64,000 nucleotides of DNA from Candidatus Woesearchaeota archaeon (GTDB taxonomy: Archaea > Nanobdellota > Nanobdellia > Woesearchaeales > SM23-78): the NCBI GenBank assembly GCA_016930415.1, contig JAFGGS010000016.1, positions 1,359 to 65,358 of the forward strand, given 5' to 3'. This document shows, piece by piece, positions 1 through 64,000 of the stretch. Position 1 is the first letter of the stretch. Every line of letters starts with the position of its first letter. The notes under the pieces are model-generated. The model saw only the letters and a program-made list of their open reading frames with translations, was not told the DNA's origin and did no database searches. The position numbers and the translations under genes are program-made.

Positions 1-19
1 TTCTGATATCATAAGTGAA

Positions 20-1189
20 GTGTCAGATAAGAAGTGGACTGTCGTGGCTGTGATTGAACGGGATGAATACAGGTACACATTATACTCCATCCTGACCCAG
101 ATACTCATAGGCATCCTGATATTCATAATCATAGGGATCATAGGCTCTGTAATCCTGGCTGAGTCCTTCACAAAGCCTATCCTTATCATGAACGAGCAGG
201 TCGAGAAGCTCGCGGGCGGAGAGTTCGATGTGACTGTCACTGTCAAGAGAGATGATGAGTACGGGGAACTTGCCAAGAGCTTCAATGACCTCGCGGCGAC
301 GCTTCGGGAGTATCGGGACGTCGTGCAGAAGAACGAGACTGAGCTTGAGAACAAGGTCGCTGAGAGGACTAATGCTCTCCAGAAGGCTTTTGAGGAGCTC
401 AAGAAGCTTGATCAGATGAAGGATAATCTCATATCCTCAGTCTCTCACGAGCTTAGGACTCCTTTGACCTCGATCAAGTCTTATAGCCAGCTCCTCATGG
501 ACGGGGTGCTTGGCCCTGTTAGCAGGAAGCAGAAGAATGCCATGAAGATATCTATCTCAAGCACGAACCACTTGATGAACCTGGTGAATAACATCCTGGA
601 GAGCGCCAGGTTCGAGGCTGGCAAGGCCAGTTTCAACTTCGAGAGGTTTAGCATGCAAAAGCTCCTAAAGAAGGTCTTGGTTGAGTTCCAGCCGACTTTC
701 AAGAGCCTGAACGCCAAGGTGCAGCTTCACTGCTCTGACGAGGTGTTTGTCTACGCTGACGAGGAGAAGCTAGGAGAAGTCCTCAGGAACCTGATAAGCA
801 ACTCCATTAAGTATAGGAGCCGCAGGAGGCTATCCTTGTATCTCCACGTGACTCCTGTGAAGAATAAGATCAAGATATCTGTCACTGACAACGGCATAGG
901 CATCCCTAAGGATGGCATGAAGGACTTGTTCAACAAGTTCTACCAAGTGGACCAGGGAACTACCAGGAAGGCTGATGGGACTGGCCTGGGATTGTCAATC
1001 GTCAAGCAGATCGTAGAGGCTCATGACGGATCAGTCCAGATGAGCAGCGAGCCTGAAGTCGGAACTGAGATCCTAATCACGCTTCCCCTGATAAGGGAGA
1101 TGCTATCTCCTGACGCGCCCATGCTTAAGAGCAGGCCTAAGTTCGGCAAGCCTTCCAAGCGTAAGAGGAACAAAAACAGAAAGAAATAA
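20..1189 (+). CDS. Sensor histidine kinase (TM-HAMP-HisKA-HATPase_c), probably 5'-truncated by the window edge
   Basis: TM helix then HAMP (DEYGELAKSFN); H-box SHELRTPL; N-box NLISNSIKY; G1 DNGIGI; G2 GTGLGL. Confidence 0.93.
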   Translation: MSDKKWTVVAVIERDEYRYTLYSILTQILIGILIFIIIGIIGSVILAESFTKPILIMNEQVEKLAGGEFDVTVTVKRDDEYGELAKSFNDLAATLREYRDVVQKNETELENKVAERTNALQKAFEELKKLDQMKDNLISSVSHELRTPLTSIKSYSQLLMDGVLGPVSRKQKNAMKISISSTNHLMNLVNNILESARFEAGKASFNFERFSMQKLLKKVLVEFQPTFKSLNAKVQLHCSDEVFVYADEEKLGEVLRNLISNSIKYRSRRRLSLYLHVTPVKNKIKISVTDNGIGIPKDGMKDLFNKFYQVDQGTTRKADGTGLGLSIVKQIVEAHDGSVQMSSEPEVGTEILITLPLIREMLSPDAPMLKSRPKFGKPSKRKRNKNRKK

Positions 1190-1208
1190 AAGAGTTTGCT
1201 GGAGGAAT

Positions 1209-2126
1209 CTATTTCTTCTTCTTGACCTTCTTGATCTCCTTCTCGAGCTTTAGCTTCTCTAAGAGCTCTTTGTAGCGGTTCCTGATCGTGACCTCTGTCA
1301 CTCCTGCGACGTCTGCGACTTCTCGCTGGGTCTTCTTCTCCCCGTTTATCAGGGCTGCGACGTAGAGGGCTGCTGCTGCGATGCCTGTCGGCCCTCGTCC
1401 GCTCGTGAGCTCCACGTTCTGGGCGATCTCGATTATCTCGACTGCCTTGCTCTGGGTCTCTGCGTTCAGCTTGAGGCTCGAGGCGAACCTTGGTATGTAG
1501 TCTGATGGGTTGCTTGGCAGGATCTTTATGCCTAGCTCCCTTGTTATGAACCTGTAAGTCCTTCCGATCTCTTTCTTCTCGATGTTCGAGGATTCTCCTA
1601 GCTCGTCCAGGGTCCTTGGCACATCATGCCTTCTGCAGGCTGCGTAGAGCGCTCCTGCGACTACCGATTCCATGCTCCTGCCTCTGACGAGTCCTTTCTG
1701 GACTGCGAGGGTGTATATCCTTGCTGCTTCCTCCTCGACCGAGCTTGGCAGCTTCAGGTATGATGATACTCTCTTGAGCTCTGATAATGCCAGCTTGAGG
1801 TTCCTCTCGATTGCTGTGCTTATCCTCTGCTGCCACTTCCTGAGCCTGAAGAACTTGCTTTTCTGCTTTCCTTGGAGGCCGTAGAGGTCGGATTTCTTCC
1901 CGACGTCAGTCCCTAGTCCTTGGTCGAACTGGGTGTAGCTCATGGGAGCTCCTGTTCGTCTCATCTTGTCGGCGCTCTCGCCGTCGAATTCTCTCCATTC
2001 CTGGCCGAAGTCGACCATCTTGTCCTCAACTACTAGTCCGCAGTCTCTGCAGATGATCTCTCCTTTCTCCTTGTTCCAGAATAGGTTTATTCCGCCGCAT
2101 TCAGGGCATTTCTTGACGAATGACAT
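1209..2126 (-). CDS. tfb: Archaeal transcription initiation factor IIB
   Basis: N-terminal Zn ribbon CPECG..CRDCG, B-reader EWREF, two cyclin repeats, C-terminal HTH TQREVADVAGVTEVTIRNRYKEL. Confidence 0.98.
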   Translation of the reverse strand: MSFVKKCPECGGINLFWNKEKGEIICRDCGLVVEDKMVDFGQEWREFDGESADKMRRTGAPMSYTQFDQGLGTDVGKKSDLYGLQGKQKSKFFRLRKWQQRISTAIERNLKLALSELKRVSSYLKLPSSVEEEAARIYTLAVQKGLVRGRSMESVVAGALYAACRRHDVPRTLDELGESSNIEKKEIGRTYRFITRELGIKILPSNPSDYIPRFASSLKLNAETQSKAVEIIEIAQNVELTSGRGPTGIAAAALYVAALINGEKKTQREVADVAGVTEVTIRNRYKELLEKLKLEKEIKKVKKKK

Positions 2127-2213
2127 CGTGCACTCCCCCGGCCTTATTGGTTTATTGCAGAGGCTAGGCCCCCCTCTTTTTCGATAGCTTTAAAAAAGGA
2201 GAAAAAGAAAAGC

Positions 2214-2229
2214 TTTATAAACTTTTCGG
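2214..2229 (-). promoter_or_regulatory. BRE + TATA box upstream of tfb
   Basis: Minus strand reads CCGAAAAG-TTTATAAA about 90 nt upstream of the tfb ATG. Confidence 0.6.
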
Positions 2230-2427
2230 TTTTTTTCGTCTAGAACGCAATCTTCTCTACTTCGGGCATAATAGAAAAATATAAATACCATACTGACAAA
2301 AAAGACAATATTTAAAAAAGAGGATGCCAAAGGAATGAAAAAGCGAAGAATCGCATCAAAAAAGAGGACGCAAGGACAGGCACATTCTCAGCCAGACGCG
2401 TACACTACCTTTAGAGGACAGGAAAAG

Positions 2428-2829
2428 ATGGAACGAGCCCAGATATGGAGTATAGACGTCCTTTTGGCCGTCGTCATCTTCATATCGATAATGATCATCT
2501 TCTACGTGACCATAAACGCGAAAGAGACTCCTAGCCTAAAAGACCTCCAGACAGAGGCCAAGTTCATAGACGCCGAGCTAGAGAAGAACGAGGGTATCGC
2601 GTTCATAGAGAACGACGTGGTGGACTCAGCCAAGCTTGATGCATTCACGCAAGAAGCCTCTGTGAACTACGACGACGTCAAAGAAGAGCTTGGGATAGTG
2701 GGCGACTTCTGCATCTACTTCGAGGACGAGAACGGCTACCTCATAGTCCTGGAAGACAACAGGACAGGCATCGGGACGGGAGAGCTCGTCAACATAAGCG
2801 ACGTGCCCTGCGGGACGCCAATGCCATGA
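2428..2829 (+). CDS. Small pilin-like protein with class III signal peptide
   Basis: ATG at 2428 gives MERAQ-IWSIDVLLAVVIFISIMIIF: (K/R)AQ prepilin-peptidase motif plus hydrophobic stretch. The ORF-track start at 2335 is probably too far upstream. Confidence 0.65.
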   Translation: MERAQIWSIDVLLAVVIFISIMIIFYVTINAKETPSLKDLQTEAKFIDAELEKNEGIAFIENDVVDSAKLDAFTQEASVNYDDVKEELGIVGDFCIYFEDENGYLIVLEDNRTGIGTGELVNISDVPCGTPMP

Positions 2830-2870
2830 TTTGACAAGATTTATAAAAAGAGGATTCTAGAAAAAGAGGC

Positions 2871-3332
2871 ATGATGCAATACCTCCTCGTGAGCATAGCG
2901 GCTTTCCTGGGGGTGTTCTGCGGATTCACAATAGCCTGCATGGCAGAGGAGGAACTAAAACTCGGAAGGAAATACTTCAACTGGCTGAGGCACGGGCTTT
3001 TCGTCGTGATACTGGCCATCTTCTTCTACCACAACCAGTCAGTGATATTCTTCATGTTCGTGCCTGCCATAATAATAGTCATGAGCTTTAGCAAGGAGCG
3101 GGAAGCATTGTATTATTATGCGCTCGCTCCCATAATGTTCCTGTCCTACCTCTACAACGGCTTCCTGTCAATAGCCACCCTAGTGTTCCTATACGGCTTC
3201 CCAGTAGGCACGCTCCACAGGGAAGCGCATCTTAAGGAGCATTGGAAGAAGAGCGTGAAAGGAATAATCTACGCTTACGGCGGCTTCTTCATCCTCAACA
3301 TCGCATTCTCAGCCCTACAGCTATCTTTATAA
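2871..3332 (+). CDS. Hypothetical multi-pass membrane protein
   Basis: 153 aa with 4-5 hydrophobic segments and genome-typical codon usage. Confidence 0.75.
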   Translation: MMQYLLVSIAAFLGVFCGFTIACMAEEELKLGRKYFNWLRHGLFVVILAIFFYHNQSVIFFMFVPAIIIVMSFSKEREALYYYALAPIMFLSYLYNGFLSIATLVFLYGFPVGTLHREAHLKEHWKKSVKGIIYAYGGFFILNIAFSALQLSL

Positions 3333-3347
3333 GCCAGTGCTTGTTCT

Positions 3348-4007
3348 TTGCCTGGTGTGAAAGAAGTACTGACCAGGGACGGGAGCAAGACTTTCTATAG
3401 CGAGGAGCACGACGAGACATACCACTCAGTCTCAGGAGCAGTGGAAGAAGCCTTCCTGAAATACGCCGGCGCAAGCGACATTGGAAATATTGCGGGAAAG
3501 GGACTGGTCAGGATACTTGACGTCTGCTTCGGCCTGGGATACAACACTGCGGCTGCGTTAGACCTTATCTGGGCTGCTAACCCTGAGTGCAAGGTCGAGA
3601 TAGTGGGCCTGGAGAACGACCCGGAGATACTCGCGAGGACAGCTGAGGTCGAGCCAGCCATAAAGAGCTACGGCCTGATAAGGGAGGCAGCCAAGGATGA
3701 TCACGCTTATCACGACGCGCGCCTCGCCATTAAGATAATAATCGGAGACGCCCATGAAGAGATCAAGAAGCTCACGGGCAAGTTCGACCTGGTATTCCAT
3801 GATCCCTTCAGCCCCAAGAAGGCTCCTTCTCTCTGGACTGAGGAATTCTTCAGGGAGGAGCGAAGGCTCATGTCCTCAAAAGGCGTGCTCTCGACATACA
3901 GCTGCGCAAGGATCGTTAGGGAAAACTTAAAAAAGGCAGGGTTTTCCATAAGGGACGGGCCTCGCGTCGGGAGACGAGCACCCAGCACGATAGCAGTTCC
4001 TGATTAA
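3348..4007 (+). CDS. mnmD: MnmC/MnmD-type SAM-dependent tRNA methyltransferase (stand-alone methyltransferase domain)
   Basis: T.DGS.TFYS..HDETYHS, LDVCFGLGYN, HDPFSPKKAPSLW, TYSCA motifs. Confidence 0.78.
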   Translation: MPGVKEVLTRDGSKTFYSEEHDETYHSVSGAVEEAFLKYAGASDIGNIAGKGLVRILDVCFGLGYNTAAALDLIWAANPECKVEIVGLENDPEILARTAEVEPAIKSYGLIREAAKDDHAYHDARLAIKIIIGDAHEEIKKLTGKFDLVFHDPFSPKKAPSLWTEEFFREERRLMSSKGVLSTYSCARIVRENLKKAGFSIRDGPRVGRRAPSTIAVPD

Positions 4008-4016
4008 GAAGAATGT

Positions 4017-4134
4017 GCCCCCATAGTATAGCCTGGATATCGGCGAATCTTGATTCGTCGAGATTTGGCCGATAGGACAAATAGTACGTGAGCTTGCGGA
4101 GCTTATAGCCGGGGTTCGAATCCCCGTGGGGGCA
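4017..4134 (+). tRNA. tRNA-Arg(GCG) with an intron in the D-loop (about 4038-4077/4078)
   Basis: Acceptor GCCCCCA/TGGGGGC; anticodon arm TGAGC-TTGCGGA-GCTTA; T arm CGGGG-TTCGAAT-CCCCG; a ~40-nt hairpin interrupts the D-loop. Confidence 0.9.
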
Positions 4135-4226
4135 GAAGCGAAGAGATATGCAACCGTGGGTTCAGAGAACGTTTTTTTAGGTTTTCTGATTGCCCGCGGA
4201 GGCATTTATTTATTCAGTTATAGTAT

Positions 4227-4598
4227 CTAGACTAGTTGGTCGACCCACTTCTTGAGCTTGTTCAAGAGGTTGTTGGCTATAAGCTCTTCTCCCAGCTCTG
4301 CCTCTTCCTCCTTCTTGATGTCGCCGACCCTTACGCGGAGGTCCTTGACCTTCTTCAACAGCTCCTCGTTAGATATATTCTCGCCAAGGCTTAACCTCCG
4401 CTCCAGGTCCTGGAGCAGACTGTCCACGTAGAGAAGGTTCTTGATCATGTCTTCGCTCTCCTCCTTGAAAGCCTTGATGTACCTTATGACCTCGCCGTCG
4501 TCAGTAGTGTCAGTGTCTTCCTCGATCGCGCTTAGGATGTCCTCGTTGACCATTTGGCTGTTAATCTTATAGTGGGTTTTTATATTTTTCCAAACCAA
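4227..4598 (-). CDS. Hypothetical acidic helical protein (likely start MVNED at about 4553)
   Basis: Open frame with typical codon usage; no recognisable motif. Confidence 0.6.
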   Translation of the reverse strand: MVWKNIKTHYKINSQMVNEDILSAIEEDTDTTDDGEVIRYIKAFKEESEDMIKNLLYVDSLLQDLERRLSLGENISNEELLKKVKDLRVRVGDIKKEEEAELGEELIANNLLNKLKKWVDQLV

Positions 4599-4666
4599 AA
4601 AAAATCAATACACTTTTAAAAGAAAGAGGCTTTTTCATGATAAAAACTTGTGGAGTTGATGCATTT

Positions 4667-5170
4667 ATGGCTGAGAAGAAATCTGTGAAGAAGGCAGCTG
4701 AGAAGAAAGAGGCGGCAAAAGAGCCTAGCAATACTGATTCCAAGGTCGTCCAGAAAGGAGACAAGGTCAAGGTCGACTACGTCGGCAGCTTCAACGACGG
4801 CGTCGTGTTCGACGAGAGCAAGACCCGCGGAAAGCCCATAGAGTTCGTGGCTGGAAACGGTCAGGTCATCCCAGGATTCGACCAGGGAGTGATCGGCATG
4901 AAGGTCGGCGGTGAGAAGAAGATCACCATCGAGCCAAAAGAAGGATATGGAGAGCCGAATCCTGAGCTTGTAAAGGTGATAACCAGGGACAAGCTTCCGC
5001 CTGAGCCGGATCCTAAGGTTGGCATGGTGCTCGCCATGGGCATGTCCAACGGCATGGAGATACCTGCCAGGATCACGAAGGTGAACGGCGAGATGGTGAC
5101 CATAGACTTGAACCACCCATTGGCCGGCAAGACGCTCCACTTCAAGCTGAAAGTCGTCGGCGTGGAGTGA
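4667..5170 (+). CDS. FKBP-type peptidyl-prolyl cis-trans isomerase (SlyD-like, with insert-in-flap domain)
   Basis: GDKVKVDYVG..DG.VFD.S, VIPGFDQG, GYG, DLNHPLAGKTLHF motifs; likely start MAEKK at 4667. Confidence 0.93.
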   Translation: MAEKKSVKKAAEKKEAAKEPSNTDSKVVQKGDKVKVDYVGSFNDGVVFDESKTRGKPIEFVAGNGQVIPGFDQGVIGMKVGGEKKITIEPKEGYGEPNPELVKVITRDKLPPEPDPKVGMVLAMGMSNGMEIPARITKVNGEMVTIDLNHPLAGKTLHFKLKVVGVE

Positions 5171-5193
5171 GCAGAAGGTGTCATCAAACTCTT

Positions 5194-7137
5194 TTATCTT
5201 ATCCTTTCTTTCAGCTTCTTTAACCGGTCTCTTAGGGCTATGGCTTTCTCGAAGTCTAAGTCGTCTGCGGCTTTTTTCATGTCTTCTTCAAGCTCGATTA
5301 TGACGTTAGGGATGTCTTTCTTCGGGATATGCTTGATGTCTTTTATCTCGACTTCCTTGGCCTTGACTGGCTTTATGATGGTCTTCGGGGTGATGCCGTG
5401 CTCCTTGTTGTATTCCAGCTGGATTGATCGTCTTCTCTCTGTCTCGCATATGGCGCGCTTTATGGAGTCTGTCATGTTGTCAGCGTAGAGGATTACCTTT
5501 GACTCTGAGTTCCTCGCCGCCCTGCCTATTATCTGGATCAATGACTTATCATTCCTTAGGAATCCTTCTTTGTCTGCGTCTAGTATGCCTATGAACGCGA
5601 CTTCAGGGATGTCTAAGCCTTCTCTTAAGAGGTTGATGCCTACGAGGACGTCGAACTTGCCTAGGCGCAGTTCCCTGATTATTTCGCTTCTCTCTAAGGT
5701 GTCGATTTCAGAGTGGAGGTATCTTGTCTTGATCTTCCTCGAGGCGAGAAATTCTGAGAGCTCTTCTGCAAGCTTCTTTGTGAGCGTGGTTACGAGGGCG
5801 CGGTTGCCCTTCTTGATGGTCTGTTCTACTTCTTTTATTAAGTCATCCACTTGGCCCTTTATCGGCCTGATCTCGACCTCAGGGTCAACTAGCCCTGTAG
5901 GCCTGATTATCTGCTCGACTACCTGGCTTGATTCTTTCAGTTCATACTCTCCAGGCGTGGCAGAGACGAAGATGACGCTCTTCATGTAGTCCTTGAACTC
6001 CTCGAACCTCAATGGCCTGTTGTCGTAAGCGCAAGGAAGGCGAAAGCCGTATTCTACCAGGTTCTTCTTTCGGGACTTGTCTCCGTTGTACATGGCGTGG
6101 AGCTGAGGGATCGTCTGGTGTGACTCATCTATTATCAGGAGGAAGTCTTCTGGCATGTAATCCATCAATGTGTAAGGCTTCTCGCCTGGCTTTCGGCCGT
6201 CGAAGTGCCTGCTGTAGTTCTCGATGCCCTTGCAAAATCCAGTCTCCTCAAGCATCTCGACGTCGTATAATGTGCGCTGCTTTAGCCTGTGGGACTCTAG
6301 CATCTCAAGGCCAGGGAGTGTCTGGTCAAGTTCAGTCCTGATGGCCTGGATGGCGGCTTTCACCTCATCCTCTGGGACCACGAAGTGCTTTGCAGGGAAG
6401 ACGAAGGCGTACTTCATGTCCTCAACCAGGTTGCCCGTGACCTTGTCCAGCTCCCTGATCCTCTCGATCTTATCACCTAAGAGCTCTATCCTGACAATGT
6501 TGTTGAAGTATCCTGGGATGAAGTCGATGGTGTCGCCTTTCACCCTGAACCTTCCAGGCAATAGTTCCAAGTCGTTCCTCTCATACTGCGATGCGATTAG
6601 GCGCTTTAAGATGTCAGTTCTCGTGATATTCTGGTGGACTTCGAGATCGAACCCGAGCTTTTGGAAGTTATCGGGCTTGCCAAGGCCATAGATGCAGGAT
6701 ACTGAAGCTATGACTATGGTGTCTCGCCTGCTAAGGAGGGATGCTGTGGCTGAGAGCCTCATCTGCTCGATCTTAGGGTTGATGCTAGAATCCTTCTCGA
6801 TGTACATGTCCTTCTGCGGGATGTAGGACTCTGGCTGGTAATAATCGTAGTAAGAGACGAAGAACTCGACGCGATTGCCAGGGAAGAACTCCTTGAACTC
6901 GCTGTACAGCTGGGCGGCCAAGGTCTTGTTGTGGACAATGACAAGCGTTGGCTTTTGCGAGGCTTCAATGACGTTCGCCATTGTGAAGGTCTTGCCAGAG
7001 CCAGTCACTCCTAGGAGAGTCTGGGCTTTCAGGTTGGTGTCTAGACCCTTGACTAGTTTCTTGATGGCTTCGGGCTGTGAGCCTGCTGGCCTAAACGTGT
7101 CTGCAATCCGAAACCTAGGTGAATCCTTGATGATCAT
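5194..7137 (-). CDS. uvrB: Excinuclease ABC subunit B
   Basis: GVTGSGKT Walker A, YYDYYQPE beta-hairpin, DESH, VGINLLREGLD, QIIGRAARN, C-terminal UVR domain; likely start MIIKD at 7137. Confidence 0.98.
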   Translation of the reverse strand: MIIKDSPRFRIADTFRPAGSQPEAIKKLVKGLDTNLKAQTLLGVTGSGKTFTMANVIEASQKPTLVIVHNKTLAAQLYSEFKEFFPGNRVEFFVSYYDYYQPESYIPQKDMYIEKDSSINPKIEQMRLSATASLLSRRDTIVIASVSCIYGLGKPDNFQKLGFDLEVHQNITRTDILKRLIASQYERNDLELLPGRFRVKGDTIDFIPGYFNNIVRIELLGDKIERIRELDKVTGNLVEDMKYAFVFPAKHFVVPEDEVKAAIQAIRTELDQTLPGLEMLESHRLKQRTLYDVEMLEETGFCKGIENYSRHFDGRKPGEKPYTLMDYMPEDFLLIIDESHQTIPQLHAMYNGDKSRKKNLVEYGFRLPCAYDNRPLRFEEFKDYMKSVIFVSATPGEYELKESSQVVEQIIRPTGLVDPEVEIRPIKGQVDDLIKEVEQTIKKGNRALVTTLTKKLAEELSEFLASRKIKTRYLHSEIDTLERSEIIRELRLGKFDVLVGINLLREGLDIPEVAFIGILDADKEGFLRNDKSLIQIIGRAARNSESKVILYADNMTDSIKRAICETERRRSIQLEYNKEHGITPKTIIKPVKAKEVEIKDIKHIPKKDIPNVIIELEEDMKKAADDLDFEKAIALRDRLKKLKERIR

Positions 7138-7268
7138 CAAACAACAGAATGCTTGAGTGTTTAAAAAAGCTGCGGGAAAATGTCCAGTTGACTTAGCGAA
7201 GACCGAAAGAAACCGGAAGGAGCACTGGATGTCTTGTGAAAACTCACGGCCGTGGCGCGCTTTACAAG

Positions 7269-8819
7269 TCAATCCTTAAGCTTCTTAGACCTTAACAAGC
7301 GATTGTAGGTGATTGCGAACCTGTGGGCCTCATCCCTGATCTCCTGCAAGAGCTGCAAGGCAGGATCCTTCTTCTCTAAGATGATAGGATGAGGCCTGCC
7401 TGGAGCGAATATCTCCTCGTTACGCTTAGCGAGGCTGATGATAGGGATCCTCAGATTGAACTTCTTAAGCTCAGCCAAGGCAGCTCCGAGCTGACCCTTA
7501 CCGCCATCAATCACTATAAGGTCTGGCATCTGAGCCTTCTCGAATGTGAGGCGCGCGTATCTCCTGCGGACCACTTCTGCTATGGATCTGAAATCGTCTA
7601 TACTCTCCACAGTGGTTATCCTGAAACGCCTGTAACCAGACTTATAAGGGATTCCACCCCTGAACTGCGCCATGGAGCCGACCGTGGAGGTGCCGCTTAG
7701 ATGGGAGATGTCGAAGCACTCAATGACGTTAGGAGTCGCGTTTAGTTTTAATCGTTCTCTTAAGCGCTCTAACTTGGCGGATTTTCCGAAGAAAGAGATC
7801 TCCAGGTTCTTCTCCGCCAACTCTAACAGCGTCCTCTTCTCACCCTGCTTCGGGCAGATGGCCGACACCTTAGAGCCGCACTTCTCAGACAAGACATCCA
7901 AAAGCGGCCGGGAAAGAGCGACTCTCAATATGATCTCCTTAGGAATAGAATTATCCTCATAGAAGCGGGTGATGAACTCCTCCAAGAAGTCTTCAGAATA
8001 ATCTAATACGAACTCCTGCTTGTTATTCAAAGTACCCCTGAAGATATTGAAGACCAAAAGGAAGACCTGGTCGTCCCTCACCATGAAGACGATCACGTCC
8101 TCATCGAAGCGTTTTTTTCTTTCCATAGACTGAGACTCCTCCAAGGTGTTAAGCGCCTCGATCTGATCCCTCAAAATCAAGGCGCGCTCAAAATCTTGAG
8201 CATCAGAAGACTGCTTCATCTCAGCCCTTAGATTATCAACCAACTCCTTAGTCTCACCCCTAAGGATAAGCCTGGCCTTAGCCAAAGACACATCATAAGC
8301 TGCTTCGCTGATCCCTCCCATGCAAGGAGCAGGACAAAGACCGATATGGAAACGGATACAAGGGCGTTTTGGGAGTCTCTTACAAGTTCTCAATTGAAAG
8401 TGACGGTTGATAGTCTCGATGATGAGATTACGCTCTAAACCACTAGTGAAAGGACCGAAAAGCTCGCCGCCAGACGACTTATCCCTGCTCAAAATGACTC
8501 GCGGATAAGGCTCTTTCGTGATCTCGATGAAAGCGAATCTTTTAGAATCTTTAAGGTCTATGTTGTACTTAGGCAGATGCTTTTTCACTAAGGTAGATTC
8601 TAATAATAAAGCTTCCTTCTCAGAATTAGTGACGATGAAATCAACAGAGACGATGTTAGCGACGAGAGCTTTGGTCTTTGCGTCCTGGTCTTTCTTAGAG
8701 AAATAAGACGAGACACGCTTCTTCAAATCCTTAGCCTTACCAACGTAGATGATCCTATTGTTAACATCCCTGAACTGGTAAGAACCAGGCAAAGACGGAA
8801 GACGGGACAAATCAAGCAT
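7269..8819 (-). CDS. uvrC: Excinuclease ABC subunit C (no C-terminal HhH2 domain visible)
   Basis: GIY-YIG (PGSYQF..IIYVGKAKDLKKRVSSYF), Cys cluster, UVR domain, ECFDISH, DLIVIDGGKGQ, RDEAHRFA; likely start MLDLS at 8819. Confidence 0.96.
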   Translation of the reverse strand: MLDLSRLPSLPGSYQFRDVNNRIIYVGKAKDLKKRVSSYFSKKDQDAKTKALVANIVSVDFIVTNSEKEALLLESTLVKKHLPKYNIDLKDSKRFAFIEITKEPYPRVILSRDKSSGGELFGPFTSGLERNLIIETINRHFQLRTCKRLPKRPCIRFHIGLCPAPCMGGISEAAYDVSLAKARLILRGETKELVDNLRAEMKQSSDAQDFERALILRDQIEALNTLEESQSMERKKRFDEDVIVFMVRDDQVFLLVFNIFRGTLNNKQEFVLDYSEDFLEEFITRFYEDNSIPKEIILRVALSRPLLDVLSEKCGSKVSAICPKQGEKRTLLELAEKNLEISFFGKSAKLERLRERLKLNATPNVIECFDISHLSGTSTVGSMAQFRGGIPYKSGYRRFRITTVESIDDFRSIAEVVRRRYARLTFEKAQMPDLIVIDGGKGQLGAALAELKKFNLRIPIISLAKRNEEIFAPGRPHPIILEKKDPALQLLQEIRDEAHRFAITYNRLLRSKKLKD

Positions 8820-8892
8820 GACAGAGGAAAATGAGAGTGCGTTTAAAAGGGTTACCAAAAAACTTAAAACTATGACAAACTCTCCGGGTGGT

Positions 8893-9255
8893 ATGGATGG
8901 GGAGACAACAATACAAGAACTGAAAGATAAGATGCAAGCTTTCTGTGAGGAGAGAGACTGGGACCAGTTTCATGGAGCAAAAGACCTGGCCATCGGAGTG
9001 ATCACAGAAGCATCAGAGATACTGGAGCACTTCAGGTTTAAGAGCGAAGAGCAGATAGTCGAGCTGTTCGCAAACCCCGACAAGAAGACAGCCATAAGCG
9101 AAGAGATGGCGGATGTACTCATACTCCTTGCAAGGATGGCCCAGAAGTACGACGTAGACCTCTCAGAAGCCTACCGCGACAAGATGGCCAAGAACGAAAA
9201 GAAATACCCTGTGGAGAAAGCGAAAGGGAGTAATAAGAAGTACAACGAGCTATGA
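8893..9255 (+). CDS. MazG-like nucleotide pyrophosphohydrolase
   Basis: RDWDQFH..KDLAI....EASEILEHF and EEMADV motifs; GGGTGGT RBS before ATG at 8893. Confidence 0.88.
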   Translation: MDGETTIQELKDKMQAFCEERDWDQFHGAKDLAIGVITEASEILEHFRFKSEEQIVELFANPDKKTAISEEMADVLILLARMAQKYDVDLSEAYRDKMAKNEKKYPVEKAKGSNKKYNEL

Positions 9256-9257
9256 TG

Positions 9258-10310
9258 TTATGTTGAGAATATCTCTGTAGGTCCGAAGAATCTACCATCT
9301 TTAACCCAGAATGTTTTGATACTGATGTAGTCAAGAAATTCCATGTATATTTTTGGTGGCTTCCTATCAAGTGCTAGACACTTTACAATCGAGCTTGCTT
9401 CTCCTTCTTCAACACGAGGTCTTACGTAAAAGTATTCGTATGAAAATAATTGAGCTATTGCAGCTCTAATCTGTTTTTTCATATTTGCTGTGCTTTTCAT
9501 CTCAAATAAGTAGAATTTGTTTTTTATATTAACCAATAAATCATAACTTTTCTCATCTGTCTGACAGATTCCTCCGTATATCTCAAAGAAATCAATGAAT
9601 CTATTTACTAAGTCTTGATGTGCGTGATTTGCTTTTCCAAGCTTTTGTGCATCTTTGGAGAAATAGGTTAGTATTCTTTCAGAAGGAATATCTCTTAATT
9701 CTTTTTTTTGTGCTACTTTGGGATTTCCTTTGGTAATTCTCTCTGGCATATCTGCGTAGTATTCTTCCAGTTGTGTAATTGTGTCTTTGTAGTGGCTTTC
9801 AATATCTAGCGATAGAAACTTCTCCACAGATCCGTATTGCTCGATGATTTTTTCAGTGGCCTCTTGTGTGAGAGGCATAAAACCCTGGACTCGGTCCCAG
9901 TTTTCTGCATAGTTTGTGAATTGCCTTAAGGTGGCTATTGGAAGGTCTATGGGATGATAGTCTGATACAAAAAATATGCAGGGCCAGGGGGCTCGTGGGT
10001 CTGATCGTCCCCAGAATTTGTCTGAGAACTCCATACTCTCTTCCTTAGCAATTAGTCTGCTGTAATGTATGAATTTTCCTTTTGCATAGAACAAGATAAT
10101 ATCTCCTTCATTCATGGAATTCCATCTACTTTTCAACGAAGCAGTATTTCCCCACGCTCTAAACTGTGGGTTTTGTTTGAGTTTGGTTTTGTTGTGTTCA
10201 GAAAGGTATTGTTCAACAGATTCATACGTCATCTCAAATTGCATTGTTGACTTAATGTTTTCTGCAGAGTGTTCATTACTTCTTGGAGCCAGGAATATTT
10301 GAACCATCAA
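9258..10310 (-). CDS. Putative modification-dependent restriction endonuclease: PUA/EVE-like N-domain + PD-(D/E)XK nuclease
   Basis: N-term WG..W.SM.EGDIILFY..FW..WP.IFF aromatic pattern; C-term YDLLV-x7-LFEMKS-x6-QIRAAIAQLFSY; visibly AT-rich. Confidence 0.6.
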   Translation of the reverse strand: MMVQIFLAPRSNEHSAENIKSTMQFEMTYESVEQYLSEHNKTKLKQNPQFRAWGNTASLKSRWNSMNEGDIILFYAKGKFIHYSRLIAKEESMEFSDKFWGRSDPRAPWPCIFFVSDYHPIDLPIATLRQFTNYAENWDRVQGFMPLTQEATEKIIEQYGSVEKFLSLDIESHYKDTITQLEEYYADMPERITKGNPKVAQKKELRDIPSERILTYFSKDAQKLGKANHAHQDLVNRFIDFFEIYGGICQTDEKSYDLLVNIKNKFYLFEMKSTANMKKQIRAAIAQLFSYEYFYVRPRVEEGEASSIVKCLALDRKPPKIYMEFLDYISIKTFWVKDGRFFGPTEIFST

Positions 10311-10393
10311 CTTGTACTCTTTGTGAGATATTTACACTTTTGTAGCCTCATCTGGTTACAAATCATTATATTTGCTTATGTTTGATTTAACAT

Positions 10394-10672
10394 ATGCGAC
10401 TAAGTTTTAACTATAAAGAGAACAATATTGTAAAAACCGCCAAAAAGTTGAGAATTCTTAGTAATCCAAATCATCTTCGAATCCTCTTACTTCTAAAAAG
10501 TGCATTGAAACCGATGACTACTGAGGAAATTCGTGTTGTGCTAGAGGCTGGGGGTGTTTATAAGCACAGAGAGAACACTCATAAAGCACTCCAAAAGCTT
10601 GTTAAGTTGGGTTTGGTGAAGAAAAATAAAGGACCTGGTGGGGTGAGGGATGTTTATGAGTTTTGTAATTGA
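10394..10672 (+). CDS. ArsR-like winged-HTH transcription regulator
   Basis: LRILSNPNHLRILLLL and THKALQKLVKLGLV wHTH pattern; divergent from the nuclease gene. Confidence 0.75.
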   Translation: MRLSFNYKENNIVKTAKKLRILSNPNHLRILLLLKSALKPMTTEEIRVVLEAGGVYKHRENTHKALQKLVKLGLVKKNKGPGGVRDVYEFCN

Positions 10673-10750
10673 AACTTTCTGTATTTGGGGTTTTCCTACA
10701 AATCTAATGCCAAAAAATTTATATTTGAGTTGTGCTCTTCTAGTTCTATC

Positions 10751-11341
10751 ATGATGGGTTTTAGGGGTTCCTTGATTGTATTATCTCTCTTGTTCCTGGT
10801 TGTTTTGTCTGCAGGTTGTGAAACTACGGGCTATTCCGTTCTTAAGCCTTCTTGCCCTTATGTTTGCTGCGTTGAGGATCTAAATAATAATCCTAAGCCT
10901 TGTTCTGATCCTGGGGCTGATTGTGTTAATCATAAGTGCGTGAAATGCGGTAATGGAATTGCGGAATCTGGTGAGAATTGCCTTTCTTGCCCTGCCGATG
11001 CTGGGTGTAAGCAGAATCAAGCGTGCAGTAATCAAGGTGCTTGTATAGATTTAGGTACTGATCTGAACTGTAAGTACCTTGGAAATCGATGCGAGACTTA
11101 TGATGCATGCATAAACTTTCAATGTGTTAAGAAAGCATGTCCTTATGAGTGTTGTGATGGATCGACCTACACCATAAAACTCTGTGAGAGTAGTTTTGAT
11201 AAGTGTGATGCAGCGCAGAGGCGGTGTGTGAATAAAATTATCTCATCAACTGGAAAAGCTGCTTCGGAAGTTAAAGATTCTCTTGATAAGCTTGGTGAAG
11301 GCTTAGTGAAGAACCTAGATAAGATTAAGATTTTTCCGTGA
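10751..11341 (+). CDS. Cys-rich secreted lipoprotein
   Basis: Signal peptide ending LSAGC; internal repeat CPYVCC/CPYECC; CGNG...GENC.SCP.D motif. Confidence 0.7.
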   Translation: MMGFRGSLIVLSLLFLVVLSAGCETTGYSVLKPSCPYVCCVEDLNNNPKPCSDPGADCVNHKCVKCGNGIAESGENCLSCPADAGCKQNQACSNQGACIDLGTDLNCKYLGNRCETYDACINFQCVKKACPYECCDGSTYTIKLCESSFDKCDAAQRRCVNKIISSTGKAASEVKDSLDKLGEGLVKNLDKIKIFP

Positions 11342-11635
11342 GCTTAATCTACAGTCTTTCTTGCGCAATCCCTTTTTTTCCTTATTGAATATTATTCTTC
11401 AGCCTATCTTTCTGGATGGGTTGTTTCTAATCCTTGTTTCGTGAAATTCACTTCTTGTCATGCATTTCTCATCTTGATTATCTTTTTAAACTTCTTTCAC
11501 CATGGTTTGTTTTATCGACGACAATTGTTTTTTGGTGGCTCGCCTTTTTTTGTGCGCGACCTTTGCGTCTCTTTATTGGGGGGCGTGGCTCTTTTTTCGT
11601 TGTCGTCTTTTTAAAAAACTGAGGTGGCTTTGAAG

Positions 11636-11743
11636 GTGAACGTCGTTTGTTGGAATTGCGGAGAATTGCATAGTGTTTCTAGCAGGGATTTGCAGCGGCT
11701 TGAGGCTGAGTGCGGTTCTTGCCATGTGATCGTGGAGCTGTAG
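11636..11743 (+). CDS. Small zinc-ribbon microprotein (about 35 aa; not in ORF track)
   Basis: GAGGTG RBS at 11621, GTG start; MNVVCWNCGELHSVSSRDLQRLEAECGSCHVIVEL has two CxxC motifs. Confidence 0.5.
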   Translation: MNVVCWNCGELHSVSSRDLQRLEAECGSCHVIVEL

Positions 11744-11848
11744 AGCGGCTCCGCGCCAAATTCTTTTTCTTAAGCTGCTTTCTTTTCTGCGTGTGTTTAT
11801 CTTCTTTTTCCGTTAAACATATAAATTGGTGTTAGTTTTTCTTTACGC

Positions 11849-12328
11849 ATGTTAGATTTATTTTATCAATTGGCTCCTTTTTTTGAGGATGTCTACAGAG
11901 AAGTCTCTGTCAGGCAATACGCCAAGTTAACAAGCGTCAGCCCGCCCACTGCCTCGATCACGCTGAGGCGCTTGGAGTCAGAAGGACTCCTGATAAGTAG
12001 GCCCCTTGGGATATATCTCTTCTTCAAGCCAACCTTAAGCTACCAGTTCAAGCAGTTAGCTCAAGCTTACTGGCAAAAGCTCTTATATGACCATACCGAA
12101 GCCTTGCATGAAGAGGTTGATTTCAATGACATCATCCTTTTCGGATCAATAGCAAAAACCGAAAACAATGCTAATTCTGATATCGATATCTACGTAAATT
12201 CCTCCCATAGGAATATTAAATGCCTGGGCGCCCTGGAAAAGAAGCTCAAGAGGCGGGTCGAGCTGCACTTCAAGACGACGAGCCCCCTCCTGAAAGACAA
12301 CATCGATAAAGGCATCAGGATAAGATGA
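11849..12328 (+). CDS. wHTH + minimal nucleotidyltransferase (MNT/MntA-like antitoxin)
   Basis: N-term HTH (SVRQYAKLTSVSPPTAS..L..LESEGLL); LFGS..K....NSDIDIYV. Confidence 0.85.
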   Translation: MLDLFYQLAPFFEDVYREVSVRQYAKLTSVSPPTASITLRRLESEGLLISRPLGIYLFFKPTLSYQFKQLAQAYWQKLLYDHTEALHEEVDFNDIILFGSIAKTENNANSDIDIYVNSSHRNIKCLGALEKKLKRRVELHFKTTSPLLKDNIDKGIRIR

Positions 12329-12717
12329 ACTGGGAAGAATGCACAAGGCTCGCATATGCAAAGAAGACAGCCAAAGACGACGCCCTGATTAAGTCTATGC
12401 AGGAATCTGCTCTTGCAAGGGAAAAGACCGCGGGCATGCTAAGGATTGACGAGACAACAAAAGAGACTCTCTTCACGCTCTACTACGACGTCCTAAGAGA
12501 GCTTGTGAGCATAGAAGCCCTAAAGAACGGCTACAAGATCTACAACCACGAATGCTTAAGCGCCTTCCTGGCAGAAGTCCTCAAAGACAATGATTCTGCA
12601 AGGGAATTCGATAACCTGAGGCGCTTAAGGAACAATATCAGCTATGAAGGCAAAAGACTAGGCCATGCAAAAGAAGCAATAGACCGAGCAAGAGGCCTAA
12701 TCAAGAGATATCACTAA
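12325..12717 (+). CDS. HEPN-domain protein (partner of the MNT)
   Basis: ATGA overlap with the MNT gene; LYYDVLRELV..EALKNGYKIYNHECL; RRLRNNISY (R-x4-Y variant of R-x4-6-H). Confidence 0.8.
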   Translation: MNWEECTRLAYAKKTAKDDALIKSMQESALAREKTAGMLRIDETTKETLFTLYYDVLRELVSIEALKNGYKIYNHECLSAFLAEVLKDNDSAREFDNLRRLRNNISYEGKRLGHAKEAIDRARGLIKRYH

Positions 12718-12770
12718 TAAGAATCCACCTTCGCAACCATTATATACTTGTCTGTCTCTCCCCTCTTCTC

Positions 12771-13070
12771 ATGGGTGTTGAGATATTAGTCCAGGAGGCG
12801 CTTGTTGAGGGTGGCCTTGCCTCTGTCTTCTATGCCAGCTTCTGCATCCCCGCGACTGTCTATCAGGATGTTGAGATGAACGAGATGGCATCTGCCAGGA
12901 TGCTTGAGATAGAGAGCCGTGGTGACCCTGGCATTTTCGTCCATGACTACACTGTAAGCCCTTATGGCTTGCAAGGCTTCTTCGTGGCTTCTCCTAAGAA
13001 AAAGTTAACCCTTGACCTTGCTGAAGCGATCCTTAAAGGCTTCAAGGTCGACTATGTGATCAGATCATAA
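12771..13070 (+). CDS. Hypothetical protein
   Basis: 99-aa ORF filling the intergenic space; no motif. Confidence 0.5.
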   Translation: MGVEILVQEALVEGGLASVFYASFCIPATVYQDVEMNEMASARMLEIESRGDPGIFVHDYTVSPYGLQGFFVASPKKKLTLDLAEAILKGFKVDYVIRS

Positions 13071-13094
13071 CCATCTCAGCTTTCTGATAAGTCA

Positions 13095-13202
13095 TCACGA
13101 CTTTATCGGGATGTTGTTCTGGAACTTATACAAGCATAGGTTGCAGTAGATCCTGTCATCAGGTATCTCTTGCCTGCAGCTTAAGCACTCGTTCATCGCC
13201 AT
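13095..13202 (-). CDS. Zinc-ribbon microprotein (35 aa; not in ORF track)
   Basis: MAMNECLSCRQEIPDDRIYCNLCLYKFQNNIPIKS, CxxC-x10-CxxC; purine-rich RBS upstream. Confidence 0.6.
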   Translation of the reverse strand: MAMNECLSCRQEIPDDRIYCNLCLYKFQNNIPIKS

Positions 13203-13222
13203 CTTCACTTCTCCTCTCAAGC

Positions 13223-13459
13223 TCATATCGGGACCCGTTTCTTGATATTGACTGGCGCTTCTAATTTCCACCAGACCAAGTCCTCGATCGTTGATCCGCC
13301 CCTGTCCTTCTCCTTGTAAGCCACCTTGACGACTTGGCTCTCCTCAAGCTCAGGATACCTGACCAGTTCAGGATACTCGATCATCTTGTGGCCTCTCCTC
13401 TTATGCTCGTCCATCACCCTGCTCCACTCGCTTATCGCAGAACTCACCATTCTCCTCAC
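13223..13459 (-). CDS. Small hypothetical protein
   Basis: 78 aa, preceded by GAGGGTGAGGAG RBS. Confidence 0.6.
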   Translation of the reverse strand: MRRMVSSAISEWSRVMDEHKRRGHKMIEYPELVRYPELEESQVVKVAYKEKDRGGSTIEDLVWWKLEAPVNIKKRVPI

Positions 13460-13494
13460 CCTCCCTTCTTCTTATAATTAGGTCCTGTCCCCAA

Positions 13495-13599
13495 TCAGAA
13501 CCCGTTATTCTTAGCATCCCAGGAGTTGTTATCATCGACTAGCTCGATGTACTCGCCGTCCTGGTTCTTGATCATCATCTTCCCTTGAAATTTAAACAT
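13495..13599 (-). CDS. Microprotein (34 aa; not in ORF track)
   Basis: MFKFQGKMMIKNQDGEYIELVDDNNSWDAKNNGF with GGGGTGG RBS-like site upstream. Confidence 0.45.
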   Translation of the reverse strand: MFKFQGKMMIKNQDGEYIELVDDNNSWDAKNNGF

Positions 13600-13676
13600 C
13601 CTAACATCCACCCCGCCCTTTTTATTGCTAGAGAAGAAAAAAAACTCTCTCCTCTTCGCAATTCTCATCTTTGATT

Positions 13677-13775
13677 CTAAGCCTTTTTCATCTCAGGATT
13701 CTTCTCTTCAGGCTTTTTCTCTTCAACCTTCTTCTCCTCGGTCTTGGCATGCTCTTCTTTCTTCTCTTCCATCAT
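13677..13775 (-). CDS. Lys/Glu-rich microprotein (32 aa; not in ORF track)
   Basis: MMEEKKEEHAKTEEKKVEEKKPEEKNPEMKKA after a strong AAGGAGG RBS. Confidence 0.45.
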   Translation of the reverse strand: MMEEKKEEHAKTEEKKVEEKKPEEKNPEMKKA

Positions 13776-13828
13776 CTTATTCCTCCTTCCTTATCTAAGG
13801 ATAGTGACTTTTGGATCAAAAAAAGCTC

Positions 13829-13963
13829 TTACCCGCCTAAGTTATCCTGTTCAGCTGGTTTTCCACAGAAAGGACAGATAAGCGTAAGCCCGATAATCTT
13901 GGCCTTGCCAATGAATTTCTTATTGCAGTGCTTGCAAGTAGTCTCTTTATCGAATCTAATCAT
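13829..13963 (-). CDS. Zinc-finger microprotein (44 aa; not in ORF track)
   Basis: MIRFDKETTCKHCNKKFIGKAKIIGLTLICPFCGKPAEQDNLGG, CxxC...CPFCG. Confidence 0.6.
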   Translation of the reverse strand: MIRFDKETTCKHCNKKFIGKAKIIGLTLICPFCGKPAEQDNLGG

Positions 13964-14115
13964 ACCTTACACTTACCAAAGGAGGAGGGGTTTAACTAGT
14001 TGTGGTAGGGAAAATCAGCTAAAACAACGTAAAAAGTTGTTAATCTGCCATGAACCTTAAGAAGACCCTCTTGTTCCGCTAGCTTTTTATACCACTCCTA
14101 TGATTTAATCCTCTC

Positions 14116-15204
14116 ATGTCAAGATCCTGGATGCTCTCAGCAGTATTGCTCCTGACAGTGGCTGTCTTGCTCTTCACAGCTTACTCGCTCCAACTCCAGA
14201 ACAAGGCTTTAGTCCAGGAATCCTCTGCTCTCAAGGCCTCATCTGAAGCCTTAGCCTCTTCTCAAGCATCGGTAATCGCTTCTTTGGAGCTTGAAGTCTC
14301 TCGCTTGAACTCCTCCTTGGCATCTTTGAGGGGTGAACTTGAGAGTGCGAGCAAGAGCAATCATTATCTCAAGTCAGAGGTGGAGGACACCATAAGCCGC
14401 TTAGAAGCGTACCGGTTAGAGCTTAACCGCTCCTTGGAGTGGTTCAAAGCCAACGCAGCACTCTCATCCTCTGTGCCTGAGCAGAAGATAAAGGACTCCT
14501 TAAGACACGAGTGCGTCAAGGTAGAGGGTGATCATTGCACCTTGCTCCTAGGCTGCTATCACTTGGTGAACAGCGCTTACTACGACCTCAAGTACCGATC
14601 AGATATCTCTACCTCGAGCAAGTCTGATAAGATACAGTCATTAAGCGAGTTCCTGGACAACCGCGGCGGCGACTGCGAGGATTACTCCTTGTTCTACAAG
14701 GCAGAGCACAGCTACCTATTAAGCCTGTGCAAGGGCAAGGACGTCTCGCTAGAAGCCTGGGTCCCTGGCGAAGGCAAGGCTTGGGTGAACTTCGACGAGA
14801 GCTGGTACATGCCAAACTCAGAGACAGTCTTGCTCCCAGACGGATTCATCCACCCTAACGTAGTGTGTGGAGAGATATTCGACTTCAACACTGGCAAGGT
14901 TGGCGGCCATTGCATGATAGCATTGACCAGGAAAGAGATCTTATCGACCAAGGACCTCGGCTTGCTAAGAGGCGCGCCGCTCGTCGAGCCTCAGAGCGGC
15001 AAGTACATGGGATTGATAGGCGCGGATTCAGGGATCATCCTCTTAGAGTCGACAGCTGACTACAAGGAACCATCCTACATCTACATGGTAGTCACAGACA
15101 ACGACTTATTCCTATACTCCCTTGGAGACGGCTGGCTAAGCCAATCATCACTAGAGCACGAGCTCTACTCAAGACAGCTAGAACTAGTGATAGCTAAGAG
15201 ATAA
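14116..15204 (+). CDS. Membrane-anchored coiled-coil + transglutaminase-like cysteine peptidase (BTLCP-like)
   Basis: N-term TM, heptad coiled coil, Y.SD, GDCEDY (catalytic Cys), GGHCMIAL (His), VEPQ. Confidence 0.72.
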   Translation: MSRSWMLSAVLLLTVAVLLFTAYSLQLQNKALVQESSALKASSEALASSQASVIASLELEVSRLNSSLASLRGELESASKSNHYLKSEVEDTISRLEAYRLELNRSLEWFKANAALSSSVPEQKIKDSLRHECVKVEGDHCTLLLGCYHLVNSAYYDLKYRSDISTSSKSDKIQSLSEFLDNRGGDCEDYSLFYKAEHSYLLSLCKGKDVSLEAWVPGEGKAWVNFDESWYMPNSETVLLPDGFIHPNVVCGEIFDFNTGKVGGHCMIALTRKEILSTKDLGLLRGAPLVEPQSGKYMGLIGADSGIILLESTADYKEPSYIYMVVTDNDLFLYSLGDGWLSQSSLEHELYSRQLELVIAKR

Positions 15205-15206
15205 GC

Positions 15207-18032
15207 CTACTTCAGCACGTCTTTCAAGAACTTGCCGGTGTAGCTCTTCTTCACCTTAGCAACTTCTTCAGGAGTCCCGACAGCCACGACTTCACCGCCG
15301 GCATCCCCGCCCTCAGGCCCAAGGTCGATTATATAATCAGCTGACTTGATAACATCCAGGTTGTGCTCTATCACTATTACAGAGTTGCCCATCTCCACCA
15401 AGTCATCAAGCACCTTGATGAGCTTCTTAGTGTCGTGGAAATGAAGGCCGGTCGTAGGCTCATCCAAGAGATAAATAGTCCTCCCCGTAGCCCTCTTGGC
15501 AAGCTCGCGCGTCAACTTAATCCTCTGAGCCTCTCCACCAGAGAGAGTGGTAGAACTCTGGCCCAGCTTGATGTACTCCAAGCCCACTCGCTTCAAAGTC
15601 TCAAGCTTCTCCCTGATGATCGAGATGTTCTCAAAGAGCTTCAAAGCCTCCTCGACGCTCATGGCAAGGACGTCAGCGATAGACTTGCCCTTATACTTGA
15701 CCTCCAAGGTCTCAGCGTTGAAACGCTTGCCCTTGCACTCCTCGCACTCGACGTACACGTCAGGCAAGAAGTTCATCTCGATCTTGATCAAGCCATCACC
15801 CTGGCAAGCCTCGCACCTGCCGCCGCGCACGTTGAAACTAAAACGCCCAGGACCATACCCTCGAAGCTTAGCCTCCTGCGTGGACGCGAAGATCTGGCGG
15901 ACGTAATCCAAGACCTTGGTGTAAGTCGCAGGGTTAGACCTGGGAGTCCTGCCGATAGGAGACTGATCGATCACTATCACCTTGTCGATCTCGCTCTCAA
16001 AGCTGATAGACTCGTGCTTTCCGATAGGCTCCTTGCTCTTGTAGAACTCCTTCATTAGCGAGCGATAGAGTATCTCATATATCAAGGTCGACTTGCCGCT
16101 CCCAGAGACACCGCTTATTATGCCGAACACGCCAGTAGGGATCTTCACATCAACACCTTTAAGGTTGTTCTCAGAAGCACCCTTGATGCTGATCCAGCCG
16201 TTAGGCTTACGACGCTTCTTAGGGATCTCGATCCTCTTAGCGCCAGACAAGTACTGGCCAGTCAAGCTCTTCTTATCCTTCTCGATCTCCAAAGGAGTGC
16301 CCTCTGATATTATCTGGCCGCCATGAATGCCAGCGCCAGGGCCCATGTCGATCACGTGATCAGCCCGCCTGATAGTGTCCTCGTCATGCTCCACAACAAG
16401 AAGAGTGTTCCCAAGATTACGAAGATGATGAAGAGTCTCGATGAGCTTGTGGTTATCGCGCTGATGAAGCCCTATAGAAGGCTCGTCAAGGATGTAGATG
16501 ACACCCATGAGGTTGCTTCCGATCTGCGTCGCCAAGCGGATCCTCTGAGCCTCACCACCAGACAAGGAACCAGCGCTCCTGGACAAGGTCAAGTAGCCAA
16601 GCCCCACGTCCTTCAAGAACATCAGCCTGGACCTGATCTCCTTTAGCACCTGGCGGGCGATCTCAGAATCCTTAGCATTAAGCTTCAAGCCATCAAAGAA
16701 CTCAACAGTCTTCTCGATCGAGAAGTCAGTCACCTCGATGATCGACCTGGAATTGACCTTTACAGCGAGAATCTTAGCCTTAAGCCTCTTGCCCTTGCAA
16801 ACAGGGCAAGGATTGAACCTCATGAACTTCTCAAGCTCCTGGCGCCTGTAATCAGACTCTGTCTGCTGATAAAGCCTCTCGGACTGAGGGACAAGTCCCT
16901 CCCAAGTCCCCTTATGGCTCCAGCTAGCCTCGCCGTTCTTCATCACCATGTCGAAATTGATACGATCATCGCTTCCATGCATGAGTGCGCTATACTGCTT
17001 CTTTGAAAGCTCCTTAAGAGGGGTTAGTATGCTAAAACCATGATGCTTTGCGACGGCTCCTATAATCTGGTTCCTCCAGCCGTCCATCGCGTTCCTGTAA
17101 AGCGCGATGGCGCCGTCAGCTATGCTCTTATCCTTGTCAGGGATGATCAAGTCAGGGTCGAACTCAGACTTGGTGCCAAGACCATGGCAAGTCTCACAAG
17201 CCCCGAACGGCGAGTTGAAACTAAACATCCTAGGCTGGAGCTCCTCGAAACTCACGTCACACTCAGGACAGCTCATCTTAGAAGAGAACAGCTTCTCAAG
17301 GCCCTTGTCATCAACGACGATCAACAAACCATCCTCAGACTTCTTGATGGCGTTCTCACAAGCCTCGACGAGCCTGGCCTTGTCCTTGACCTCAACCCTG
17401 TCGATCACAGCCTCGATGTCATGCTTCTTGTAACGCTCAAGCTTGATCTTCAAAGGCTCATCAGTGCGCACGACCTCGCCATTCACGCGGGCACGCGCAT
17501 AGCCCTCCTTGTGAAGATCCTCGATCACAGCCTCATAAGTCCCCTTCTTCTGCCTGATGATAGGCGCAAGCACAGTGACCTGACCTTTAGAATCAGCAGC
17601 TATCCTCTCAGCGATCTTTTGAGGAGACTGGCTCTCAATCCTAGTCCCGTGCACAGGGCAATGAGCCACGCCGATCCTAGCGAACAAGAGCCTCAAGTAA
17701 TCATAGATCTCAGTGACCGTGCCGACAGTAGACCTCGGATTCTTAGAAGTAGTCTTCTGCTCGATAGATATCGCAGGCGACAATCCCTCTATAGAGTCCA
17801 CGTCAGGCTTGCTCATGAGACCCAGGAACTGGCGGGCGTAAGCAGACAAGGACTCGACGTACCTTCGCTGGCCCTCAGCATAGATCGTGTCAAATGCAAG
17901 AGTGGACTTGCCGCTCCCAGAAAGCCCAGTGATCACTACGAACTTATCCCTGGGGATGCGCACGTCGATGTTCTTCAGGTTATGCTCACGAGCACCCCTG
18001 ATCAGTATGTCTTTCATAAGAGAATCACTCAT
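15207..18032 (-). CDS. uvrA: Excinuclease ABC subunit A
   Basis: GAREHNLK, two Walker A ([16 protein letters not shown]), two LSGGEAQR signatures, Zn fingers. Confidence 0.99.
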
Positions 18033-18147
18033 GAGCCAAGACACCAAGATTATTTATAAGGATTTCGTTGAACATAACAAAAGAGCCCTGAGAAATTTCG
18101 GTTTAAAAGCCCTGCGGGGAGATGTCTAGTGGGTCTAGTGGAAAGAA

Positions 18148-19836
18148 CTAGACGCTCTTCACCATGTACGTGCCTTCCTTCTTGTAACCTAGCCTTCTGT
18201 AGTAATCCCGAACGCCAACACCTGATATCACCACGACCTTCACTTTTCCCTCATCCATCGCGATCCTCTCAGCCATCATCATCAGCCTTCGGCCAAAGCC
18301 CCTATGCTGAGCCTTCCCCCCGCCAGAAGTCCCGACCGCAACCGCGCTCCCATAAACGTGAAGCTCCCTGACGATAGCGCTAGAACCAGTAATCTCCTTC
18401 ACGAGCGGCTGAGAAGGGATCCTAAGCCTGCAAAAGCCAAGCAGCCTCTCACTCGCGTCCTCGAACGATATGAAGTACTCCTTGCCAAAAGAAGCGTTGT
18501 ACATGATGATCTTCTGACGGACAGGCTCCCTTATAGCCTCTCCTCTTATCTCGCGGCACCTGATGCACCTGCACTTCTCGCCATGCCTCTTCATCTCCTC
18601 ATCGATCATCTGGCGAAGATTAGTCCGATCGACCCCAGCAGCTGTCTGGCTGGTCGGGATGTCGCGCTGAACCCTCATGATCCTGACGTACTCAGGCACT
18701 GTTTTCTTGAAATCGCGAATCAGCCTCGCAGCCTGCGAAGTCGTGATCGGCTTGAACCTGCCCTTCTTCCACTCATCAAAAAGCCTGGTCCCCTTCAAGA
18801 CCATGCAAGGATAAAGCTTAAGCATGTCAGGCTTGAAATTAGAATTGTTGAAGAGCTCCTCCAAACCCTCAAGCTCCTTCTTAGGATCAACACCAGGAAG
18901 GCCTAGCATCATGTGAAAGTTCAACTTGAAACCCAAATCCTTCAAGGTCCTGATAGCGGTTATCGAATCATAGACTGAATGGCCCCTGCTGATCCTCTCA
19001 AGAGCCTCGTCATACACGCTCTGGACGCCGAGCTCGACGCGGGTACAGCCAAGCCTAAGAAGCTCCCTCGCATGCTTGAGACGAGCAAAGTCAGGACGGG
19101 TCTCGATCGTCAAGCCCACGCACTTCACAGCAGCCTTCTCATTCCTCAGCTGCACCTTCTCCAGCGTCGTCTTGCCAGCTGTCTTCAATGAGAGCAGCTT
19201 CTTGTGGATGCTCTTCACGCGGGAAGCGCTCCCGACCTCGCCAGGCAACCCGAAGAAACTCCTGAACCTCGATATGTCAAGAGAGCCTTTAGAGAAGAAC
19301 AACCTGGAAAAATCATTCATGGCCTTAAAGCAGTCCCTGACAAACGACTCCTTATAACCCTTAGGAAGAGAAGGGAACGTGCCGCCCATGATTATAAGCT
19401 CGACCTTAGAAGGATCCTGGCCAAGGACGACGTACTGCTCGAGCCTGTTGAACACTTGAAGATAAGGATCATAACGGTTCCTGATGGCGCGAAGAGTCGC
19501 CGGCTCCTTGCCAGTGTAGCTCTGAGGAACACTGCCAAACACGCTATCAACCCCGCCAGGGCACATCGAGCACCTGCCATGAGGGCAAGGCGCAGGCCTG
19601 GTCATGACAGCGACGACCGCTACGCCGCTTATAGTCCTCGTAGGCTTAGTCAAGAGATACTTCTTTAGGAACGGCAAGTCCTTCCTGGAAGCATGGAGCA
19701 AGACCTCTATGTCAGTCGGGTTGGACTTCACCTTGTGCCTCTTGCAAAGCTCCATCTTCTTCAAGGAAAGAGCGTGCTTGGAAGGCTTACTTTCTTTTAC
19801 AAAAGCTATTATCTCATCGAAAAAGCCGCTAGTCAT
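18148..19836 (-). CDS. elp3: Elp3 radical-SAM/GNAT tRNA uridine(34) acetyltransferase
   Basis: TRTISGVAVVAVM, CPHGRCSMCPGG, ETRPD, RVELGVQ, VRELHVYG, QHRGFG; start uncertain (19836 or 19860). Confidence 0.96.
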   Translation of the reverse strand: MTSGFFDEIIAFVKESKPSKHALSLKKMELCKRHKVKSNPTDIEVLLHASRKDLPFLKKYLLTKPTRTISGVAVVAVMTRPAPCPHGRCSMCPGGVDSVFGSVPQSYTGKEPATLRAIRNRYDPYLQVFNRLEQYVVLGQDPSKVELIIMGGTFPSLPKGYKESFVRDCFKAMNDFSRLFFSKGSLDISRFRSFFGLPGEVGSASRVKSIHKKLLSLKTAGKTTLEKVQLRNEKAAVKCVGLTIETRPDFARLKHARELLRLGCTRVELGVQSVYDEALERISRGHSVYDSITAIRTLKDLGFKLNFHMMLGLPGVDPKKELEGLEELFNNSNFKPDMLKLYPCMVLKGTRLFDEWKKGRFKPITTSQAARLIRDFKKTVPEYVRIMRVQRDIPTSQTAAGVDRTNLRQMIDEEMKRHGEKCRCIRCREIRGEAIREPVRQKIIMYNASFGKEYFISFEDASERLLGFCRLRIPSQPLVKEITGSSAIVRELHVYGSAVAVGTSGGGKAQHRGFGRRLMMMAERIAMDEGKVKVVVISGVGVRDYYRRLGYKKEGTYMVKSV

Positions 19837-19982
19837 ATGGAAACATCTCTTCAAGGTCACGAGCAGGAGGATGCTTTTTTTAAATTATCTGTTTAGAATG
19901 AGAGGACTGTGTTTTCCAACAAGCCAGAAAATAAAAACTTATATAAATCATTAGTTCCTGGGAAGACTCTGAGGGTTAGTCG

Positions 19983-21197
19983 ATGATACCAAGGCTTAGA
20001 AACTACACCGACATAGTGGGCAGGCAGGCCATCTCCAGGATCAAGGCTTCTTCAGAGAACCTCGTGGGAAAGCACGTCGTCCACGTCAACGCCACCTCCT
20101 CAGGAGGAGGAGTCGCAGAGATACTCAACACGCTCGTGTTCCTGATGGACGACCTCGAGATAGACGCGGGCTGGAGGGTCATCCTCGGAAGCCACTCGTT
20201 CTTCAAGGTCACGAAAGGATTCCACAACTCGCTTCAGGGAAAGCCAGGAAAGCTCACGACCAACAGGAAGAGCATATACCTGGAGTACTGCGAGAGGAAC
20301 GCGATGATAAATCACCTGGGAAAACACGACATCGTAGTTATACACGACCCGCAGCCTTTAGGCATGATCAACTACTACTCCAAGCACGGCAAGTGGCTCT
20401 GGAGATGCCACATAGACATATCAAACCCTAACCAGCAAGTCCTGGACTTCCTCGTACCCTACATCAAGAGATATGAAGGCGTGATCATCTCATCAGACAA
20501 GTTCAGGATAAAGACGCTAGACCGGCCGCAAGTGATAATCCCGCCCAGCATAGACCCCTTGTCAGTCAAGAACAAGGAAGTCGGAAGATACGCAGCAAAG
20601 AAGCTCCTGGCCAAGAAAGGCATAAGCCTGGACAAGCCGATAATCACTCAGATATCAAGGTTCGACCCGTGGAAAGGGACGCTTGGAGTCCTTAGGATGT
20701 ATGAGAAGATAAAAGAGAAAGTCGACTGCCAGCTGGTGCTCATGGGGGACATGGCAGCAGACGACCCCCAAGGGCCTGTGATGTACATGAAGATAAGCAA
20801 GCTCGCAGAGAAGATGAGAGACATACACCTCATAACAGAGAAGAACGACCTCTTGGTCAACGCCCTCCAGCAGGAATCAGCCCTGGTATTCCAGAACTCG
20901 CTCAAGGAAGGATTCGCACTCACAGTCTCAGAAGCGCTCTGGAAGAAGACGCCGGTCCTGGGAACCAATGTGGGCGGCATACCGCTGCAGATAATCAACG
21001 GGAAGAACGGCTACATAATAAAGGACTTGAACGACGGAGCAGAGAAAGCGATCAAGATACTCGAGGACAGCGCGCTTCGCAAAGAGCTGGGCAGGAACGG
21101 CCGCGAACACGTGAAGAACAACTTCCTGATCACAAGGCACCTGGAAGACTACCTGAACCTGTTCAATAAACTATACCCGCCAAGCAGCCTGAAGTAA
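19983..21197 (+). CDS. treT: GT4 glycosyltransferase, trehalose synthase TreT family
   Basis: HVNAT..GGGVAEIL, HDPQP, WRCHIDIS, ISRFDPWKG, EGFALTVSEALWK. Confidence 0.85.
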   Translation: MIPRLRNYTDIVGRQAISRIKASSENLVGKHVVHVNATSSGGGVAEILNTLVFLMDDLEIDAGWRVILGSHSFFKVTKGFHNSLQGKPGKLTTNRKSIYLEYCERNAMINHLGKHDIVVIHDPQPLGMINYYSKHGKWLWRCHIDISNPNQQVLDFLVPYIKRYEGVIISSDKFRIKTLDRPQVIIPPSIDPLSVKNKEVGRYAAKKLLAKKGISLDKPIITQISRFDPWKGTLGVLRMYEKIKEKVDCQLVLMGDMAADDPQGPVMYMKISKLAEKMRDIHLITEKNDLLVNALQQESALVFQNSLKEGFALTVSEALWKKTPVLGTNVGGIPLQIINGKNGYIIKDLNDGAEKAIKILEDSALRKELGRNGREHVKNNFLITRHLEDYLNLFNKLYPPSSLK

Positions 21198-21239
21198 GAA
21201 AAGAAAACAGTTTTATACTCTCGCTACTTCTGACCTCTA

Positions 21240-21992
21240 ATGATGTATGAGAAAAAGAAGGCTAAAGGTTCCAAGACTCTGGACCAGAGGAATACAGAGG
21301 ACGCAAGGGAAGAGCACCGAGTCCAGAAGCTCATCAGCAATTGGGGCTACTGCTCGAGACGCAAGGCTGAAGCCTTAATCGAGCAGGGAAAGGTGACTAT
21401 CAACGGCAAAGTCGCGGTGCTCGGAGACAAGGCCTCAGAGAAGGACAACATCCTGGCCGAAGGCAACTGGGTGAGGCCAGAGCGCAAGATCTACGTCATG
21501 TTCAACAAGCCAAGGCACTGCGCGACAGCGCTAGAAGACAAGTTCCAAAAGACGATCATGAGCTACATCCACCTCAAGGAGCGAGTCTTCCCGATAGGCA
21601 GGCTTGACTTCAACACAACAGGACTCCTCCTATTGACGAACGACGGCGACTTCGCAAACCAGATAATGCACCCAAGATACGAGATCAAGAAGACCTACGC
21701 GGTCGAGCTCGACCGTATGATAGACACGAGAAGCATAAAGAGGATAGAGCGAGGCCTAGAGCTCGACGACGGGATGACCGCGCCAGCAAGGGTGGAGAAG
21801 CTCCAGCGCAACAAGATAGAAGTCACGATCCACGAAGGCAAGAACAGGATCATCAGGCGGATGATGAAGCTCCTAGGCTACCACGTCGTGAGCCTGGAGC
21901 GGGTCAGGATAGGCAGGCTAGAACTCGGAAACCTGCCAGTAGGAAAGACAAGGCCTCTCACAGAAGAAGACAAGCAGAAGATATTCAGCTAG
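21240..21992 (+). CDS. rRNA pseudouridine synthase, RsuA/RluB family (S4 + catalytic domain)
   Basis: S4 domain RVQKLIS..GYCSRRKAE; FNKPR; GRLD.NTTGLLLLTNDG; EGKNRIIRRM. Confidence 0.93.
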   Translation: MMYEKKKAKGSKTLDQRNTEDAREEHRVQKLISNWGYCSRRKAEALIEQGKVTINGKVAVLGDKASEKDNILAEGNWVRPERKIYVMFNKPRHCATALEDKFQKTIMSYIHLKERVFPIGRLDFNTTGLLLLTNDGDFANQIMHPRYEIKKTYAVELDRMIDTRSIKRIERGLELDDGMTAPARVEKLQRNKIEVTIHEGKNRIIRRMMKLLGYHVVSLERVRIGRLELGNLPVGKTRPLTEEDKQKIFS

Positions 21993-24771
21993 AAGAACCG
22001 ATCTGATTCTCCCTAACGCAAGAGCCAGGCCCATACTTCCTCTCCTTGGCCTTGAGCAAGAGCTTCCTGACCTCATCATAGACTATGATTATCAGGCTGA
22101 ACAAGACAACGAGCCCCCAGTCCTCAAGGCTAAGAGGTGTAGTCTTGAAATAAGTCTGCATGAAGCTCGACTGGACGACCAGGATCTGCAACGCAAGAGA
22201 GATTCCGACTGCCACGAGAAGCATCTTGTTGCTCCACAAGCTGAAACTGAAGATCGACTTGGACTCGTGGCGGCAGTTGAACACGTTAGTCAACTGGAAG
22301 AACACTAGCAAGGTGAAAGCCATGGTGCTAGCCTTGACAGGGTTATCCTTGTACATCAAGAATATCAAGACAGTGCCCACGCCGATGATCACTCCAGCAA
22401 GGAGCCAGTCAAAGAAATGCCTCGACGTGATGATGCGCTCCTTAGGATTCCTAGGGCGGCGATTCATGATACCCTTCTCAGCGGGCTCGACGCCGAGCGC
22501 AAGAGCCGGGAGCACGTCAGTGCCCAGGTTAACCCAGAGTATCTGGACCGCTGTGATGAAGCCGTACTCTGGCGGCAGGAAAGGCAAGACCAGGAACATG
22601 GCCAGAAGAATCGCGATGATCTCGCCAAGGTTGCAGCTGAGCATGTACCTGATGAACTTGTTGATATTAGCATAGATAGTCCTTCCTTCCTCTATAGCGT
22701 TCACGATCGTGGCGAAGCTATCATCCGTGAGCACCATCTTGCTGGCCTCCTTGGAGACGTCAGTCCCTGTGATGCCCATGGCAACCCCTATGTCAGCCCT
22801 CTTAAGAGCAGGCGCGTCATTGACGCCGTCGCCAGTGACCGCCACGACCTCACCCTCCTTCATCAAGTGATCGACGATCCTCATCTTGTTAGCGGCAGTC
22901 ATCCTCGCAAAGATGGCTTCTCCCTCCAAGACGTGGGCGAGCTCGTCATCCTTCATCCTGTCAACCTCTACGCCAGTGACTATGATAGTCTTGTCAGACG
23001 CGATGTTGACCTGCCTCGCGATAGCCCTTGCAGTCAGGCCGTGATCGCCTGTGATCACGAAAATCTTGATGCCAGCGGCCTTGCACTTATCGACCGCGTC
23101 CCTCACCTCGATCCTGGGAGGATCGATCATCCCCTGCATTCCCTGGAACGTGAAGCCGGAATCCTTGATCTTAGAGAAGCTCTTAGCCTCCTTTCCCTTC
23201 AGGATCTTGAAAGCAAAGCCAAGCACCCTCAAGGCTTCAGAGCCCATCTGCTCATCCACCCTCTTGATCTTGAGCTTCTCCTGAGGAGAGAGCTTCTTGG
23301 ACTTGCCATTCACCTCGATCAAGGAACACCTCGAGAGGACAGCCTCTGGAGAACCCTTCATGAACGCGACGACCTCCTTCCTCTTCCCCGACCCTCGCTG
23401 GTGGACTGTTATCATCATCCTCTTGTTGCTCGAGAAAGGCATCTCAAACATGCGAGGGTATTCATCCTTCACGCTCTCATGCGCAAGGCCCGCCTTCTCA
23501 GCGCTCACTATGAGCGCACCCTCAGTGGGGTCGCCTATTATGGTCCAACGTCCGCGCTCATCCTTGAGCACGGCGTTGTTGCAAAGCGAGCCAGTCCTCA
23601 AGAGGCTCAGTAGCGATCCGTCTGTGTAAGCGTTGTTCTTCAGGAGAAAGTGGCCTCTAGGCTCGTAGCCCTCGCCCTCCACGTCGATCAAGCACCCATT
23701 AAGATAAAGCTTCTTTACAGTCATCTCGTTCTTGGTCAAGGTACCTGTCTTGTCAGTGCAGATGACTGTCGTGCTGCCGAGGGTCTCGACGCTTGAGAGC
23801 TTGCGCACGATAGCCTTCCTCTTAGCCATCCTCTGCACCCCTAGAGCAAGGGCAATCGTCATGGTGGCAGGGAGGCCTTCAGGGACTGCCGCGACTCCAA
23901 GACTCACTGCGAACAAGAGCATGTCGACGAAAGGACGGCCAGAGAGCAGTCCCATCCCGAAGACAAGGAGGCATATTAAGAACGTGGCCTTGGCCAGGAA
24001 CTTGCCGACATTCACGAGCTCCTTCTGGAGCGGACTCTTCTCCTCCTTGATCTCAGCAGTGAGGCCGGCGATCTTGCCAAACTCAGTCATCATGCCGGTC
24101 TCGACGACTATAGCCTTGCACCTGCCGCTAGTAATAGTGGTTCCCATGAACAGCATATTAGTCTGCTCTGCCAGGGGAACTGCCTTGTCAGACAAGGCTT
24201 TCTCTGACTTGTTCCTAGGGACGCTCTCGCCAGTGAGCGCAGCCTCATCGACTTGGAGCAGGCTCACCTCGAGTATCCTGACGTCAGCAGACACCCTAGT
24301 CCCCTCCTCCAATAGCACGATGTCGCCTGGCACGAGCTCCTCTACAGGGATGACCTTCTCGTCCCGATCCCTAATCACGGTCGTCTGGGGAGCCATCATC
24401 CTCTTCAAGGCCTCGATCGCCTTCTCAGCCTTGTACTCCTGGATCACTCCTATGATCGCGTTCAGGATGACTATGAAGAATATTATCGTGGCGTCAACAT
24501 CCTCTCCCAGGAAGAACGCGATCACTCCCGCAATCATAAGTATGACTACCATGAGCTCGGATAACTGGGAGAAGAACTTCTGGATTATCGAGGATTTCTT
24601 GGCAGCTTCCAGCTTGTTCTTGCCATACTTCTCAAGCCTTGAACGAGCCTCGTCAGTAGAAAGGCCGTCCTCCGTAGAGCTGGCAAGGTTGCGGACAGCA
24701 TCCTCTGGAGTCATCGAATAAAACAATCTATCAGTCACCCCTTTTCCAAATCCCAAAAATAAGGAATACAA
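21985..24771 (-). CDS. Cation-transporting P-type ATPase (type II, Ca2+-like); likely start MTPED at 24714
   Basis: LTGES, VPEGLP, DKTGTLT phosphorylation site, KGSPE, DPPR, TGDH, GDGVNDAP. Confidence 0.96.
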   Translation of the reverse strand: MYSLFLGFGKGVTDRLFYSMTPEDAVRNLASSTEDGLSTDEARSRLEKYGKNKLEAAKKSSIIQKFFSQLSELMVVILMIAGVIAFFLGEDVDATIIFFIVILNAIIGVIQEYKAEKAIEALKRMMAPQTTVIRDRDEKVIPVEELVPGDIVLLEEGTRVSADVRILEVSLLQVDEAALTGESVPRNKSEKALSDKAVPLAEQTNMLFMGTTITSGRCKAIVVETGMMTEFGKIAGLTAEIKEEKSPLQKELVNVGKFLAKATFLICLLVFGMGLLSGRPFVDMLLFAVSLGVAAVPEGLPATMTIALALGVQRMAKRKAIVRKLSSVETLGSTTVICTDKTGTLTKNEMTVKKLYLNGCLIDVEGEGYEPRGHFLLKNNAYTDGSLLSLLRTGSLCNNAVLKDERGRWTIIGDPTEGALIVSAEKAGLAHESVKDEYPRMFEMPFSSNKRMMITVHQRGSGKRKEVVAFMKGSPEAVLSRCSLIEVNGKSKKLSPQEKLKIKRVDEQMGSEALRVLGFAFKILKGKEAKSFSKIKDSGFTFQGMQGMIDPPRIEVRDAVDKCKAAGIKIFVITGDHGLTARAIARQVNIASDKTIIVTGVEVDRMKDDELAHVLEGEAIFARMTAANKMRIVDHLMKEGEVVAVTGDGVNDAPALKRADIGVAMGITGTDVSKEASKMVLTDDSFATIVNAIEEGRTIYANINKFIRYMLSCNLGEIIAILLAMFLVLPFLPPEYGFITAVQILWVNLGTDVLPALALGVEPAEKGIMNRRPRNPKERIITSRHFFDWLLAGVIIGVGTVLIFLMYKDNPVKASTMAFTLLVFFQLTNVFNCRHESKSIFSFSLWSNKMLLVAVGISLALQILVVQSSFMQTYFKTTPLSLEDWGLVVLFSLIIIVYDEVRKLLLKAKERKYGPGSCVRENQIGSSS

Positions 24772-24915
24772 TCACGCAGCTCATTTATTAATGTTTTGCT
24801 TTGAGAAGAAGGCTGTGCGCGCACTCTGCGAACATAGGCAAATGACGTCCCAAGGCCCACGAGACGCTCAGTCCCTGATTTTTCAGTTAGATTTTTATAT
24901 CCTTAAGGCCATTGA

Positions 24916-27213
24916 GTGATCATATTAATGAAAAGGGGTGGAGTAAGAGGACCAGTGCCTGAGATGACGCTATTAGTAGCCTTGGCATTCTTCTCTCTCA
25001 TAACGATCCCCGAGCTCTCTTCTGCAGCTGCTTGCGACGCCACCAACACGCCCCAGATGAATTCCAGGACGATCCTGTTCGCGCTTGACGAGGGAGGAGA
25101 GCTATTGCACGACTTCAACCTCACCAACATGGACGAAGCAGGGGTCAAGTATACCTACGCGTTCCTGGAGAACTCGTTCACAGGAATAATCCTGGACTCG
25201 AAAGGATTGATGAGCTTTGCTCCGGATGAGGACGACTCGGGAGAAGCCATCCTGGTGTTGGTCGCGGCCAAGGACGCCTGCGCAGGCACACTGATAATCA
25301 CGATCAGGGTCGCGCCAAGGCCGAGGATAACCTTGAAGATCCCTGAAGAACAGGTGATAGAGCTCAATCTCAGCCAGAACGTCTCCTTTAAAGTGGATGC
25401 AGAGACGCCCCTTGAGAACAAGACCTTGTTCTATGAATGGCTGCTGGACAACACCAAGACCGGAGACGGAAAGGAATACGTCCTGCATACTGGATACAAG
25501 CTGTACGGAGAGCACAACGTCACTGTGAGAGTCAAGGACACCAGGGGACTCTTAGCAGAGCATGTCTGGCTCGTCAGGATAGCCAAGGTGAACCTGGCCC
25601 CCATCCTGCTGCAGGACATACCTGGGGCAGTCATATTCAAGAACGCCGCCTCAGGAGCATACTTCCTGGAAGACTACTTCTTCGACGCGGAGAGAGGCAA
25701 GATGACCTTCACAGGCAGACAAGTGCTTCCCACCTACAGCACGCTCACATACGCGAATGTAAGTGCAGAGATAGGCCCTGACAGCTACGTCACATACAAC
25801 CCTGCCACTAACAGCACAGGCCTCGCTTACTACATATTCACTGCCAAGGACCAGGAGGGGCTCACGACAGAGAGCAACATGGTGAAGGTCGACGTCCTCA
25901 AGGAGCAGCAGGTCAGAAACATCAGTTCAGTCCAGGTAACCACGTTCTGCGGGGACTACAGCTGCAACTCAGAAGAGAACTGCAGCAGCTGCTCATTCGA
26001 CTGCGGCTTATGCAACGAAGGCTCGCTCCAGGGATGCATGCCTAAGTGGAACTGCACCCAATGGACTGAATGCCCGCCGTCAGGAGTCCAGTTCAGGAAC
26101 TGCACTGACATAAACGAGTGCGGAGACTCAAGGTCCATGCCGGACACGTCAAAGACCTGCCAATACCTTGCAAGGTGCGACGACGGCCTGAAGAACGGCC
26201 TGGAGGAAGGAGTCGATTGCGGCGGTCCCTGCAACCCATGCGCCAACTGCACAGATCGCAAGAAGAACCAGGGAGAAGAAGGAGTGGATTGCGGCGGTCC
26301 CTGCCGCCCGTGCGCAGCCTGCAACAACGGGCGCCTGGACCTTAACGAGACAGACATAGACTGCGGCGGAAGCTGCCTTCCATGCGAGGCTAACAAGACC
26401 TGCCAGCAGGGAAAGGATTGCAAGAGCCTCAATTGCACCCAGAAAAGATGCGCAGAAGCCTCGTGCTTCGACGGGGTGAAGAACCAGCATGAGGAGAAGA
26501 TAGACTGCGGCGGCCCCTGCGAGGCGATATGCGCGAACTGCACTGACGGCGTCCAGAACGGGAACGAGCAAGGAGTGGATTGCGGCGGCCCTTGCCGCCC
26601 TTGCGCGACGTGCGACGATGGCGAGAAGAACGACGGAGAATTCCTAACAGACTGCGGAGGGCCGTGCAGGAGGTGCGGATTGACAGATCTGATAGGGGAA
26701 TATCTCATGTTCTTCATAATACTCGGGTTCTTCGTCGTGTTCTCAATAATGACCCTGACAGGATACTTCTTCTTCCTATTGTCCAGGCCAGAAGAGGCAG
26801 AGAGGCTCTATGAGAGCGACACGATATTCGTGTTCCTGACAGAGCTCCATCACTTCTGCAGGATATGCAGGCGGATCGTGGGGCGCAAGAACTTCCTGCC
26901 GATAGACGACTACAACAGGTACAAGGGCCGGATAAGCGAATTCGCGATCAAGGAAGAATACACTAACAAGGAATTGTACAACATGATACTGGACGTGCTG
27001 AGCGCCATGCTCTCGCTCCCGCCGGACTTCGACGAGGACATGTTCTACAAGCGGATGAGAGGGATAGCCATGTCGCCCTTCATCAAGGTACTGCTGATAG
27101 GTTACTACAACAAGATAAGGATACTTGCGACGGACAACTTTATCCCGACAGAAGAACAGCAAGAGTTCATAACTGAGCTCAAGTTCCTGCTCTTAGAGCT
27201 GTCGAGAGCGTGA
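24916..27213 (+). CDS. Large surface protein: signal peptide, Ig/PKD-like domains, six C.DG.KN..E.GVDCGG.C repeats, TM, cytoplasmic tail
   Basis: Domain layout read from the translation; TM YLMFFIILGFFVVFSIMTLTGYFFFLL. Confidence 0.8.
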   Translation: MIILMKRGGVRGPVPEMTLLVALAFFSLITIPELSSAAACDATNTPQMNSRTILFALDEGGELLHDFNLTNMDEAGVKYTYAFLENSFTGIILDSKGLMSFAPDEDDSGEAILVLVAAKDACAGTLIITIRVAPRPRITLKIPEEQVIELNLSQNVSFKVDAETPLENKTLFYEWLLDNTKTGDGKEYVLHTGYKLYGEHNVTVRVKDTRGLLAEHVWLVRIAKVNLAPILLQDIPGAVIFKNAASGAYFLEDYFFDAERGKMTFTGRQVLPTYSTLTYANVSAEIGPDSYVTYNPATNSTGLAYYIFTAKDQEGLTTESNMVKVDVLKEQQVRNISSVQVTTFCGDYSCNSEENCSSCSFDCGLCNEGSLQGCMPKWNCTQWTECPPSGVQFRNCTDINECGDSRSMPDTSKTCQYLARCDDGLKNGLEEGVDCGGPCNPCANCTDRKKNQGEEGVDCGGPCRPCAACNNGRLDLNETDIDCGGSCLPCEANKTCQQGKDCKSLNCTQKRCAEASCFDGVKNQHEEKIDCGGPCEAICANCTDGVQNGNEQGVDCGGPCRPCATCDDGEKNDGEFLTDCGGPCRRCGLTDLIGEYLMFFIILGFFVVFSIMTLTGYFFFLLSRPEEAERLYESDTIFVFLTELHHFCRICRRIVGRKNFLPIDDYNRYKGRISEFAIKEEYTNKELYNMILDVLSAMLSLPPDFDEDMFYKRMRGIAMSPFIKVLLIGYYNKIRILATDNFIPTEEQQEFITELKFLLLELSRA
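26176..26670 (+). repeat. Tandem Cys-rich DCGG peptide repeats (6 copies)
   Basis: VDCGGPC, VDCGGPC, IDCGGSC, IDCGGPC, VDCGGPC, TDCGGPC at roughly 24-aa spacing, with one longer spacer. Confidence 0.9.
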
Positions 27214-27415
27214 GACTAGAGTGGTCTGGAACGTCCAGAAAGCTCATGGCTTGCGTTTTCAAGGCTTAAAAACAGCTTCGCTTCTAGTGTGATGATGTAA
27301 GAGTTCCCTGATTTTTACACTACTGGAGAGGGATAGCTTTAAAAACAGGAATCGCATACACCCCCATTAACAGAGATAAGACGTAAAGAGACTACACAAA
27401 AAAGATGATGCGTAT

Positions 27416-28675
27416 ATGTGGCGATTACTAGCACTGCCTGGAAAGAAACAGACCGCTGAAGCCTTCCTTCTCGACCCAGCGACCATTCGATGGATCGCCC
27501 TTGACGGCAAGACAGAAGGACAATCCTGGTTCTACCCGCCAACACTAAAAGCAGTGTACAACCACCACGAATTCTTCAACCCGCTGGCACAATACGAAGG
27601 AGTATTATCACTCTCAAGACTGGCGACCCTGAGCACGGCCGGACAGATGCACGACGCCGTGAAAGAGCACTACCTCAGGTTCTACCACTCCACGCCTGAA
27701 GAGATCGAAGAACAGATGAAGAAGGAAAGGCTACTGGATGAGAAGATGCGCCGGAAAGCCATGGCGCAATTCAAGAGGGATGGCAGTGAATTCGACAGAT
27801 CCCTATTCAACAGACGAAAAGGCCTAAGGGAAGGGACGCTCATAACTCCAAGCATCACAGAACGCCTGACAGTCCACGATGGATACAACCCTGTAGTGGA
27901 AGGAGAGCCCTTCGGAACCATAGCATTCGAACGCGCCGATGGTGACGTCATCTATACAGTCCATGAGATCCTGGGCGCCAAATACTTCGAGTGCCGCAGG
28001 ACGCCTGCAGAATACGGCGACCGACTATACGTACAGGACAGGATCGACAGGACGACCCAAGGATACTCATTCGACCTGGACTCAGACAGGATAAGATCCA
28101 ATAACTGGGAAATGGAAGAATGGCTCAAGGCAAGGATGGACGGTTCGCTCTGGAGGATGAGCGGAAGGGATACTGAACAGCTTGTCCTCAACTGCTGCTA
28201 CCGCATCACAGCCACCCTGAACAGAGAAGGCGGGATGCTGGATTCCAACATCGATCACGATATCCTGGACTCAGGAGAAGGATGGGCAGTCATAAAAGAG
28301 AGAGGGCCGCAGGCAAGAGCATACCTTTTCAGGGAGAAGAAATTCAAGCTGATAATGACCTATCTAGCGAACGGGGACGGAAAAGTCCACGCAACCTTCG
28401 CGACAAGAACCCCCTTCGAAGACATCAGGCTCAGGAATGTATATGCCAAGCTTAACAGCATGGAGCCTGAAGGCCTGGTGACCCTAGACAACAAGTGGGG
28501 AGGGAGCGATAACTGCGGAGGATCGCCCACAGAGACCGGGACTAAGCTGACACTAGACAAGATAGTCGGCACAGCTCTAAGCGAAACAGGCGCAAGATTC
28601 ACCCAGGTAAACGTCTCACCATATGAGGAGCCAGAGCTATCCTCACAGTTGATAAGGATGCGCCGCTCTGCATGA
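27416..28675 (+). CDS. Hypothetical protein, possibly a divergent DHH-like phosphoesterase
   Basis: IALDG..., VYNHHE..RLATLST, C-terminal WGGSDNCGGSP..GTKL. Confidence 0.55.
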   Translation: MWRLLALPGKKQTAEAFLLDPATIRWIALDGKTEGQSWFYPPTLKAVYNHHEFFNPLAQYEGVLSLSRLATLSTAGQMHDAVKEHYLRFYHSTPEEIEEQMKKERLLDEKMRRKAMAQFKRDGSEFDRSLFNRRKGLREGTLITPSITERLTVHDGYNPVVEGEPFGTIAFERADGDVIYTVHEILGAKYFECRRTPAEYGDRLYVQDRIDRTTQGYSFDLDSDRIRSNNWEMEEWLKARMDGSLWRMSGRDTEQLVLNCCYRITATLNREGGMLDSNIDHDILDSGEGWAVIKERGPQARAYLFREKKFKLIMTYLANGDGKVHATFATRTPFEDIRLRNVYAKLNSMEPEGLVTLDNKWGGSDNCGGSPTETGTKLTLDKIVGTALSETGARFTQVNVSPYEEPELSSQLIRMRRSA

Positions 28676-28724
28676 ATCTGGAAAAAAAGAAAAAATATAA
28701 ACCCCTGCAGAGAATCCCCTCTAT

Positions 28725-30080
28725 ATGATCATAGCAGACCTTCACATTCACTCGAAGTATTCCCGCGCGTGCTCGACCAGCCTTGATATCGATAATCTCG
28801 AGAAGTGGGCTCGCGTCAAGGGCGTGGGCCTCCTTGGGACTGGAGACTTCTGCCACCCGAAGTGGATAGTCGAGCTCAAAGAGAAGCTCACAGAAGACGG
28901 AAGCGGAGTCCTCAAGACCAAGAGCAGCTTTCCCTTCATCCTGCAAAACGAGATCTCGCTCATATACACTCAAGGAGGGAAGGGCAGGCGAGTCCACCTA
29001 GTCATCCTGGCACCATCGTTCGAGGTCGTTGACAAGATAACCGCTTACCTGAAAAGCAAGGGAAGGATCGATTACGATGGCAGGCCTATCTTCAACATCT
29101 CATGCGAGGAATTCACGCGCCAACTAAAAGCCATAAGCGAGGACGTAGAGATAATACCAGCCCACGCCTGGACGCCTTGGTTTGGCATATTCGGGAGCAA
29201 GACAGGATTCAACAGCCTAGAAGAAGCCTTCGGCCCCATGAGAAAGCACATTCACGCGATAGAATCAGGCCTGAGCAGCGACCCAGAGATGAACAGGAGG
29301 CTCTCAAAGCTTGACGATGTGAGGATACTAAGCTTCTCAGACAGCCACTCTTTCTGGCCCTGGCGCCTGGGACGCGAAGCCACCATCTTCGAGCTTGAAG
29401 AACTGACATACGAGAACCTGATAGCAGCCATCAGGACAGGCAAAGGACTCAAGGGTACGATCGAAGTCGACCCAGGCTATGGCAAGTACCACTACGACGG
29501 CCACAGGGACTGCGAGGTCTCGATGAGCCCTGAAGTCTCAAGCAAGGTGAACAAGACCTGCCCGGTCTGCGACCGGCCGCTAACCATAGGAGTGCTCAAC
29601 CGCGTAGAAGAACTGGCAGACAGGAGCGAAACAGAAGGGAGAAGAATAGCAGACAAGGACGACAAATCCTACAAGCTAATACCCTTGCACGAACTGATAG
29701 CAGCAGTCCTAGACACTGGAATGGCGACCAAGAAAGCCTGGACAGAATACTACGACATACTAAAAGCAGGCAAGGACGAGTACGACGTGCTGCTCAACGT
29801 ATCTGAAGAAGAACTCCTGAAAGTGACGAGCAAAGAACTAGCAGAGCTCATCATGATGAACAGGAAAGGAGAGCTCGAAGTCAAGCCAGGATACGACGGA
29901 GAATACGGCAAGCTAGTCATCGGTGGCAAGGAAGTCGCGACGAGCGAAGAGGACGAGAAAGAGAAAACGCCAAGAGAGAGAAAAGAGAGACAAGCCAAGG
30001 AAGACAAGAGCGAAGAAGCCAAGGAGAAGCCAAGAGCAAAGACGCCACCGCCACAAAAAGGCCTAGGAGAATATTTCTAA
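28725..30080 (+). CDS. PHP-domain endonuclease Q family protein
   Basis: ADLHIHSKYSRACS, GTGDFCHP, PAHAWTPW, ESGLSSD, SDSHS, GKYHYDGHR.C, CPVC Zn finger. Confidence 0.9.
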   Translation: MIIADLHIHSKYSRACSTSLDIDNLEKWARVKGVGLLGTGDFCHPKWIVELKEKLTEDGSGVLKTKSSFPFILQNEISLIYTQGGKGRRVHLVILAPSFEVVDKITAYLKSKGRIDYDGRPIFNISCEEFTRQLKAISEDVEIIPAHAWTPWFGIFGSKTGFNSLEEAFGPMRKHIHAIESGLSSDPEMNRRLSKLDDVRILSFSDSHSFWPWRLGREATIFELEELTYENLIAAIRTGKGLKGTIEVDPGYGKYHYDGHRDCEVSMSPEVSSKVNKTCPVCDRPLTIGVLNRVEELADRSETEGRRIADKDDKSYKLIPLHELIAAVLDTGMATKKAWTEYYDILKAGKDEYDVLLNVSEEELLKVTSKELAELIMMNRKGELEVKPGYDGEYGKLVIGGKEVATSEEDEKEKTPRERKERQAKEDKSEEAKEKPRAKTPPPQKGLGEYF

Positions 30081-30198
30081 AAAGAAAGACACCACTCGGG
30101 AATGGAAAAGTTTAAGAATAACCACTCCATAACCTTAAGCTACAGATACCACTAGCGATAACAAGCCGAAAAAGGCTGCTCTTGGAGGGACGATTTAA

Positions 30199-32082
30199 TT
30201 GGCTGTGAACCCTTGTAGGATAGCATATTTCTCGATGGAAGCAGGATTAAATGGATTGTGGAGTCTGATAGAGAATCGCAGGATTCCGCTTCCGGAAATT
30301 CTCAGAAGATGGCAAGGGGATGAGATACCCATATATTCTGGAGGACTAGGCGTCCTATCAGGCTGCCAGATAAAAGCTGCCGCGGATATGGAGTTACCCA
30401 TGATCGTAATGGTCCCATTATACGACCGATTCTTCCTTCAAAACCTGGCAACCAACAACTGGCAGAGCGAGAACTACGTTCATTACAATCCGCGGACGCA
30501 CATGAGCCTTCTCCCACAAAAAGATCCTGTTACTGTCAGGATTCAGGGCCGTGAAGTGGCCATCCGTGCATGGCATAAGGATATCATCGGAAGGACTGAC
30601 TTCAGGATTCCCCTCATAGGTCTAGACACTAGGGAAGTGAACAACGGCCAAGCCCATGACGAGCAGATAACAGGAGAGATATACAAGTCCGACGATTATT
30701 ACAAGATCGTCCAGCGAGCAGTCCTTGGAATAGGAGGCGCAAGAGTACTTGAAAAACTCGGATATGATCCTGACGTATACCACATCAACGAGGGCCATGG
30801 AGCCTTTCTCATCCTGGAGCTTCTTAGAAAATACAACCAGAACCTTGAGCGCGTGAGAGAAAAGGTCATATTCACAACCCACACACCAGTCCCTGCAGGC
30901 CACGATGTGTTCGAATATCGCCGAAAAGATACTAACGATGGCGTGGAGGATATATTAGGAGACCTAGTCCCACCAAACATCAGGGAGCTGGCCGGCAAGG
31001 AAAAATTCAACCTGACAGCTCTTGCAATCTCAGGAAGCAGGGATGTCAATGCAGTCTCGGGATTCCACGCTGAAATATCTGCTAATATGGATGTATTCAG
31101 GATGTACATGCCAAGGACCCGCTATGAGGATGCTGAAGCTGGTGAAGGACAGGCCGAGGAAGAGATTAAAGTCAATTACATAACTAATGGAGTCCATGGA
31201 CTCACATGGATTGCCCCTGAGTTCAGGGAACTATACGACAGTCATATACCTGGTTGGAGGGAGAATCCTACTCTGCTTGAAAGGGCAGATGCAATACCTA
31301 ACAATGCCATACTGAGAGCTCACTCCATCGCCAAGAGCAGGCTGGTAGAATACATCAACATGATCCAAGGCCAGACCATAGGTGCTGGGGGAGAATTCGA
31401 CCCTGACATATTCACTATGGGATTCGCAAGGAGAGTTGCGTTATACAAGCGAGGAGACCTCATATTCTATGATATTCAGAGACTGATCGAGGCCGCTGGA
31501 GGAAGAGGCATACAGATAGTGATGGCTGGAAAAGCTCACCCTTCAGACACTGACGGGAAAGGAGTGCTCCAGCGCATACTCCACACGATAAAGACCGACT
31601 CAAGCCTCCAGAACTCTGATATAAGGATAAGATACATCCCTGACTACAACATGATGATAGGCGCGCTCCTCACCTCAGGATGCGACGCTTGGCTAAACAC
31701 TCCTGTCTGCGGACAAGAGGCCTCAGGCACTTCTGGTGAGAAAGCGGCCCAGAACGGTGTCCCGCACATATCAACACCTGACGGCTGGTGGAAAGAGAGG
31801 ATGACTGAAGGAGGATTCACCATAGGGCCTGCTGCAGACTGTTGTCTGAACAAGTTCGACTACGATCCCGTAGCCCATGACCTTTACAGCCAGCTGGAAC
31901 ATCTGATAATGCCTTGGTACTACAACGATCCAACTGCTTGGGCTCAAGTGATGAAGGGGGCCATAAAGAACGGCGGCTTTGGGACTGCCTACAGGATGAT
32001 GAAGCAATACGAAGTATTGTACGACCTTGAAGGTGCGCTCAGAAAAGCAAGGGCTGAGAACATGGCGATTGTCATCCAGTAA
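30199..32082 (+). CDS. glgP: Alpha-glucan (glycogen/starch) phosphorylase
   Basis: IAYFSME, YSGGLGVL, HINEGH, FTTHTPVPAGHD, ITNGVH, FARR..YKR, GKAHP.D, EASGTSG.KAA.NG. Confidence 0.93.
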   Translation: MAVNPCRIAYFSMEAGLNGLWSLIENRRIPLPEILRRWQGDEIPIYSGGLGVLSGCQIKAAADMELPMIVMVPLYDRFFLQNLATNNWQSENYVHYNPRTHMSLLPQKDPVTVRIQGREVAIRAWHKDIIGRTDFRIPLIGLDTREVNNGQAHDEQITGEIYKSDDYYKIVQRAVLGIGGARVLEKLGYDPDVYHINEGHGAFLILELLRKYNQNLERVREKVIFTTHTPVPAGHDVFEYRRKDTNDGVEDILGDLVPPNIRELAGKEKFNLTALAISGSRDVNAVSGFHAEISANMDVFRMYMPRTRYEDAEAGEGQAEEEIKVNYITNGVHGLTWIAPEFRELYDSHIPGWRENPTLLERADAIPNNAILRAHSIAKSRLVEYINMIQGQTIGAGGEFDPDIFTMGFARRVALYKRGDLIFYDIQRLIEAAGGRGIQIVMAGKAHPSDTDGKGVLQRILHTIKTDSSLQNSDIRIRYIPDYNMMIGALLTSGCDAWLNTPVCGQEASGTSGEKAAQNGVPHISTPDGWWKERMTEGGFTIGPAADCCLNKFDYDPVAHDLYSQLEHLIMPWYYNDPTAWAQVMKGAIKNGGFGTAYRMMKQYEVLYDLEGALRKARAENMAIVIQ

Positions 32083-32088
32083 TATTAT

Positions 32089-33159
32089 TCAGATCCATTC
32101 CTTCTTCTTGAAGTAGTATATCATGACCAGCGCCATCGCTATGAACACGCCCCAGACGAAGAGGTAGCCATACTTCCAGTGGATTTCCGGCATGAACTCG
32201 AAGTTCATCCCGTATATGCCTGAGACGAACGTCAATGGTATGAATATGGTGGATAATATCGTGAGGACCTTCATGATCTCGTTCAAGCGGTTGCTCACGC
32301 TCGACATGTACACGTCAAGCATGCTGCCGGCAAGGTCTCTGAAGCTCTCCACAGTGTCCATCGCCTGGATGACGTGGTCGTAGAGGTCGCTGAGGTATAC
32401 CTTGGTCTGTTTCTTGATTATCCGAGACTCGCTCTTCTGCATCTTGTTGATGAGCTCCCGAAGCGGCCAGATGGATTTTCTCAAGAATATGAGCTCTCGC
32501 TTCAAGTCGTTGATAGAGGTCAAGGTGTCCTGGGTCGGGTTATCGTCTAGCTCCTCCTCGAGGTCTCCCATCTTGTCCCCAAGCTTCTCCAAGACCTTGA
32601 AATAATTGTCAATTATAGCGTCTATCAACACGTAAGCCAGGTAGTCGCTTCCTGACTTGCGGACAGTCCACTTAGCATCCCTGATCCTCTCGCGCACGCT
32701 GTCAAACGCGGCGCTGTCGCTCTCCTGAAAGCTGATGATGTAATCCTTGCCCACGATTAGGCTCACGTGCTCAGAAGCTATCTCCCCAGTCCTGCTGTCG
32801 AAGTTGAGCATCTTCAGGACGATGAAGAGGTAAGAGTTAAAGTCAGCGAAAGAAGGCCTCTTGCCAGTGCTCACGATGTCTTCCTGGATGAGCGGGTGGA
32901 GCTCGAAGACCTCGCCGATCCTGCCTATGACATTAGACTCGTGCAGGCCAGTGATGTCAAGCCAAGTAACCCTCTTAGACTCCTTGAAAGGAAAAGCCTC
33001 CTCGATCTTCGTAAGCTTCTTCTCGATTATGGTCTTCTTATCATAATCCATTATGCGGAAGATAGGGTTTTCCAGCTTCTTCCTCTCAGTATAGACTATG
33101 CTGCCAGGAGGAAGGCCGGCCTTCTCAGAATGCCTCTTAATGGCGTTGAAAACGTTCAA
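32089..33159 (-). CDS. corA: Magnesium/cobalt transporter CorA
   Basis: KAGLPPGS, HPL..ED, NEIMKVLT, GIYGMNF signature, MPE. Confidence 0.96.
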   Translation of the reverse strand: MNVFNAIKRHSEKAGLPPGSIVYTERKKLENPIFRIMDYDKKTIIEKKLTKIEEAFPFKESKRVTWLDITGLHESNVIGRIGEVFELHPLIQEDIVSTGKRPSFADFNSYLFIVLKMLNFDSRTGEIASEHVSLIVGKDYIISFQESDSAAFDSVRERIRDAKWTVRKSGSDYLAYVLIDAIIDNYFKVLEKLGDKMGDLEEELDDNPTQDTLTSINDLKRELIFLRKSIWPLRELINKMQKSESRIIKKQTKVYLSDLYDHVIQAMDTVESFRDLAGSMLDVYMSSVSNRLNEIMKVLTILSTIFIPLTFVSGIYGMNFEFMPEIHWKYGYLFVWGVFIAMALVMIYYFKKKEWI

Positions 33160-33263
33160 TACAAGTCACACCCTCTTTTCTTGCTGAAATACTATCTACT
33201 ATGAATCAAAGAAGCAACATCATATTTAAATCTTTTTAATCAGAAAGGGCGTGTTGAAAATGT

Positions 33264-33347
33264 CGCCACAGCTCGGACAACAGAAATTCTTGCGAATTTC
33301 TGAGTCCAAACCGCGTCGCTTCGTTTCACTCAGCGCCACAGCTCGGA
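33264..33347 (+). repeat. 14-bp direct repeat of the tRNA-Ser 3' end (CGCCACAGCTCGGA at 33264-33277 and 33334-33347)
   Basis: Exact match read directly from the sequence. Confidence 0.85.
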
Positions 33348-33434
33348 TTTGAACCGAGAATTCCGTAAGGAACCGGTTAACTCGATTGTTCTGATGTTCG
33401 AGACCGGCGCACTACCGAGTTATGCGACTGTGGC
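33334..33434 (-). tRNA. tRNA-Ser(CGA) with an 18-nt canonical 37/38 intron
   Basis: GCCACAG/CTGTGGC acceptor, CCGGT/ACCGG anticodon stem, long variable arm, BHB central helix CTCG/CGAG, intron CATCAGAACAATCGAGTT. Confidence 0.93.
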
Positions 33435-33507
33435 ATGCTTGCATGTCTAAAGGAAGCACTCAAAAACAGTTCCTGTTTTTATTGTGTGACTGTGGCATGC
33501 GGTTTAT

Positions 33508-34020
33508 CTATCTGCTAAGAAGGTTCTTGCTTCTATTAAAAATCTTTCTTTTACTTCCTCTCATCTCAGCGTACTTGTCGATCTGCATCAAGAGCAGGAG
33601 GTATGCGGGCGCCACTAAGAGGCAATACGCTTGTGCATAGGCCGGAGCGTGCAGGAGCGGCAGGCCGAATAAGCCTGGGTAATTGCTGTCGAGCTGCACT
33701 CCAAGGAAATTATAGAATACGTATTCTGCCAGAAGGAAGATCGTCTCGTACATCACGACTGCCTTTGCAAACCGGTACCTGCCCATCCTATCATGAATGA
33801 TCTTGAGGAGCAACAATCCTCCTGTCCATGCAAAGAATGGGAATGCCAGGCTTAGCAACGCAGGGGTTCCCTTGTAATTGTATAAGCCGCTGAACCCCAC
33901 CCACGCCCCTGTCATCAGCGCGGCAAGCAGGACTTCCCTGTATCCCTTCCTGGCAAAGCGCAGGTATGCTGCGATGCCTAGGATGCTCACTAAAATCACT
34001 GCGTAGATTGCGAATGCCAT
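33508..34020 (-). CDS. Hypothetical multi-pass membrane protein
   Basis: 170 aa, about 5 hydrophobic segments. Confidence 0.65.
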   Translation of the reverse strand: MAFAIYAVILVSILGIAAYLRFARKGYREVLLAALMTGAWVGFSGLYNYKGTPALLSLAFPFFAWTGGLLLLKIIHDRMGRYRFAKAVVMYETIFLLAEYVFYNFLGVQLDSNYPGLFGLPLLHAPAYAQAYCLLVAPAYLLLLMQIDKYAEMRGSKRKIFNRSKNLLSR

Positions 34021-34073
34021 AAGAGAAAAGGATAATAAAGAGTTTATAAAACTTTGCTGATCAGATCAGGTCC

Positions 34074-35255
34074 TTATGCAGGTACCTTGAAGACTGGCGG
34101 CCTGTTCCTGTCGACCACTGTGACCTTGAAGGTCTGGCTTGACTCGAAGCTTCCGTCGCTCGCGATCACGGTCACGCTGTAAGTCCCTGCGTCGTCGTAG
34201 GTTGTGGTGTAGCTCTCAGAGTTCATCCATCCCTTCACTGTGACCTTGACCTCGTCTCCTTCCCTGTCGTACACGTCAATTGGCAGCTTGACGGTCTCTC
34301 CCTCGTAGACTGTGATGTCGTCTATATTCTTGAGGGTCGGGGCGGTATTCCTCATCTTGACCTGGACAGCCACGTCCTTCTTCGCGGTCAGCTTGCCGTC
34401 AGTTGCGACTACGCTGACAGTGTAGCTGCCTGCGTCTCCGATCTTGGTCTTCCAGCTTCCAGTGCCGTCGAACGGCTCTGAGAATGACAGCTTGACCTTG
34501 TCCCCGTCAGGGTCATCGACCTGAGGCGTGATGGTTATGATGTCTGTCTCAGTGCCTGTGATGGTCTCGCTTGGCAGGAATACCCTTGGCTCCCTGTTCT
34601 TGTTCAGGATCTGTATCTTTATGGTCTTCTGGGACTCCTTGTACTTGTTCTTGGCCTTGATCAGGGTCGTGTACTCGCCTGCATCCTCGAAGGTCGTCTC
34701 GTAAGTCGGGCCTTTCATGAATCCGGAGTACTCGATAACTGTCTGGTCGCCCTCGGGGTCGTAGATGTTGCAGTTAAGGGTTATCATGTCTCCCTCGTGC
34801 ACAGTGATCTCTTCAGGGCACTCGATGACTGGCGCCTTCTTGGCCTTGTGCACGACTATGGTGACTTCTTCTGTCGTGTTGGCCTTGCCGTCTGTCGCAG
34901 TGACTGTCACGACGTACTTGCCGGCGTCTCCTTCCTTGGTCTGCCATTTCCCGTTAGAGTCGAATGGCTCGGTGAAGAAGTAGTTTACTACGTCCTCATC
35001 AGGGTCGACTGCTTCTGGCCTTAAGTGGACCAGGTCTCCCTCTGTCGCGTCCAGGACGACGTTCGTCTCTGGCTTGACTTCTGCAGTGACTGTTTGGGTC
35101 TCTTCTGCAGCCGGGATGCTTGTCTCCTCTCCAGTCGCAATCTGGGCGATCTCGATCGGTAGAAGTGTCTCGTTTTGGCTTTGTGGCACTTGCTGGCAAC
35201 CAGCAATAATCAACGCTCCTAATATGAGCAATGTCATAAACGCATCTTTCCTCAT
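34074..35255 (-). CDS. Lipoprotein with four cadherin-like/Ig-like repeats
   Basis: Lipobox LIIAGC; repeats EG....L...DP(D/E)GD...DAG.Y.V.V.A.DG; N..P linkers. Confidence 0.82.
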   Translation of the reverse strand: MRKDAFMTLLILGALIIAGCQQVPQSQNETLLPIEIAQIATGEETSIPAAEETQTVTAEVKPETNVVLDATEGDLVHLRPEAVDPDEDVVNYFFTEPFDSNGKWQTKEGDAGKYVVTVTATDGKANTTEEVTIVVHKAKKAPVIECPEEITVHEGDMITLNCNIYDPEGDQTVIEYSGFMKGPTYETTFEDAGEYTTLIKAKNKYKESQKTIKIQILNKNREPRVFLPSETITGTETDIITITPQVDDPDGDKVKLSFSEPFDGTGSWKTKIGDAGSYTVSVVATDGKLTAKKDVAVQVKMRNTAPTLKNIDDITVYEGETVKLPIDVYDREGDEVKVTVKGWMNSESYTTTYDDAGTYSVTVIASDGSFESSQTFKVTVVDRNRPPVFKVPA

Positions 35256-35441
35256 TTTTACTTAACCCCTCAACTTTTTTTTTTTAGAGTATAACCGATA
35301 ACGGTTCGTATCAGCAGGATGACCACAGTTCAGTATATAAATATTTCTATTCCGAAGTGAAGACAGCTGCTTGTCGTCCTCAAGAATAGGTGGATACTCA
35401 GTGAATGTCTAGGTGAGATGTGTCACTATCATAATCCAGCA

Positions 35442-36530
35442 TCATTCCAGGCTGGCCTCAAGCTCTTTCAAGATCTTCTCCTGCTTCCTGCTTAGATGCC
35501 TCGGCACCTCAACGATCATAGTGAACAATATGTCGCCCCTGCCAAAGCTATGCATGTGCTTGAGCCCCTCACCCTTAAGTCTCAAGACATCGCCAGGCTG
35601 GGTGCCTGCTGGGATTCTCATGCTGGCCTCGCCCTTGAGCGTCGGCACCTTGACCTTGTCTCCAAGAGCAGCCTGGACAAAACTTATCCTCACATCAGAC
35701 AAGAGATCGTCATCATCCCTCTCAAAGACGTCGTGAGGCTCGACATGGATTATGATGTACAAGTCGCCGCTAGGACCGCCCCTGTAGCCAGCCTCTCCCT
35801 CGCCATTCATGCGAAGCCTAGCGCCCTCCATGATGCCGGCAGGGATGTTGACCTCGATGGTCTTGGTATTCCTCTTCCTGCCAGTCCCCTGACAATCATC
35901 ACAGACATGCTTGAAGATAGAGCCAGAACCCTGGCAATTCCTGCAAGGAGCAGTCGTCTGGAACATGCCAAAAGGAGTCCTCCTGGTCTCGCGATACATG
36001 CCAGCGCCGTGGCATACTGTGCAAGTGTCCTCGCCGCTTCCGCCCTTGCCATCGCACTTGGCGCACTCGTCATTCTTAGTGATCTTGATCTTTTTCTTGA
36101 CGCCGTCAGACACGTCTTCCAGGGAGACTGAGAGCTCATAAGCCAAGTCGCTTCCCCTGTTGCTTCTCGCGCGCCTGCGGCCGCCGCCCATGCCTCCGCC
36201 GCCGAAGAAGGTGTCGAATATGCTGTCGAAATCAAACCCGCCGCCGAAGCTAGAAAAGTCAAATCCTGAAAAGTCCTGACTGCCAAAGCCGCTTTGGCCG
36301 CCGCCGTACTTGAACGCGTCAGGCCCATACTGGTCGTACTGCTTCCTCTTCTCCTCATCCCCAAGGACGCTTGCAGCCTCGTTTATCTCCTTGAACTTGT
36401 CAGCAGCCCCCTCTTCCTTGTTAAGGTCAGGGTGGTGCTGCTTTGCAAGCTTCTTATAAGCAGCCTTGATATCCTCTTTAGACGCGCCCTTAGGCACGCC
36501 TAAGACCTTGTAGTAATCCTTCTCAGCCAT
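35442..36530 (-). CDS. dnaJ: Chaperone DnaJ
   Basis: J-domain HPD, G/F-rich region, four CxxCxGxG repeats. Confidence 0.99.
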   Translation of the reverse strand: MAEKDYYKVLGVPKGASKEDIKAAYKKLAKQHHPDLNKEEGAADKFKEINEAASVLGDEEKRKQYDQYGPDAFKYGGGQSGFGSQDFSGFDFSSFGGGFDFDSIFDTFFGGGGMGGGRRRARSNRGSDLAYELSVSLEDVSDGVKKKIKITKNDECAKCDGKGGSGEDTCTVCHGAGMYRETRRTPFGMFQTTAPCRNCQGSGSIFKHVCDDCQGTGRKRNTKTIEVNIPAGIMEGARLRMNGEGEAGYRGGPSGDLYIIIHVEPHDVFERDDDDLLSDVRISFVQAALGDKVKVPTLKGEASMRIPAGTQPGDVLRLKGEGLKHMHSFGRGDILFTMIVEVPRHLSRKQEKILKELEASLE

Positions 36531-36636
36531 GTTGATCCCAAGCCAATGGGCTTCAATTATAAATGTTTCCTATCATGCCAACGAAAACACATGTATACTA
36601 AAATGAAAAACCAAAATAATTTTCTAGGTTTAGAGC

Positions 36637-38547
36637 CTACTTCTTCTTTTTCTTAGCTGAGTCCTCATCCTTGACCTCTTCGAACTCAGCATCGACGACA
36701 TTGTCACCCTTCTTTGAAGAAGCCCCTTCGCCTGCGCCAGGTCCGCCTGCTTGGCCTCCTGCCCCGCCAGCTGCGCCGTGGGTCTTGGCGTACTCTTCAC
36801 TCGCCTTCTTGTAGAGTTCAGTGCTCATGGCCTGGATCTTCTGGTTGACCTCATCCATCTTCTTCTTGATGGCTGCGATATCCCTCTTCTCAGGTTCCAT
36901 CAGCTTCTTTAGCTCTTCGACCTGCTTCTTGACCTCCTCGACCTCTTTCTTGTCGACCTTGCCCTCGAACTCCTTGAAAAGCTTGTCGCTCGAATAGACC
37001 AAGGTGTCTGCCGCGTTTATGGTCTCAGCCTCTTCTCGCTTCTTCTTGTCGTCCGCGGCAAAGCTCTCAGCATCCTTCCTCATCTTCTCGACTTCACCCT
37101 CAGAGAGGTTGGTCGAAGCGGTTATCTTGATGCTCTGCTCCTTGCCAGTACCTAGGTCCTTTGCGCCGACATGGACTATGCCATTAGCGTCTATGTCAAA
37201 GCTCACCTCGATCTGAGGCACTCCTCTTGGCGCAGGCGGAATGCCTATGAGGTCGAACTGTCCTAGCAGCTTGTTGTCAGCAGCCATGCTCCTCTCCCCT
37301 TGGAAGACCCTGATAGTGACTGCCGGCTGGTTGTCAGCAGCAGTACTGAACACCTGGCCCTTCTTGGTCGGTATGGTCGTGTTTCGCTCGATGAGCTTGG
37401 TGAATACTCCACCTAGGGTCTCGATTCCCAGGCTCAAGGGAGTGACGTCCAATAAGAGGATGTCCTTGACCTCTCCGGCCAGGATCGCGCCCTGGATCGC
37501 TGCTCCAAGAGCCACTGCCTCGTCAGGGTTCACGCTCTTATCACCGTCCTTGCCAGCGATCTGCTTGATAAGAGACTGGACTGCAGGGATCCTCGTGCTG
37601 CCGCCGACTAGTATCACCTTGTCGATCTGGCTACTTGACACCTTTGCGTCCTTCATCGCGAGCTGGGTCGGGACCTTGAGCTTCTCTAATATGTCTGTTA
37701 TCAGGCTTTCGAACTTAGCCCTTGCAAGCTCCATGTTAAGGTGCTTTGGCCCTGCCTTGTCAGCGGTTATGAATGGCAGGTTGATGGTCGTCTTGACCTT
37801 GCTTGAAAGCTCGATCTTAGCCTTCTCAGCAGCCTCTTTCAGGCGTTGGTGGCTAACCTTGTCAGTCCTTAGGTCGATACCGTTGGCCTTCTTGAACTCG
37901 TCAGCCATCCAGTCAACGAGGATCTTGTCTATGTCATCCCCTCCTAGGCGGTTGTCGCCGTTGGTCGCCTTGACCTCAAAGACTCCGTCGCCAAGCTCGA
38001 GGATGGATACGTCGAACGTGCCTCCTCCGAAGTCGAACACCATTATGGTGTGGGCCTCGCTCTTATCAAGCCCGTAAGCCAGGCTGGCCGCTGTCGGCTC
38101 GTTTATGATCCTCACCACGTCAAGACCTGCGATCTTGCCGGCGTCCTTGGTGGCTTGTCTCTGCGCGTCCTCGAAGTATGCTGGGACTGTTATGACTGCC
38201 TTCTTCACAGGCTTCCCAAGATATGCCTCTGCGTCGCTTTTTAGCTTCTGTAAGATCATCGAGCTGATCTCCTGAGGTGTGAATTCCTTATCCCATATCT
38301 TGACTTTGTGGTCCTCACCCATGTGCCTCTTGATGCTGTAGACTGTGTGCTCTGGGTTGCTGATGGCCTGGTTCCTTGCGAGTCTGCCGACCAGCCTCTC
38401 GCCTTCCTCTGTCATAGAGACCACGCTAGGTGTAGTCCGCTCGCCCTCGCTGCTTGGGATGATGACTGACTTGCCGCCCTCCATCACAGCGACCGCGCTG
38501 AACGTTGTACCAAGATCAATTCCTATTATTTTTTCCTTCTCTGCCAT
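36637..38547 (-). CDS. dnaK: Chaperone DnaK (Hsp70)
   Basis: [33 protein letters not shown]; GGAGGT RBS before MAEKE at 38547. Confidence 0.99.
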
Positions 38548-38634
38548 TTTGATTACCTCCAAAACGTCTGTCTGATCGTTGTTTTTCTCTTCTGGTTGTC
38601 TTTGTCTGTTTTCTTTTCTTTGATAAGCCGCCGC

Positions 38635-39222
38635 CTAGTCGGGTTTCCCTTCAGTTGATGGCGGCGCCTGAACATTATTCTTGCCTGTTTTCTTGGCTAT
38701 CTTCACCTTCGAGTGCCTGAGCACCTTGCCATTGAACAAGTAGCCTTTCTGCAGCTCTTCTAAGACTGTGTTTGGCTCCTGGCCGCTCTCCACTGAGAGC
38801 AGGGCCTCGTGAAGATGAGGGTCGAATTTCTGGTCCTTGCACTCGATCCTCTTAAGGCCTGAGGCCTCGAGGGTTTCGGATAGCTGCGCGTAGATGAGCT
38901 CAACGCCTTTGTGGAACTCTGCGTCTTGATGGTGGTGCGAGAGTGCGAGCTCGAGGTTGTCAAGGATAGGAAGAAGACTCTTCACAAGGGTTTCGTTGGC
39001 TTGCTTGACGAAGCTCGCGTTCTCCCGATCGCACCGTTTCCTGTAATTGTCAAACTCTGCCTGGAGGCGCTGGAGCGTGTCTGTCATCTCTTTTAGCTCT
39101 AGCTTCAGCTTCTCCTCCTGGTTCATGGGCGCTGCCTGGGCTTCTTTTGCCTCAGGGGTTTGGGTTGCAGGCTTGCTCTCCTGCTCTGGCTTGTTGTCGC
39201 CTGTCTTGTCTTGTTTTGCCAT
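38635..39222 (-). CDS. grpE: Nucleotide exchange factor GrpE
   Basis: RLQAEFDNYRKR, LLPILDNLE, FDPHLHEA, KGY..NGKVLRHSKV. Confidence 0.97.
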   Translation of the reverse strand: MAKQDKTGDNKPEQESKPATQTPEAKEAQAAPMNQEEKLKLELKEMTDTLQRLQAEFDNYRKRCDRENASFVKQANETLVKSLLPILDNLELALSHHHQDAEFHKGVELIYAQLSETLEASGLKRIECKDQKFDPHLHEALLSVESGQEPNTVLEELQKGYLFNGKVLRHSKVKIAKKTGKNNVQAPPSTEGKPD

Positions 39223-39305
39223 TGTATTTAACCTCACTTTGAACGTAAAATAATCACCTTGTTGAGTTAAACTCGACGAAGGCGAATTGAGATAGAACGA
39301 ACTTA

Positions 39306-39321
39306 TTTATATATTTTTCGG
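39306..39321 (-). promoter_or_regulatory. BRE + TATA box of the grpE-dnaK operon
   Basis: Minus strand CCGAAAAA-TATATAAA about 85 nt upstream of the grpE ATG. Confidence 0.6.
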
Positions 39322-39391
39322 AAAATGAGTCCATATCATCCAAGCGGCCAAAAAAAAGAGAAAGAAAGCAAAGAAACAATTAAGATAAGAC

Positions 39392-39952
39392 CTACTCCTC
39401 CTCGTCCTCGCCCCTACAACTCGCGCAGAGGAAGAGCCCGTCAGTCTCCTGCAAGTCCTCGCTGTAATTCTTGCACTCCTCGCAAAGAGAGATATCCTCA
39501 GAAGAGCTGCCTATCAAAGGCTTCCTCGAAGGCTCACGGATCTCGAACTTCTCGACTATTATGTCAAAGAGCTGAGGCTGGATCTTCAAGACGTCCTTGA
39601 TAGTCAAGAAACCCACTAGGCCGCCGCGCTCCATGACAGGCAGATGCCTGATATTATAGTCGCGCATAACCTTGAGCGCGTCGTAGATGTCCTTATCAGG
39701 AGTGATCGATATTAACTCGCTATGCATGACCTCCTCCAAAGAAGTCTTTGCAGGATCCTTCCTCTCAGCCAAAGCCTTGCGGACCAAGTCCTGCTCAGTC
39801 ACGAGACCCAAAAGCTTGCCAGCCTCCATGACAAGAAGGCTGCCGACGTGCTTGTCCTTCATCATCACAGCGCCTTCAGAAAGAGAGACACCCTTCTCGA
39901 CCGTAACCGGCCTGATGGTCATGCAATCCGCAACCTTATAACCAGTCTTCAT
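39392..39952 (-). CDS. Tandem CBS-domain protein with C-terminal Zn ribbon
   Basis: Two CBS repeats (GLVTEQDL, RHLPV, GFLTIKDVL); CEEC..CASC. Confidence 0.9.
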   Translation of the reverse strand: MKTGYKVADCMTIRPVTVEKGVSLSEGAVMMKDKHVGSLLVMEAGKLLGLVTEQDLVRKALAERKDPAKTSLEEVMHSELISITPDKDIYDALKVMRDYNIRHLPVMERGGLVGFLTIKDVLKIQPQLFDIIVEKFEIREPSRKPLIGSSSEDISLCEECKNYSEDLQETDGLFLCASCRGEDEEE

Positions 39953-40100
39953 CGCACCAACACCTCAGCTTGATATATCAAAAACAAACCCTACGAAAAA
40001 AATCGTGATACCCGCTTGATAGATAGTCTGCTCGAGTATAAAAAGTTAATGAAAAGAGAGACGATAATGAGAGAACAGATAAAATAATGTTTATATACCA

Positions 40101-41429
40101 TTGCGTGTTCTCCACATCCAGAATATGAGCTCTAAGAGAAAGATCAGGAAAGGAATAATCTCAGCAAGCTACGACATCGAAGGGACTGAGGCGGAGTGCG
40201 AAGCCAAGAGACAATCTCAGATAGCGAGCGAGATTAAAGCTGGAAAGCCACCCACTGTTAAACTGATGAGAAGCAGGGAGCAGCCTGACTTTCTCAAGTT
40301 CACGAGCGTAGTGCTGTTCTACGCGCCAGGAATAGGCGCCCCAATAGTCGTGAACTCGTTCATCAACATGAATCGGGCAGGCCTCGAGACCGTCGTCGTA
40401 GGCAACAAGGACGCCGAATGGATGCAAGACGCGTACTCATTCTATGCAAAGACAAAGAAGCTTACAAGCGTGAACGAAGGGAATCTTGAGGAGCTTTCAC
40501 GATCCAACACGATAAGGAAAGGGATGCAGGGGCTTGGAGAGCGCGAGAACGAGAACGTAATAGATGTGTCAGGAGACACCCCCTTTGCAGTCATACAGCC
40601 GTTCCTGCGAGACCCAGATACCCTGACATATGATCTCCTGCTCATGATCAACGTGAAAGAGGTTGCAGGGGCGAACTATCCAAGGAATTATCACTGGTCA
40701 TTTGAAGACGAGGATGGCCAGGTCTACACTGCAAAGGAGCCGAACGTATGGATATGGGACCTCGACAAGCTCGTGAAGAACAGGTTCGGATTCAACCTTA
40801 TAGATATGCTATTTGGTTCACGCAAGAGCTATGGCGAGGGACGTAAGATGTCAAAAACCCTAAAAGAGATACTTCTGGAAGAGAATGGGGGTGTAAGCTT
40901 AAGAAGGCTTCTTAGCAATGCCCAGATACTTGGCCCATCCGGACTCTACCAGATAGGGAACTATGCCTGGAGGAAATGGAGAGGCTTGCCTGAAAGAGAG
41001 GATAGGCTCATAAAAGTCCAGACCAGGACCGCGCAGAGACTCGCAGAATACGCACTTAGCACAAAGCTTGACATCCGCGTAAAGGCGTGTCCGCAGCCAG
41101 CTGCGATAATGGATATAGATGCCCTCCCAGACGTAGTATTCCATCAGGCAATACTAGACCATGACCCGACAGTATACCCTCACCACAAAGAGATAACCAA
41201 CTTCGCGAGGTACTTGGGGGGAAAATGGAACTGCCAATACGCAGATGAATGGATTAGCATCGCGAATGAGATGTTCAAGAGATATAACCTGGATGCAGAA
41301 TATGACAAGAACGGCAGGATGCATCAGAGACTATTTCCACCAAGTGTTATAGAAGCGCAATCAAGACTATTGAAAGCATATAACTCCAGCGTAGAATGTC
41401 AGATAGGTGTGAACCAGGACCTTCTCTAA
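40101..41429 (+). CDS. Hypothetical protein with possible NDP-sugar/NTP-transferase-like (GT-A) fold
   Basis: Weak motifs: EG..LSRSNTIRKG, VIDVSGDTPF, MDID..PD. Confidence 0.5.
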   Translation: MRVLHIQNMSSKRKIRKGIISASYDIEGTEAECEAKRQSQIASEIKAGKPPTVKLMRSREQPDFLKFTSVVLFYAPGIGAPIVVNSFINMNRAGLETVVVGNKDAEWMQDAYSFYAKTKKLTSVNEGNLEELSRSNTIRKGMQGLGERENENVIDVSGDTPFAVIQPFLRDPDTLTYDLLLMINVKEVAGANYPRNYHWSFEDEDGQVYTAKEPNVWIWDLDKLVKNRFGFNLIDMLFGSRKSYGEGRKMSKTLKEILLEENGGVSLRRLLSNAQILGPSGLYQIGNYAWRKWRGLPEREDRLIKVQTRTAQRLAEYALSTKLDIRVKACPQPAAIMDIDALPDVVFHQAILDHDPTVYPHHKEITNFARYLGGKWNCQYADEWISIANEMFKRYNLDAEYDKNGRMHQRLFPPSVIEAQSRLLKAYNSSVECQIGVNQDLL

Positions 41430-43354
41430 TAATTGATCAGTATCTCGACGTCTTTTCCGAAGATCCCTTTCAAGTCCTCGAATATCGGCTCCTTGATGAA
41501 CGCCTTCTCGGGCATGGTGACTTTCGAGACTGCCTGCTCATACTCTTCAAGGCTGCTGGCCTGCGTCTTGACGAGGCCTCCTTCTGGAGTGACTTCTGCC
41601 TTGCTGATCTCCCTGTGTTCACTGTCGATGTCGTGGATTATGAAAGCCTGCTTGCCCAATAACACGACTTCGCCGTACTTGTTGCTGCCGTACTTGACGT
41701 GGATCTTGGTCCTCTCAAGCTCGATGCCTCTCTTACGCTGTATATGTTCAACTAATACTCGCAGGAGCTCTCGCGAGTCCCGCTGGACCTTCTGGATGTC
41801 GGCTTTCTCGAGCTTGCCAGAGCTATATTGGCTCTTGGCTTTCTCGATCTCCTTGAATATGCGCAGGTACTTGTCAGGAAGCACGCCCTTGTGGACGAGT
41901 TCAGACTCGAAGAGCTTTACAAGCTCCTTGTCCTGAGCCTTCTTGATGCCCTCTAATCGAAGTACGTCCCGTACGACTGTGATCATGCTCTCGTAAGTGT
42001 GAAGCACTCCCTCCTCTTCCTTTCGCCTCTCGATCTCTTTGAAGAGCTCGTTTAGCCTTTTAAGATACTTCTCAGCGTCCTTGATCAGGCGGTCGACCTC
42101 AACACCAGTCAGGTTCTTCTTGGTGCCGTGCTCAAGCTCTTTTCGTACGTTGATGTTCTTCTTCAGGATCTCGACGTACTCCTTCTCAAGAAGCTTCTCC
42201 TTCTTGACGAACACGTCCTCCATGACCTGAGGAGTCTCCTTAGGCGTCGGAGGCGGGATTCCATACATCATGAGAGCGGCCTGGCTCGGCGTCAATAACG
42301 CATAGAAGGTGTCCTCCATGCCGATGTCTTTTAGCTTGAATTTCACCCTTTCAAGGATCTGGTCGCCAGTGCTCATGAACATATCAATTGCTTCAGGGCT
42401 AGGTTTTATACGGCCCATCTGGAGCAAGAGCTTCCAAGGCATGAAGATGCCCCTGTCATACAAGGGGATGCCATCCCTCAGGAAGGTGAAGAAGACAGGA
42501 TTGGCCTCCTTAATGCCCTCCCAGAAGTCAGTTAATATCCACACCTGGATGTTGATCTTGTTCTCGATCCCGGTCATCTTGCCGGCGTCGATGCCCATGC
42601 CGATTATGATAGCCCGAAGCTTGTCCTTAAGCTCAGCCCTAGTCATCTTCTTGACGTCGGTGTCGTCGATTATTATGCATACGTCGATGTCGCTCTGAGG
42701 AGTGGCCTTCCCCTGGACGAGCGAACCCGCCAGGATGTACGAGACTATGTATTTCTCGAACTTCTTCAAGACCATGGTCTTGTGGATCTCGGCGATCTTC
42801 AAGGCCGCGAGCATGCCTGTGTCATGGATAGGCGCGCACATGGCGAACATCTGGAGCATCTCATAGCGCGCGTCGTAGCAAGCCTGCCAGACCTCTGTGA
42901 GCAGGACTGTGTCAGGCACTAGGTTCTGGTCGACGTCACCCGCGATCTGCTTGACGACCCCTGAGAGCCTCTCGCGAAGCTCATCCTTGGTCATCTTCTG
43001 GCTGTCAGAATCATCCATTAGGACAAGGACGTTCACTTTCTCCTTCTTATCATCATCCTTGTCAGGAGGCAAGAGCGCGATGCCCATTACGTAACCCTCG
43101 AACTTGGCGAGGAGCTTTGACTTGAAGACGTCGAGTTTGTCCTTGATCTCCTCTAGTTTCTTCTTGGCATCGTCCGGGATCTGGCCAGCAAGCCTGTCAA
43201 GCTCATTAGATAAAGAATTCTCTTGGGGACCAGGCGGATTTCCTCCAGGAACATTCGGCGGCGCACCCTTCTCAGGAGCCTTGTAACCCTCAACCTTGCT
43301 TATCTTTCCCACGTTCATCCTCTTAGCCAAAGAATCACCCCTTGAAGGCGTCAA
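41426..43354 (-). CDS. Tandem nucleotidyltransferase (degenerate + intact) fused to a HEPN-like helical domain
   Basis: Second NTase AGSLVQGKATPQSDIDVCIIIDD; first copy retains VNVLVLMDD..MT.DELR; downstream FYALLTPSQAALMMYG..PP.PKET. Confidence 0.78.
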   Translation of the reverse strand: MTPSRGDSLAKRMNVGKISKVEGYKAPEKGAPPNVPGGNPPGPQENSLSNELDRLAGQIPDDAKKKLEEIKDKLDVFKSKLLAKFEGYVMGIALLPPDKDDDKKEKVNVLVLMDDSDSQKMTKDELRERLSGVVKQIAGDVDQNLVPDTVLLTEVWQACYDARYEMLQMFAMCAPIHDTGMLAALKIAEIHKTMVLKKFEKYIVSYILAGSLVQGKATPQSDIDVCIIIDDTDVKKMTRAELKDKLRAIIIGMGIDAGKMTGIENKINIQVWILTDFWEGIKEANPVFFTFLRDGIPLYDRGIFMPWKLLLQMGRIKPSPEAIDMFMSTGDQILERVKFKLKDIGMEDTFYALLTPSQAALMMYGIPPPTPKETPQVMEDVFVKKEKLLEKEYVEILKKNINVRKELEHGTKKNLTGVEVDRLIKDAEKYLKRLNELFKEIERRKEEEGVLHTYESMITVVRDVLRLEGIKKAQDKELVKLFESELVHKGVLPDKYLRIFKEIEKAKSQYSSGKLEKADIQKVQRDSRELLRVLVEHIQRKRGIELERTKIHVKYGSNKYGEVVLLGKQAFIIHDIDSEHREISKAEVTPEGGLVKTQASSLEEYEQAVSKVTMPEKAFIKEPIFEDLKGIFGKDVEILINY

Positions 43355-43492
43355 TCAGGCACCTATCATCGCATTAGGATATGAGAAAAGAAGAAAGAAA
43401 GGAAGTATATAAAGGTTACGGACAAGTCCGCGAGCTCAAAACGAGATTTCTGTTGGTTTTGACTTTGGCACGACGCTGATTGGTCTTGGCGT

Positions 43493-44284
43493 TCAGGCCT
43501 TCTTTGAGTCGGTGTAGAATTGCCTTGCGATCTGTGCGTACTGCTTTATCAGGCTTCCGAAGTCATTTGTGGTAAGCGCCCTGCTGATGACTTTCTCGTC
43601 GAGCTTGTGCCTGTCTCCGAGCAGCTTCACATAGGCCTTGAGCTGGTCCATCTGGTCTGGCTCGATGCCTCCTAAGATGTCTCTGGTGATGACTCCGAGG
43701 TGATGTTCGATGTTCTCCTCTGCAAGGCTTAGGATTACTGCTTGGTCTATTGTCTTTCCGTCCTCTGCAAGGGGCTTTAGCTTTCGCTTCCAGAAGCCGC
43801 TGTCCATTTGGAAGTGGTGCTTCATGACTGTGTCTGCGAGCGATACTCCTTGTTTGTCCTTTATGCCTTTGTTAGTCTCGTATTGCTCTGGCGTGGATTC
43901 GAATACTCTTAGGTTGGTGTGGTACCTGAACTGTTCCAATATGCCTTCTCCGAGAGCATCTGTTTCCTCTGGCGTGAAGGTCGTCTTGTAGCGCCTGACC
44001 TTTCTCTCATCAGTGTATCTTGCGTGGTCGAGGTATTCGTCTGCGATTGCAGGTGCAATCTGGTCGAGCTTGTTGTTGGTCTCCCTGTTCTTGATCGCTG
44101 AGGAAGTGCTGTCAAATGCCTTTACCTGGTCTTCTGAAAGGCTTGTTGCTATTGGTTCAGCTGGCATTGCCGCCTGCTCCTCTGCTGACTGGCTAGCGTG
44201 ATTAGAATCATCTTGGCTTTTGGCGAGCATCTCGTCTGCTCTTTCCATAGCTATCTGTTTTGCACTCTTCGGTTCGTCGCTCAT
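43493..44284 (-). CDS. Hypothetical protein, paralog A
   Basis: Aligns by eye along its length with 44449-45183. Confidence 0.75.
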   Translation of the reverse strand: MSDEPKSAKQIAMERADEMLAKSQDDSNHASQSAEEQAAMPAEPIATSLSEDQVKAFDSTSSAIKNRETNNKLDQIAPAIADEYLDHARYTDERKVRRYKTTFTPEETDALGEGILEQFRYHTNLRVFESTPEQYETNKGIKDKQGVSLADTVMKHHFQMDSGFWKRKLKPLAEDGKTIDQAVILSLAEENIEHHLGVITRDILGGIEPDQMDQLKAYVKLLGDRHKLDEKVISRALTTNDFGSLIKQYAQIARQFYTDSKKA

Positions 44285-44448
44285 ATGTTCTAGTTAATCG
44301 GAAGAATATATAAATCTTTCTATTATTTAACCACTAAATAGTAGTGTTTGGCTATCTTTTGCAATGCACGGCCAAAACACACCCTCACATCCAAACAAAA
44401 TGAGAAAACAAAAGAATTTACAGGAAGGCTGAACGACTGACTCGTAGA

Positions 44449-45183
44449 TTAAGCAGCCTTCTTCTCCTCCTTCTTAGGCTCGCTGTAATGATGCTGTACG
44501 ATATTCATGTACTGCTTGATCAAGCTCTGGATGTCATAAGTCTTCTGAGCCTTCTTGACGACCTTCTCATCAAGCTTATGCCTATCGCCAAGCTCCTTGA
44601 TATACGCCTTGAGGGCATCCATATCCTTTGGCTCAATATCCTTGAGAATATCGCCAGTAATGATCCCTGCATGGTGCCTGACCTTGTCCTCAAGCATCTC
44701 CTGCAACGCATTATGATCAATCTTATCATCATTCTCAGCCCGAGTCTTCAAGCTCTTCCTCAAAGTAGACCTATCCAAGTCGAAATGATACCTGACAACA
44801 GTGTCAACGTAAGAATTGCCCTGAGCATCCTTGATGCCCTTCAAAGAATCAAGCTTCTCCTGATCCATGTTGAAGAAACGCCTGTGAGTATGATAAACCA
44901 GCTGGTCATACACCTTATCAGCGAGCTTCTCAGCCTCCCCCTGATCGAACTTAGTCTTATACCTGACAACCCCATTCTCATCCGTGAATTTAGCATGACC
45001 GATATAGGCGTCAGTGACCGAAGGACCGATCTGGTCAATATGATTCCTATCCTCAAGCTTCTTAAGAGCAGACGAGATCTTATCGAAATCAATCTTAGGA
45101 GCCTCCTCGCCCTTATCTCCAGGACCCTGAGGCTTCTTCACTTCCAGTTTCTTAGGCTTCTTCACATCAAGTTTCTCAGCCAT
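44449..45183 (-). CDS. Hypothetical protein, paralog B
   Basis: Shares DQI.P...D.Y..HA..TDE..V.RYKT.F, D.V..HF..D, LK.Y.K.LGDRHKLDEKV, SLIKQY with paralog A. Confidence 0.75.
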   Translation of the reverse strand: MAEKLDVKKPKKLEVKKPQGPGDKGEEAPKIDFDKISSALKKLEDRNHIDQIGPSVTDAYIGHAKFTDENGVVRYKTKFDQGEAEKLADKVYDQLVYHTHRRFFNMDQEKLDSLKGIKDAQGNSYVDTVVRYHFDLDRSTLRKSLKTRAENDDKIDHNALQEMLEDKVRHHAGIITGDILKDIEPKDMDALKAYIKELGDRHKLDEKVVKKAQKTYDIQSLIKQYMNIVQHHYSEPKKEEKKAA

Positions 45184-45369
45184 AACAAATCACCTATCCA
45201 GCTAACCCTTAAGGGTAACAACCAATAATCCTGTAACTGAGATTAATCTAATTTAAATCTTTCGAAAAATAGAACCCTGATGATGCGCCACCAAGTCCCC
45301 CTTAAAAAAGTTAACTTTATATAAGGAAGAATGAATGAAGAACATTAATCTCGAGGTGAGCCTTAGAAT

Positions 45370-46665
45370 TTGGTGGATGCGCTCCTAAAATACGTTTCTG
45401 AACAGCTCAAGAAGGGCTACCAGCCAAGCCAGATAAAGGACGTGCTGGTCAGGCAAGGATACAGTCCAGCTCTAGTCGATGGCGTACTTGAGTCCGTCCT
45501 CTTGAAAAGAGGAGGTGCGCCCAGACCAAGCCCTGCGCAGGCAGGCCCTATATCTTCCTCGTCAAGCTCAAGCTCTTCATCAATAATAGTCCTTGGCGGG
45601 ATAGTCGCGATCATCGCGATAATAGTCCTCGGCATCATGTTCGTGCCAAAGATGTTCACGAAAGAAGCCTTGCTCGACGTCATGACGACACCAGACCAGG
45701 GATCATATCATCCTGGGGAAGAGGTGGGTTTCGACCTGGAGATATTCAACATGGGATCAAAAGACCGGTTCGACATAACGCTCATATACAGGGTCCTTGA
45801 CGAGAAGGAGAACGTGGTGGCGAGCAAGGAGGAGACAGTCGCGGTATCGACCTCGACGAGCTACCACAAGAACGTAGACCTGCCGACCAGCATGAAACCT
45901 GGTGATTACACCTTGAAGGTCTTCGCCAACTACGACAAGAAGATAGCGACAAGCTCATTCTCCTTCAAGATAGAGCCAAAGGAGATAGTGCTTCCAGAGC
46001 AGCGGGAGAGCTGTTTTGACAAGAAACAGAACCAAGATGAGACAGAAGTAGACTGCGGAGGCGTGTGCGGAGGATACTGGTACAACGAGAAGTGCAACGC
46101 AGTCCCAAGCGGAAGCCAGCCAACCCAGACCGCCAAGGAAGGAACCTGCAGGGACGGCATAAAGAACCAGGACGAGAGCGGCATAGACTGCGGAGGCGTG
46201 TGCGGAGGCTACTGGTACGACCTCAAATGCCACGACGAGCCAAAACCCGCATCTACAAGCCAGGACCTGTTGATCGTGTCGAAGAAGAGCACGGGAGCCA
46301 AGCTCATAGACCTAAAAGTCCAGGCAAAGACAGACCCAGAAGGCGCAAACCAAGGATGCCTGGCCTCTGACGAGGACAAGATAAGAGACACCTGCATAAA
46401 ATCAGTCGCCCAGGCAAGCATGCAAAGCAAGTACTGCGAGCTCATAATCTCAGACAACGAGCGAGACCTATGCTACTACCCCTTCTTCATGCAAGGAGAC
46501 TACGCTGTCTGTGAGAAGCTAGTCCTCAAGGAAAGCCTCCAGACTTGCGCCCAGCTAAAGCAGATATCAGGGATGACACAGAACCTGCAAGCGCAGGCAA
46601 CAACCGCGACGCCTATCCCTGAAGAGAATACGCCAGAAGGAACCCTCCCTGAAGGATCTGAATAA
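45370..46665 (+). CDS. Single-pass membrane protein: short helical N-domain, TM, Ig-like domain, two DCGG-GYWY repeats, Cys-rich C-domain
   Basis: Translation; near-identical DCGGVCGGYWY repeats at about 46051 and 46186. Confidence 0.78.
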   Translation: MVDALLKYVSEQLKKGYQPSQIKDVLVRQGYSPALVDGVLESVLLKRGGAPRPSPAQAGPISSSSSSSSSSIIVLGGIVAIIAIIVLGIMFVPKMFTKEALLDVMTTPDQGSYHPGEEVGFDLEIFNMGSKDRFDITLIYRVLDEKENVVASKEETVAVSTSTSYHKNVDLPTSMKPGDYTLKVFANYDKKIATSSFSFKIEPKEIVLPEQRESCFDKKQNQDETEVDCGGVCGGYWYNEKCNAVPSGSQPTQTAKEGTCRDGIKNQDESGIDCGGVCGGYWYDLKCHDEPKPASTSQDLLIVSKKSTGAKLIDLKVQAKTDPEGANQGCLASDEDKIRDTCIKSVAQASMQSKYCELIISDNERDLCYYPFFMQGDYAVCEKLVLKESLQTCAQLKQISGMTQNLQAQATTATPIPEENTPEGTLPEGSE

Positions 46666-46776
46666 CAAAATTTTGCGAGTCATGATAACTCATCCTATAC
46701 TCGCAAAATTTTGAATTGGCAAACTCGCCCTGAAGGGCGGGGTATTAGACCCGCCTCGCAAGCTTCGCTTGCCAAT
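46666..46776. repeat. Multi-hairpin palindromic element (REP/MITE-like or bidirectional terminator)
   Basis: Perfect 15-bp IR CAAAATTTTGCGAGT (46666-46680) / ACTCGCAAAATTTTG (46699-46713); 8-bp IR ATTGGCAA/TTGCCAAT enclosing CGCCC-TGAA-GGGCG and GCAAGC-TTC-GCTTGC. Confidence 0.75.
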
Positions 46777-46898
46777 AAATAAGCTAGGCACATAATACAG
46801 TTCTTAGCATTAAGCCAGCAAGCAGATGACCTTATAGAAGAATCTCTCCCTTAAGACCAAGCAAGAAAAGCCATGATAAAAAACAGTTTAACAACCAC

Positions 46899-49193
46899 CT
46901 AAGAGATGATCGGCAGAAGATCGCTCTTGAACTGGCCGCTGTACTTGCCGATGTAGTTCATCTCATCCAAGGCAATCAGGCAAGCGCCCGGAGGTACGCT
47001 CCTGGTCACGTCAGGAAGCTTCAAGGCATAGAACTCTATGTTGCTGCCGCTGTCAAGATCAGCCGCTGTGAGCGTTATAGTCCCTCCTGCGTCAGGATCA
47101 TCCCTGAAGTCAAGGCCGCCCCACATCGCAGGCTTCATAGAAATAGGACCATCTTTAGGCAACGGTTCGTGACTAGTGCATATAACGACGTTCATCGTGC
47201 ACACCTCTGTGCAGTTAGCAGGTATGATGACCCCATTCTCATCTATGAGCGTGGCGGTAATCTGATACCTGCCAGGCACTAGCTTTACAGGAGTGCTTGC
47301 GACTCCTTCCTTGCCGATTATAAGGTTATTGCTGACAGGCCTGTCCCCCACATCTGCGCCGACCTCTATAATCGACATCACGACCTGTTCTGACAGGAAA
47401 TCAAGGTCCTGCGAAGGCCCAATGCTGGCAGGCCCCGCGCTCCACTGCTTATCATTATCCCTCAAGAAGAGCTTCAGGATCTCCTTCTTCTTAATAGTCG
47501 CGGTAAGAGTCCTGATCTTCTTCAGGTTCTGAGTGGGAATCCACGCGTTGACATCAGCGGCAGTGGTCAGAGGCACCCTTCTTGAGCCATAGCCCTCCTT
47601 GGAGATATACATGTAGCCGCCTGTGCATACAGGCAATTGGCCTACCCACGAAGCAGAAGAGCCATTGATCTCGGTCATGCCGACAAAGCACTGGTCATAA
47701 TCCCCGCAGCCAAAGCCGATCATGGCGTCCTCAAGGGGCTGGCCGTCCTCGCCTGCGACAGACACCTTGATGTCACCAGAAGTCCAGGTGTTCTCCTCGC
47801 AGAACAAGCTCTTGGTCTGGCTGCGCATCTGAGGGACTGAAGAGGTGCCAGAACCATTCAGGACACCGTTAGGAAGATTGATGATAGTCGTGATATATGA
47901 GTCATCCCAATCAGCGGTTCCCACTCCTAATATCCATGCAAGCGCCGGCTTGTTCTCTATTATATTAGACTCAATCGCGAACAGGAATGAGTACTCCGGA
48001 AGCTCTGTATTGTTGTCATAACCCCTGATCTCAATGAATAGGGGATATGCGATGTCATAGAAGAACCTGTAAGTATTGCTGCTTGTCGCAGGCAAGTTGT
48101 CGCTTCCAGGACGCGTGGCCACGCTAGGCTTGATGATCTCCCCCCTGGAAGGCTGGACCCTCATAGCCATGCCCCGATTCTTGTAGAGGAATGTGACTGA
48201 CAAGTTCTCCAGGCTCTGGTTCGATAAGTTCATGCTCAGGCTCTTGAAGAAAGCAGCCTCCACGTCATCACCATTAACCTCTATAGGGACGTATTCCCTG
48301 GACCCTGCGACCTGCAATGCGGGCACGTAGCTGACCAAGAGCGAATTAAGGTCGTTCTGGACCTTGCTTTTGCTCCAAGTGATTATGTAAGGAGCGTCGC
48401 TGTGGGAGATGAACGGCGGCAAGAGGTTCGTGTCAACGCCGGAATAATAGTTGATGAGTGAAATGGTGAAGCTTTCGCTGAACTGAGACCTGAGAGCGAC
48501 GTCAACCATCTGGATAGCCATGGCGTAGTATTCAGTCAGCGGAAACCTGACAGCAGTGTTGTAAGATTTCAGGTCCAGACTCCTCTTGCTGCTCTTAATG
48601 GTTATCGGATGGTTCAGGAAGAGCTCGATGTACTTGTCCCTTATCGCGACCTTGGCCTTGAACTCATCAGAAGTCTCGACAACATCGTAGCCCTCATCTT
48701 TCAAGGCCTTGAAGCCTTCAAGGCATCTAGGCATCTCGCGCTCGAGATACCTTGCCAGCTGGTATTCTATCTCAGAAAGCGACGGCATCGCAGTTGAGTA
48801 CTGGTAGTTGAAATAGCTGGAACGGCCAGGGATATGAAGATAGAAAGGCACGAGGTCCTTGTCATCATCTGTGAGCGAGACTACATCCGACTTGGTAGGC
48901 TCAGCAGGGAGATACTTGAGGTTAGCAGTCGTGAGCTGATTGTTCAAAGGCTCGATGTATCCTCCATGCGCCCCGAGCTCCTTGATGCCCTTAAGAGCCA
49001 CCTTGTGCATGCAATCCTCGACGAAACCCGCTACTGGCTTGAACTCCTCAGGGACAGTCTCTGTCCTGAACTCATTATCAAGACCAGGCCTCTTCAGAAG
49101 GGTATACGTCCCGAAGATGACTATCAGCAGGATCAAGCCTATAATTATGAACAAGGTAATCTGGGCCTTTTTTACACCTCTTTTCCTAAACAT
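46899..49193 (-). CDS. Large protein with class III (pilin-type) signal peptide
   Basis: MFRKRGVKKAQ-ITLFIIIGLILLIVI; carboxypeptidase-regulatory-like/Ig region near C-term. Confidence 0.78.
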   Translation of the reverse strand: MFRKRGVKKAQITLFIIIGLILLIVIFGTYTLLKRPGLDNEFRTETVPEEFKPVAGFVEDCMHKVALKGIKELGAHGGYIEPLNNQLTTANLKYLPAEPTKSDVVSLTDDDKDLVPFYLHIPGRSSYFNYQYSTAMPSLSEIEYQLARYLEREMPRCLEGFKALKDEGYDVVETSDEFKAKVAIRDKYIELFLNHPITIKSSKRSLDLKSYNTAVRFPLTEYYAMAIQMVDVALRSQFSESFTISLINYYSGVDTNLLPPFISHSDAPYIITWSKSKVQNDLNSLLVSYVPALQVAGSREYVPIEVNGDDVEAAFFKSLSMNLSNQSLENLSVTFLYKNRGMAMRVQPSRGEIIKPSVATRPGSDNLPATSSNTYRFFYDIAYPLFIEIRGYDNNTELPEYSFLFAIESNIIENKPALAWILGVGTADWDDSYITTIINLPNGVLNGSGTSSVPQMRSQTKSLFCEENTWTSGDIKVSVAGEDGQPLEDAMIGFGCGDYDQCFVGMTEINGSSASWVGQLPVCTGGYMYISKEGYGSRRVPLTTAADVNAWIPTQNLKKIRTLTATIKKKEILKLFLRDNDKQWSAGPASIGPSQDLDFLSEQVVMSIIEVGADVGDRPVSNNLIIGKEGVASTPVKLVPGRYQITATLIDENGVIIPANCTEVCTMNVVICTSHEPLPKDGPISMKPAMWGGLDFRDDPDAGGTITLTAADLDSGSNIEFYALKLPDVTRSVPPGACLIALDEMNYIGKYSGQFKSDLLPIIS

Positions 49194-49204
49194 GCAAATC
49201 TCAC

Positions 49205-50050
49205 CTACCTAGCTTTAAGGAGTTTCACCAAGGACATCGCGTACGACCTTGAAAACCCAATGAAAAACAACGTTATCAGGATTAATATCGGCCAGAAAAG
49301 CCAAATGATCTCAGCGAGGAATCCAGGAATCGCGATTGCAAGGTTGAAAAGCAGGATCACGACCGCTGCAAAGACCAGGAACCAGTGGATTCTCCTGAAA
49401 CTCAACCTGATCGTGTCACCAAACAGCTTGGACACCTTTGCCTTCTCATCATATTCAGACCTTAGGACAGCGTCTGAATAGAACAACAGCATTATTCCTG
49501 CCATGATGACGTACGTCGCGGCCTTCTCAGGCAGCGCTGCCATGATTATCAGGAAGAGCGCAAGCCACGAACAGGACCAGATTATGTTGACGAGGAAGAG
49601 CTTCTTGAAATACGAGAGTCTGGTCCTTGCGTTCTGCATGATAGCCCAAGACTTGCCATAGAAACCAGTCAATATGACAAGAAAAGCGACTGAAGCCGCT
49701 GCGAGCATGAAGAAGATAGACCATAAGGCTGACGTAATCTTTGGCTCTATCAGCGCGAACTCATCCTCATACCCTTGGACACCCATTAGCTTCATCTCGT
49801 TGATCCTCATCAGGTCAGGCATGACCTCGCTGTTTATGCGCCCGACAGCGAAATAGAACACTCCCATGAGCGCGATGAATGAGATAATGGCCAGTAGGTC
49901 AAAGAACGCCGCCCTCCAGAATACCATGGAACCAGCAGACTTCAAGCCAGCCATGAATGCTCCAGCCTGCTCCCTGAAAAAACCCATATGGCTACGGCTA
50001 ACCATCCTTTCTTTCGCATCCAGCTTCCTGGTCTTCTTACTCCGTCTCAT
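49205..50050 (-). CDS. Hypothetical multi-pass membrane protein
   Basis: About 6 TM segments; overlaps the upstream gene. Confidence 0.75.
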   Translation of the reverse strand: MRRSKKTRKLDAKERMVSRSHMGFFREQAGAFMAGLKSAGSMVFWRAAFFDLLAIISFIALMGVFYFAVGRINSEVMPDLMRINEMKLMGVQGYEDEFALIEPKITSALWSIFFMLAAASVAFLVILTGFYGKSWAIMQNARTRLSYFKKLFLVNIIWSCSWLALFLIIMAALPEKAATYVIMAGIMLLFYSDAVLRSEYDEKAKVSKLFGDTIRLSFRRIHWFLVFAAVVILLFNLAIAIPGFLAEIIWLFWPILILITLFFIGFSRSYAMSLVKLLKAR

Positions 50051-50693
50051 TCCTCAAACCTATCTCGTTCTCCATGATCAGGCTAGGATCATTGCTTCCA
50101 ACCATCCTGTACTCAAGCACGACCTTATCGTAATCATCTGTTATATACCTGACCTCGTAGCCGCTCGCACCGACCTGCTTGGTGGCCTCAAGGAAGGATC
50201 CTGTCACGTTGCCAGCCTTGCCTGCAAGGTATTCCTTATCGCTGCCCTTGCTCAGGTAGACTCTGTACTCCATGTCTGTGGTGTACGGCATTATGTACCA
50301 TGAAGCCTCGTAGTATGACGTGTTCCAATACAACGTCCTTATCGCTGAGACCGTGAGCGTGGTCGTGTAGATGTCTATGCGGTCATCGACGCTCCCAGAG
50401 CCCCTTACGTTCCTCACGTCAGTCGCGAGGTCAAGGAGGCAAACCTCCCGCTCCCAGTTCGCAAGGCCGAAGAAGGTGCCGTTGTACCAGTTGTAGATGT
50501 CAGCGTTGTCCTCAGGATCAAGATCATCCGAAGCAAAGGGATTCAAGCTGTTCCAGAAGTTCTGGAGCACGTTCCCCTGGGCCTCATCCCAGCTCTCGAA
50601 GATACCTGGCTTGTAATCATCCCTTGTAGCCGCCAGCGCAGAAGAGCAAAGCATGAGTATGCACAATCCTATAATCAAGGTTCTAGTTCGCAT
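50037..50693 (-). CDS. Hypothetical secreted protein
   Basis: Sec signal peptide MRTRTLIIGLCILMLCSSALA. Confidence 0.75.
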   Translation of the reverse strand: MRTRTLIIGLCILMLCSSALAATRDDYKPGIFESWDEAQGNVLQNFWNSLNPFASDDLDPEDNADIYNWYNGTFFGLANWEREVCLLDLATDVRNVRGSGSVDDRIDIYTTTLTVSAIRTLYWNTSYYEASWYIMPYTTDMEYRVYLSKGSDKEYLAGKAGNVTGSFLEATKQVGASGYEVRYITDDYDKVVLEYRMVGSNDPSLIMENEIGLRNETE

Positions 50694-53600
50694 AGTTCAC
50701 CCCTGAACAGAACTCTGCGCCGAGCGAGGAGATGTCTGTCGGAGACATGGATGTATACGCCGCGTTGTACAGGTTCTCCTTTACGCTTGTCAGTTCCTGG
50801 AGGCTCAAGAGCATGCCCATGACACCGCACGCCAGATTGCTGCCAACATTAAAGTAATCATCAATAGCCACTCGACCCCTTCTGTTATCCCCGCCAGCAC
50901 GCTGGTAATCATGGCACTTGAACGGAGGGACGAACATGTAAGTCACGACGGCCGCTATACCTATTATGTTGCTCATGAAAGCATCCTTGATCCCGTTAAT
51001 GAAATCACCGAAGTTGAAGCCTTCATCAAGCTTGTACCTCGCGCTCTCCACGTACATGCAATAAGTCATCTGGTACTCGAATTCGCAAGCCTCCAATGGG
51101 CCGCCTATCTTTGACATCTCATCGATGCACCCGAGCTTCTTGCAGAGCAGCTGCTTCTCCTTCTGGGAATTGAATATTATCGCAGGAATGCACAGCCTGT
51201 CATAATGCTTGCTCTTGTAAGGGTTGAATATCCAGCTACTATCAGAACCCATGAACGCGTCGACAGAGTCACGTAGCCTGATATTGGCATCCTCAAGGTT
51301 GGTATGGGATATGGGGTTCTTGGGAGTGAAACCTATCTCGTTGGACCGGGGGATAGTATAAGATTGTCCATTGTTGGAAGTTATCTGGATGTTATCGGCT
51401 CCCTGGACCCTCTGGACGCTTCCTGCAGGCGATGTTGAGGCAGTAGGAGTGACTCCAGTAACGTCATATATTGTCCCGTCTGCCGCTCTTACCGTAGCGA
51501 CAAGGCCAGACTCATCCCCTCTCACTGTTACTCCTCCAACAGTGTTAGAGTCCTGCGATGGGTTCGTAGGTTGGTTAGGCTGGTCCACGAGATAATGGTT
51601 CGCGACGCTCATGCCAATGTCGACCCAGGTGTTCATGTCATATATCTTGCAGTTATAGATCGTGCAGGTGTACTTCACGACGAAGCCGACGTCATTGGCG
51701 CCAGAAGGCCACCATCCTTGAGGCCAGAGATATTTCTCAACGCTGCCCTTGAAGCTTGAGGCAACCTTGGAATACGCAGTCCAGATGGCTTTTCCAGCAC
51801 CTTTGGTGTAAGGAATGTTGTATAGTATCAGGCTGATGCCGTAGATTATCGGCTGCAAGCCCTGGATGATGTTGTTTATCGCGCCAAGCTTCTCTGCCGT
51901 GTCGCAGATAGAGCCAAGGTATCTGTCATAGCCATTATACTTGTCGATCTTCTGGTCAAGCGCTCTTAGCTGCGCCTTGATATCCCTAACTTTCTTGTCG
52001 AGGCTAGCGTTGAGCGTGCCCAACGGCTGGTTGAACATCGTCAGGTTGGCCTTTATCGGCTCTACTTCAGGGTTGTTATACCTCACGTTGCCGTGCCTGA
52101 TCATGAACTCCTGAGAGCAGTTGACGTCCAGCCTGTCACCTATATCATCCCATTCCTGCACGTAGTGCAGAGATATCATCATGATAGGGGTCATGCTCTC
52201 GTCGTTTATCAGGTAAGCCTCTCTTGCGCCAGGGGTCTCTGAGCAGCTGACCTGGCTCCGCTCAAGGATGTACGTCTGGTCGTCGGCGAGAGTCATCTCG
52301 AGGCCAATAGGCACTTTCAGGTTAAAGCCGCTCTTGCTCGCCACCTTCCTGTCAATCCTGGGCATGGTTCCCCTCGGCAGGAAGGATCTGATGAAATCTG
52401 GCACTTCGTCTGACATCACGCATATGCTTACTGGGATGCTTTGCTTCACCTGATTCCCAGCAAGGTCTTCTAGAATCACTTCAAGGTTCGTGTTTATCTG
52501 CTTGTTCAGGAGCCCGCCGATGCTCAGGACGCAGTTGTACTTGCCCCCATCTTCCATCTGGCTGCAGGCAGACTCTGTCTCGTTCATCTCACTGATCTTC
52601 GAGGTGTCAGCCTTGATAACTAGCATCGGGCTTCCCTTCTCACTGGCATTCACAATGATCGTAAGGCTCTCTGAACTCGTAGGGCACTCAGGCTCCTGCA
52701 TGATCTCGCTCTCAAACTCAGGAGGGCTAGAGTCAAGCACAATCCTCGAAGTCGAGGTGCCTGAGATCGGGTTTCCAAGGTCATCCTCTCCCTTAAGAGA
52801 GAGCGAGGTGCCTCCTCTGACCGTCGCGTTGCAGACCCAAGTGCCTATGCACGCGCCTTTGGCGCCGTTGATCGAGACTAGGCTCTCGTTATAAGTGCTC
52901 TGGGCAGATATCTGGGCGATCACAGGATTGTTCCCTGGGTTCATGTAGCAAGTATCGCCTTGGCACCTCTCAGGTGGAGGAGTGATCGAGTTGACGCTTC
53001 CAGCGCTCATCACGACCGCGAAGCTGGGCGTGAGCATCATATTAGCCTTGCCGCCTGCCTCGTCATACACAGTCACGTTAACCCTGGGGCCTGCCTTTGC
53101 AGCCCGAAGGCCGACGCCCTCGACGATGCACAAGAACATCTTCTCATCTATCTCTTCGCAAGCGCTGGACTCGACAATGACCGGCTCGAACGAGGATGAG
53201 GAGCTGTAAGTCTTGAACTGGGCAAGTTTGTCAAGAGTGGTGTTGCCGCTGCTAGAGTCCTCGTCTCCTGAATCAACTGTCGGCTCAGTAGCGTTGCTTG
53301 TCACATTGCCATCCTCTCCTCCGAGGCTGGCAGTCTCTGCGCCTATCTCTGCGATGTCAGCGACCAAGCGGTTGACCGGAAACGCGCTATTATACTTTAT
53401 CTCGAAGTAAAGATCCGCAGGGAGGAGCCTTGAAGCGTTAGGCCCTCCTATCATGGTGATGTTCTCGAGGCCCCCTGGCTTCATGGCGAAGATCCTCGAG
53501 GTCATGGTCGGAGGAGTGACTGTTATAGGAAGGGTTGTCGAGAGGTTTGCGACGTTGCCAGCCACGTCCCGCACAAAGAAGGTCACTTTGCTGTTGGACT

Positions 53601-54516
53601 TCTCGAGCTTGATAGGAGTATTGGAATACTTGCAAAGAAAGGTCTGGTTGGAGTCAGGGTTGCAGTGCGAGCCCTTGAACTCCTTGCTCCCGTTGACAGC
53701 CGACAAGTCGACCCAAATGTCATTGTTCATGGCCTCCTCAGTGACAGTTATCACCAGGTCGACGGTTACGCTCGCGTTCGGCGGGAGGTTCTTGACTTCC
53801 TGGTCAGTGCCTGCCCTGTAGACCAATACCTTAGAGCCTATCTTAGGCGGGATGGACTCGACAAAGAACGGAGGTCCAGAGTAAGACTTCGTTGTCTTGA
53901 GGCCAGCGTAGTCCTCCACGATAATAGCAGATGAATTGATATTCCCCTTGATATTCGGGACCGTGCCCGTCACGGTGCTGTTCACCAAGCACACGCCAGG
54001 CGGGTGACTGACAGAAGTCGAAGGCTTGCCATCAAGTATTATCTGGACGCTCTTGATGCCAGAACACTTCTTAGGAGCCTCCTCGTTGGCCTCGTCTTTT
54101 ATGCTGTAGACCGCGCTAACGCCCCAGCCAGCGTTCTCAAAAGTCACCTTGGTGATGGACGGCGGGATCTCGTCAAGATAAGCGCTCAGGTACTTTGTGT
54201 CAAGCGACCCTTGCTCCCGCACGACAGAGTCGTGCTGGATCGAGACGTTCTTCACATCCTCTGAATACGTGCAAGTCACAGGGATGCTGCTGTCACACTT
54301 CATAGGCCTGAAGAAGCCAGTGTCATTGAAGTCGACAGTGACCGGCAACAGGCTAGTGGTTGTTATGGTGACTGTATCATTTGCCTTGATAGAGCCTGGC
54401 GCCTTATCCTTCCCTTCAATAGTTGCAGTGTATATCTCGGAGTTGACAAAAGGGAATATGCTCAAGGAGATTATCAAGTATATCATGAAGATAGATATCT
54501 GTTTATGCAATCCCAC
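50683..54516 (-). CDS. Very large secreted protein (1277 aa): Ig-like array, coiled coil, amphipathic/hydrophobic hairpins, Cys-rich C-domain
   Basis: Signal peptide; repeated D...P.I / D.AGN Ig motifs; many paired Cys. Confidence 0.8.
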   Translation of the reverse strand: MGLHKQISIFMIYLIISLSIFPFVNSEIYTATIEGKDKAPGSIKANDTVTITTTSLLPVTVDFNDTGFFRPMKCDSSIPVTCTYSEDVKNVSIQHDSVVREQGSLDTKYLSAYLDEIPPSITKVTFENAGWGVSAVYSIKDEANEEAPKKCSGIKSVQIILDGKPSTSVSHPPGVCLVNSTVTGTVPNIKGNINSSAIIVEDYAGLKTTKSYSGPPFFVESIPPKIGSKVLVYRAGTDQEVKNLPPNASVTVDLVITVTEEAMNNDIWVDLSAVNGSKEFKGSHCNPDSNQTFLCKYSNTPIKLEKSNSKVTFFVRDVAGNVANLSTTLPITVTPPTMTSRIFAMKPGGLENITMIGGPNASRLLPADLYFEIKYNSAFPVNRLVADIAEIGAETASLGGEDGNVTSNATEPTVDSGDEDSSSGNTTLDKLAQFKTYSSSSSFEPVIVESSACEEIDEKMFLCIVEGVGLRAAKAGPRVNVTVYDEAGGKANMMLTPSFAVVMSAGSVNSITPPPERCQGDTCYMNPGNNPVIAQISAQSTYNESLVSINGAKGACIGTWVCNATVRGGTSLSLKGEDDLGNPISGTSTSRIVLDSSPPEFESEIMQEPECPTSSESLTIIVNASEKGSPMLVIKADTSKISEMNETESACSQMEDGGKYNCVLSIGGLLNKQINTNLEVILEDLAGNQVKQSIPVSICVMSDEVPDFIRSFLPRGTMPRIDRKVASKSGFNLKVPIGLEMTLADDQTYILERSQVSCSETPGAREAYLINDESMTPIMMISLHYVQEWDDIGDRLDVNCSQEFMIRHGNVRYNNPEVEPIKANLTMFNQPLGTLNASLDKKVRDIKAQLRALDQKIDKYNGYDRYLGSICDTAEKLGAINNIIQGLQPIIYGISLILYNIPYTKGAGKAIWTAYSKVASSFKGSVEKYLWPQGWWPSGANDVGFVVKYTCTIYNCKIYDMNTWVDIGMSVANHYLVDQPNQPTNPSQDSNTVGGVTVRGDESGLVATVRAADGTIYDVTGVTPTASTSPAGSVQRVQGADNIQITSNNGQSYTIPRSNEIGFTPKNPISHTNLEDANIRLRDSVDAFMGSDSSWIFNPYKSKHYDRLCIPAIIFNSQKEKQLLCKKLGCIDEMSKIGGPLEACEFEYQMTYCMYVESARYKLDEGFNFGDFINGIKDAFMSNIIGIAAVVTYMFVPPFKCHDYQRAGGDNRRGRVAIDDYFNVGSNLACGVMGMLLSLQELTSVKENLYNAAYTSMSPTDISSLGAEFCSGVNYAN

Positions 54517-54602
54517 TGTCAGTTGCTCACCCTCTTTCCAGCCTCTTTTGAAAAATAGTATATAAATGTTGCGATTTTCATAGAATTCTCAAAATCTTCA
54601 TG

Positions 54603-55122
54603 TCAAGCTTTCTTGCGCCCTCTTGGTCTTTTCATCTTCTTGCTCTCAACAGCGCTCTCACTTACAGCATTACCAAGGCGTCTCTCACGGTCCTTCTCAA
54701 GCTCAGATATCCTCCTCTTGAGTTCGACCATATGAACCTCCCTTCCGACCGCCATCTTGTTGAACTGCTCAAGTTCCATATTCCTCTTCTTCAACTCAGC
54801 AGTCTTCTCTTTCACCTTCTCCTCTAAGGTCTGGCTGTACTCCTCGATCTTCGTCTTCTGGGACTTAATGGCTTCAGTTATCTGATTGAACGTCTCAGAG
54901 AGCTCTCCAATCTCATCCTGCGAGCTGGTAATCACCCTTCTTGCTCCATTCGACAGCAGCGTCTGCCTCAAAAGGATACTTAGAAGAGACCTGCTTCTCC
55001 TGCGGGACAAGCTTTGGAGTGGTCTCGCTCGGAGAGCAACCCGAGAGCCAGAAAGCCAGACCAAGCAAAGTTATTGAAAAGAATATTACAGCCAATAGAC
55101 TCTTGCGATTCCTGCATCCCAT
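54603..55122 (-). pseudogene. Disrupted or chimeric gene: lipoprotein-like 5' part (55122-54913) joined out of frame to a HAMP + coiled-coil 3' part (about 54935-54603)
   Basis: Frame A has RBS, n-region, h-region and LSGC, then stops after 69 aa. Frame B has VITSSQDEIGELSETFNQ..LEEKVKEKTAEL..FNKMAVGRE.HMVELK but no proper start. Confidence 0.6.
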
Positions 55123-55269
55123 TAAAAAACCTCTTTTTATGCCTCAGCACAGCCTTTGGAAATAGATTCCCGTGACTTTTTCCCATCCATTGCCAGAAGA
55201 GCATACCTTTTTTTTTGAATTAGTCCAATCCAGAATATCAAAGAGAGATAATCATGAATTAGAGAAGAA

Positions 55270-57453
55270 CTACCTTATCTTTCCTTCAATTCCTTTCTCA
55301 ACAAAGACCTCTTCTGCGCCGCACAAGAGCCGGGTTCCTTCGCAGAAAGCCTTGCCGCCCTTGCCCTCAAGCTTTACAGTGATGAAGTCATCGATGGATA
55401 TCACGCCATTGTTCGGCTCAATGCCTTCTATCACCACCTGGCATCCAGGAGCAGAAGACTTGACACTCAAGAGTCCCAGGTTGTTCTTCTCATCAGAACA
55501 GGCAAGGAGCATTCCCTCGCTGACCTCGCCACGGAGCTTTGCAGGCTTAAGGTTAGAGACTATGATCAACTTCTTGCCAGGCAGCTCGTCTATATTATAA
55601 TATGCGCGGATGCCAGCCACTATCTGGCGCTCCTCAGACCCGAGGTCGAGCTTGAGCACGACCAGCTTGTCAGCCTGGGGATGGGCTTTTGCCTCTTTTA
55701 TCTGCGCGACCTTCAGGTTCAGCAAGGCAGCGCCGGACTTCTTAGCCTGACCCTCATTCTTCCCATCCGCGTCCTTTGGACTGTCTTTGTCTTTCTTAGC
55801 GCCAAACCGCTCCTTAAGCTTTACCTTATCCTCATCGAGCAGCTTATTGAAAAGCACCTCTGGCTTGCCGATGTGATGACCCTTCTCGACACTATGCCTT
55901 CCTAAGTCATCCCAACCCTTCTTCTCGATCGCGAGCTGCTTGAATATGCTCTCGCCAGTCTTAGGGAGGAAAGGCTCAATAAGAATTCCTAAATCCTTCA
56001 CGATATTAGCGAGGACGAAGAGGCTGCTGCTTGCCTTCTTGCGATCCTCCTTCACAGCCCTCCAAGGCTCAGAGTCCTGGAAGTACTTGTTGCCGGCGGC
56101 AGAGAACAGCATTATCTCGCGAAGCGCATCCTTAAGCTTGACCTTCTGGAGCAAGTGCGTGACGTTCTCATGCATAGGCCTCATCTCGTCAAGAAGAGAC
56201 TTTTCAGCAGGGCCGACATCGCCCGCAGGTATCTCGCCGTCAAAATACTTATCAAGGAAGACAAGCGTCCTGTTGACAAGGTTTCCAAGGTTGCCGATGA
56301 GCTCAGAGTTGAGTTTCTCCTGGAAGTCATCCCAGCTAAAGACAGTGTCAGACCGCTCAGGCCTGTTGATCAAGAGATAATACCTGAACGAGTCAGCGGG
56401 AAGGCCTGTCTTCATGGCGTCATCGCCAAAGACACCCGTGCCGCGGCTCTTGCTGAACTTCGAATCCTCATAGTTCAAGAACTCAGTCGTGCTCATGTGA
56501 TTCACAAAAGTGTACTTATCCCTCGTGCCCATCAAGGTGCCTGGGAAAAGGATCGTGTGGAAAGGCACGTTGTCCTTGCCCATGAACTGGTAAAGCGACA
56601 CACCCTCAGGATTCATCCACCAATTCTTCCAATCATCGAACTTATTGGCGGTTATGCTGATGTAACCGATAGGAGCATCGAACCACACATAGAATACCAT
56701 CTGCTCAAAGCCCTTGAGAGGGATTGGGATTCCCCACTTGAGCTGCCTTGAGATGCAACGCTTCTTCAAGCCCTCCTTAAGCCAGGCCTTGGTGTACTGG
56801 ATGGTGTTATCGCTCCACTCACCCTTTTTGCTGGCCTTCTCGACCCACTCCTCAATCTGGGGCTGGAGCTTTGCAAGATCCAAGAACAAATGCTTGGTGC
56901 TCTTCTTGACAGGCGTAGCACCGCAGACCTTGCACCTGGGAGCTTTTAGCTCGAAAGGATTAAGCATGTGGCCGCACTTGTCGCACTGGTCACCCCTTGC
57001 GCCGTCGTATCCGCAGTGAGGGCATATGCCTTCCACAAACCTGTCAGCAAGGCTCTTTGCGCATTTCTCACAATAAAGCTCCTCCAGGAAGTCCTCAATG
57101 ATGTACCCGTTGGCCTTGAGCTTCAGGAATATCTCCTGGGTGATCCGCTTCTGAGCCTCTGTGCTAGTCCTGCCGAAGGCATCGAAACTGCAGCCAAACC
57201 ACTCATATATCTCCTTGTGGACCGCATAGTACTTGTCGCACACCTCCTTAGGAGTCAAGCCCTCCTCCAAGGCCTTGACCTCTGTAGTCGTGCCGTGCTC
57301 GTCAGTGCCGCAGACAAACCTCGTCTGGAGCCCTTTGCTCCTGCAAAACCTGGCAAAGACGTCAGCGGAGAGCACGCAGCCTATGATGTTGCCCAGGTGA
57401 GGCACCGCGTTCACGTAAGGAAGCGCGCTCGTGATAAGCATCTTCTTAGCCAT
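55270..57453 (-). CDS. metG: Methionine--tRNA ligase with C-terminal tRNA-binding (Trbp111-like) domain
   Basis: TSALPYVN.VPHLGN (HIGH), GTDEHG, Zn knuckles, YVWFDAPIGY, KFSKS, RGEVSEGMLLA. Confidence 0.98.
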   Translation of the reverse strand: MAKKMLITSALPYVNAVPHLGNIIGCVLSADVFARFCRSKGLQTRFVCGTDEHGTTTEVKALEEGLTPKEVCDKYYAVHKEIYEWFGCSFDAFGRTSTEAQKRITQEIFLKLKANGYIIEDFLEELYCEKCAKSLADRFVEGICPHCGYDGARGDQCDKCGHMLNPFELKAPRCKVCGATPVKKSTKHLFLDLAKLQPQIEEWVEKASKKGEWSDNTIQYTKAWLKEGLKKRCISRQLKWGIPIPLKGFEQMVFYVWFDAPIGYISITANKFDDWKNWWMNPEGVSLYQFMGKDNVPFHTILFPGTLMGTRDKYTFVNHMSTTEFLNYEDSKFSKSRGTGVFGDDAMKTGLPADSFRYYLLINRPERSDTVFSWDDFQEKLNSELIGNLGNLVNRTLVFLDKYFDGEIPAGDVGPAEKSLLDEMRPMHENVTHLLQKVKLKDALREIMLFSAAGNKYFQDSEPWRAVKEDRKKASSSLFVLANIVKDLGILIEPFLPKTGESIFKQLAIEKKGWDDLGRHSVEKGHHIGKPEVLFNKLLDEDKVKLKERFGAKKDKDSPKDADGKNEGQAKKSGAALLNLKVAQIKEAKAHPQADKLVVLKLDLGSEERQIVAGIRAYYNIDELPGKKLIIVSNLKPAKLRGEVSEGMLLACSDEKNNLGLLSVKSSAPGCQVVIEGIEPNNGVISIDDFITVKLEGKGGKAFCEGTRLLCGAEEVFVEKGIEGKIR

Positions 57454-57546
57454 GAAGATGAAGAAGCGAAGAAGGTATTTAAATTGTTTGCTAAAATAAT
57501 CATCAACATCACCAGTTATATAAAAGACAAGCGATTCCTGGCTGTC

Positions 57547-57981
57547 ATGAGCAGCGTATTCCTTTCATACAGGTTCACAGGAGAGAATAAAAGCAGGCTA
57601 GAACGGGTCCTTGGGAGCATAAGAGGCGCGCTTGAAAGCGCAGGGAACGACGTGTTCTGCACCTTCTGGATGGAGGAGTTCTTCAAGAAGCAGGGATTTT
57701 CAGCAGACGACATATACAATTATGCGCTTCAAGAGATGAAGAACAATGACCTGTTCCTATTGTTCATCAAGTCGAGCCACCCAAGCAAAGGGATGATGCT
57801 CGAGTCGCAGAGAGCAGTAGATCTTGGAATGAGATATGTCATCACCATAAGGAACAGTATACCAATCCCTGAATACGCGAGAGACTTGAAGAAGGAAGTG
57901 ATCCGCTACGAGAGCTTCAAGGCGCTCGAGCAGAAACTTAAAGGATACGACTGGAAACGCTCTGCGGGCGCAAAAGCTTAA
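57547..57981 (+). CDS. Nucleoside 2-deoxyribosyltransferase-like protein
   Basis: VFLSYRFTG, D....FI....SKGM.LE pattern; the upstream part of the ORF-track frame (from 56968) is only an antisense shadow of metG. Confidence 0.6.
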   Translation: MSSVFLSYRFTGENKSRLERVLGSIRGALESAGNDVFCTFWMEEFFKKQGFSADDIYNYALQEMKNNDLFLLFIKSSHPSKGMMLESQRAVDLGMRYVITIRNSIPIPEYARDLKKEVIRYESFKALEQKLKGYDWKRSAGAKA

Positions 57982-57989
57982 CCAAGGGT

Positions 57990-58268
57990 TTAACCAAGGC
58001 CGAACGAGTCCACGAAATCCACTATGACCTTATATTTGTTCAGGTACTGGAATCCCTTGTCAGTCAAGGAATAAGTCTTCTTGCCATCCTTTGACCTCTT
58101 GACGATTATGAATCCGTTGCCTATGAGATTTGTCATATAATCGTCAAGCATCTGATGTGAAAGGTTCGACTTGTAGAGTACGTGAGTCGGCTTAATCCTG
58201 CCGTTCTTCTCCCTTATCGCCCATAGTATGTCGTGAATTATCTGCAACCTATCCCTTTTCTTGTTCAT
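57990..58268 (-). CDS. Archaeal winged-HTH DNA-binding protein
   Basis: KRDRLQIIHDIL, THVLYKSNLS, YSLTDKG. Confidence 0.85.
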   Translation of the reverse strand: MNKKRDRLQIIHDILWAIREKNGRIKPTHVLYKSNLSHQMLDDYMTNLIGNGFIIVKRSKDGKKTYSLTDKGFQYLNKYKVIVDFVDSFGLG

Positions 58269-58926
58269 GCTTCCAGACCATCACCAAGTTTATGAGTATC
58301 AATGTGTATGCGACTAGCGCCGCCAGATGCCCGATCACGTATTCCACACTGTGGACCAGGGATAACGTGAAATGCACGCTCCCAAAGAGGAGGAGAAGGA
58401 ATGCCAAGAAAACTATGAACGTCTGCACCCTCTTGTGGAGCAGGAAGTTCAGCAGGTAATGCAAGGCCGTGAACGCCAGCAATACCATCGATAGGATGTA
58501 AAAAGCGTATAGGCGACTGCTGCTAAGCCAGACTGCCACCATGAGAAGAGCCAGTGTGAGCACGTAGAGACGCCAGTTCCTGGAATTAAGGGTCATGTAC
58601 GTAAGCATCGCCAATCCCGAAAGGAAGAGGATCATGTGAGTCCACACCCCCATGCCATTAACCTGGGTGATTGTCACGAGCTCTATCACGTTATCAATGG
58701 CTTCGTTTATCTCTGTAAGAATGAACAGGTTCAGCACGGCCTGGACTAAGTAGGATAAGCTTATCAGCAGGAACCCCGCGCCAAAAAGCCTTGCCTGAGG
58801 TTGCCCGGAGATCGAGTAGACCTTGAAAGCCATGATGCTGGCAAGAAGGGTTATCGCCGCGAAGGTGAACTCCAAAAAGACGTCGTAGCCCAGGAACCAG
58901 TTTGGGACCAAAAAGACCGTGTGCAT
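58249..58926 (-). CDS. Seven-TM membrane protein (possible sensor)
   Basis: About 7 TM helices; 20-nt overlap with the wHTH gene. Confidence 0.75.
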   Translation of the reverse strand: MHTVFLVPNWFLGYDVFLEFTFAAITLLASIMAFKVYSISGQPQARLFGAGFLLISLSYLVQAVLNLFILTEINEAIDNVIELVTITQVNGMGVWTHMILFLSGLAMLTYMTLNSRNWRLYVLTLALLMVAVWLSSSRLYAFYILSMVLLAFTALHYLLNFLLHKRVQTFIVFLAFLLLLFGSVHFTLSLVHSVEYVIGHLAALVAYTLILINLVMVWKHEQEKG

Positions 58927-59103
58927 ATCATGCGGTGATGACCAAACGCATTTTTAAAGTTTATGGAGCGCGAGTCATGATTTGAATTCTGGATTTCCCC
59001 TTAATAACCCATTAATAAAGGCCTGATAATGATATTGATGCGATCAGCGCCTCTCCGTCGCAGAAGGCGCGGACGTAAGAAATAAACTGGGAGGTGATTT
59101 GGG

Positions 59104-59259
59104 ATGCGAACGGCAAATCAAGTGGAAGAGGAACTGATGATGAAAGCCCAGAGGATAATGTTCTGGGAAACTTTCGGGAGGCTGCCAAAGGAAGGAGAAC
59201 TTCAGAGTATCCAAGTGATGGACCTTGTTGATGAGCAGCCGCTGGAGATGATGATATGA
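59104..59259 (+). CDS. Small protein (51 aa; not in ORF track)
   Basis: Perfect GGAGGTGA RBS at about 59090; MRTANQVEEELMMKAQRIMFWETFGRLPKEGELQSIQVMDLVDEQPLEMMI. Confidence 0.6.
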   Translation: MRTANQVEEELMMKAQRIMFWETFGRLPKEGELQSIQVMDLVDEQPLEMMI

Positions 59260-59357
59260 AACGCTCAATGAACAAGTACAACCGGTTGGAAGTCATGCCA
59301 GACGACCTGTTCCAATACATAGAACCGAAGCTGATAAAAAAATATTTTTAAGTAGAG

Positions 59358-59464
59358 CTGGAGCCCTTTGCTCATGCAAAACCTGGCAAAGACATCAGCC
59401 GGCCTGATATAATCATAATATCATCCAGATGAGCTGCCGCGTCTACACAAGGAAATACGCTGGT
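59358..59464 (-). pseudogene. metG: Decayed copy of the metG 5' end
   Basis: 59358-59399 matches metG 57325-57366 at 40/42 nt; translates TSVFPCVDAAAHLDDI..[frameshift]ADVFARFCMSKGLQ versus TSALPYVNAVPHLGNI..ADVFARFCRSKGLQ. Confidence 0.85.
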
Positions 59465-59470
59465 CGCGGA

Positions 59471-60154
59471 TCAATAATTTTTCTGAATAATTGTTTGATG
59501 TTTTGTCGAGAGGACTGTGATCTTTTTATTATTTCTTGCTAATTTTCCAAAGTATTTTCTCAGATGAGCTTTGTAATATGCCGTGTTATCTATGACCATA
59601 AATCCTCCTTTGATCAGTCTCGGAAATAAGTTTTTGTATTCGTGCTTTACAGTTGCAGGGATATGGCTGCCATCCAGGAAGATGAAACTAAATCTTGAAT
59701 AGTTCTGCTTCTTGCCTTTATGCCAAAAAGTAATTTGATCAATTATTCTGATGAAATCATGAGAAGTCATGTGATGATGGATATGATTCTCGTATTTAGA
59801 GAGTAAACGTTTCATCTGAACAAAGAATGATCCGCCATATCTCCAGGGTTTATTGTCATAGGGCTTGTCTCCGTAAGGATCAACAGTCACGAGGACGGCA
59901 GATCGCATGGTTTTCTTCATCAGCCTAAGCAGCAAAAGAGCTGACCCGCCAGCCCGGGTCCCGATCTCCAGGACAGGAGGCTGGTTTTTGAGTGCCGGGA
60001 CTTTCAGAAAGCAATCAGCGAGTTCATCGAAATCTTCATTGTCATGATTCTTATCGTTGAATCTGACGCTATCACTGTACATGACGCATTCCTTGATAAC
60101 CTTCTTTAGTTCGCCTTTGGAAATCTTATATTTACTACTCGTCATCGTCGTCAT
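59471..60154 (-). CDS. Class I SAM-dependent methyltransferase (Methyltransf_24-like)
   Basis: VLEIGTRAGGS, FIFLDGSH, KGG.MVIDN; visibly AT-rich. Confidence 0.8.
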   Translation of the reverse strand: MTTMTSSKYKISKGELKKVIKECVMYSDSVRFNDKNHDNEDFDELADCFLKVPALKNQPPVLEIGTRAGGSALLLLRLMKKTMRSAVLVTVDPYGDKPYDNKPWRYGGSFFVQMKRLLSKYENHIHHHMTSHDFIRIIDQITFWHKGKKQNYSRFSFIFLDGSHIPATVKHEYKNLFPRLIKGGFMVIDNTAYYKAHLRKYFGKLARNNKKITVLSTKHQTIIQKNY

Positions 60155-60572
60155 CAGAGCCGCCCTTGCCTGTGCTCTTACCTGACTTCATCTTCTTGGT
60201 GATGCCGATCTTCTTCTTGCAGGCCTCGCATGCAAAGACGTATGCCTTGACGCCATCCCAATTCACCCGCTTGTAAGGCGTCGTCGCCTCTCCCTTATGG
60301 CCGCAGAACGGACAAGTGTACAAGACCTCGACCAGGAGGCTCTCCTCGTGGGGAATCTTCTCCTCAGAGAAGCGGCACTCGGGGCACTCATAGGTGTCAG
60401 CCCTTATCTTAGGCCTCTTGGTCTTAGGGTCAAGAGGCTTTCCCATCTCTCCCTTCTTGCATTTAGGGCAAGGCTTTCTCTTCACCCAAGCGATAGCCTT
60501 CCCGTTATTATCAAAGACTCTTCTTGTAAAATAGATGCAATCATCCATGCTATCAGGCATCACTATTCCCAT
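60135..60572 (-). CDS. Multi-CxxC zinc-binding hypothetical protein
   Basis: CPKC, CPEC, CPFC, CEAC; GAGGT RBS before MGIVM at 60572. Confidence 0.75.
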   Translation of the reverse strand: MGIVMPDSMDDCIYFTRRVFDNNGKAIAWVKRKPCPKCKKGEMGKPLDPKTKRPKIRADTYECPECRFSEEKIPHEESLLVEVLYTCPFCGHKGEATTPYKRVNWDGVKAYVFACEACKKKIGITKKMKSGKSTGKGGSDDDDDE

Positions 60573-60631
60573 GTTATCGACCTCACAACAAAAATACGTC
60601 TTTCGACTTTTAGACGAGAGAACGACGCTCC

Positions 60632-61090
60632 TCAATCAGTTATGCAGACGAAGAACATCGTTATCGTGCAAATAGGGATTAGGAGAAGGATTATTTTTAA
60701 AACTTCCGGAAGAGGGATGAACGGCAGGAGGATGAGCATCCTGGCTGCACCTATGGACGCGTATATCGCCTTCTGCATCTTCCCGTAGGCCAATAGGTAG
60801 AATATGCCTGCTGAGACGAGCGCCAGGCCGAGGAGCGCATTGCCCATCATCGCGAACACGAATATCGCTGCTATATCAAGCGCGATGCCGAAGAACATCT
60901 TCCAGGAATCCTTGATGAAATCAAACAATAAGACGACTGCGCCGATGATTATGAACGGGAGCAGGACCAGCGCGAACAATATCAGGGGATAAGCAGAGAG
61001 GAGGCTTCCGATGAACGATTCCTCGCTGAAGAAAATGAATATTACAGGAAGAAGGTACTCTGTCAAAAGTTCTGAAACAGCATCAAACAA
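60632..61090 (-). CDS. Hypothetical membrane protein
   Basis: Largely hydrophobic 152 aa. Confidence 0.7.
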   Translation of the reverse strand: MFDAVSELLTEYLLPVIFIFFSEESFIGSLLSAYPLILFALVLLPFIIIGAVVLLFDFIKDSWKMFFGIALDIAAIFVFAMMGNALLGLALVSAGIFYLLAYGKMQKAIYASIGAARMLILLPFIPLPEVLKIILLLIPICTITMFFVCITD

Positions 61091-61091
61091 A

Positions 61092-61901
61092 TCAGCTCAA
61101 CCTCTTCACTTCAAAGCAGACGGCCTCCTCCAAGACCCTGATATCCCTCGGGCAGGTCGTGTACTCAACCCCTTCATCAGAAGCGATGTTTATTAATCTT
61201 TCTTTTTCAGCATCATCAACAAACTTGACGATGACGTTGATGCCTTCGTTGTTCTCATGCAATATAGCCTTCTCAAAGCCAGCCGCCTTGAGAGATGCCA
61301 ATAGCTTAGTCCTCTTAGTCTGCAGGAAGACTAGCCTGGAACTCAAAGAGTTCATAGCCTCCTCCAGCTTCTTGAAATCAAGCTCAGACGCACCAGTGTC
61401 CTTTTCAAAGAACCTCATATAATCGTCATTGCTGGTCGCTATGAAGCCGCCCTCGCCAGCGTTGACCGGCTTAGCCTTCCCGAAACTCCCAAGGATGACA
61501 TCGCCCACAATCGCCTGCTTGGTGCTTATGCTGCCGCTCACATCATTGATCACGAATATCTTGTTCTTCTTACACACCTCTGCAATTGGCGTCATGTCCT
61601 GGAGCGCGTGGTAGCCAGGCATGGAATTGACCAGCAAAGCGCAGTCCTTATGAGACTCCAAGGACTTAGGATCGACAAGGCCGTAATCAGTCTTGAGCTC
61701 GGCGTAGAGCAGGCGCTCCTTGTCGCAGAACTGTTTGTAAGTCATCCAACCCCCCTGATCCTGCAAGAAGACTTGCTTGAAACCAAGGCTCTTAGCAAGC
61801 TTCAAAGCAGTCCTGATGGCCACGTTGCCCCTCTTGACGAACAAGACCTTGGACTGGCCGGTAAGCTCTTTTAGCCTCAAGACACAATCATCCCTGCTCA
61901 T
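61092..61901 (-). CDS. Short DegT/DnrJ/EryC1/StrS-like PLP-dependent aminotransferase
   Basis: INDVSGSI, SFGKAKPVNAGEGGFIAT (Schiff-base Lys region). Confidence 0.7.
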   Translation of the reverse strand: MSRDDCVLRLKELTGQSKVLFVKRGNVAIRTALKLAKSLGFKQVFLQDQGGWMTYKQFCDKERLLYAELKTDYGLVDPKSLESHKDCALLVNSMPGYHALQDMTPIAEVCKKNKIFVINDVSGSISTKQAIVGDVILGSFGKAKPVNAGEGGFIATSNDDYMRFFEKDTGASELDFKKLEEAMNSLSSRLVFLQTKRTKLLASLKAAGFEKAILHENNEGINVIVKFVDDAEKERLINIASDEGVEYTTCPRDIRVLEEAVCFEVKRLS

Positions 61902-61970
61902 AACAACCCCATGAGAGCCTGGATTTTAAAAAACTATTTAAAGAAAACACGAATTTTCAAGGAATAAATT

Positions 61971-62122
61971 GCCTCTATAGCATAGTGGTGGTGCGCGACC
62001 TTGGTATGCGTAGGGCTTTTTTGAGTCCGAGCACGCCAGAAACAGAAGGTTTCTGAGCGCAAAGAAATAAACAGAACGCAACAAAAAGGTCGAGGTCGAG
62101 GGTTCAAATCCCTCTAGAGGCT
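61971..62122 (+). tRNA. tRNA-Thr(GGT) with an 80-nt 37/38 intron (62007-62086)
   Basis: GCCTCTA/TAGAGGC acceptor; CGACC-TTGGTA[intron]A-GGTCG; GAGGG-TTCAAAT-CCCTC; intron closed by TGCGT/ACGCA. Confidence 0.9.
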
Positions 62123-62683
62123 TTTTCTCTTTTCAAAATATTCCCGCATCTTCCTTGCCGCGTCCTTCGTCTCCTTGATCGCTTCAGGGGTGTTAAGGTT
62201 TTCCTTCGCGTATTCCCACACCTGCAAGAGTATGCCTGGGCCTCTGCCAGCGACTCCTTCCATCCAGTCACAGTATGGCAGCATCCAGAGGTGGAACTGC
62301 AGGGGAGTGTCCTCGTTCTGGAAGTAATAGACGTCCTTTATGCCGAGGACTTCCAGCATCGCCTTCCTGACCTGTTTTATGGTCCCTATGAAGTCAAGCG
62401 TCTCCTCATCAGACAGGTCGAGGATCGTCTTCACCCTTCTTTTCGGAGTCACTATGTAGAATCCGGGGATCGCGACTTCCCAGTCCTGGCTGGCTGTGAA
62501 GAACTCGCTCTCATACACTTTCTCTTCAGGGAACAGCTTCTCTTCATCAGATATAATCCTCTCCGTCACAGAAAAGCCTAGTGGTGCTGAGAAATATAAA
62601 CTTTTTGGAAAGAAATCTCGTGCTGTTCCTGGTCTGTTAGCGTAAGGTTTAAAAATGGCTTGTTCATCCTTTACCTGCAACAA
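62114..62683 (-). CDS. HIT-like family protein with a degenerate histidine triad (likely start about 62569)
   Basis: [33 protein letters not shown]...FHLWMLP. Confidence 0.75.
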
Positions 62684-62701
62684 CAGGGGTGTATTTGTAA
62701 G

Positions 62702-64000
62702 ATGATATACTATGCTTTGATTGCTGCATTGATTGGGCTTGTTTTCGCGTTCGGATTCTCGAGAAGAATAGCTAAGGAAGACGCTGGTTCTCTTAAGATG
62801 AGGGAGATCGCATCGGCGATCCAGGAGGGTGCGCGGGCGTTCCTTTTCAGGGAGTATAAGATACTCGCAGTCTTCGTAGTCATCCTATTCGCAGTCCTAT
62901 GGTACTTTCTGCATTGGATAACAGCAGTGAGCTTCCTCTTCGGAGCTCTTCTATCGACGCTCGCAGGATTCATAGGCATGACAACGGCCACGAAGGCTAA
63001 CGTGAGGACGGCCCAGGCAGCGACTAAGGGCCTTCTTCCTGCTTTTAGGATCGCGTTTAGTAGCGGGGCAGTGATGGGCCTTAGCGTCGTAGGATTCGGT
63101 CTCCTGGGCGTCGGCGTGTTATATTACATATTCAATGATCCCAGCCTGATAATCGGCTTCAGCTTCGGCGCTAGCAGCGTCGCCCTGTTCGCCAGGGTCG
63201 GCGGCGGGATCTACACCAAGGCTGCAGACGTCGGAGCAGACCTCGTCGGCAAGGTCGAGGCAGGCATCCCAGAGGACGACCCCCGGAACCCTGCAGTCAT
63301 CGCTGATAACGTGGGTGACAACGTTGGTGACGTAGCAGGCATGGGAGCAGACCTCTTTGAGAGCTATGTAGGATCAATCCTTGCGAGCATGGTGCTAGCC
63401 CTCACAATATCCGAGAATGCAGGCGCATTCATAGCCTTGCCCTTGCTGATCTCTGGAGCTGGCATAATCGCGAGCGTGATAGGGACCTTCTTTGTCAGGA
63501 CCAAGAGCGAGGAGAAAGTGCACGGAGCCTTGAACAAGGGACTCTTTGCAAGCAGCATCCTCCTCATACCAGCGATCTATTTTATAGTCAAGTACTTGGT
63601 GCCTTCAAGCTTCTCGATGGCAGGAGGCGCGACGTACGCCTCGATCGGGCTATTCTACAGCACAATCTCAGGCCTCATAGCAGGAGTACTTATAGGTCTA
63701 TTGACAGAGTACTACACGAGCTACGACTACAAGCCGACGCAGAGGATAAGCGAGTCAAGTAAGACAGGTCCTGCGACTAACATAATCTCAGGCCTTGCGA
63801 ACGGCATGCAGAGCACAGTGCTCCCAGTCCTGGTAATATGCGCGGCGATATACCTCGCATACCTCTTCGGTGGGCTCTATGGGATCGCGATAGCAGCAGT
63901 GGGCATGCTAAGCACTCTTGGGATCAGCCTGGCAGTGGATGCCTACGGCCCAGTCGCTGACAACGCAGGCGGGATTGCAGAGATGAGCGGCCTTGACAAG
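62702..64000 (+). CDS. hppA: Membrane-bound H+/Na+-translocating pyrophosphatase, 3'-truncated by the window edge (absent from ORF track)
   Basis: ATG at 62702; [72 protein letters not shown]. Confidence 0.97.

Follow-up and report, generated by a model that had tools for sequence, protein, structure and literature searches.

Among type IV restriction enzymes, proteins that combine a reader of modified bases and a nuclease in a single chain are a known class. Readers of N6-methyladenine (6mA) in DNA are few, and to our knowledge no enzyme that joins a YTH-like reader to a PD-(D/E)XK nuclease in this way has been characterised. A 2020 study by Bell, Wolf and Koonin (PMC7641849) predicted fusions of YTH/EVE-like domains to PD-(D/E)XK nucleases and mentions neither MazG or a pyrophosphatase as a partner (0 occurrences) nor a winged-helix (wHTH) controller; for the EVE-HNH group, a MazG partner or controller likewise goes without mention in PMC6765204. 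Two papers report that the N-terminal domain of the McrB protein of Thermococcus gammatolerans (TgMcrB) favours DNA containing 6mA (PMC7544203; PMC7680126), and in the PUA-Calcineurin-HAD anti-phage module a PUA-like domain senses m6-dAMP (bioRxiv 10.64898/2026.01.15.699771). We found no published description of a reader-nuclease combined with MazG and a repressor.

Here, we describe a locus from a 64,000-nucleotide stretch of the genome of a Candidatus Woesearchaeota archaeon, which was analysed as a whole and is referred to below as the window. We read it, with a probability of roughly 0.6, as a horizontally acquired, three-gene cassette for modification-dependent (type IV-like) restriction. 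Its central protein of 349 aa is most likely a restriction-type nuclease directed at DNA with modified bases; a MazG-like gene runs convergently to it and a wHTH gene divergently, and the ORF list places both as the original prediction had described them.

The reader-nuclease gene occupies 9258..10307 on the minus strand (349 aa plus stop, from the ORF and its translation), and its stop codon lies 2 bp from that of the MazG-like gene. The ORF spans 9258-10310; the ATG at 10307 is the likely start because homologues open with M-x-x-IFLAPRS. All motifs on which the original prediction was built can be read in the translation, namely FRAWGN, SRWNSMNEGDIILFY, DKFWG, PWPCIFF, LFEMKS and QIRAAIAQLFSY, and, judged from the alignments, they are not products of chance, since key residues of both domains are invariant across homologues. 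One detail had to be corrected: the spacing given as D-x9-FEMK is in fact D-x11-FEMK (D256-x12-E269-x-K271). The gene is present in a single copy in the host genome and was not found in 14 genomes of the same genus, while 858 relatives at E<=0.001 were recovered from 1.84 billion representative proteins. The full-length protein had no direct match in Pfam, PADLOC or NCBIfam; its sole PDB sequence match, a designed TIM barrel, was discarded as low complexity.

Residues 1-168 (9804..10307, minus strand) form a reader domain of the PUA superfamily (YTH/EVE-like). When the AlphaFold2 model of this domain (pLDDT 86.9, pTM 0.83) was compared with the PDB via Foldseek, 71 matches were obtained at E<=1e-3, of which the best 50 were all PUA-superfamily readers; among the matches listed are EVE, YTH and ASCH domains, the TgMcrB N-terminal domain, THYN1 and VcaM4I. 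The top structural match is the TgMcrB domain (6P0F/6P0G, TM 0.63-0.66), at a Foldseek sequence identity of only about 13-14%. TgMcrB is also the only significant PDB sequence match of the family profile, which aligns its positions 14-155 with chain residues 16-171 of 6P0F (E 4.7e-5) and detects the full-length protein 6UT5 as well (E 4.7e-4). The N-terminal PUA-like reader that had been proposed is thus borne out, whereas the EVE part of its label is not: the window protein has no match to Pfam EVE (PF01878), just 2 of 108 homologues reach this family at E<=1e-3, and one homologue (P0009) scores 17.2 bits, under the gathering cut-off of 23. The domain is therefore EVE-like without being a Pfam EVE member, and stands nearer to the YTH-like domain of McrB.

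In 21 sequences of this domain (window included), W52, G53, W62, G68, D69, F73, Y74, W99, W108, F112 and F113 are invariant, which makes W52, W62, Y74, W99, W108 and F112/F113 candidates for an aromatic pocket that could accommodate a flipped modified base. By homology, our best guess for this base is N6-methyladenine, with modified cytosine also possible. Three homologous cassettes (L017, L053 and L062) have a gene for a C5 cytosine methyltransferase no more than a few kb away, which argues against 5mC as a general target. Two further groups of N-terminal domains were set aside. For the 'GPPEHW' domains (L017, L026, L063 and L066), a link to the window domain was not upheld, as hhalign aligned 26 columns only, surrounding WG...W...GD, at a probability of 51%, and their PUA nature is a motif-level guess; a MrcB_N-like identity for the N-terminal module of L015, L016 and L024 was dropped after Pfam gave no match.

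The C-terminal part, residues 200-349 (9261..9710, minus strand), was modelled by AlphaFold2 with a pLDDT of 88.3 and the topology αβββαβ (elements H10-44, E48-52, E56-62, E65-72, H77-101 and E107-114 in model numbering). Its Foldseek matches are almost all PD-(D/E)XK proteins (Cdn1, AF1548, R2 RLE, N.BspD6I, XisH, Hjc and McrC) with modest scores (E 4e-3 to 0.1, TM 0.35-0.51), and a weak profile match to Hjc superposes the same D and ExK. Alignments and model agree on a catalytic core D256...E269-M-K271...R281...Q286-x3-Y290 (9438..9542, minus strand): across 19 sequences (window included), H230, D256, E269, K271, Q286 and Y290 are invariant, and R281 is about 95% conserved in this alignment and invariant in two others. 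In the model, D256 opens strand 2 (56-62), E269 and K271 fall in strand 3 (65-72), Q286 and Y290 are placed in the helix 77-101, and H230 (9618-9620) lies in helix 1. Model fold, structural matches and the invariant D/ExK set all support the PD-(D/E)XK domain of the original prediction, and the domain is, on its model, a predicted nuclease with an intact catalytic set. It was also found fused to different N-terminal modules, as expected for a portable effector.

Whether such a protein acts on DNA deserves consideration, as eukaryotic YTH domains, which score in the Foldseek search of the N-terminal domain, are readers of m6A in RNA, and cap-snatching RNA endonucleases are among the weak fold matches of the C-terminal one. 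Together with the prediction that some McrBC-related systems (CoCoNuTs) target RNA, this could describe an enzyme whose YTH-like domain reads m6A or another RNA mark and whose PD-(D/E)XK domain cleaves viral or cellular transcripts. We regard this as very improbable: structure and sequence both single out a DNA-binding McrB domain as the top match, the alternative effectors, HNH and GmrSD, cut DNA, and the partner of the window protein most resembles a deoxynucleotide pyrophosphatase.

Fusions within the reader family point to restriction. In 108 homologues, the partners include McrB-type AAA_5 (28), HNH_2 (19), HNH (16), NOV_C (10) and GmrSD_N (2); close homologues carry a fused HNH or HNH_2, and homologues on plasmids bear the annotation of HNH or restriction endonucleases. 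Phage records contributed one distant relative only, an AAA ATPase fusion in an Archaeoglobus provirus. The window protein unites a predicted modified-base reader and a nuclease in one chain without a cognate methyltransferase, as in type IV restriction, in a genome that is 91% complete. No methyltransferase is encoded in the island, a motif scan of the genome revealed no C5-methyltransferase motif, and the NPPY/NPPF methyltransferases found by the same scan are MTS-type RNA or protein enzymes only.

The convergent neighbour (8893..9255, plus strand) encodes a MazG-like (DCTPP1-like), all-alpha NTP pyrophosphatase. It matches Pfam PF12643 (E 9.8e-16; 58.2 bits, the cut-off being 27) and, over its whole length, the PDB entries of dCTP pyrophosphatase 1/RS21-C6 (E 5.5e-20), and in the alignment with DCTPP1 the metal ligands E-x2-E (EASE) and E-x2-D (EMAD) are retained. 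The nearest solved relatives act on dCTP and 5-modified dCTPs. The longest ORF, 8818-9255, would overlap uvrC if translated from 8818; the likely start at 8893 gives about 120 aa, and homologues measure 115-123 aa. PF12643 occurs only once in the host genome, at this locus, and the protein is 58-67% identical to the MazG proteins of DPANN-type cassettes.

That this gene is a genuine partner had been suggested from the window, and the neighbourhoods of other readers argue for the same. A MazG homologue directly adjoins the reader gene in L002, L004, L005, L008, L017, L026, L034, L039, L049, L053, L054 and L070, and borders the wHTH cassette in L059, L066 and L067, amounting to at least 15 further distinct loci beyond the window from archaea, CPR bacteria and Bacillaceae plasmids. 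Counted among them is L067, where a radical-SAM-like gene replaces the reader-nuclease beside MazG, a case that supports the cassette rather than the link between MazG and reader. Of 401 genomes sampled from the host phylum, 2 contain the N-terminal domain, both with an adjacent MazG, while no MazG was seen beside PF27126-type, GmrSD-type or haloarchaeal relatives in the loci read. A DCTPP1-like pyrophosphatase that tracks one clade of readers suggests that modified-DNA restriction is coupled to the policing of nucleotide pools.

A pyrophosphatase next to a PUA-like domain also brings to mind an abortive-infection sensor, in which this domain would bind a free modified mononucleotide set free in the course of infection and switch on indiscriminate DNA degradation. 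MazG would then make or clear the signal, converting a modified dNTP to a dNMP, or act as a second effector that depletes dNTPs. Such a scheme draws on a preprint (10.64898/2026.01.15.699771) that shows a PUA-like nucleotide sensor and notes rare variants with a MazG-like enzyme in place of the calcineurin effector, and on L070, where MazG accompanies a reader that lacks the nuclease domain, an arrangement that fits a link via a shared small-molecule ligand. Yet the nearest solved relative of the reader binds DNA, the main fusion partners are restriction modules that translocate or cut DNA, and neither the top fusion families nor the loci read include a HAD or calcineurin partner, making a sensor of this kind unlikely.

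The third gene (10394..10672, plus strand) encodes a winged-helix protein of 92 aa, the proposed controller of the cassette. It had been described as a divergent ArsR-like regulator, of which the regulator part gains support from recurrent divergent pairing and a palindrome and the ArsR family does not, as every family match is below cut-off. These are HTH_20, MarR_2 and DUF4423 in Pfam, with a weak match to the Csa3 wHTH in PADLOC; no HTH_3 match was found in Pfam, PADLOC or NCBIfam, and no significant sequence match in the PDB. Homologues of 90-95 aa and 52-60% identity occur in Nanoarchaeota/Woesearchaeota MAGs, and the gene was not found in the 14 same-genus genomes. Across eight distinct loci, the wHTH gene lies 86-102 bp from its divergent partner, which is a reader-nuclease in six and a radical-SAM-like gene in the other two.

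In the window, the 86-bp divergent intergenic region harbours an operator-like palindrome, TTTGTAGCC-N6-GGTTACAAA, at 10339..10362. The palindrome abuts a TATA-like box (CATTATATT; 10364..10372, plus strand) about 23 nt upstream of the wHTH ATG, and a mirror-image AT-rich box (10328-10336, minus strand) is found about 22 nt upstream of the nuclease ATG. In the alignment of the eight independent loci, the arms TGTAGCC-N6-GGCTACA are invariant or nearly so and ATAATTATATA of the TATA-like box is invariant, both elements being kept though the adjacent nuclease genes belong to different families. At up to one mismatch, the only copy of the consensus palindrome in the 1.3-Mb genome is the one at this locus. 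A scan for sigma-70 promoters scored the same as shuffled sequences, the sigma-70 model not being applicable to an archaeon; the TATA-like boxes would instead serve as archaeal promoters, presumably of leaderless mRNAs. Because two loci have a radical-SAM-like divergent partner, the wHTH protein may control a swappable gene slot rather than nucleases as such.

It could be objected that three neighbours in a patchwork island need have nothing in common, such that the nuclease would act alone, MazG would perform housekeeping and the wHTH protein would regulate another gene. MazG is indeed convergent to the nuclease gene in the window and not co-transcribed with it, and numerous reader-nucleases lack both partners. 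This reading is nevertheless already disfavoured by the neighbourhood data, and chance proximity seems scarcely credible, given that MazG adjacency recurs in independent loci across phyla although its family occurs once per genome or less, and that the wHTH gene, with its conserved palindrome, is always divergent from a cassette gene.

The cassette sits between uvrC and uvrA in an island with a GC content of 0.38-0.41, compared to about 0.50, and adjoins a gene for a wHTH-fused nucleotidyltransferase (assigned via Pfam); in the ORF that overlaps this gene downstream, no HEPN domain was found by Pfam. MazG-family enzymes are classic house-cleaning enzymes, and a PA0069/Rv2578c-type (SplB-like) radical SAM gene occurs in or beside the cassette in 6 of 8 DPANN-type loci. 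Combined with the uvr genes, these observations could speak for a DNA-damage or nucleotide-hygiene module that has no role in defence and cooperates with the adjacent repair genes, its reader seeing a damaged or adducted base, its nuclease nicking alongside and its MazG enzyme cleaning damaged dNTPs. We think this quite improbable. uvrC is itself accessory here, being absent from all 14 same-genus genomes, and the reader gene is sporadic in the phylum; furthermore, fusions to McrB, GmrSD and HNH modules are found in the reader family, and other cassettes are carried by plasmids or have defence-type or mobile surroundings with OLD/PLD, ResIII-Z1 and toxin-antitoxin genes. The window cassette itself probably serves in defence.

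For modification-dependent restriction, the following mechanism can be envisaged. The N-terminal reader would recognise a flipped-out modified base in DNA, upon which the PD-(D/E)XK domain (D256, E269, K271) would cleave the DNA with Mg2+. The MazG-like enzyme might hydrolyse a non-canonical dNTP, whose base would probably be the modified one that the reader recognises. Salvaged modified nucleotides would thereby be prevented from entering the host chromosome, which has no recognisable DNA methyltransferase, sparing it from self-cutting; a virus could also be starved of its modified precursor. The wHTH protein would bind TGTAGCC-N6-GGCTACA between the back-to-back TATA-like boxes, repressing its own gene and probably that of the nuclease, too. 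A single base shared by reader and MazG is not self-evident, because the nearest solved reader favours 6mA and the nearest solved MazG relatives act on dCTP and 5-modified dCTPs.

A more far-reaching and decidedly tentative idea is that of a 'pool-and-polymer' module, in which reader-nuclease and MazG would be matched to one and the same modified base, the former detecting it in DNA and the latter destroying its triphosphate. DPANN archaea and CPR bacteria, which salvage foreign nucleotides, could then bear a modification-dependent nuclease without cutting their own chromosomes, and in DPANN the wHTH protein and its operator would constitute a portable promoter unit that drives swapped effectors, be they PUA-HNH, PUA-PD-(D/E)XK or radical-SAM-like.

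With these genes in mind, both partners seem to matter more than the nuclease itself. A dedicated repressor and a conserved operator in front of interchangeable effectors would, if true, be among the few documented examples of a DPANN defence cassette under transcriptional control, and the enzyme could become a reagent for mapping DNA modifications if its specificity proves sharp.

How, then, does the locus relate to what has been described? Its reader shares the fold of TgMcrB (6P0F/6P0G) from McrBC type IV restriction, and the McrB-type GTPase is found in 28 of the 108 family members, whereas the window reader is fused straight to a PD-(D/E)XK domain in one chain, without a GTPase motor or McrC. 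VcaM4I and TspA15I (EVE-HNH; 6YEX) resemble it in design, as they too combine a PUA-superfamily reader and a nuclease in a single chain; here, however, the nuclease is of the PD-(D/E)XK rather than the HNH type and the reader has no Pfam EVE score. The architecture predicted in PMC7641849 is the same as that of the window protein. DCTPP1 (mouse RS21-C6; 6SQW, 2OIE) belongs to the same Pfam family as the MazG-like protein, with aligned ligands, but is a eukaryotic housekeeping enzyme, while the gene in the window is a mobile partner of reader-nucleases.

The controller (C) proteins of type II restriction-modification systems offer the closest parallel for the wHTH gene: in both, a small DNA-binding protein is encoded next to the nuclease gene and a palindrome, here a predicted operator, lies at the promoter. 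The candidate controller of the window differs in being a winged-helix protein, not an Xre-type HTH, and thus falls outside the C-protein family; its promoters are of the archaeal TATA type, its enzyme, by analogy, would be modification-dependent and have no methyltransferase to wait for, and two of the wHTH loci have a radical-SAM-like partner. PUA-Calcineurin-HAD likewise brings together a PUA-like domain and nucleotide-pool enzymes, including a MazG-like one in rare variants, but the window has no HAD or calcineurin gene, and its effector nuclease is fused to the reader. Set against these systems, we take the cassette to be a new form of type IV restriction.

The reader-nuclease of the Woesearchaeota cassette is predicted to be a modification-dependent DNA endonuclease serving defence, a reading to which we give a probability of roughly 0.65. 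It is encoded by a single long ORF on the minus strand (9258-10310), whose start is probably the ATG at 10307 because all homologues open with M-x-x-IFLAPRS, yielding a protein of 349 aa. Searches of Pfam, PADLOC, NCBIfam and PDB sequences with the whole protein gave no match, and 858 relatives at E<=0.001 came from a set of 1.84 billion representative proteins. Nearly all of these match residues 1-170 alone; full-length matches are few (the homologous proteins P0011, at 37% identity, P0031 and P0096), and a few others match residues 165-349 alone. The protein consists of two independent modules and a charged linker, since relatives match one half or the other. The motif strings quoted in the original prediction are all found in its translation, the sole error being the spacing in D-x9-FEMK, which actually reads D256-x12-E269-x-K271.

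Eleven residues of the N-terminal domain (W52, G53, W62, G68, D69, F73, Y74, W99, W108, F112 and F113) are invariant in 21 aligned sequences. Its AlphaFold2 model (pLDDT 86.9, pTM 0.83) retrieved PUA-superfamily base readers exclusively among the best 50 of 71 Foldseek matches in the PDB, bearing out the PUA-like fold that had been proposed for checking. The top matches (TM-scores 0.63-0.66, rmsd 4.0-4.4) are to the N-terminal domain of Thermococcus gammatolerans McrB (TgMcrB; 6P0F, 6P0G), followed by the EVE proteins MJECL36 and PH1033, THYN1 with 5mC DNA, YTH domains, ASCH and the EVE-HNH enzyme VcaM4I. A family profile of the N-domain also detects the TgMcrB domain by sequence, over nearly its full length (E 4.7e-5); this domain is described as having a YTH fold and a preference for 6mA-containing DNA (PMC7544203; PMC7680126). 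According to Pfam, 108 N-domain homologues carry AAA_5 of the McrB type (28), HNH_2 (19), HNH (16) and NOV_C (10), more rarely GmrSD_N, MrcB_N and DndB (2 each), with EVE itself scored by 2 of the 108, and homologues on Bacillus and haloarchaeal plasmids bear the annotation of HNH or restriction endonuclease. Taken together, these domain associations are those of type IV restriction; an RNA-directed enzyme is one alternative reading. On a Haloarcula marina plasmid (L051, 2917-5986), a reader-bearing 'restriction endonuclease' gene is convergent with dTMP kinase and 'nucleotide kinase domain' genes, a second tie to nucleotide metabolism, here without MazG.

In the C-terminal domain, H230, D256, E269, K271, Q286 and Y290 are invariant in alignments of 9, 11 and 19 sequences (window protein counted), and R281 is invariant in the two smaller alignments and nearly so in the largest. 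The AlphaFold2 model (pLDDT 88.3) shows an alpha-beta-beta-beta-alpha-beta order and places D256 at the start of strand 2, E269 and K271 on strand 3, and Q286 and Y290 on the next helix. Foldseek matches are modest (E 4e-3 to 0.1, TM <=0.51) and almost all PD-(D/E)XK proteins (Cdn1, AF1548, the R2 restriction-like endonuclease, N.BspD6I, XisH, Hjc, McrC, LmuA and Can2), so that both model and matches uphold the fold originally assigned. Hjc additionally gives a weak profile match with the same D and ExK aligned. The protein is very probably a modified-base reader fused to a predicted active PD-(D/E)XK nuclease. In metagenomic loci, the C-domain also follows other N-terminal modules, i.e. a GPPEHW-type module (GPPEHW...WG...W..GD), a DUF7226/wHTH type and unannotated types, as expected for a portable effector.

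Convergent with the reader-nuclease gene, and 2 bp from its stop codon, lies a MazG-like ORF on the plus strand (8818-9255 at its longest). MazG-like homologues have 115-123 aa, which makes the ATG at 8893 the probable start; the overlap with uvrC then also disappears. The protein scores above the cut-off on PF12643 and matches dCTP pyrophosphatase 1/RS21-C6 (E 5.5e-20), the ExxE...ExxD ligands falling in line in the alignment. No other gene in the host genome belongs to PF12643, and the family occurs in 2 of 14 control genomes; a distant second MazG-type ORF outside the window (C1:103579-103899; 28% identity to the window MazG, E 1.1e-6) is not among the PF12643 matches.

A tblastn search of the loci fetched for the nuclease revealed a 40-47% identical MazG gene directly adjoining the reader-nuclease in L002, L004, L005, L008, L017/L018 and L026, its end often overlapping the reader-nuclease start codon. 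MazG also accompanies the reader in L034 and L039 (overlapping starts), in L035 at a distance of 2.4 kb, and on plasmids of Bacillus mycoides, Peribacillus simplex and, convergent as in the window, Halobacterium. Only 2 of 401 sampled genomes of the host phylum have the N-domain; in the second, which measures 0.5 Mb and belongs to the same class (G061), a 118-aa MazG is followed without a gap by a 252-aa protein in which the reader domain ends in a charged tail, without the nuclease domain (L070, G061:C3, 1144-2259). Overall, MazG is adjacent in 10 of 14 loci in which a single-chain reader is joined to HNH, HNH_2 or the window-type PD-(D/E)XK domain, and in none of the PF27126-type (4), GmrSD-type (1) and haloarchaeal restriction-endonuclease-type (2) loci. 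Nor, among the loci examined, is MazG adjacent where the module in front of the C-domain is of the DUF7226/wHTH type or unannotated, and not of the GPPEHW type. By this pattern, MazG follows the reader rather than the nuclease and is likely its functional partner, an association to be set against the alternative that the three cassette genes are unrelated neighbours.

Two loci extend the range of MazG neighbours. In one of the 14 same-genus genomes, a 121-aa MazG with 66% identity lies co-directionally 2 bp upstream of a protein 498 aa or more in length (L043, G014:C18, 2-1863) that combines an N-terminal E...D...ELK nuclease-like motif with a Schlafen-group-3/DUF2075 helicase domain (PF09848, E 8.6e-51), so that MazG partners other defence-type nucleases as well. 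An Xre-type HTH gene for 71 aa (L008, 1028-1243) sits between MazG and a reader-HNH_2 gene in a MAG from the gammaproteobacteria; a small regulator thus accompanies the pair there too, from a different family than the wHTH.

The wHTH gene itself (10394-10672, plus strand, 92 aa) is divergent from the reader-nuclease gene, with 86 bp between them. Winged-helix matches of its product are all sub-threshold; its homologues have 90-95 aa and are 52-60% identical, two being from MAGs named Nanoarchaeota and Woesearchaeota by NCBI. Eight distinct contexts were read (window, L057/58, L059, L060-62, L063, L064/65, L066 and L067/68), and in every one the wHTH homologue and a neighbouring gene, separated by 86-102 bp, point away from each other. 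This neighbour is a reader-nuclease in six loci, window counted: HNH is joined in two of them to a divergent subtype of the window N-domain (phmmer E 1.5e-11 and 4.8e-9), while two others combine a GPPEHW-type domain with HNH_2, and one a GPPEHW-type domain with the window C-domain family (E 3.4e-49). In the other two (L064, 770-2080; L067, 2-1225), it is, in place of a nuclease, a radical-SAM-like protein of 408-436 aa with a CxxxCxxC motif, a weak Radical_SAM match and an insignificant viperin-like match (16.7 bits). A 120-aa MazG-like gene, 58-63% identical to that of the window, is convergent with the wHTH gene in L059, L066 and L067/68; L067, with its radical-SAM-like gene, thus still has MazG.

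Several of these loci carry radical SAM genes of another kind. In L057-L063, the reader-nuclease gene converges on a PA0069/Rv2578c-type (SplB-like 'DNA repair photolyase') gene for 390-400 aa, and L065 (1-1035) has a related radical SAM gene, for 393 aa, upstream of HNH. Their presence in 6 of 8 DPANN-type loci, the window having none, suggests the alternative of a damage-repair module, as do the uvr genes beside the window cassette.

Between the wHTH and reader-nuclease genes, the intergenic DNA is alignable across all eight loci despite the non-orthologous nuclease genes flanking it. An invariant block, TGTAGCC-N6-GGCTACA followed by AATAATTATATA, is succeeded in most loci by an extra GGCTAC half-site. 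In the window, the operator-like palindrome (10339-10362) is the sole genomic match at <=1 mismatch; a TATA-like box precedes the wHTH ATG by ~23 nt, and its AT-rich mirror image precedes the reader-nuclease ATG by ~22 nt. We infer a putative dimeric repressor acting between two archaeal promoters that stand back to back and give leaderless mRNAs, and the wHTH is probably, if with less assurance than the MazG partnership, a local repressor of the reader-nuclease.

The cassette lies in a region of low GC (0.38-0.41 across 9-12 kb vs ~0.50 elsewhere) of a 1.3-Mb, 91% complete genome, sampled genomes of the phylum measuring 0.5-1.7 Mb. Reader-nuclease and wHTH are missing from all 14 same-genus genomes. 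The nearest copies of MazG and wHTH are from DPANN and the nearest relatives of the reader-nuclease from CPR bacteria (36-43% over the N-domain), which suggests that the effector gene was swapped inside a resident cassette. Flanking this island are uvrB (5194-7272) and uvrC (7269-8858); as no sequence in the 14 same-genus genomes matches uvrC at E<=1e-20, the uvr genes seem to be accessory in the lineage as well. The island also contains a wHTH-fused nucleotidyltransferase gene (Polbeta/NTP_transf_2, E 3e-7) and an overlapping 130-aa ORF without a Pfam match (together 11849-12717), a pair with no homologue in any locus fetched; a 946-aa ORF occupies 15207-18047.

As to specificity, a motif scan of the 91%-complete genome found no C5 methyltransferase motif, its only NPPY/NPPF enzymes being MTS-type RNA or protein methyltransferases, an outcome compatible with the presence of a modification-dependent nuclease. 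Three homologous cassettes have a gene for a C5 DNA cytosine methyltransferase no more than a few kb away (L017, 7565-9221, alongside a Vsr-like gene; L053, 4349-5390; L062, 1-53), which bears on the modifications that these readers tolerate and argues against general 5mC targeting. The closest MazG relatives act on (5-modified) dCTP, and a role in sanitising the cognate modified dNTP is a tentative, rather doubtful proposal. Neither 'MazG' nor 'pyrophosphatase' appears in the two main surveys (PMC7641849, PMC6765204), and the literature searched contains no description of MazG paired with a reader-nuclease, broader searches yielding a PUA-MazG-HAD variant alone. Beside the defence endonuclease, a nucleotide-sensing abortive-infection device similar to PUA-Cal-HAD (bioRxiv 10.64898/2026.01.15.699771) is an alternative. 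Neither MazG as a conserved partner nor the unit of wHTH and operator is described in the literature searched; the reader-nuclease architecture has already been predicted (PMC7641849), and the nearest solved reader, TgMcrB, prefers 6mA.

Follow-up and report, generated by a model that had tools for sequence, protein, structure and literature searches.

A conserved four-gene operon of a Woesearchaeal archaeon as a candidate cell-surface spike or coat complex

Organization of the operon

Four tightly packed open reading frames, G1 to G4 (1277, 218, 281 and 764 aa), lie on the minus strand of the window, the 64,000-nt stretch of Candidatus Woesearchaeota archaeon contig JAFGGS010000016.1 that was analysed. 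G1 and G2 overlap by 11 nt, G2 and G3 overlap by 14 nt, and a gap of 11 nt separates G3 from G4; the ORF sizes, overlaps and gap had been given in the original prediction and were all exact on re-check.

54559..54566, minus strand: TATA box of archaeal type, TTTATATA, about 43 nt before the G1 start (sequence read)
54527..54531, minus strand: GGTGA, Shine-Dalgarno-like, before the G1 GTG start (sequence read)
50683..54516, minus strand: G1, whole gene, 1277 aa, GTG start, secreted giant surface protein
50037..50693, minus strand: G2, whole gene, 218 aa, secreted, β-rich
49205..50050, minus strand: G3, whole gene, 281 aa, polytopic membrane protein
46899..49193, minus strand: G4, whole gene, 764 aa, class III signal
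46878..46883, minus strand: oligo-T tract, 16 nt past the G4 stop codon

The TATA box is probably the operon promoter, and the oligo-T tract is probably an archaeal terminator at the operon end. Shine-Dalgarno motifs also precede G2 (GGGGTGA), G3 (GAGGA) and G4 (GGTAGGTGAG). With a promoter and a terminator at its ends and such a motif for each gene, the block fits the tightly coupled envelope operon described originally and, judged by these signals and its spacing, is one transcription unit with translational coupling. The lengths of the ORFs and their hundreds of homologues put G1-G4 far past chance ORFs. Introns were present in tRNA genes of the window.

Conservation of the four genes

Searches of Pfam, NCBIfam, PHROGs and PDB sequences returned no match for any of the four proteins, in agreement with the earlier statement that none was recognised. 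All named relatives were from Woesearchaeota/Nanoarchaeota, which together with the tRNA introns supports a DPANN origin. Co-conservation had been set beforehand as a test of the original prediction, and it was found: G1, G2 and G3 were all present at 26 of the 28 type A loci with at least 5.5 kb of sequence upstream of G4, and G3 lay directly upstream of 45 of 67 G4 genes. Identical gene order was kept down to 24-30% identity. One locus (L071) had the permuted order G4-G1-x-G3, which retains the linkage and still adjoins MetRS.

In two lineages (L039 and L052) a single reading frame runs from the C-terminus of G1 straight into the mature domain of G2, with no signal peptide between the two parts. 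These fusions indicate that G1 and G2 act together and that both ends of G1 are extracellular. A paralogous two-gene module, G4' plus G1', was common (14 cases), and this minimal set points to G4 and G1 as the core pair. The C-terminal domain of G1 alone is represented by more than 1,100 sequence clusters. The neighbours of the operon are housekeeping genes (MetRS, MCM, PolD and DnaK), which argues for a core trait passed on vertically. On this comparative evidence, G1-G4 is a four-gene set conserved as a block across the lineage, and it probably encodes a complex of an uncharacterised kind.

The giant protein G1

54439..54516, minus strand: Sec-type signal peptide, G1 residues 1-26, h-region ISIFMIYLIISLSIFPFV, then VNS↓E
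52468..54438, minus strand: Ig-like array, residues 27-683 (consensus and domain matches in homologues)
52033..52392, minus strand: conserved β-sandwich, residues 709-828 (AF2, pLDDT about 90)
51727..52014, minus strand: 66-residue helix and return helix, residues 835-930 (AF2, pLDDT 78-88)
51937..52002, minus strand: heptad coiled-coil segment LDKKVRDIKAQLRALDQKIDKY, residues 839-860 (motif position)
51811..51870, minus strand: moderately hydrophobic tip IIQGLQPIIYGISLILYNIP, residues 883-902 (motif position)
51235..51564, minus strand: disordered low-complexity linker, residues 985-1094 (pLDDT <50; alignment gaps)
50686..51234, minus strand: conserved Cys-rich helical domain, residues 1095-1277 (invariant Cys; AF2 model)

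Hydrophobic residues 6-24 of G1 are followed by VNS↓E, and the signals of homologues end in SVFA↓E; we infer cleavage after VNS. Each domain of the Ig-like array contains one Cys pair, a domain-boundary motif (DxxGN...DxxxPxI) recurs along it, and Big_13 and Big_3_3 matches were obtained in 9 of 38 homologues. All 22 N-x-S/T sites of G1 fall before residue 837. Sequon density per 100 residues was 1.7 in G1, 1.8 in G2 and 0.9 in G4, compared to 0.27 in the cytoplasmic proteins of the window. Identity among G1 homologues was only 27-28% in the N-terminal half but 42-47% in the C-terminal half (48% and 77%, respectively, for the closest relative), so that the rate of change in the Ig array is about twice that of the C-terminal half. 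An exposed N-terminus and a C-terminus bound in a complex would be expected to give such a gradient.

The AF2 model of G1 covers the C-terminal part from residue 684 and is of moderate quality only (mean pLDDT 68.8). The coiled coil that had been proposed appears in it, and so does the hydrophobic-tipped helical hairpin (helices at local positions 152-217 and 219-247); the AGKAIW motif occupies residues 907-912. The segment at 839-860 is heptad-perfect, and no other part of the monomer model packs against it; this points to a coiled coil formed by oligomerisation. The preceding β-sandwich gave generic Ig/cadherin/SbsC-like Foldseek matches. The linker ranges from about 50 to more than 300 aa between species, at 6-27% identity, and leads to a Cys-rich domain with the motif NPYKSKHYD...LC...C...C...C...C.... 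G1 contains 29 Cys, thirteen of them conserved from residue 684 on, and G2 has one invariant Cys; the odd count makes an intermolecular disulfide possible.

DPANN archaea need host contact, by machinery that is unknown (PMC11329633), and G1-G4 might be that machine, with G1 as a stalk whose membrane-inserting or fusogenic tip enters the host membrane through the hairpin and makes a pore, bridge or fusion site there. The long helix with its return helix and hydrophobic, Gly/Ala/Ser-rich tip would suit such a role, the coiled coil could belong to a trimeric spike, and the hydrophobicity of the tip is conserved (median hydropathy 1.55 across homologues, against -0.36 in the adjoining coiled coil). 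However, hydrophobicity is confined to one arm of the hairpin, where it is moderate and reaches a TM-like value in only 48% of homologues. The return arm has a median of just 0.69, so that hydropathy across the family reveals no conserved transmembrane hairpin. The second hydrophobic pair predicted near the C-terminus exists in this G1 (residues 1179-1197, hydropathy 1.72) but is not kept in the family (median 1.2). Foldseek searches of residues 684-1277 against the PDB and viral models (BFVD) recovered no pore-forming toxin, translocator or fusogen, whether of class I-III or fusexin; the best matches were generic Ig-like domains (E at least 0.014), and the PDB sequence search with G1 was likewise empty. 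Nor do the data support the module as a distal tip, as had been thought. It lies in the slow-evolving half that adjoins the G2-fused part, and the free end is the faster Ig array, which argues, if indirectly, that the hydrophobic module is cell-proximal. We therefore regard a membrane-inserting apparatus as improbable.

G2, G3 and the neighbouring gene G5

45370..46665, plus strand: G5, 431-aa membrane protein, convergent, at most 2.5 kb downstream of G4 in 24 of 34 loci

G2 begins with a Sec-type signal (MRTRTLIIGLCILMLCSSALA↓A) and has invariant W69, E81 and C85 (motif W..WE.EVC..WGGT). G3 contains about six hydrophobic segments, and none of its conserved residues looks catalytic. Secretion of G1 and G2 and a polytopic G3 were thus correctly anticipated. 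In G5 a short N-domain in the cytoplasm is followed by a single TM helix, an Ig/MG2-like domain (weak MG2/Gmad2 matches) and two Cys-rich DCGGxC repeats.

The prepilin-type protein G4

49095..49193, minus strand: class III (prepilin-type) signal, G4 residues 1-33, KKA↓Q then hydrophobic helix QITLFIIIGLILLIVIFGTYTLL
47919..49061, minus strand: α/β domain, residues 45-425 (AF2, pLDDT mostly >90)
46902..47801, minus strand: three CnaB/transthyretin-like β-sandwiches, residues 465-764 (AF2 and Foldseek)

G4 starts with a class III-type sequence (KKA↓QITLFIIIGLILL). The motif (K/R)(G/A/S)-Q-(I/V)-(T/S)-x-(F/Y) is shared by about 60 homologues, which bears out the pilin-type signal of the original prediction; Q11, T13 and F15 are near-invariant, and AF2 places a helix at residues 9-33. 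Cleavage by a prepilin-type peptidase is assumed. The α/β domain carries conserved HGGY, FFYDxxYP and FALExNLIENK motifs and had no match by structure or sequence. Foldseek matched the β-sandwiches to a TIE protein, Gram-positive pilins, SlaB and carboxypeptidase-regulatory domains, and two G4 homologues gave a CarboxypepD_reg match. The best matches (E 2.7e-6 to 1e-3) were CnaB pilins and MSCRAMM-type adhesins (BcpA, SpaA/SpaC, RrgC, B. anthracis TIE), which share tandem CnaB/transthyretin-like β-sandwich stalks with G4. Those are sortase-linked bacterial proteins, whereas G4 lacks a sortase motif; global TM-scores are low (0.1-0.25), and the likeness is one of a common domain fold.

A signal of this kind raises the question of a type IV pilus tip complex, in which G4, as a bulky 'modular' minor pilin, would cap a pilus assembled by machinery from elsewhere in the genome, and G1, together with G2, would be carried on it as an adhesin that is itself no pilin, comparable to PilY1 with the minor pilins. 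G4 resembles the modular pilins PilB and PilC of Streptococcus sanguinis in joining a prepilin-type signal to bulky extra domains, and its cleavage motif is strictly conserved, which a plain membrane anchor would not need. G1 is PilY1-like in being Sec-secreted and longer than 1000 aa, with a variable N-terminus and a conserved C-terminus. A small pilin-like gene is present in the window at 2335..2829, and the N-terminal module of G4 is reused on another large protein (L072). Yet no assembly ATPase, platform protein, prepilin peptidase or other pilus machinery was found in the window or in the Pfam-annotated flanks of four loci (L003-L006). Type IV pilin folds were not among the Foldseek matches of G4, the Pfam search gave no PilY1/PilC match, and the conserved six-segment G3 has no counterpart in tip complexes. 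In archaea, moreover, class III signals are also used by surface proteins that build no filaments, among them the sugar-binding proteins of Sulfolobus. Taken together, a pilus tip seems unlikely.

The Sulfolobus 'bindosome' offers a precedent for anchoring: there, large globular proteins outside the cell are fixed to its own membrane by a prepilin-type signal. They bind solutes and have a Bas ATPase and membrane system dedicated to them, whereas the partners of G4 are a giant Ig-like, a small secreted and a polytopic protein, with no ATPase linked.

Comparison with S-layers

The main rival to a spike or coat is a true Woesearchaeales S-layer or main coat, with G1 as the lattice glycoprotein canopy (the SlaA counterpart) and G4, with G2 and G3, as the anchored stalk (the SlaB counterpart). 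A lattice-forming S-layer would look very similar in these data. As in slaAB, the G4+G1 two-component core is encoded together, and in the SlaA/SlaB pair of Sulfolobales (PDB 8qox) a large secreted glycosylated β-rich protein likewise lies side by side with an anchored β-sandwich stalk and a coiled-coil element is present. Proteins that model as those of an ordinary S-layer had been named as counting against the original prediction, and this objection may still hold: the G4 β-sandwiches match SlaB (8qox_B, E 1.9e-4, probability 1.0) as well as pilin stalk domains, and that of G1 matches SbsC domains (probability 0.99, E 0.13). Two proteins proposed to form DPANN S-layers, Nanobdella MJ1_0160 and Nanoarchaeum NEQ300, are, like G1, large, secreted and Ig-like with many N-glycosylation sites, and come from the same archaeal class (bioRxiv 10.1101/2023.10.27.564410). 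A low-complexity spacer adjoins the anchoring domain, the family is large, its genomic position is core and the TATA box fits the consensus.

Several features fit less well. The G4 matches are generic β-sandwiches with TM-scores of just 0.1-0.2, and the operon has no sequence homology to SlaA/SlaB. The anchor is a C-terminal TM helix in SlaB but an N-terminal class III helix in G4, the coiled coil is in the giant protein, and there are two extra conserved partners, G2 and the polytopic G3. G1 is unusually Cys-rich, with a long linker that differs several-fold in length among species, and many genomes carry a second paralogous module. Published descriptions of MJ1_0160 and NEQ300 mention no hairpin-linker-Cys-rich C-terminal module or G2-G4 partners. 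Separately annotated 'S-layer protein genes' are among the top-expressed genes in Woesearchaeal metatranscriptomes (PMC11606122), whereas all relatives of G1 are unannotated hypotheticals. In metatranscriptomes from the study that produced the present assembly, no contig fell on the operon, as against two perfect ones for MetRS, which is weak evidence. We consider a true S-layer possible, though rather doubtful.

Proposed assembly

We give about even chances to the reading that the operon encodes a self-anchored cell-surface spike or coat complex of this Woesearchaeal (DPANN) archaeon. G4 would be exported, its class III signal cut by a prepilin-type peptidase, and its N-terminal hydrophobic helix would keep it in the cell's own membrane, where it would carry a stalk made up of the three β-sandwiches and the α/β domain. 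G3 would be the membrane platform, and G2, the small secreted β-protein, would bind the Cys-rich C-terminal domain of G1, possibly through a disulfide. G1 would be the subunit on the outside. The conserved module at its C-terminal end (β-sandwich, heptad coiled coil with helical hairpin, flexible linker and Cys-rich domain) would oligomerise and dock on the G2/G3/G4 base, leaving the fast-diverging, N-glycosylated Ig-like array free to point outward as an adhesive spike or coat in contact with partner cells or surfaces. We infer partner binding, oligomerization, the distal end, glycosylation and the adhesive role from the features described above. The G1-G4 block is thus a good candidate for an envelope or host-contact structure of this Woesearchaeota lineage.

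Organization and genomic setting of the operon

The four genes that the original prediction described were recovered as consecutive open reading frames on the minus strand, with overlaps of 11 nt between G1 and G2 and 14 nt between G2 and G3 and a gap of 11 nt between G3 and G4. The peptides it quoted were found where it had placed them, and simple hydropathy analysis bore out the features it had predicted, with a Sec-type signal on G1 and on G2, about six membrane segments in G3 and a single hydrophobic helix at the N-terminus of G4.

Genes and signals of the G1-G4 operon and its surroundings
55270..57453, minus strand: methionyl-tRNA synthetase (MetRS) gene, immediately upstream of the G1-G4 module
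54559-54566: TATA box of archaeal consensus, TTTATATA, about 43 nt upstream of the G1 start
50683..54516, minus strand: G1, 1277 aa, GTG start
50037..50693, minus strand: G2, 218 aa
49205..50050, minus strand: G3, 281 aa
46899..49193, minus strand: G4, 764 aa
46878-46883: oligo-T tract after the G4 stop
45370..46665, plus strand: G5, a membrane-protein gene convergent to the operon
44449..45183 and 43493..44284, minus strand: tandem paralogous genes of 244 and 263 aa, no Pfam match

A GGTGA or GAGG motif lies ahead of all four starts. Together with the TATA box, the oligo-T tract and the overlaps, these motifs are as expected for one polycistronic, translationally coupled operon. Two inverted repeats between the convergent G4 and G5 genes (46690-46800) are probably hairpins of the terminators of both units.

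The remainder of the window is ordinary chromosome, with genes for UvrABC, DnaK/DnaJ/GrpE, MetRS, TFB, a P-type ATPase and CorA, and it is archaeal because its tRNA genes contain introns. Rfam identified three tRNA genes, at 61971-62122 (plus strand), 33334-33434 (minus strand) and 4068-4134 (plus strand), two of which (152 and 101 nt) are long enough for introns; ARAGORN in bacterial mode reported zero tRNA genes in the window. MetRS adjoins the module in the window, in loci L001, L003 and L004, and as far off as the deeply divergent contig L071, and this neighbourhood is an unusually stable position for a surface-protein operon. Nothing pointed to derivation of the module from a virus or mobile element: PHROGs gave no match, the flanking genes are housekeeping genes and the MetRS synteny is retained. 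In L003 and L004, both close relatives, the corresponding place is taken by genes equal in size to the 244/263-aa tandem pair, and an HMM search with the pair found no homologue beyond the window's own contig. The pair is outside the widely conserved module.

Conservation of the module and its variants

A word-indexed search returned 46 G4 homologues, and a scan of one genome per species gave 64 loci. Open reading frames were called in all loci and then searched with iterated HMMs of each window gene, so that 67 full-length G4 genes could be classified. G3 lies directly upstream of G4 in 45 of the 67 (type A). In another 14, often beside a type A module, a G1 paralogue follows G4 directly and G2 and G3 are absent (type B); the eight that fit neither type are mostly at contig ends. 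Where at least 5.5 kb of upstream sequence was available, G3, G2 and G1 were all present in 26 of 28 type A loci, which bears out the synteny that the original prediction had proposed to check and disposes of the objection that the four genes are not co-conserved. In 24 of 34 loci, G5 was found downstream at a distance of no more than 2.5 kb. The arrangement is kept down to 24-30% identity; on L071, where the order is permuted (MetRS-G4-G1-664-aa secreted protein-G3), the linkage is nonetheless kept, and in the distant relative L006, G3 comes after G4, not before. In L039 and L052 the mature G2 domain is joined in frame to the C-terminus of G1. Complete genomes with the operon exist as well, OY970338.1 among them. 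G1-G4 is thus a real, lineage-wide gene module.

The paralogous pair of G4 and G1 genes without G2 or G3 is common, occurs in either order (L016, L018, L025, L037, L042-L044, L048, L057, L061, L062, L065, L066, L069 and L070) and often stands beside the four-gene module. The window has the four-gene form only.

A profile of the C-terminal part of G1, run with HMMER against 1.84 billion representative proteins, matched 1,186 clusters at 50% identity, 832 of them at E ≤ 1e-10. Among the 150 best matches listed, almost every protein measures about 1000-1600 aa and has the G1 domain in its C-terminal half. Those relatives of the G1-G4 proteins that carry names come from Woesearchaeota/Nanoarchaeota only (DPANN/Nanobdellati).

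None of the four had been recognized as a characterised family in the original prediction, and the database searches agree. Pfam, NCBIfam and PHROGs gave zero matches for the four window proteins, Pfam searches of 37-45 members per family, one by one, showed no recurrent family for G2, G3 or G4, and searching every PDB chain with the four families, by sequence and by profile, yielded only compositional noise. No description of the cluster was found in the searchable literature; surveys of DPANN protein families go no further than to note numerous unannotated, lineage-specific families whose proteins are bound to the membrane or lie outside the cell. We take the operon to encode an archaeal surface protein complex made of undescribed families, and its members, above all the C-terminal module of G1 and the α/β domain of G4, have no detectable characterised relatives.

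G4 has a prepilin-type N-terminus

Of the features compared with those of known kinds of protein, the signal of G4 alone gave clear agreement; the comparisons with SlaA/SlaB, PilY1, pore-formers and fusogens established no homology. Archaeal class III signals consist of a short basic n-region and a (K/R)(G/A/S) cleavage motif before a hydrophobic stretch, with conserved residues at positions +1 to +5. G4 begins with KKA/QITLFIIIG in the window (slash, predicted cleavage site), and about 60 homologues have (K/R)(G/A/S)-Q-(I/V)-(T/S)-x-(F/Y) and after it a stretch of about 20 hydrophobic residues, with Q11, T13 and F15 conserved at 90% or more, so the N-terminus fits the class III (prepilin-type) pattern. 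Because a plain membrane anchor needs no such conserved residues at this place, we infer from the alignment that G4 is cut between A10 and Q11.

Class III signals are processed by a prepilin peptidase (PibD/FlaK/EppA). No Peptidase_A24 protein was present among the window ORFs scanned, and neither the window nor the flanks of L003-L006 that have Pfam annotation contained an assembly ATPase or a polytopic platform protein of the PilB/PilC or FlaI/FlaJ kind. The strict prepilin motif of G4 would be explained if the operon encoded a type IV pilus tip complex, an analogue of PilY1 and the minor pilins, but the missing linkage to assembly genes and the presence of G3, which has no counterpart there, make this improbable.

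A 164-aa protein encoded elsewhere in the window (2335..2829, plus strand) has a class III-type signal of its own, ...MERA/QIWSIDVLLAVVIFISIMIIFYV, and no Pfam match; it is weakly matched by the G4 HMM through its N-terminus and is a candidate small pilin on the strength of that signal. The next gene (2871..3332, plus strand) encodes a 153-aa polytopic membrane protein, also without a Pfam match.

By hydropathy, the sole hydrophobic segment of G4 is N-terminal (residues 10-28). An AlphaFold model built from a 45-sequence alignment (mean pLDDT 85.8) starts with helix 9-33 and helix 49-75, followed by β-strands.

Regions of the G4 model
Residues 9-33: hydrophobic helix
Residues about 45-425: α/β domain, confident, with conserved HGGY, FFYDxxYP and FALExNLIENK motifs
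Between the α/β domain and the β-sandwiches: disordered loop
Residues 475-760: three β-sandwich domains

When this model was compared with the PDB by Foldseek, the β-sandwiches alone were matched, and the α/β domain had no partner. The matches included B. anthracis TIE (E 2.7e-6), the Gram-positive pilins BcpA, SpaA/SpaC and RrgC-like proteins, teneurins and carboxypeptidase-regulatory domains, as well as SlaB of S. acidocaldarius, a component of the two-component S-layer of Sulfolobales (8qox_B; E 1.9e-4, probability 1.0, 211 columns, TM 0.12-0.18, rmsd 16.7). Global TM-scores of 0.1-0.25 indicate that what these proteins share with G4 is a stalk domain of the common CnaB/transthyretin-like type, which does not make G4 a member of their families; the match to 8qox_B is to a generic β-sandwich. 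No type IV pilin structure was among the top 50 Foldseek matches when the whole multidomain model served as query.

The first 210 or so residues of G4 also open an otherwise different 1193-aa protein (L072:10001-13582, E 1e-36), and the signal and first subdomain therefore form a reusable module. The L072 gene stands alone among glycosyltransferase genes, which suggests that the N-terminal part of G4 is a portable anchoring module.

G2, G3 and G5

The small secreted protein G2 is β-rich, has a Sec-type signal and contains invariant W69, E81 and C85 (W..WE.EVC..WGGT). The mature protein has one conserved Cys and G1 has thirteen from residue 684 on, and an intermolecular disulfide between G1 and G2 is possible. 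If one forms, a speculative candidate for the partner in G1 is C1270, which lies seven residues before the terminus to which G2 is fused in L039 and L052. In L006 the G2 gene is enlarged (L006:8427-9947, 506 aa) by a coiled-coil insert of about 300 aa between the signal peptide and the β-domain; domain mapping identified this insert and excluded a fusion of G2 with G3.

G3 has about six membrane segments by hydropathy. Its sequence is poorly conserved, the family has no catalytic-looking invariant residues, and Pfam found no T2SSF or FlaJ match in the 281-aa protein. An archaeosortase-like or other enzyme was rejected for the lack of a conserved Cys, His or Arg pattern and of any family match. 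We read G3 as a structural membrane platform.

G5 has a small domain on the cytoplasmic side, a single TM helix, an Ig/MG2-like domain that rests on weak matches, and two 'DCGGxC' Cys-rich repeats. The Cys-rich repeat that occurs twice in G5 is also present in a 765-aa secreted protein encoded at 24916..27213 (plus strand), which has no Pfam match. In that protein an Ig-like N-terminal part and eight repeats of the form C.DG.KN..E.G[VI]DCGGPC.PC precede a TM helix, and the remaining 150 aa or so form a cytoplasmic tail.

Architecture of G1

Hydropathy places a Sec-type signal peptide at residues 1-26 of G1. A class III signal ('HKQIS') was considered and rejected, since it is unconserved and the signals of the homologues end in a Sec-type ...VFA/E site. 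In the consensus of 38 sequences, the N-terminal array repeats the Ig-domain boundary motif DxxGN...DxxxPxI five times or more, and every repeat has its own conserved pair of Cys. The window protein had no match to a Pfam Big family above E 0.5, and matches below the gathering score appeared among the 38 homologues for Big_13 in five and Big_3_3 in four. All 22 N-x-S/T sequons precede residue 837. From residue 684 on there are thirteen conserved Cys. Residues 684-1277 were modelled from a 23-sequence alignment (mean pLDDT 68.8).

Regions of the G1 model
Residues 709-828: β-sandwich, pLDDT about 90
Residues 835-900: helix of 66 residues, pLDDT 78-88
I901-P902: turn
After the turn: return helix of 29 residues, then two short helices, pLDDT 78-88
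Residues about 985-1094: disordered low-complexity linker
Residues 1095-1277: Cys-rich helical domain, pLDDT 50-87

Hydrophobic residues follow a perfect 4-3 spacing at positions 839-860. In the monomer model no other part of the chain pairs with these residues, which points to an oligomeric coiled coil. The linker of one homologue (L012:3984-8330) contains a match to PG_binding_1, a peptidoglycan-binding family, at protein residues 1065-1093. This covers half a domain within the variable region and, at 22.8 bits, falls just short of the cutoff of 23; it is a weak hint of binding to bacterial cell walls.

The original prediction had placed an amphipathic hydrophobic hairpin after the coiled coil and a second hydrophobic pair near the C-terminus. 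We compared the median of the best 17-residue hydropathy value across 46 homologues.

Median hydropathy of G1 segments
First arm: 1.55, with values of at least 1.6 in 48% of homologues
Return arm: 0.69
Two C-terminal segments: about 1.2
Adjacent coiled coil (control): -0.36

The hairpin of that description is thus the tip of the helical hairpin in the model, where a hydrophobic patch is conserved but a transmembrane hairpin is not. Foldseek searches with residues 684-1277 gave a best E of 0.03 against the PDB, where all confident matches were generic Ig-like domains, and of 0.014 against viral models (BFVD). For these residues neither database offered the fold of a pore-forming toxin, translocator or fusogen (classes I-III, fusexins), the kinds that the original prediction had proposed to look for, and the PDB search showed no match to SlaA. 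Zero PDB sequences were matched by the G1 profile.

Orientation of G1 and role of the complex

The fusions of G1 with G2 put the C-terminus of G1 outside, like the N-terminus, so the number of membrane crossings in G1 must be zero or even. With L003 and L004, at middle distance, the N-terminal array shares 27-28% identity, compared with 38-47% for the two C-terminal blocks that are conserved; the corresponding values for the closest relative are 48% and 77%. The C-terminal end is physically joined to G2 in some species, and the N-terminus is free after signal cleavage. In the simplest reading, the conserved C-terminal module would be held in a complex with G2, G3 and G4 at the cell's own membrane, and the variable, predicted-glycosylated Ig array would be exposed. 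In this orientation the hydrophobic hairpin would lie close to the base, away from any distal tip that could pierce a host.

A membrane-inserting or fusogenic machine, as first proposed, accordingly has little probability in our estimate. The conserved hydrophobic tip and the coiled coil speak for it, but it has no support from fold and the topology is unfavourable; the specific insertion mechanism was unsupported by the fold searches, the hairpin hydropathy and the topology. We also think it unlikely, to about the same degree, that G1 is the spike of a new archaeal cell-cell contact machine with a fold unrelated to known pore-formers and fusogens. Oligomeric coiled-coil G1 would there stand on a flexible leash from a membrane base of G2, G3 and G4, and its hairpin tip would insert in the host membrane, opening a cytoplasmic bridge or starting a fusion through which Woesearchaeota feed.

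More probable, though still doubtful, is that the operon encodes the Woesearchaeal S-layer itself, with G1 as the counterpart of SlaA and G4 as that of SlaB. In favour of this are the architecture, the potential for glycosylation, the SlaB-like stalk domains and the core genomic position. However, SlaB is a stalk with a C-terminal TM helix after a coiled coil, whereas G4 is anchored at its N-terminus and the coiled coil is in G1. The many Cys, the highly variable G1 linker and the existence of paralogous modules also argue against this assignment, as does a report that separately annotated S-layer genes are among the top-expressed in Woesearchaeal transcriptomes (PMC11606122). The three metatranscriptomes from the study that produced the window sequence, to which the relative L004 also traces back, contained two perfect contigs for MetRS and none for the operon, an absence that carries little weight.

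The explanation that we favour, with a probability of about one half, is that the operon encodes a self-anchored surface spike or coat complex. Its base would consist of G3 together with processed, helix-anchored G4, and G2 would be an adaptor on the Cys-rich domain of G1. G1 would oligomerise through its coiled coil and display a diversifying Ig array, which may serve adhesion to partner cells or surfaces. In its way of working, such a complex would resemble the two-component S-layers of archaea, surface proteins with a class III anchor, and adhesins that sit on stalks or at pilus tips.

Few DPANN archaea are as diverse and widespread as the Woesearchaeota; to our knowledge none is in pure culture, and their envelope and host attachment have not been defined at the molecular level. 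Our results define a lineage-wide conserved set of four linked families and G5, all of whose members are annotated as hypothetical, and this set is almost certainly a major surface structure. Through its fast-evolving Ig array and paralogous modules it is a marker for surface diversification, and it supplies specific proteins to look for by metaproteomics, to label in cryo-ET, to model as multimers and to express in other hosts. If G1 is the S-layer, it would answer the question of the Woesearchaeal envelope; if it is a host-contact spike, it would answer that of host attachment.
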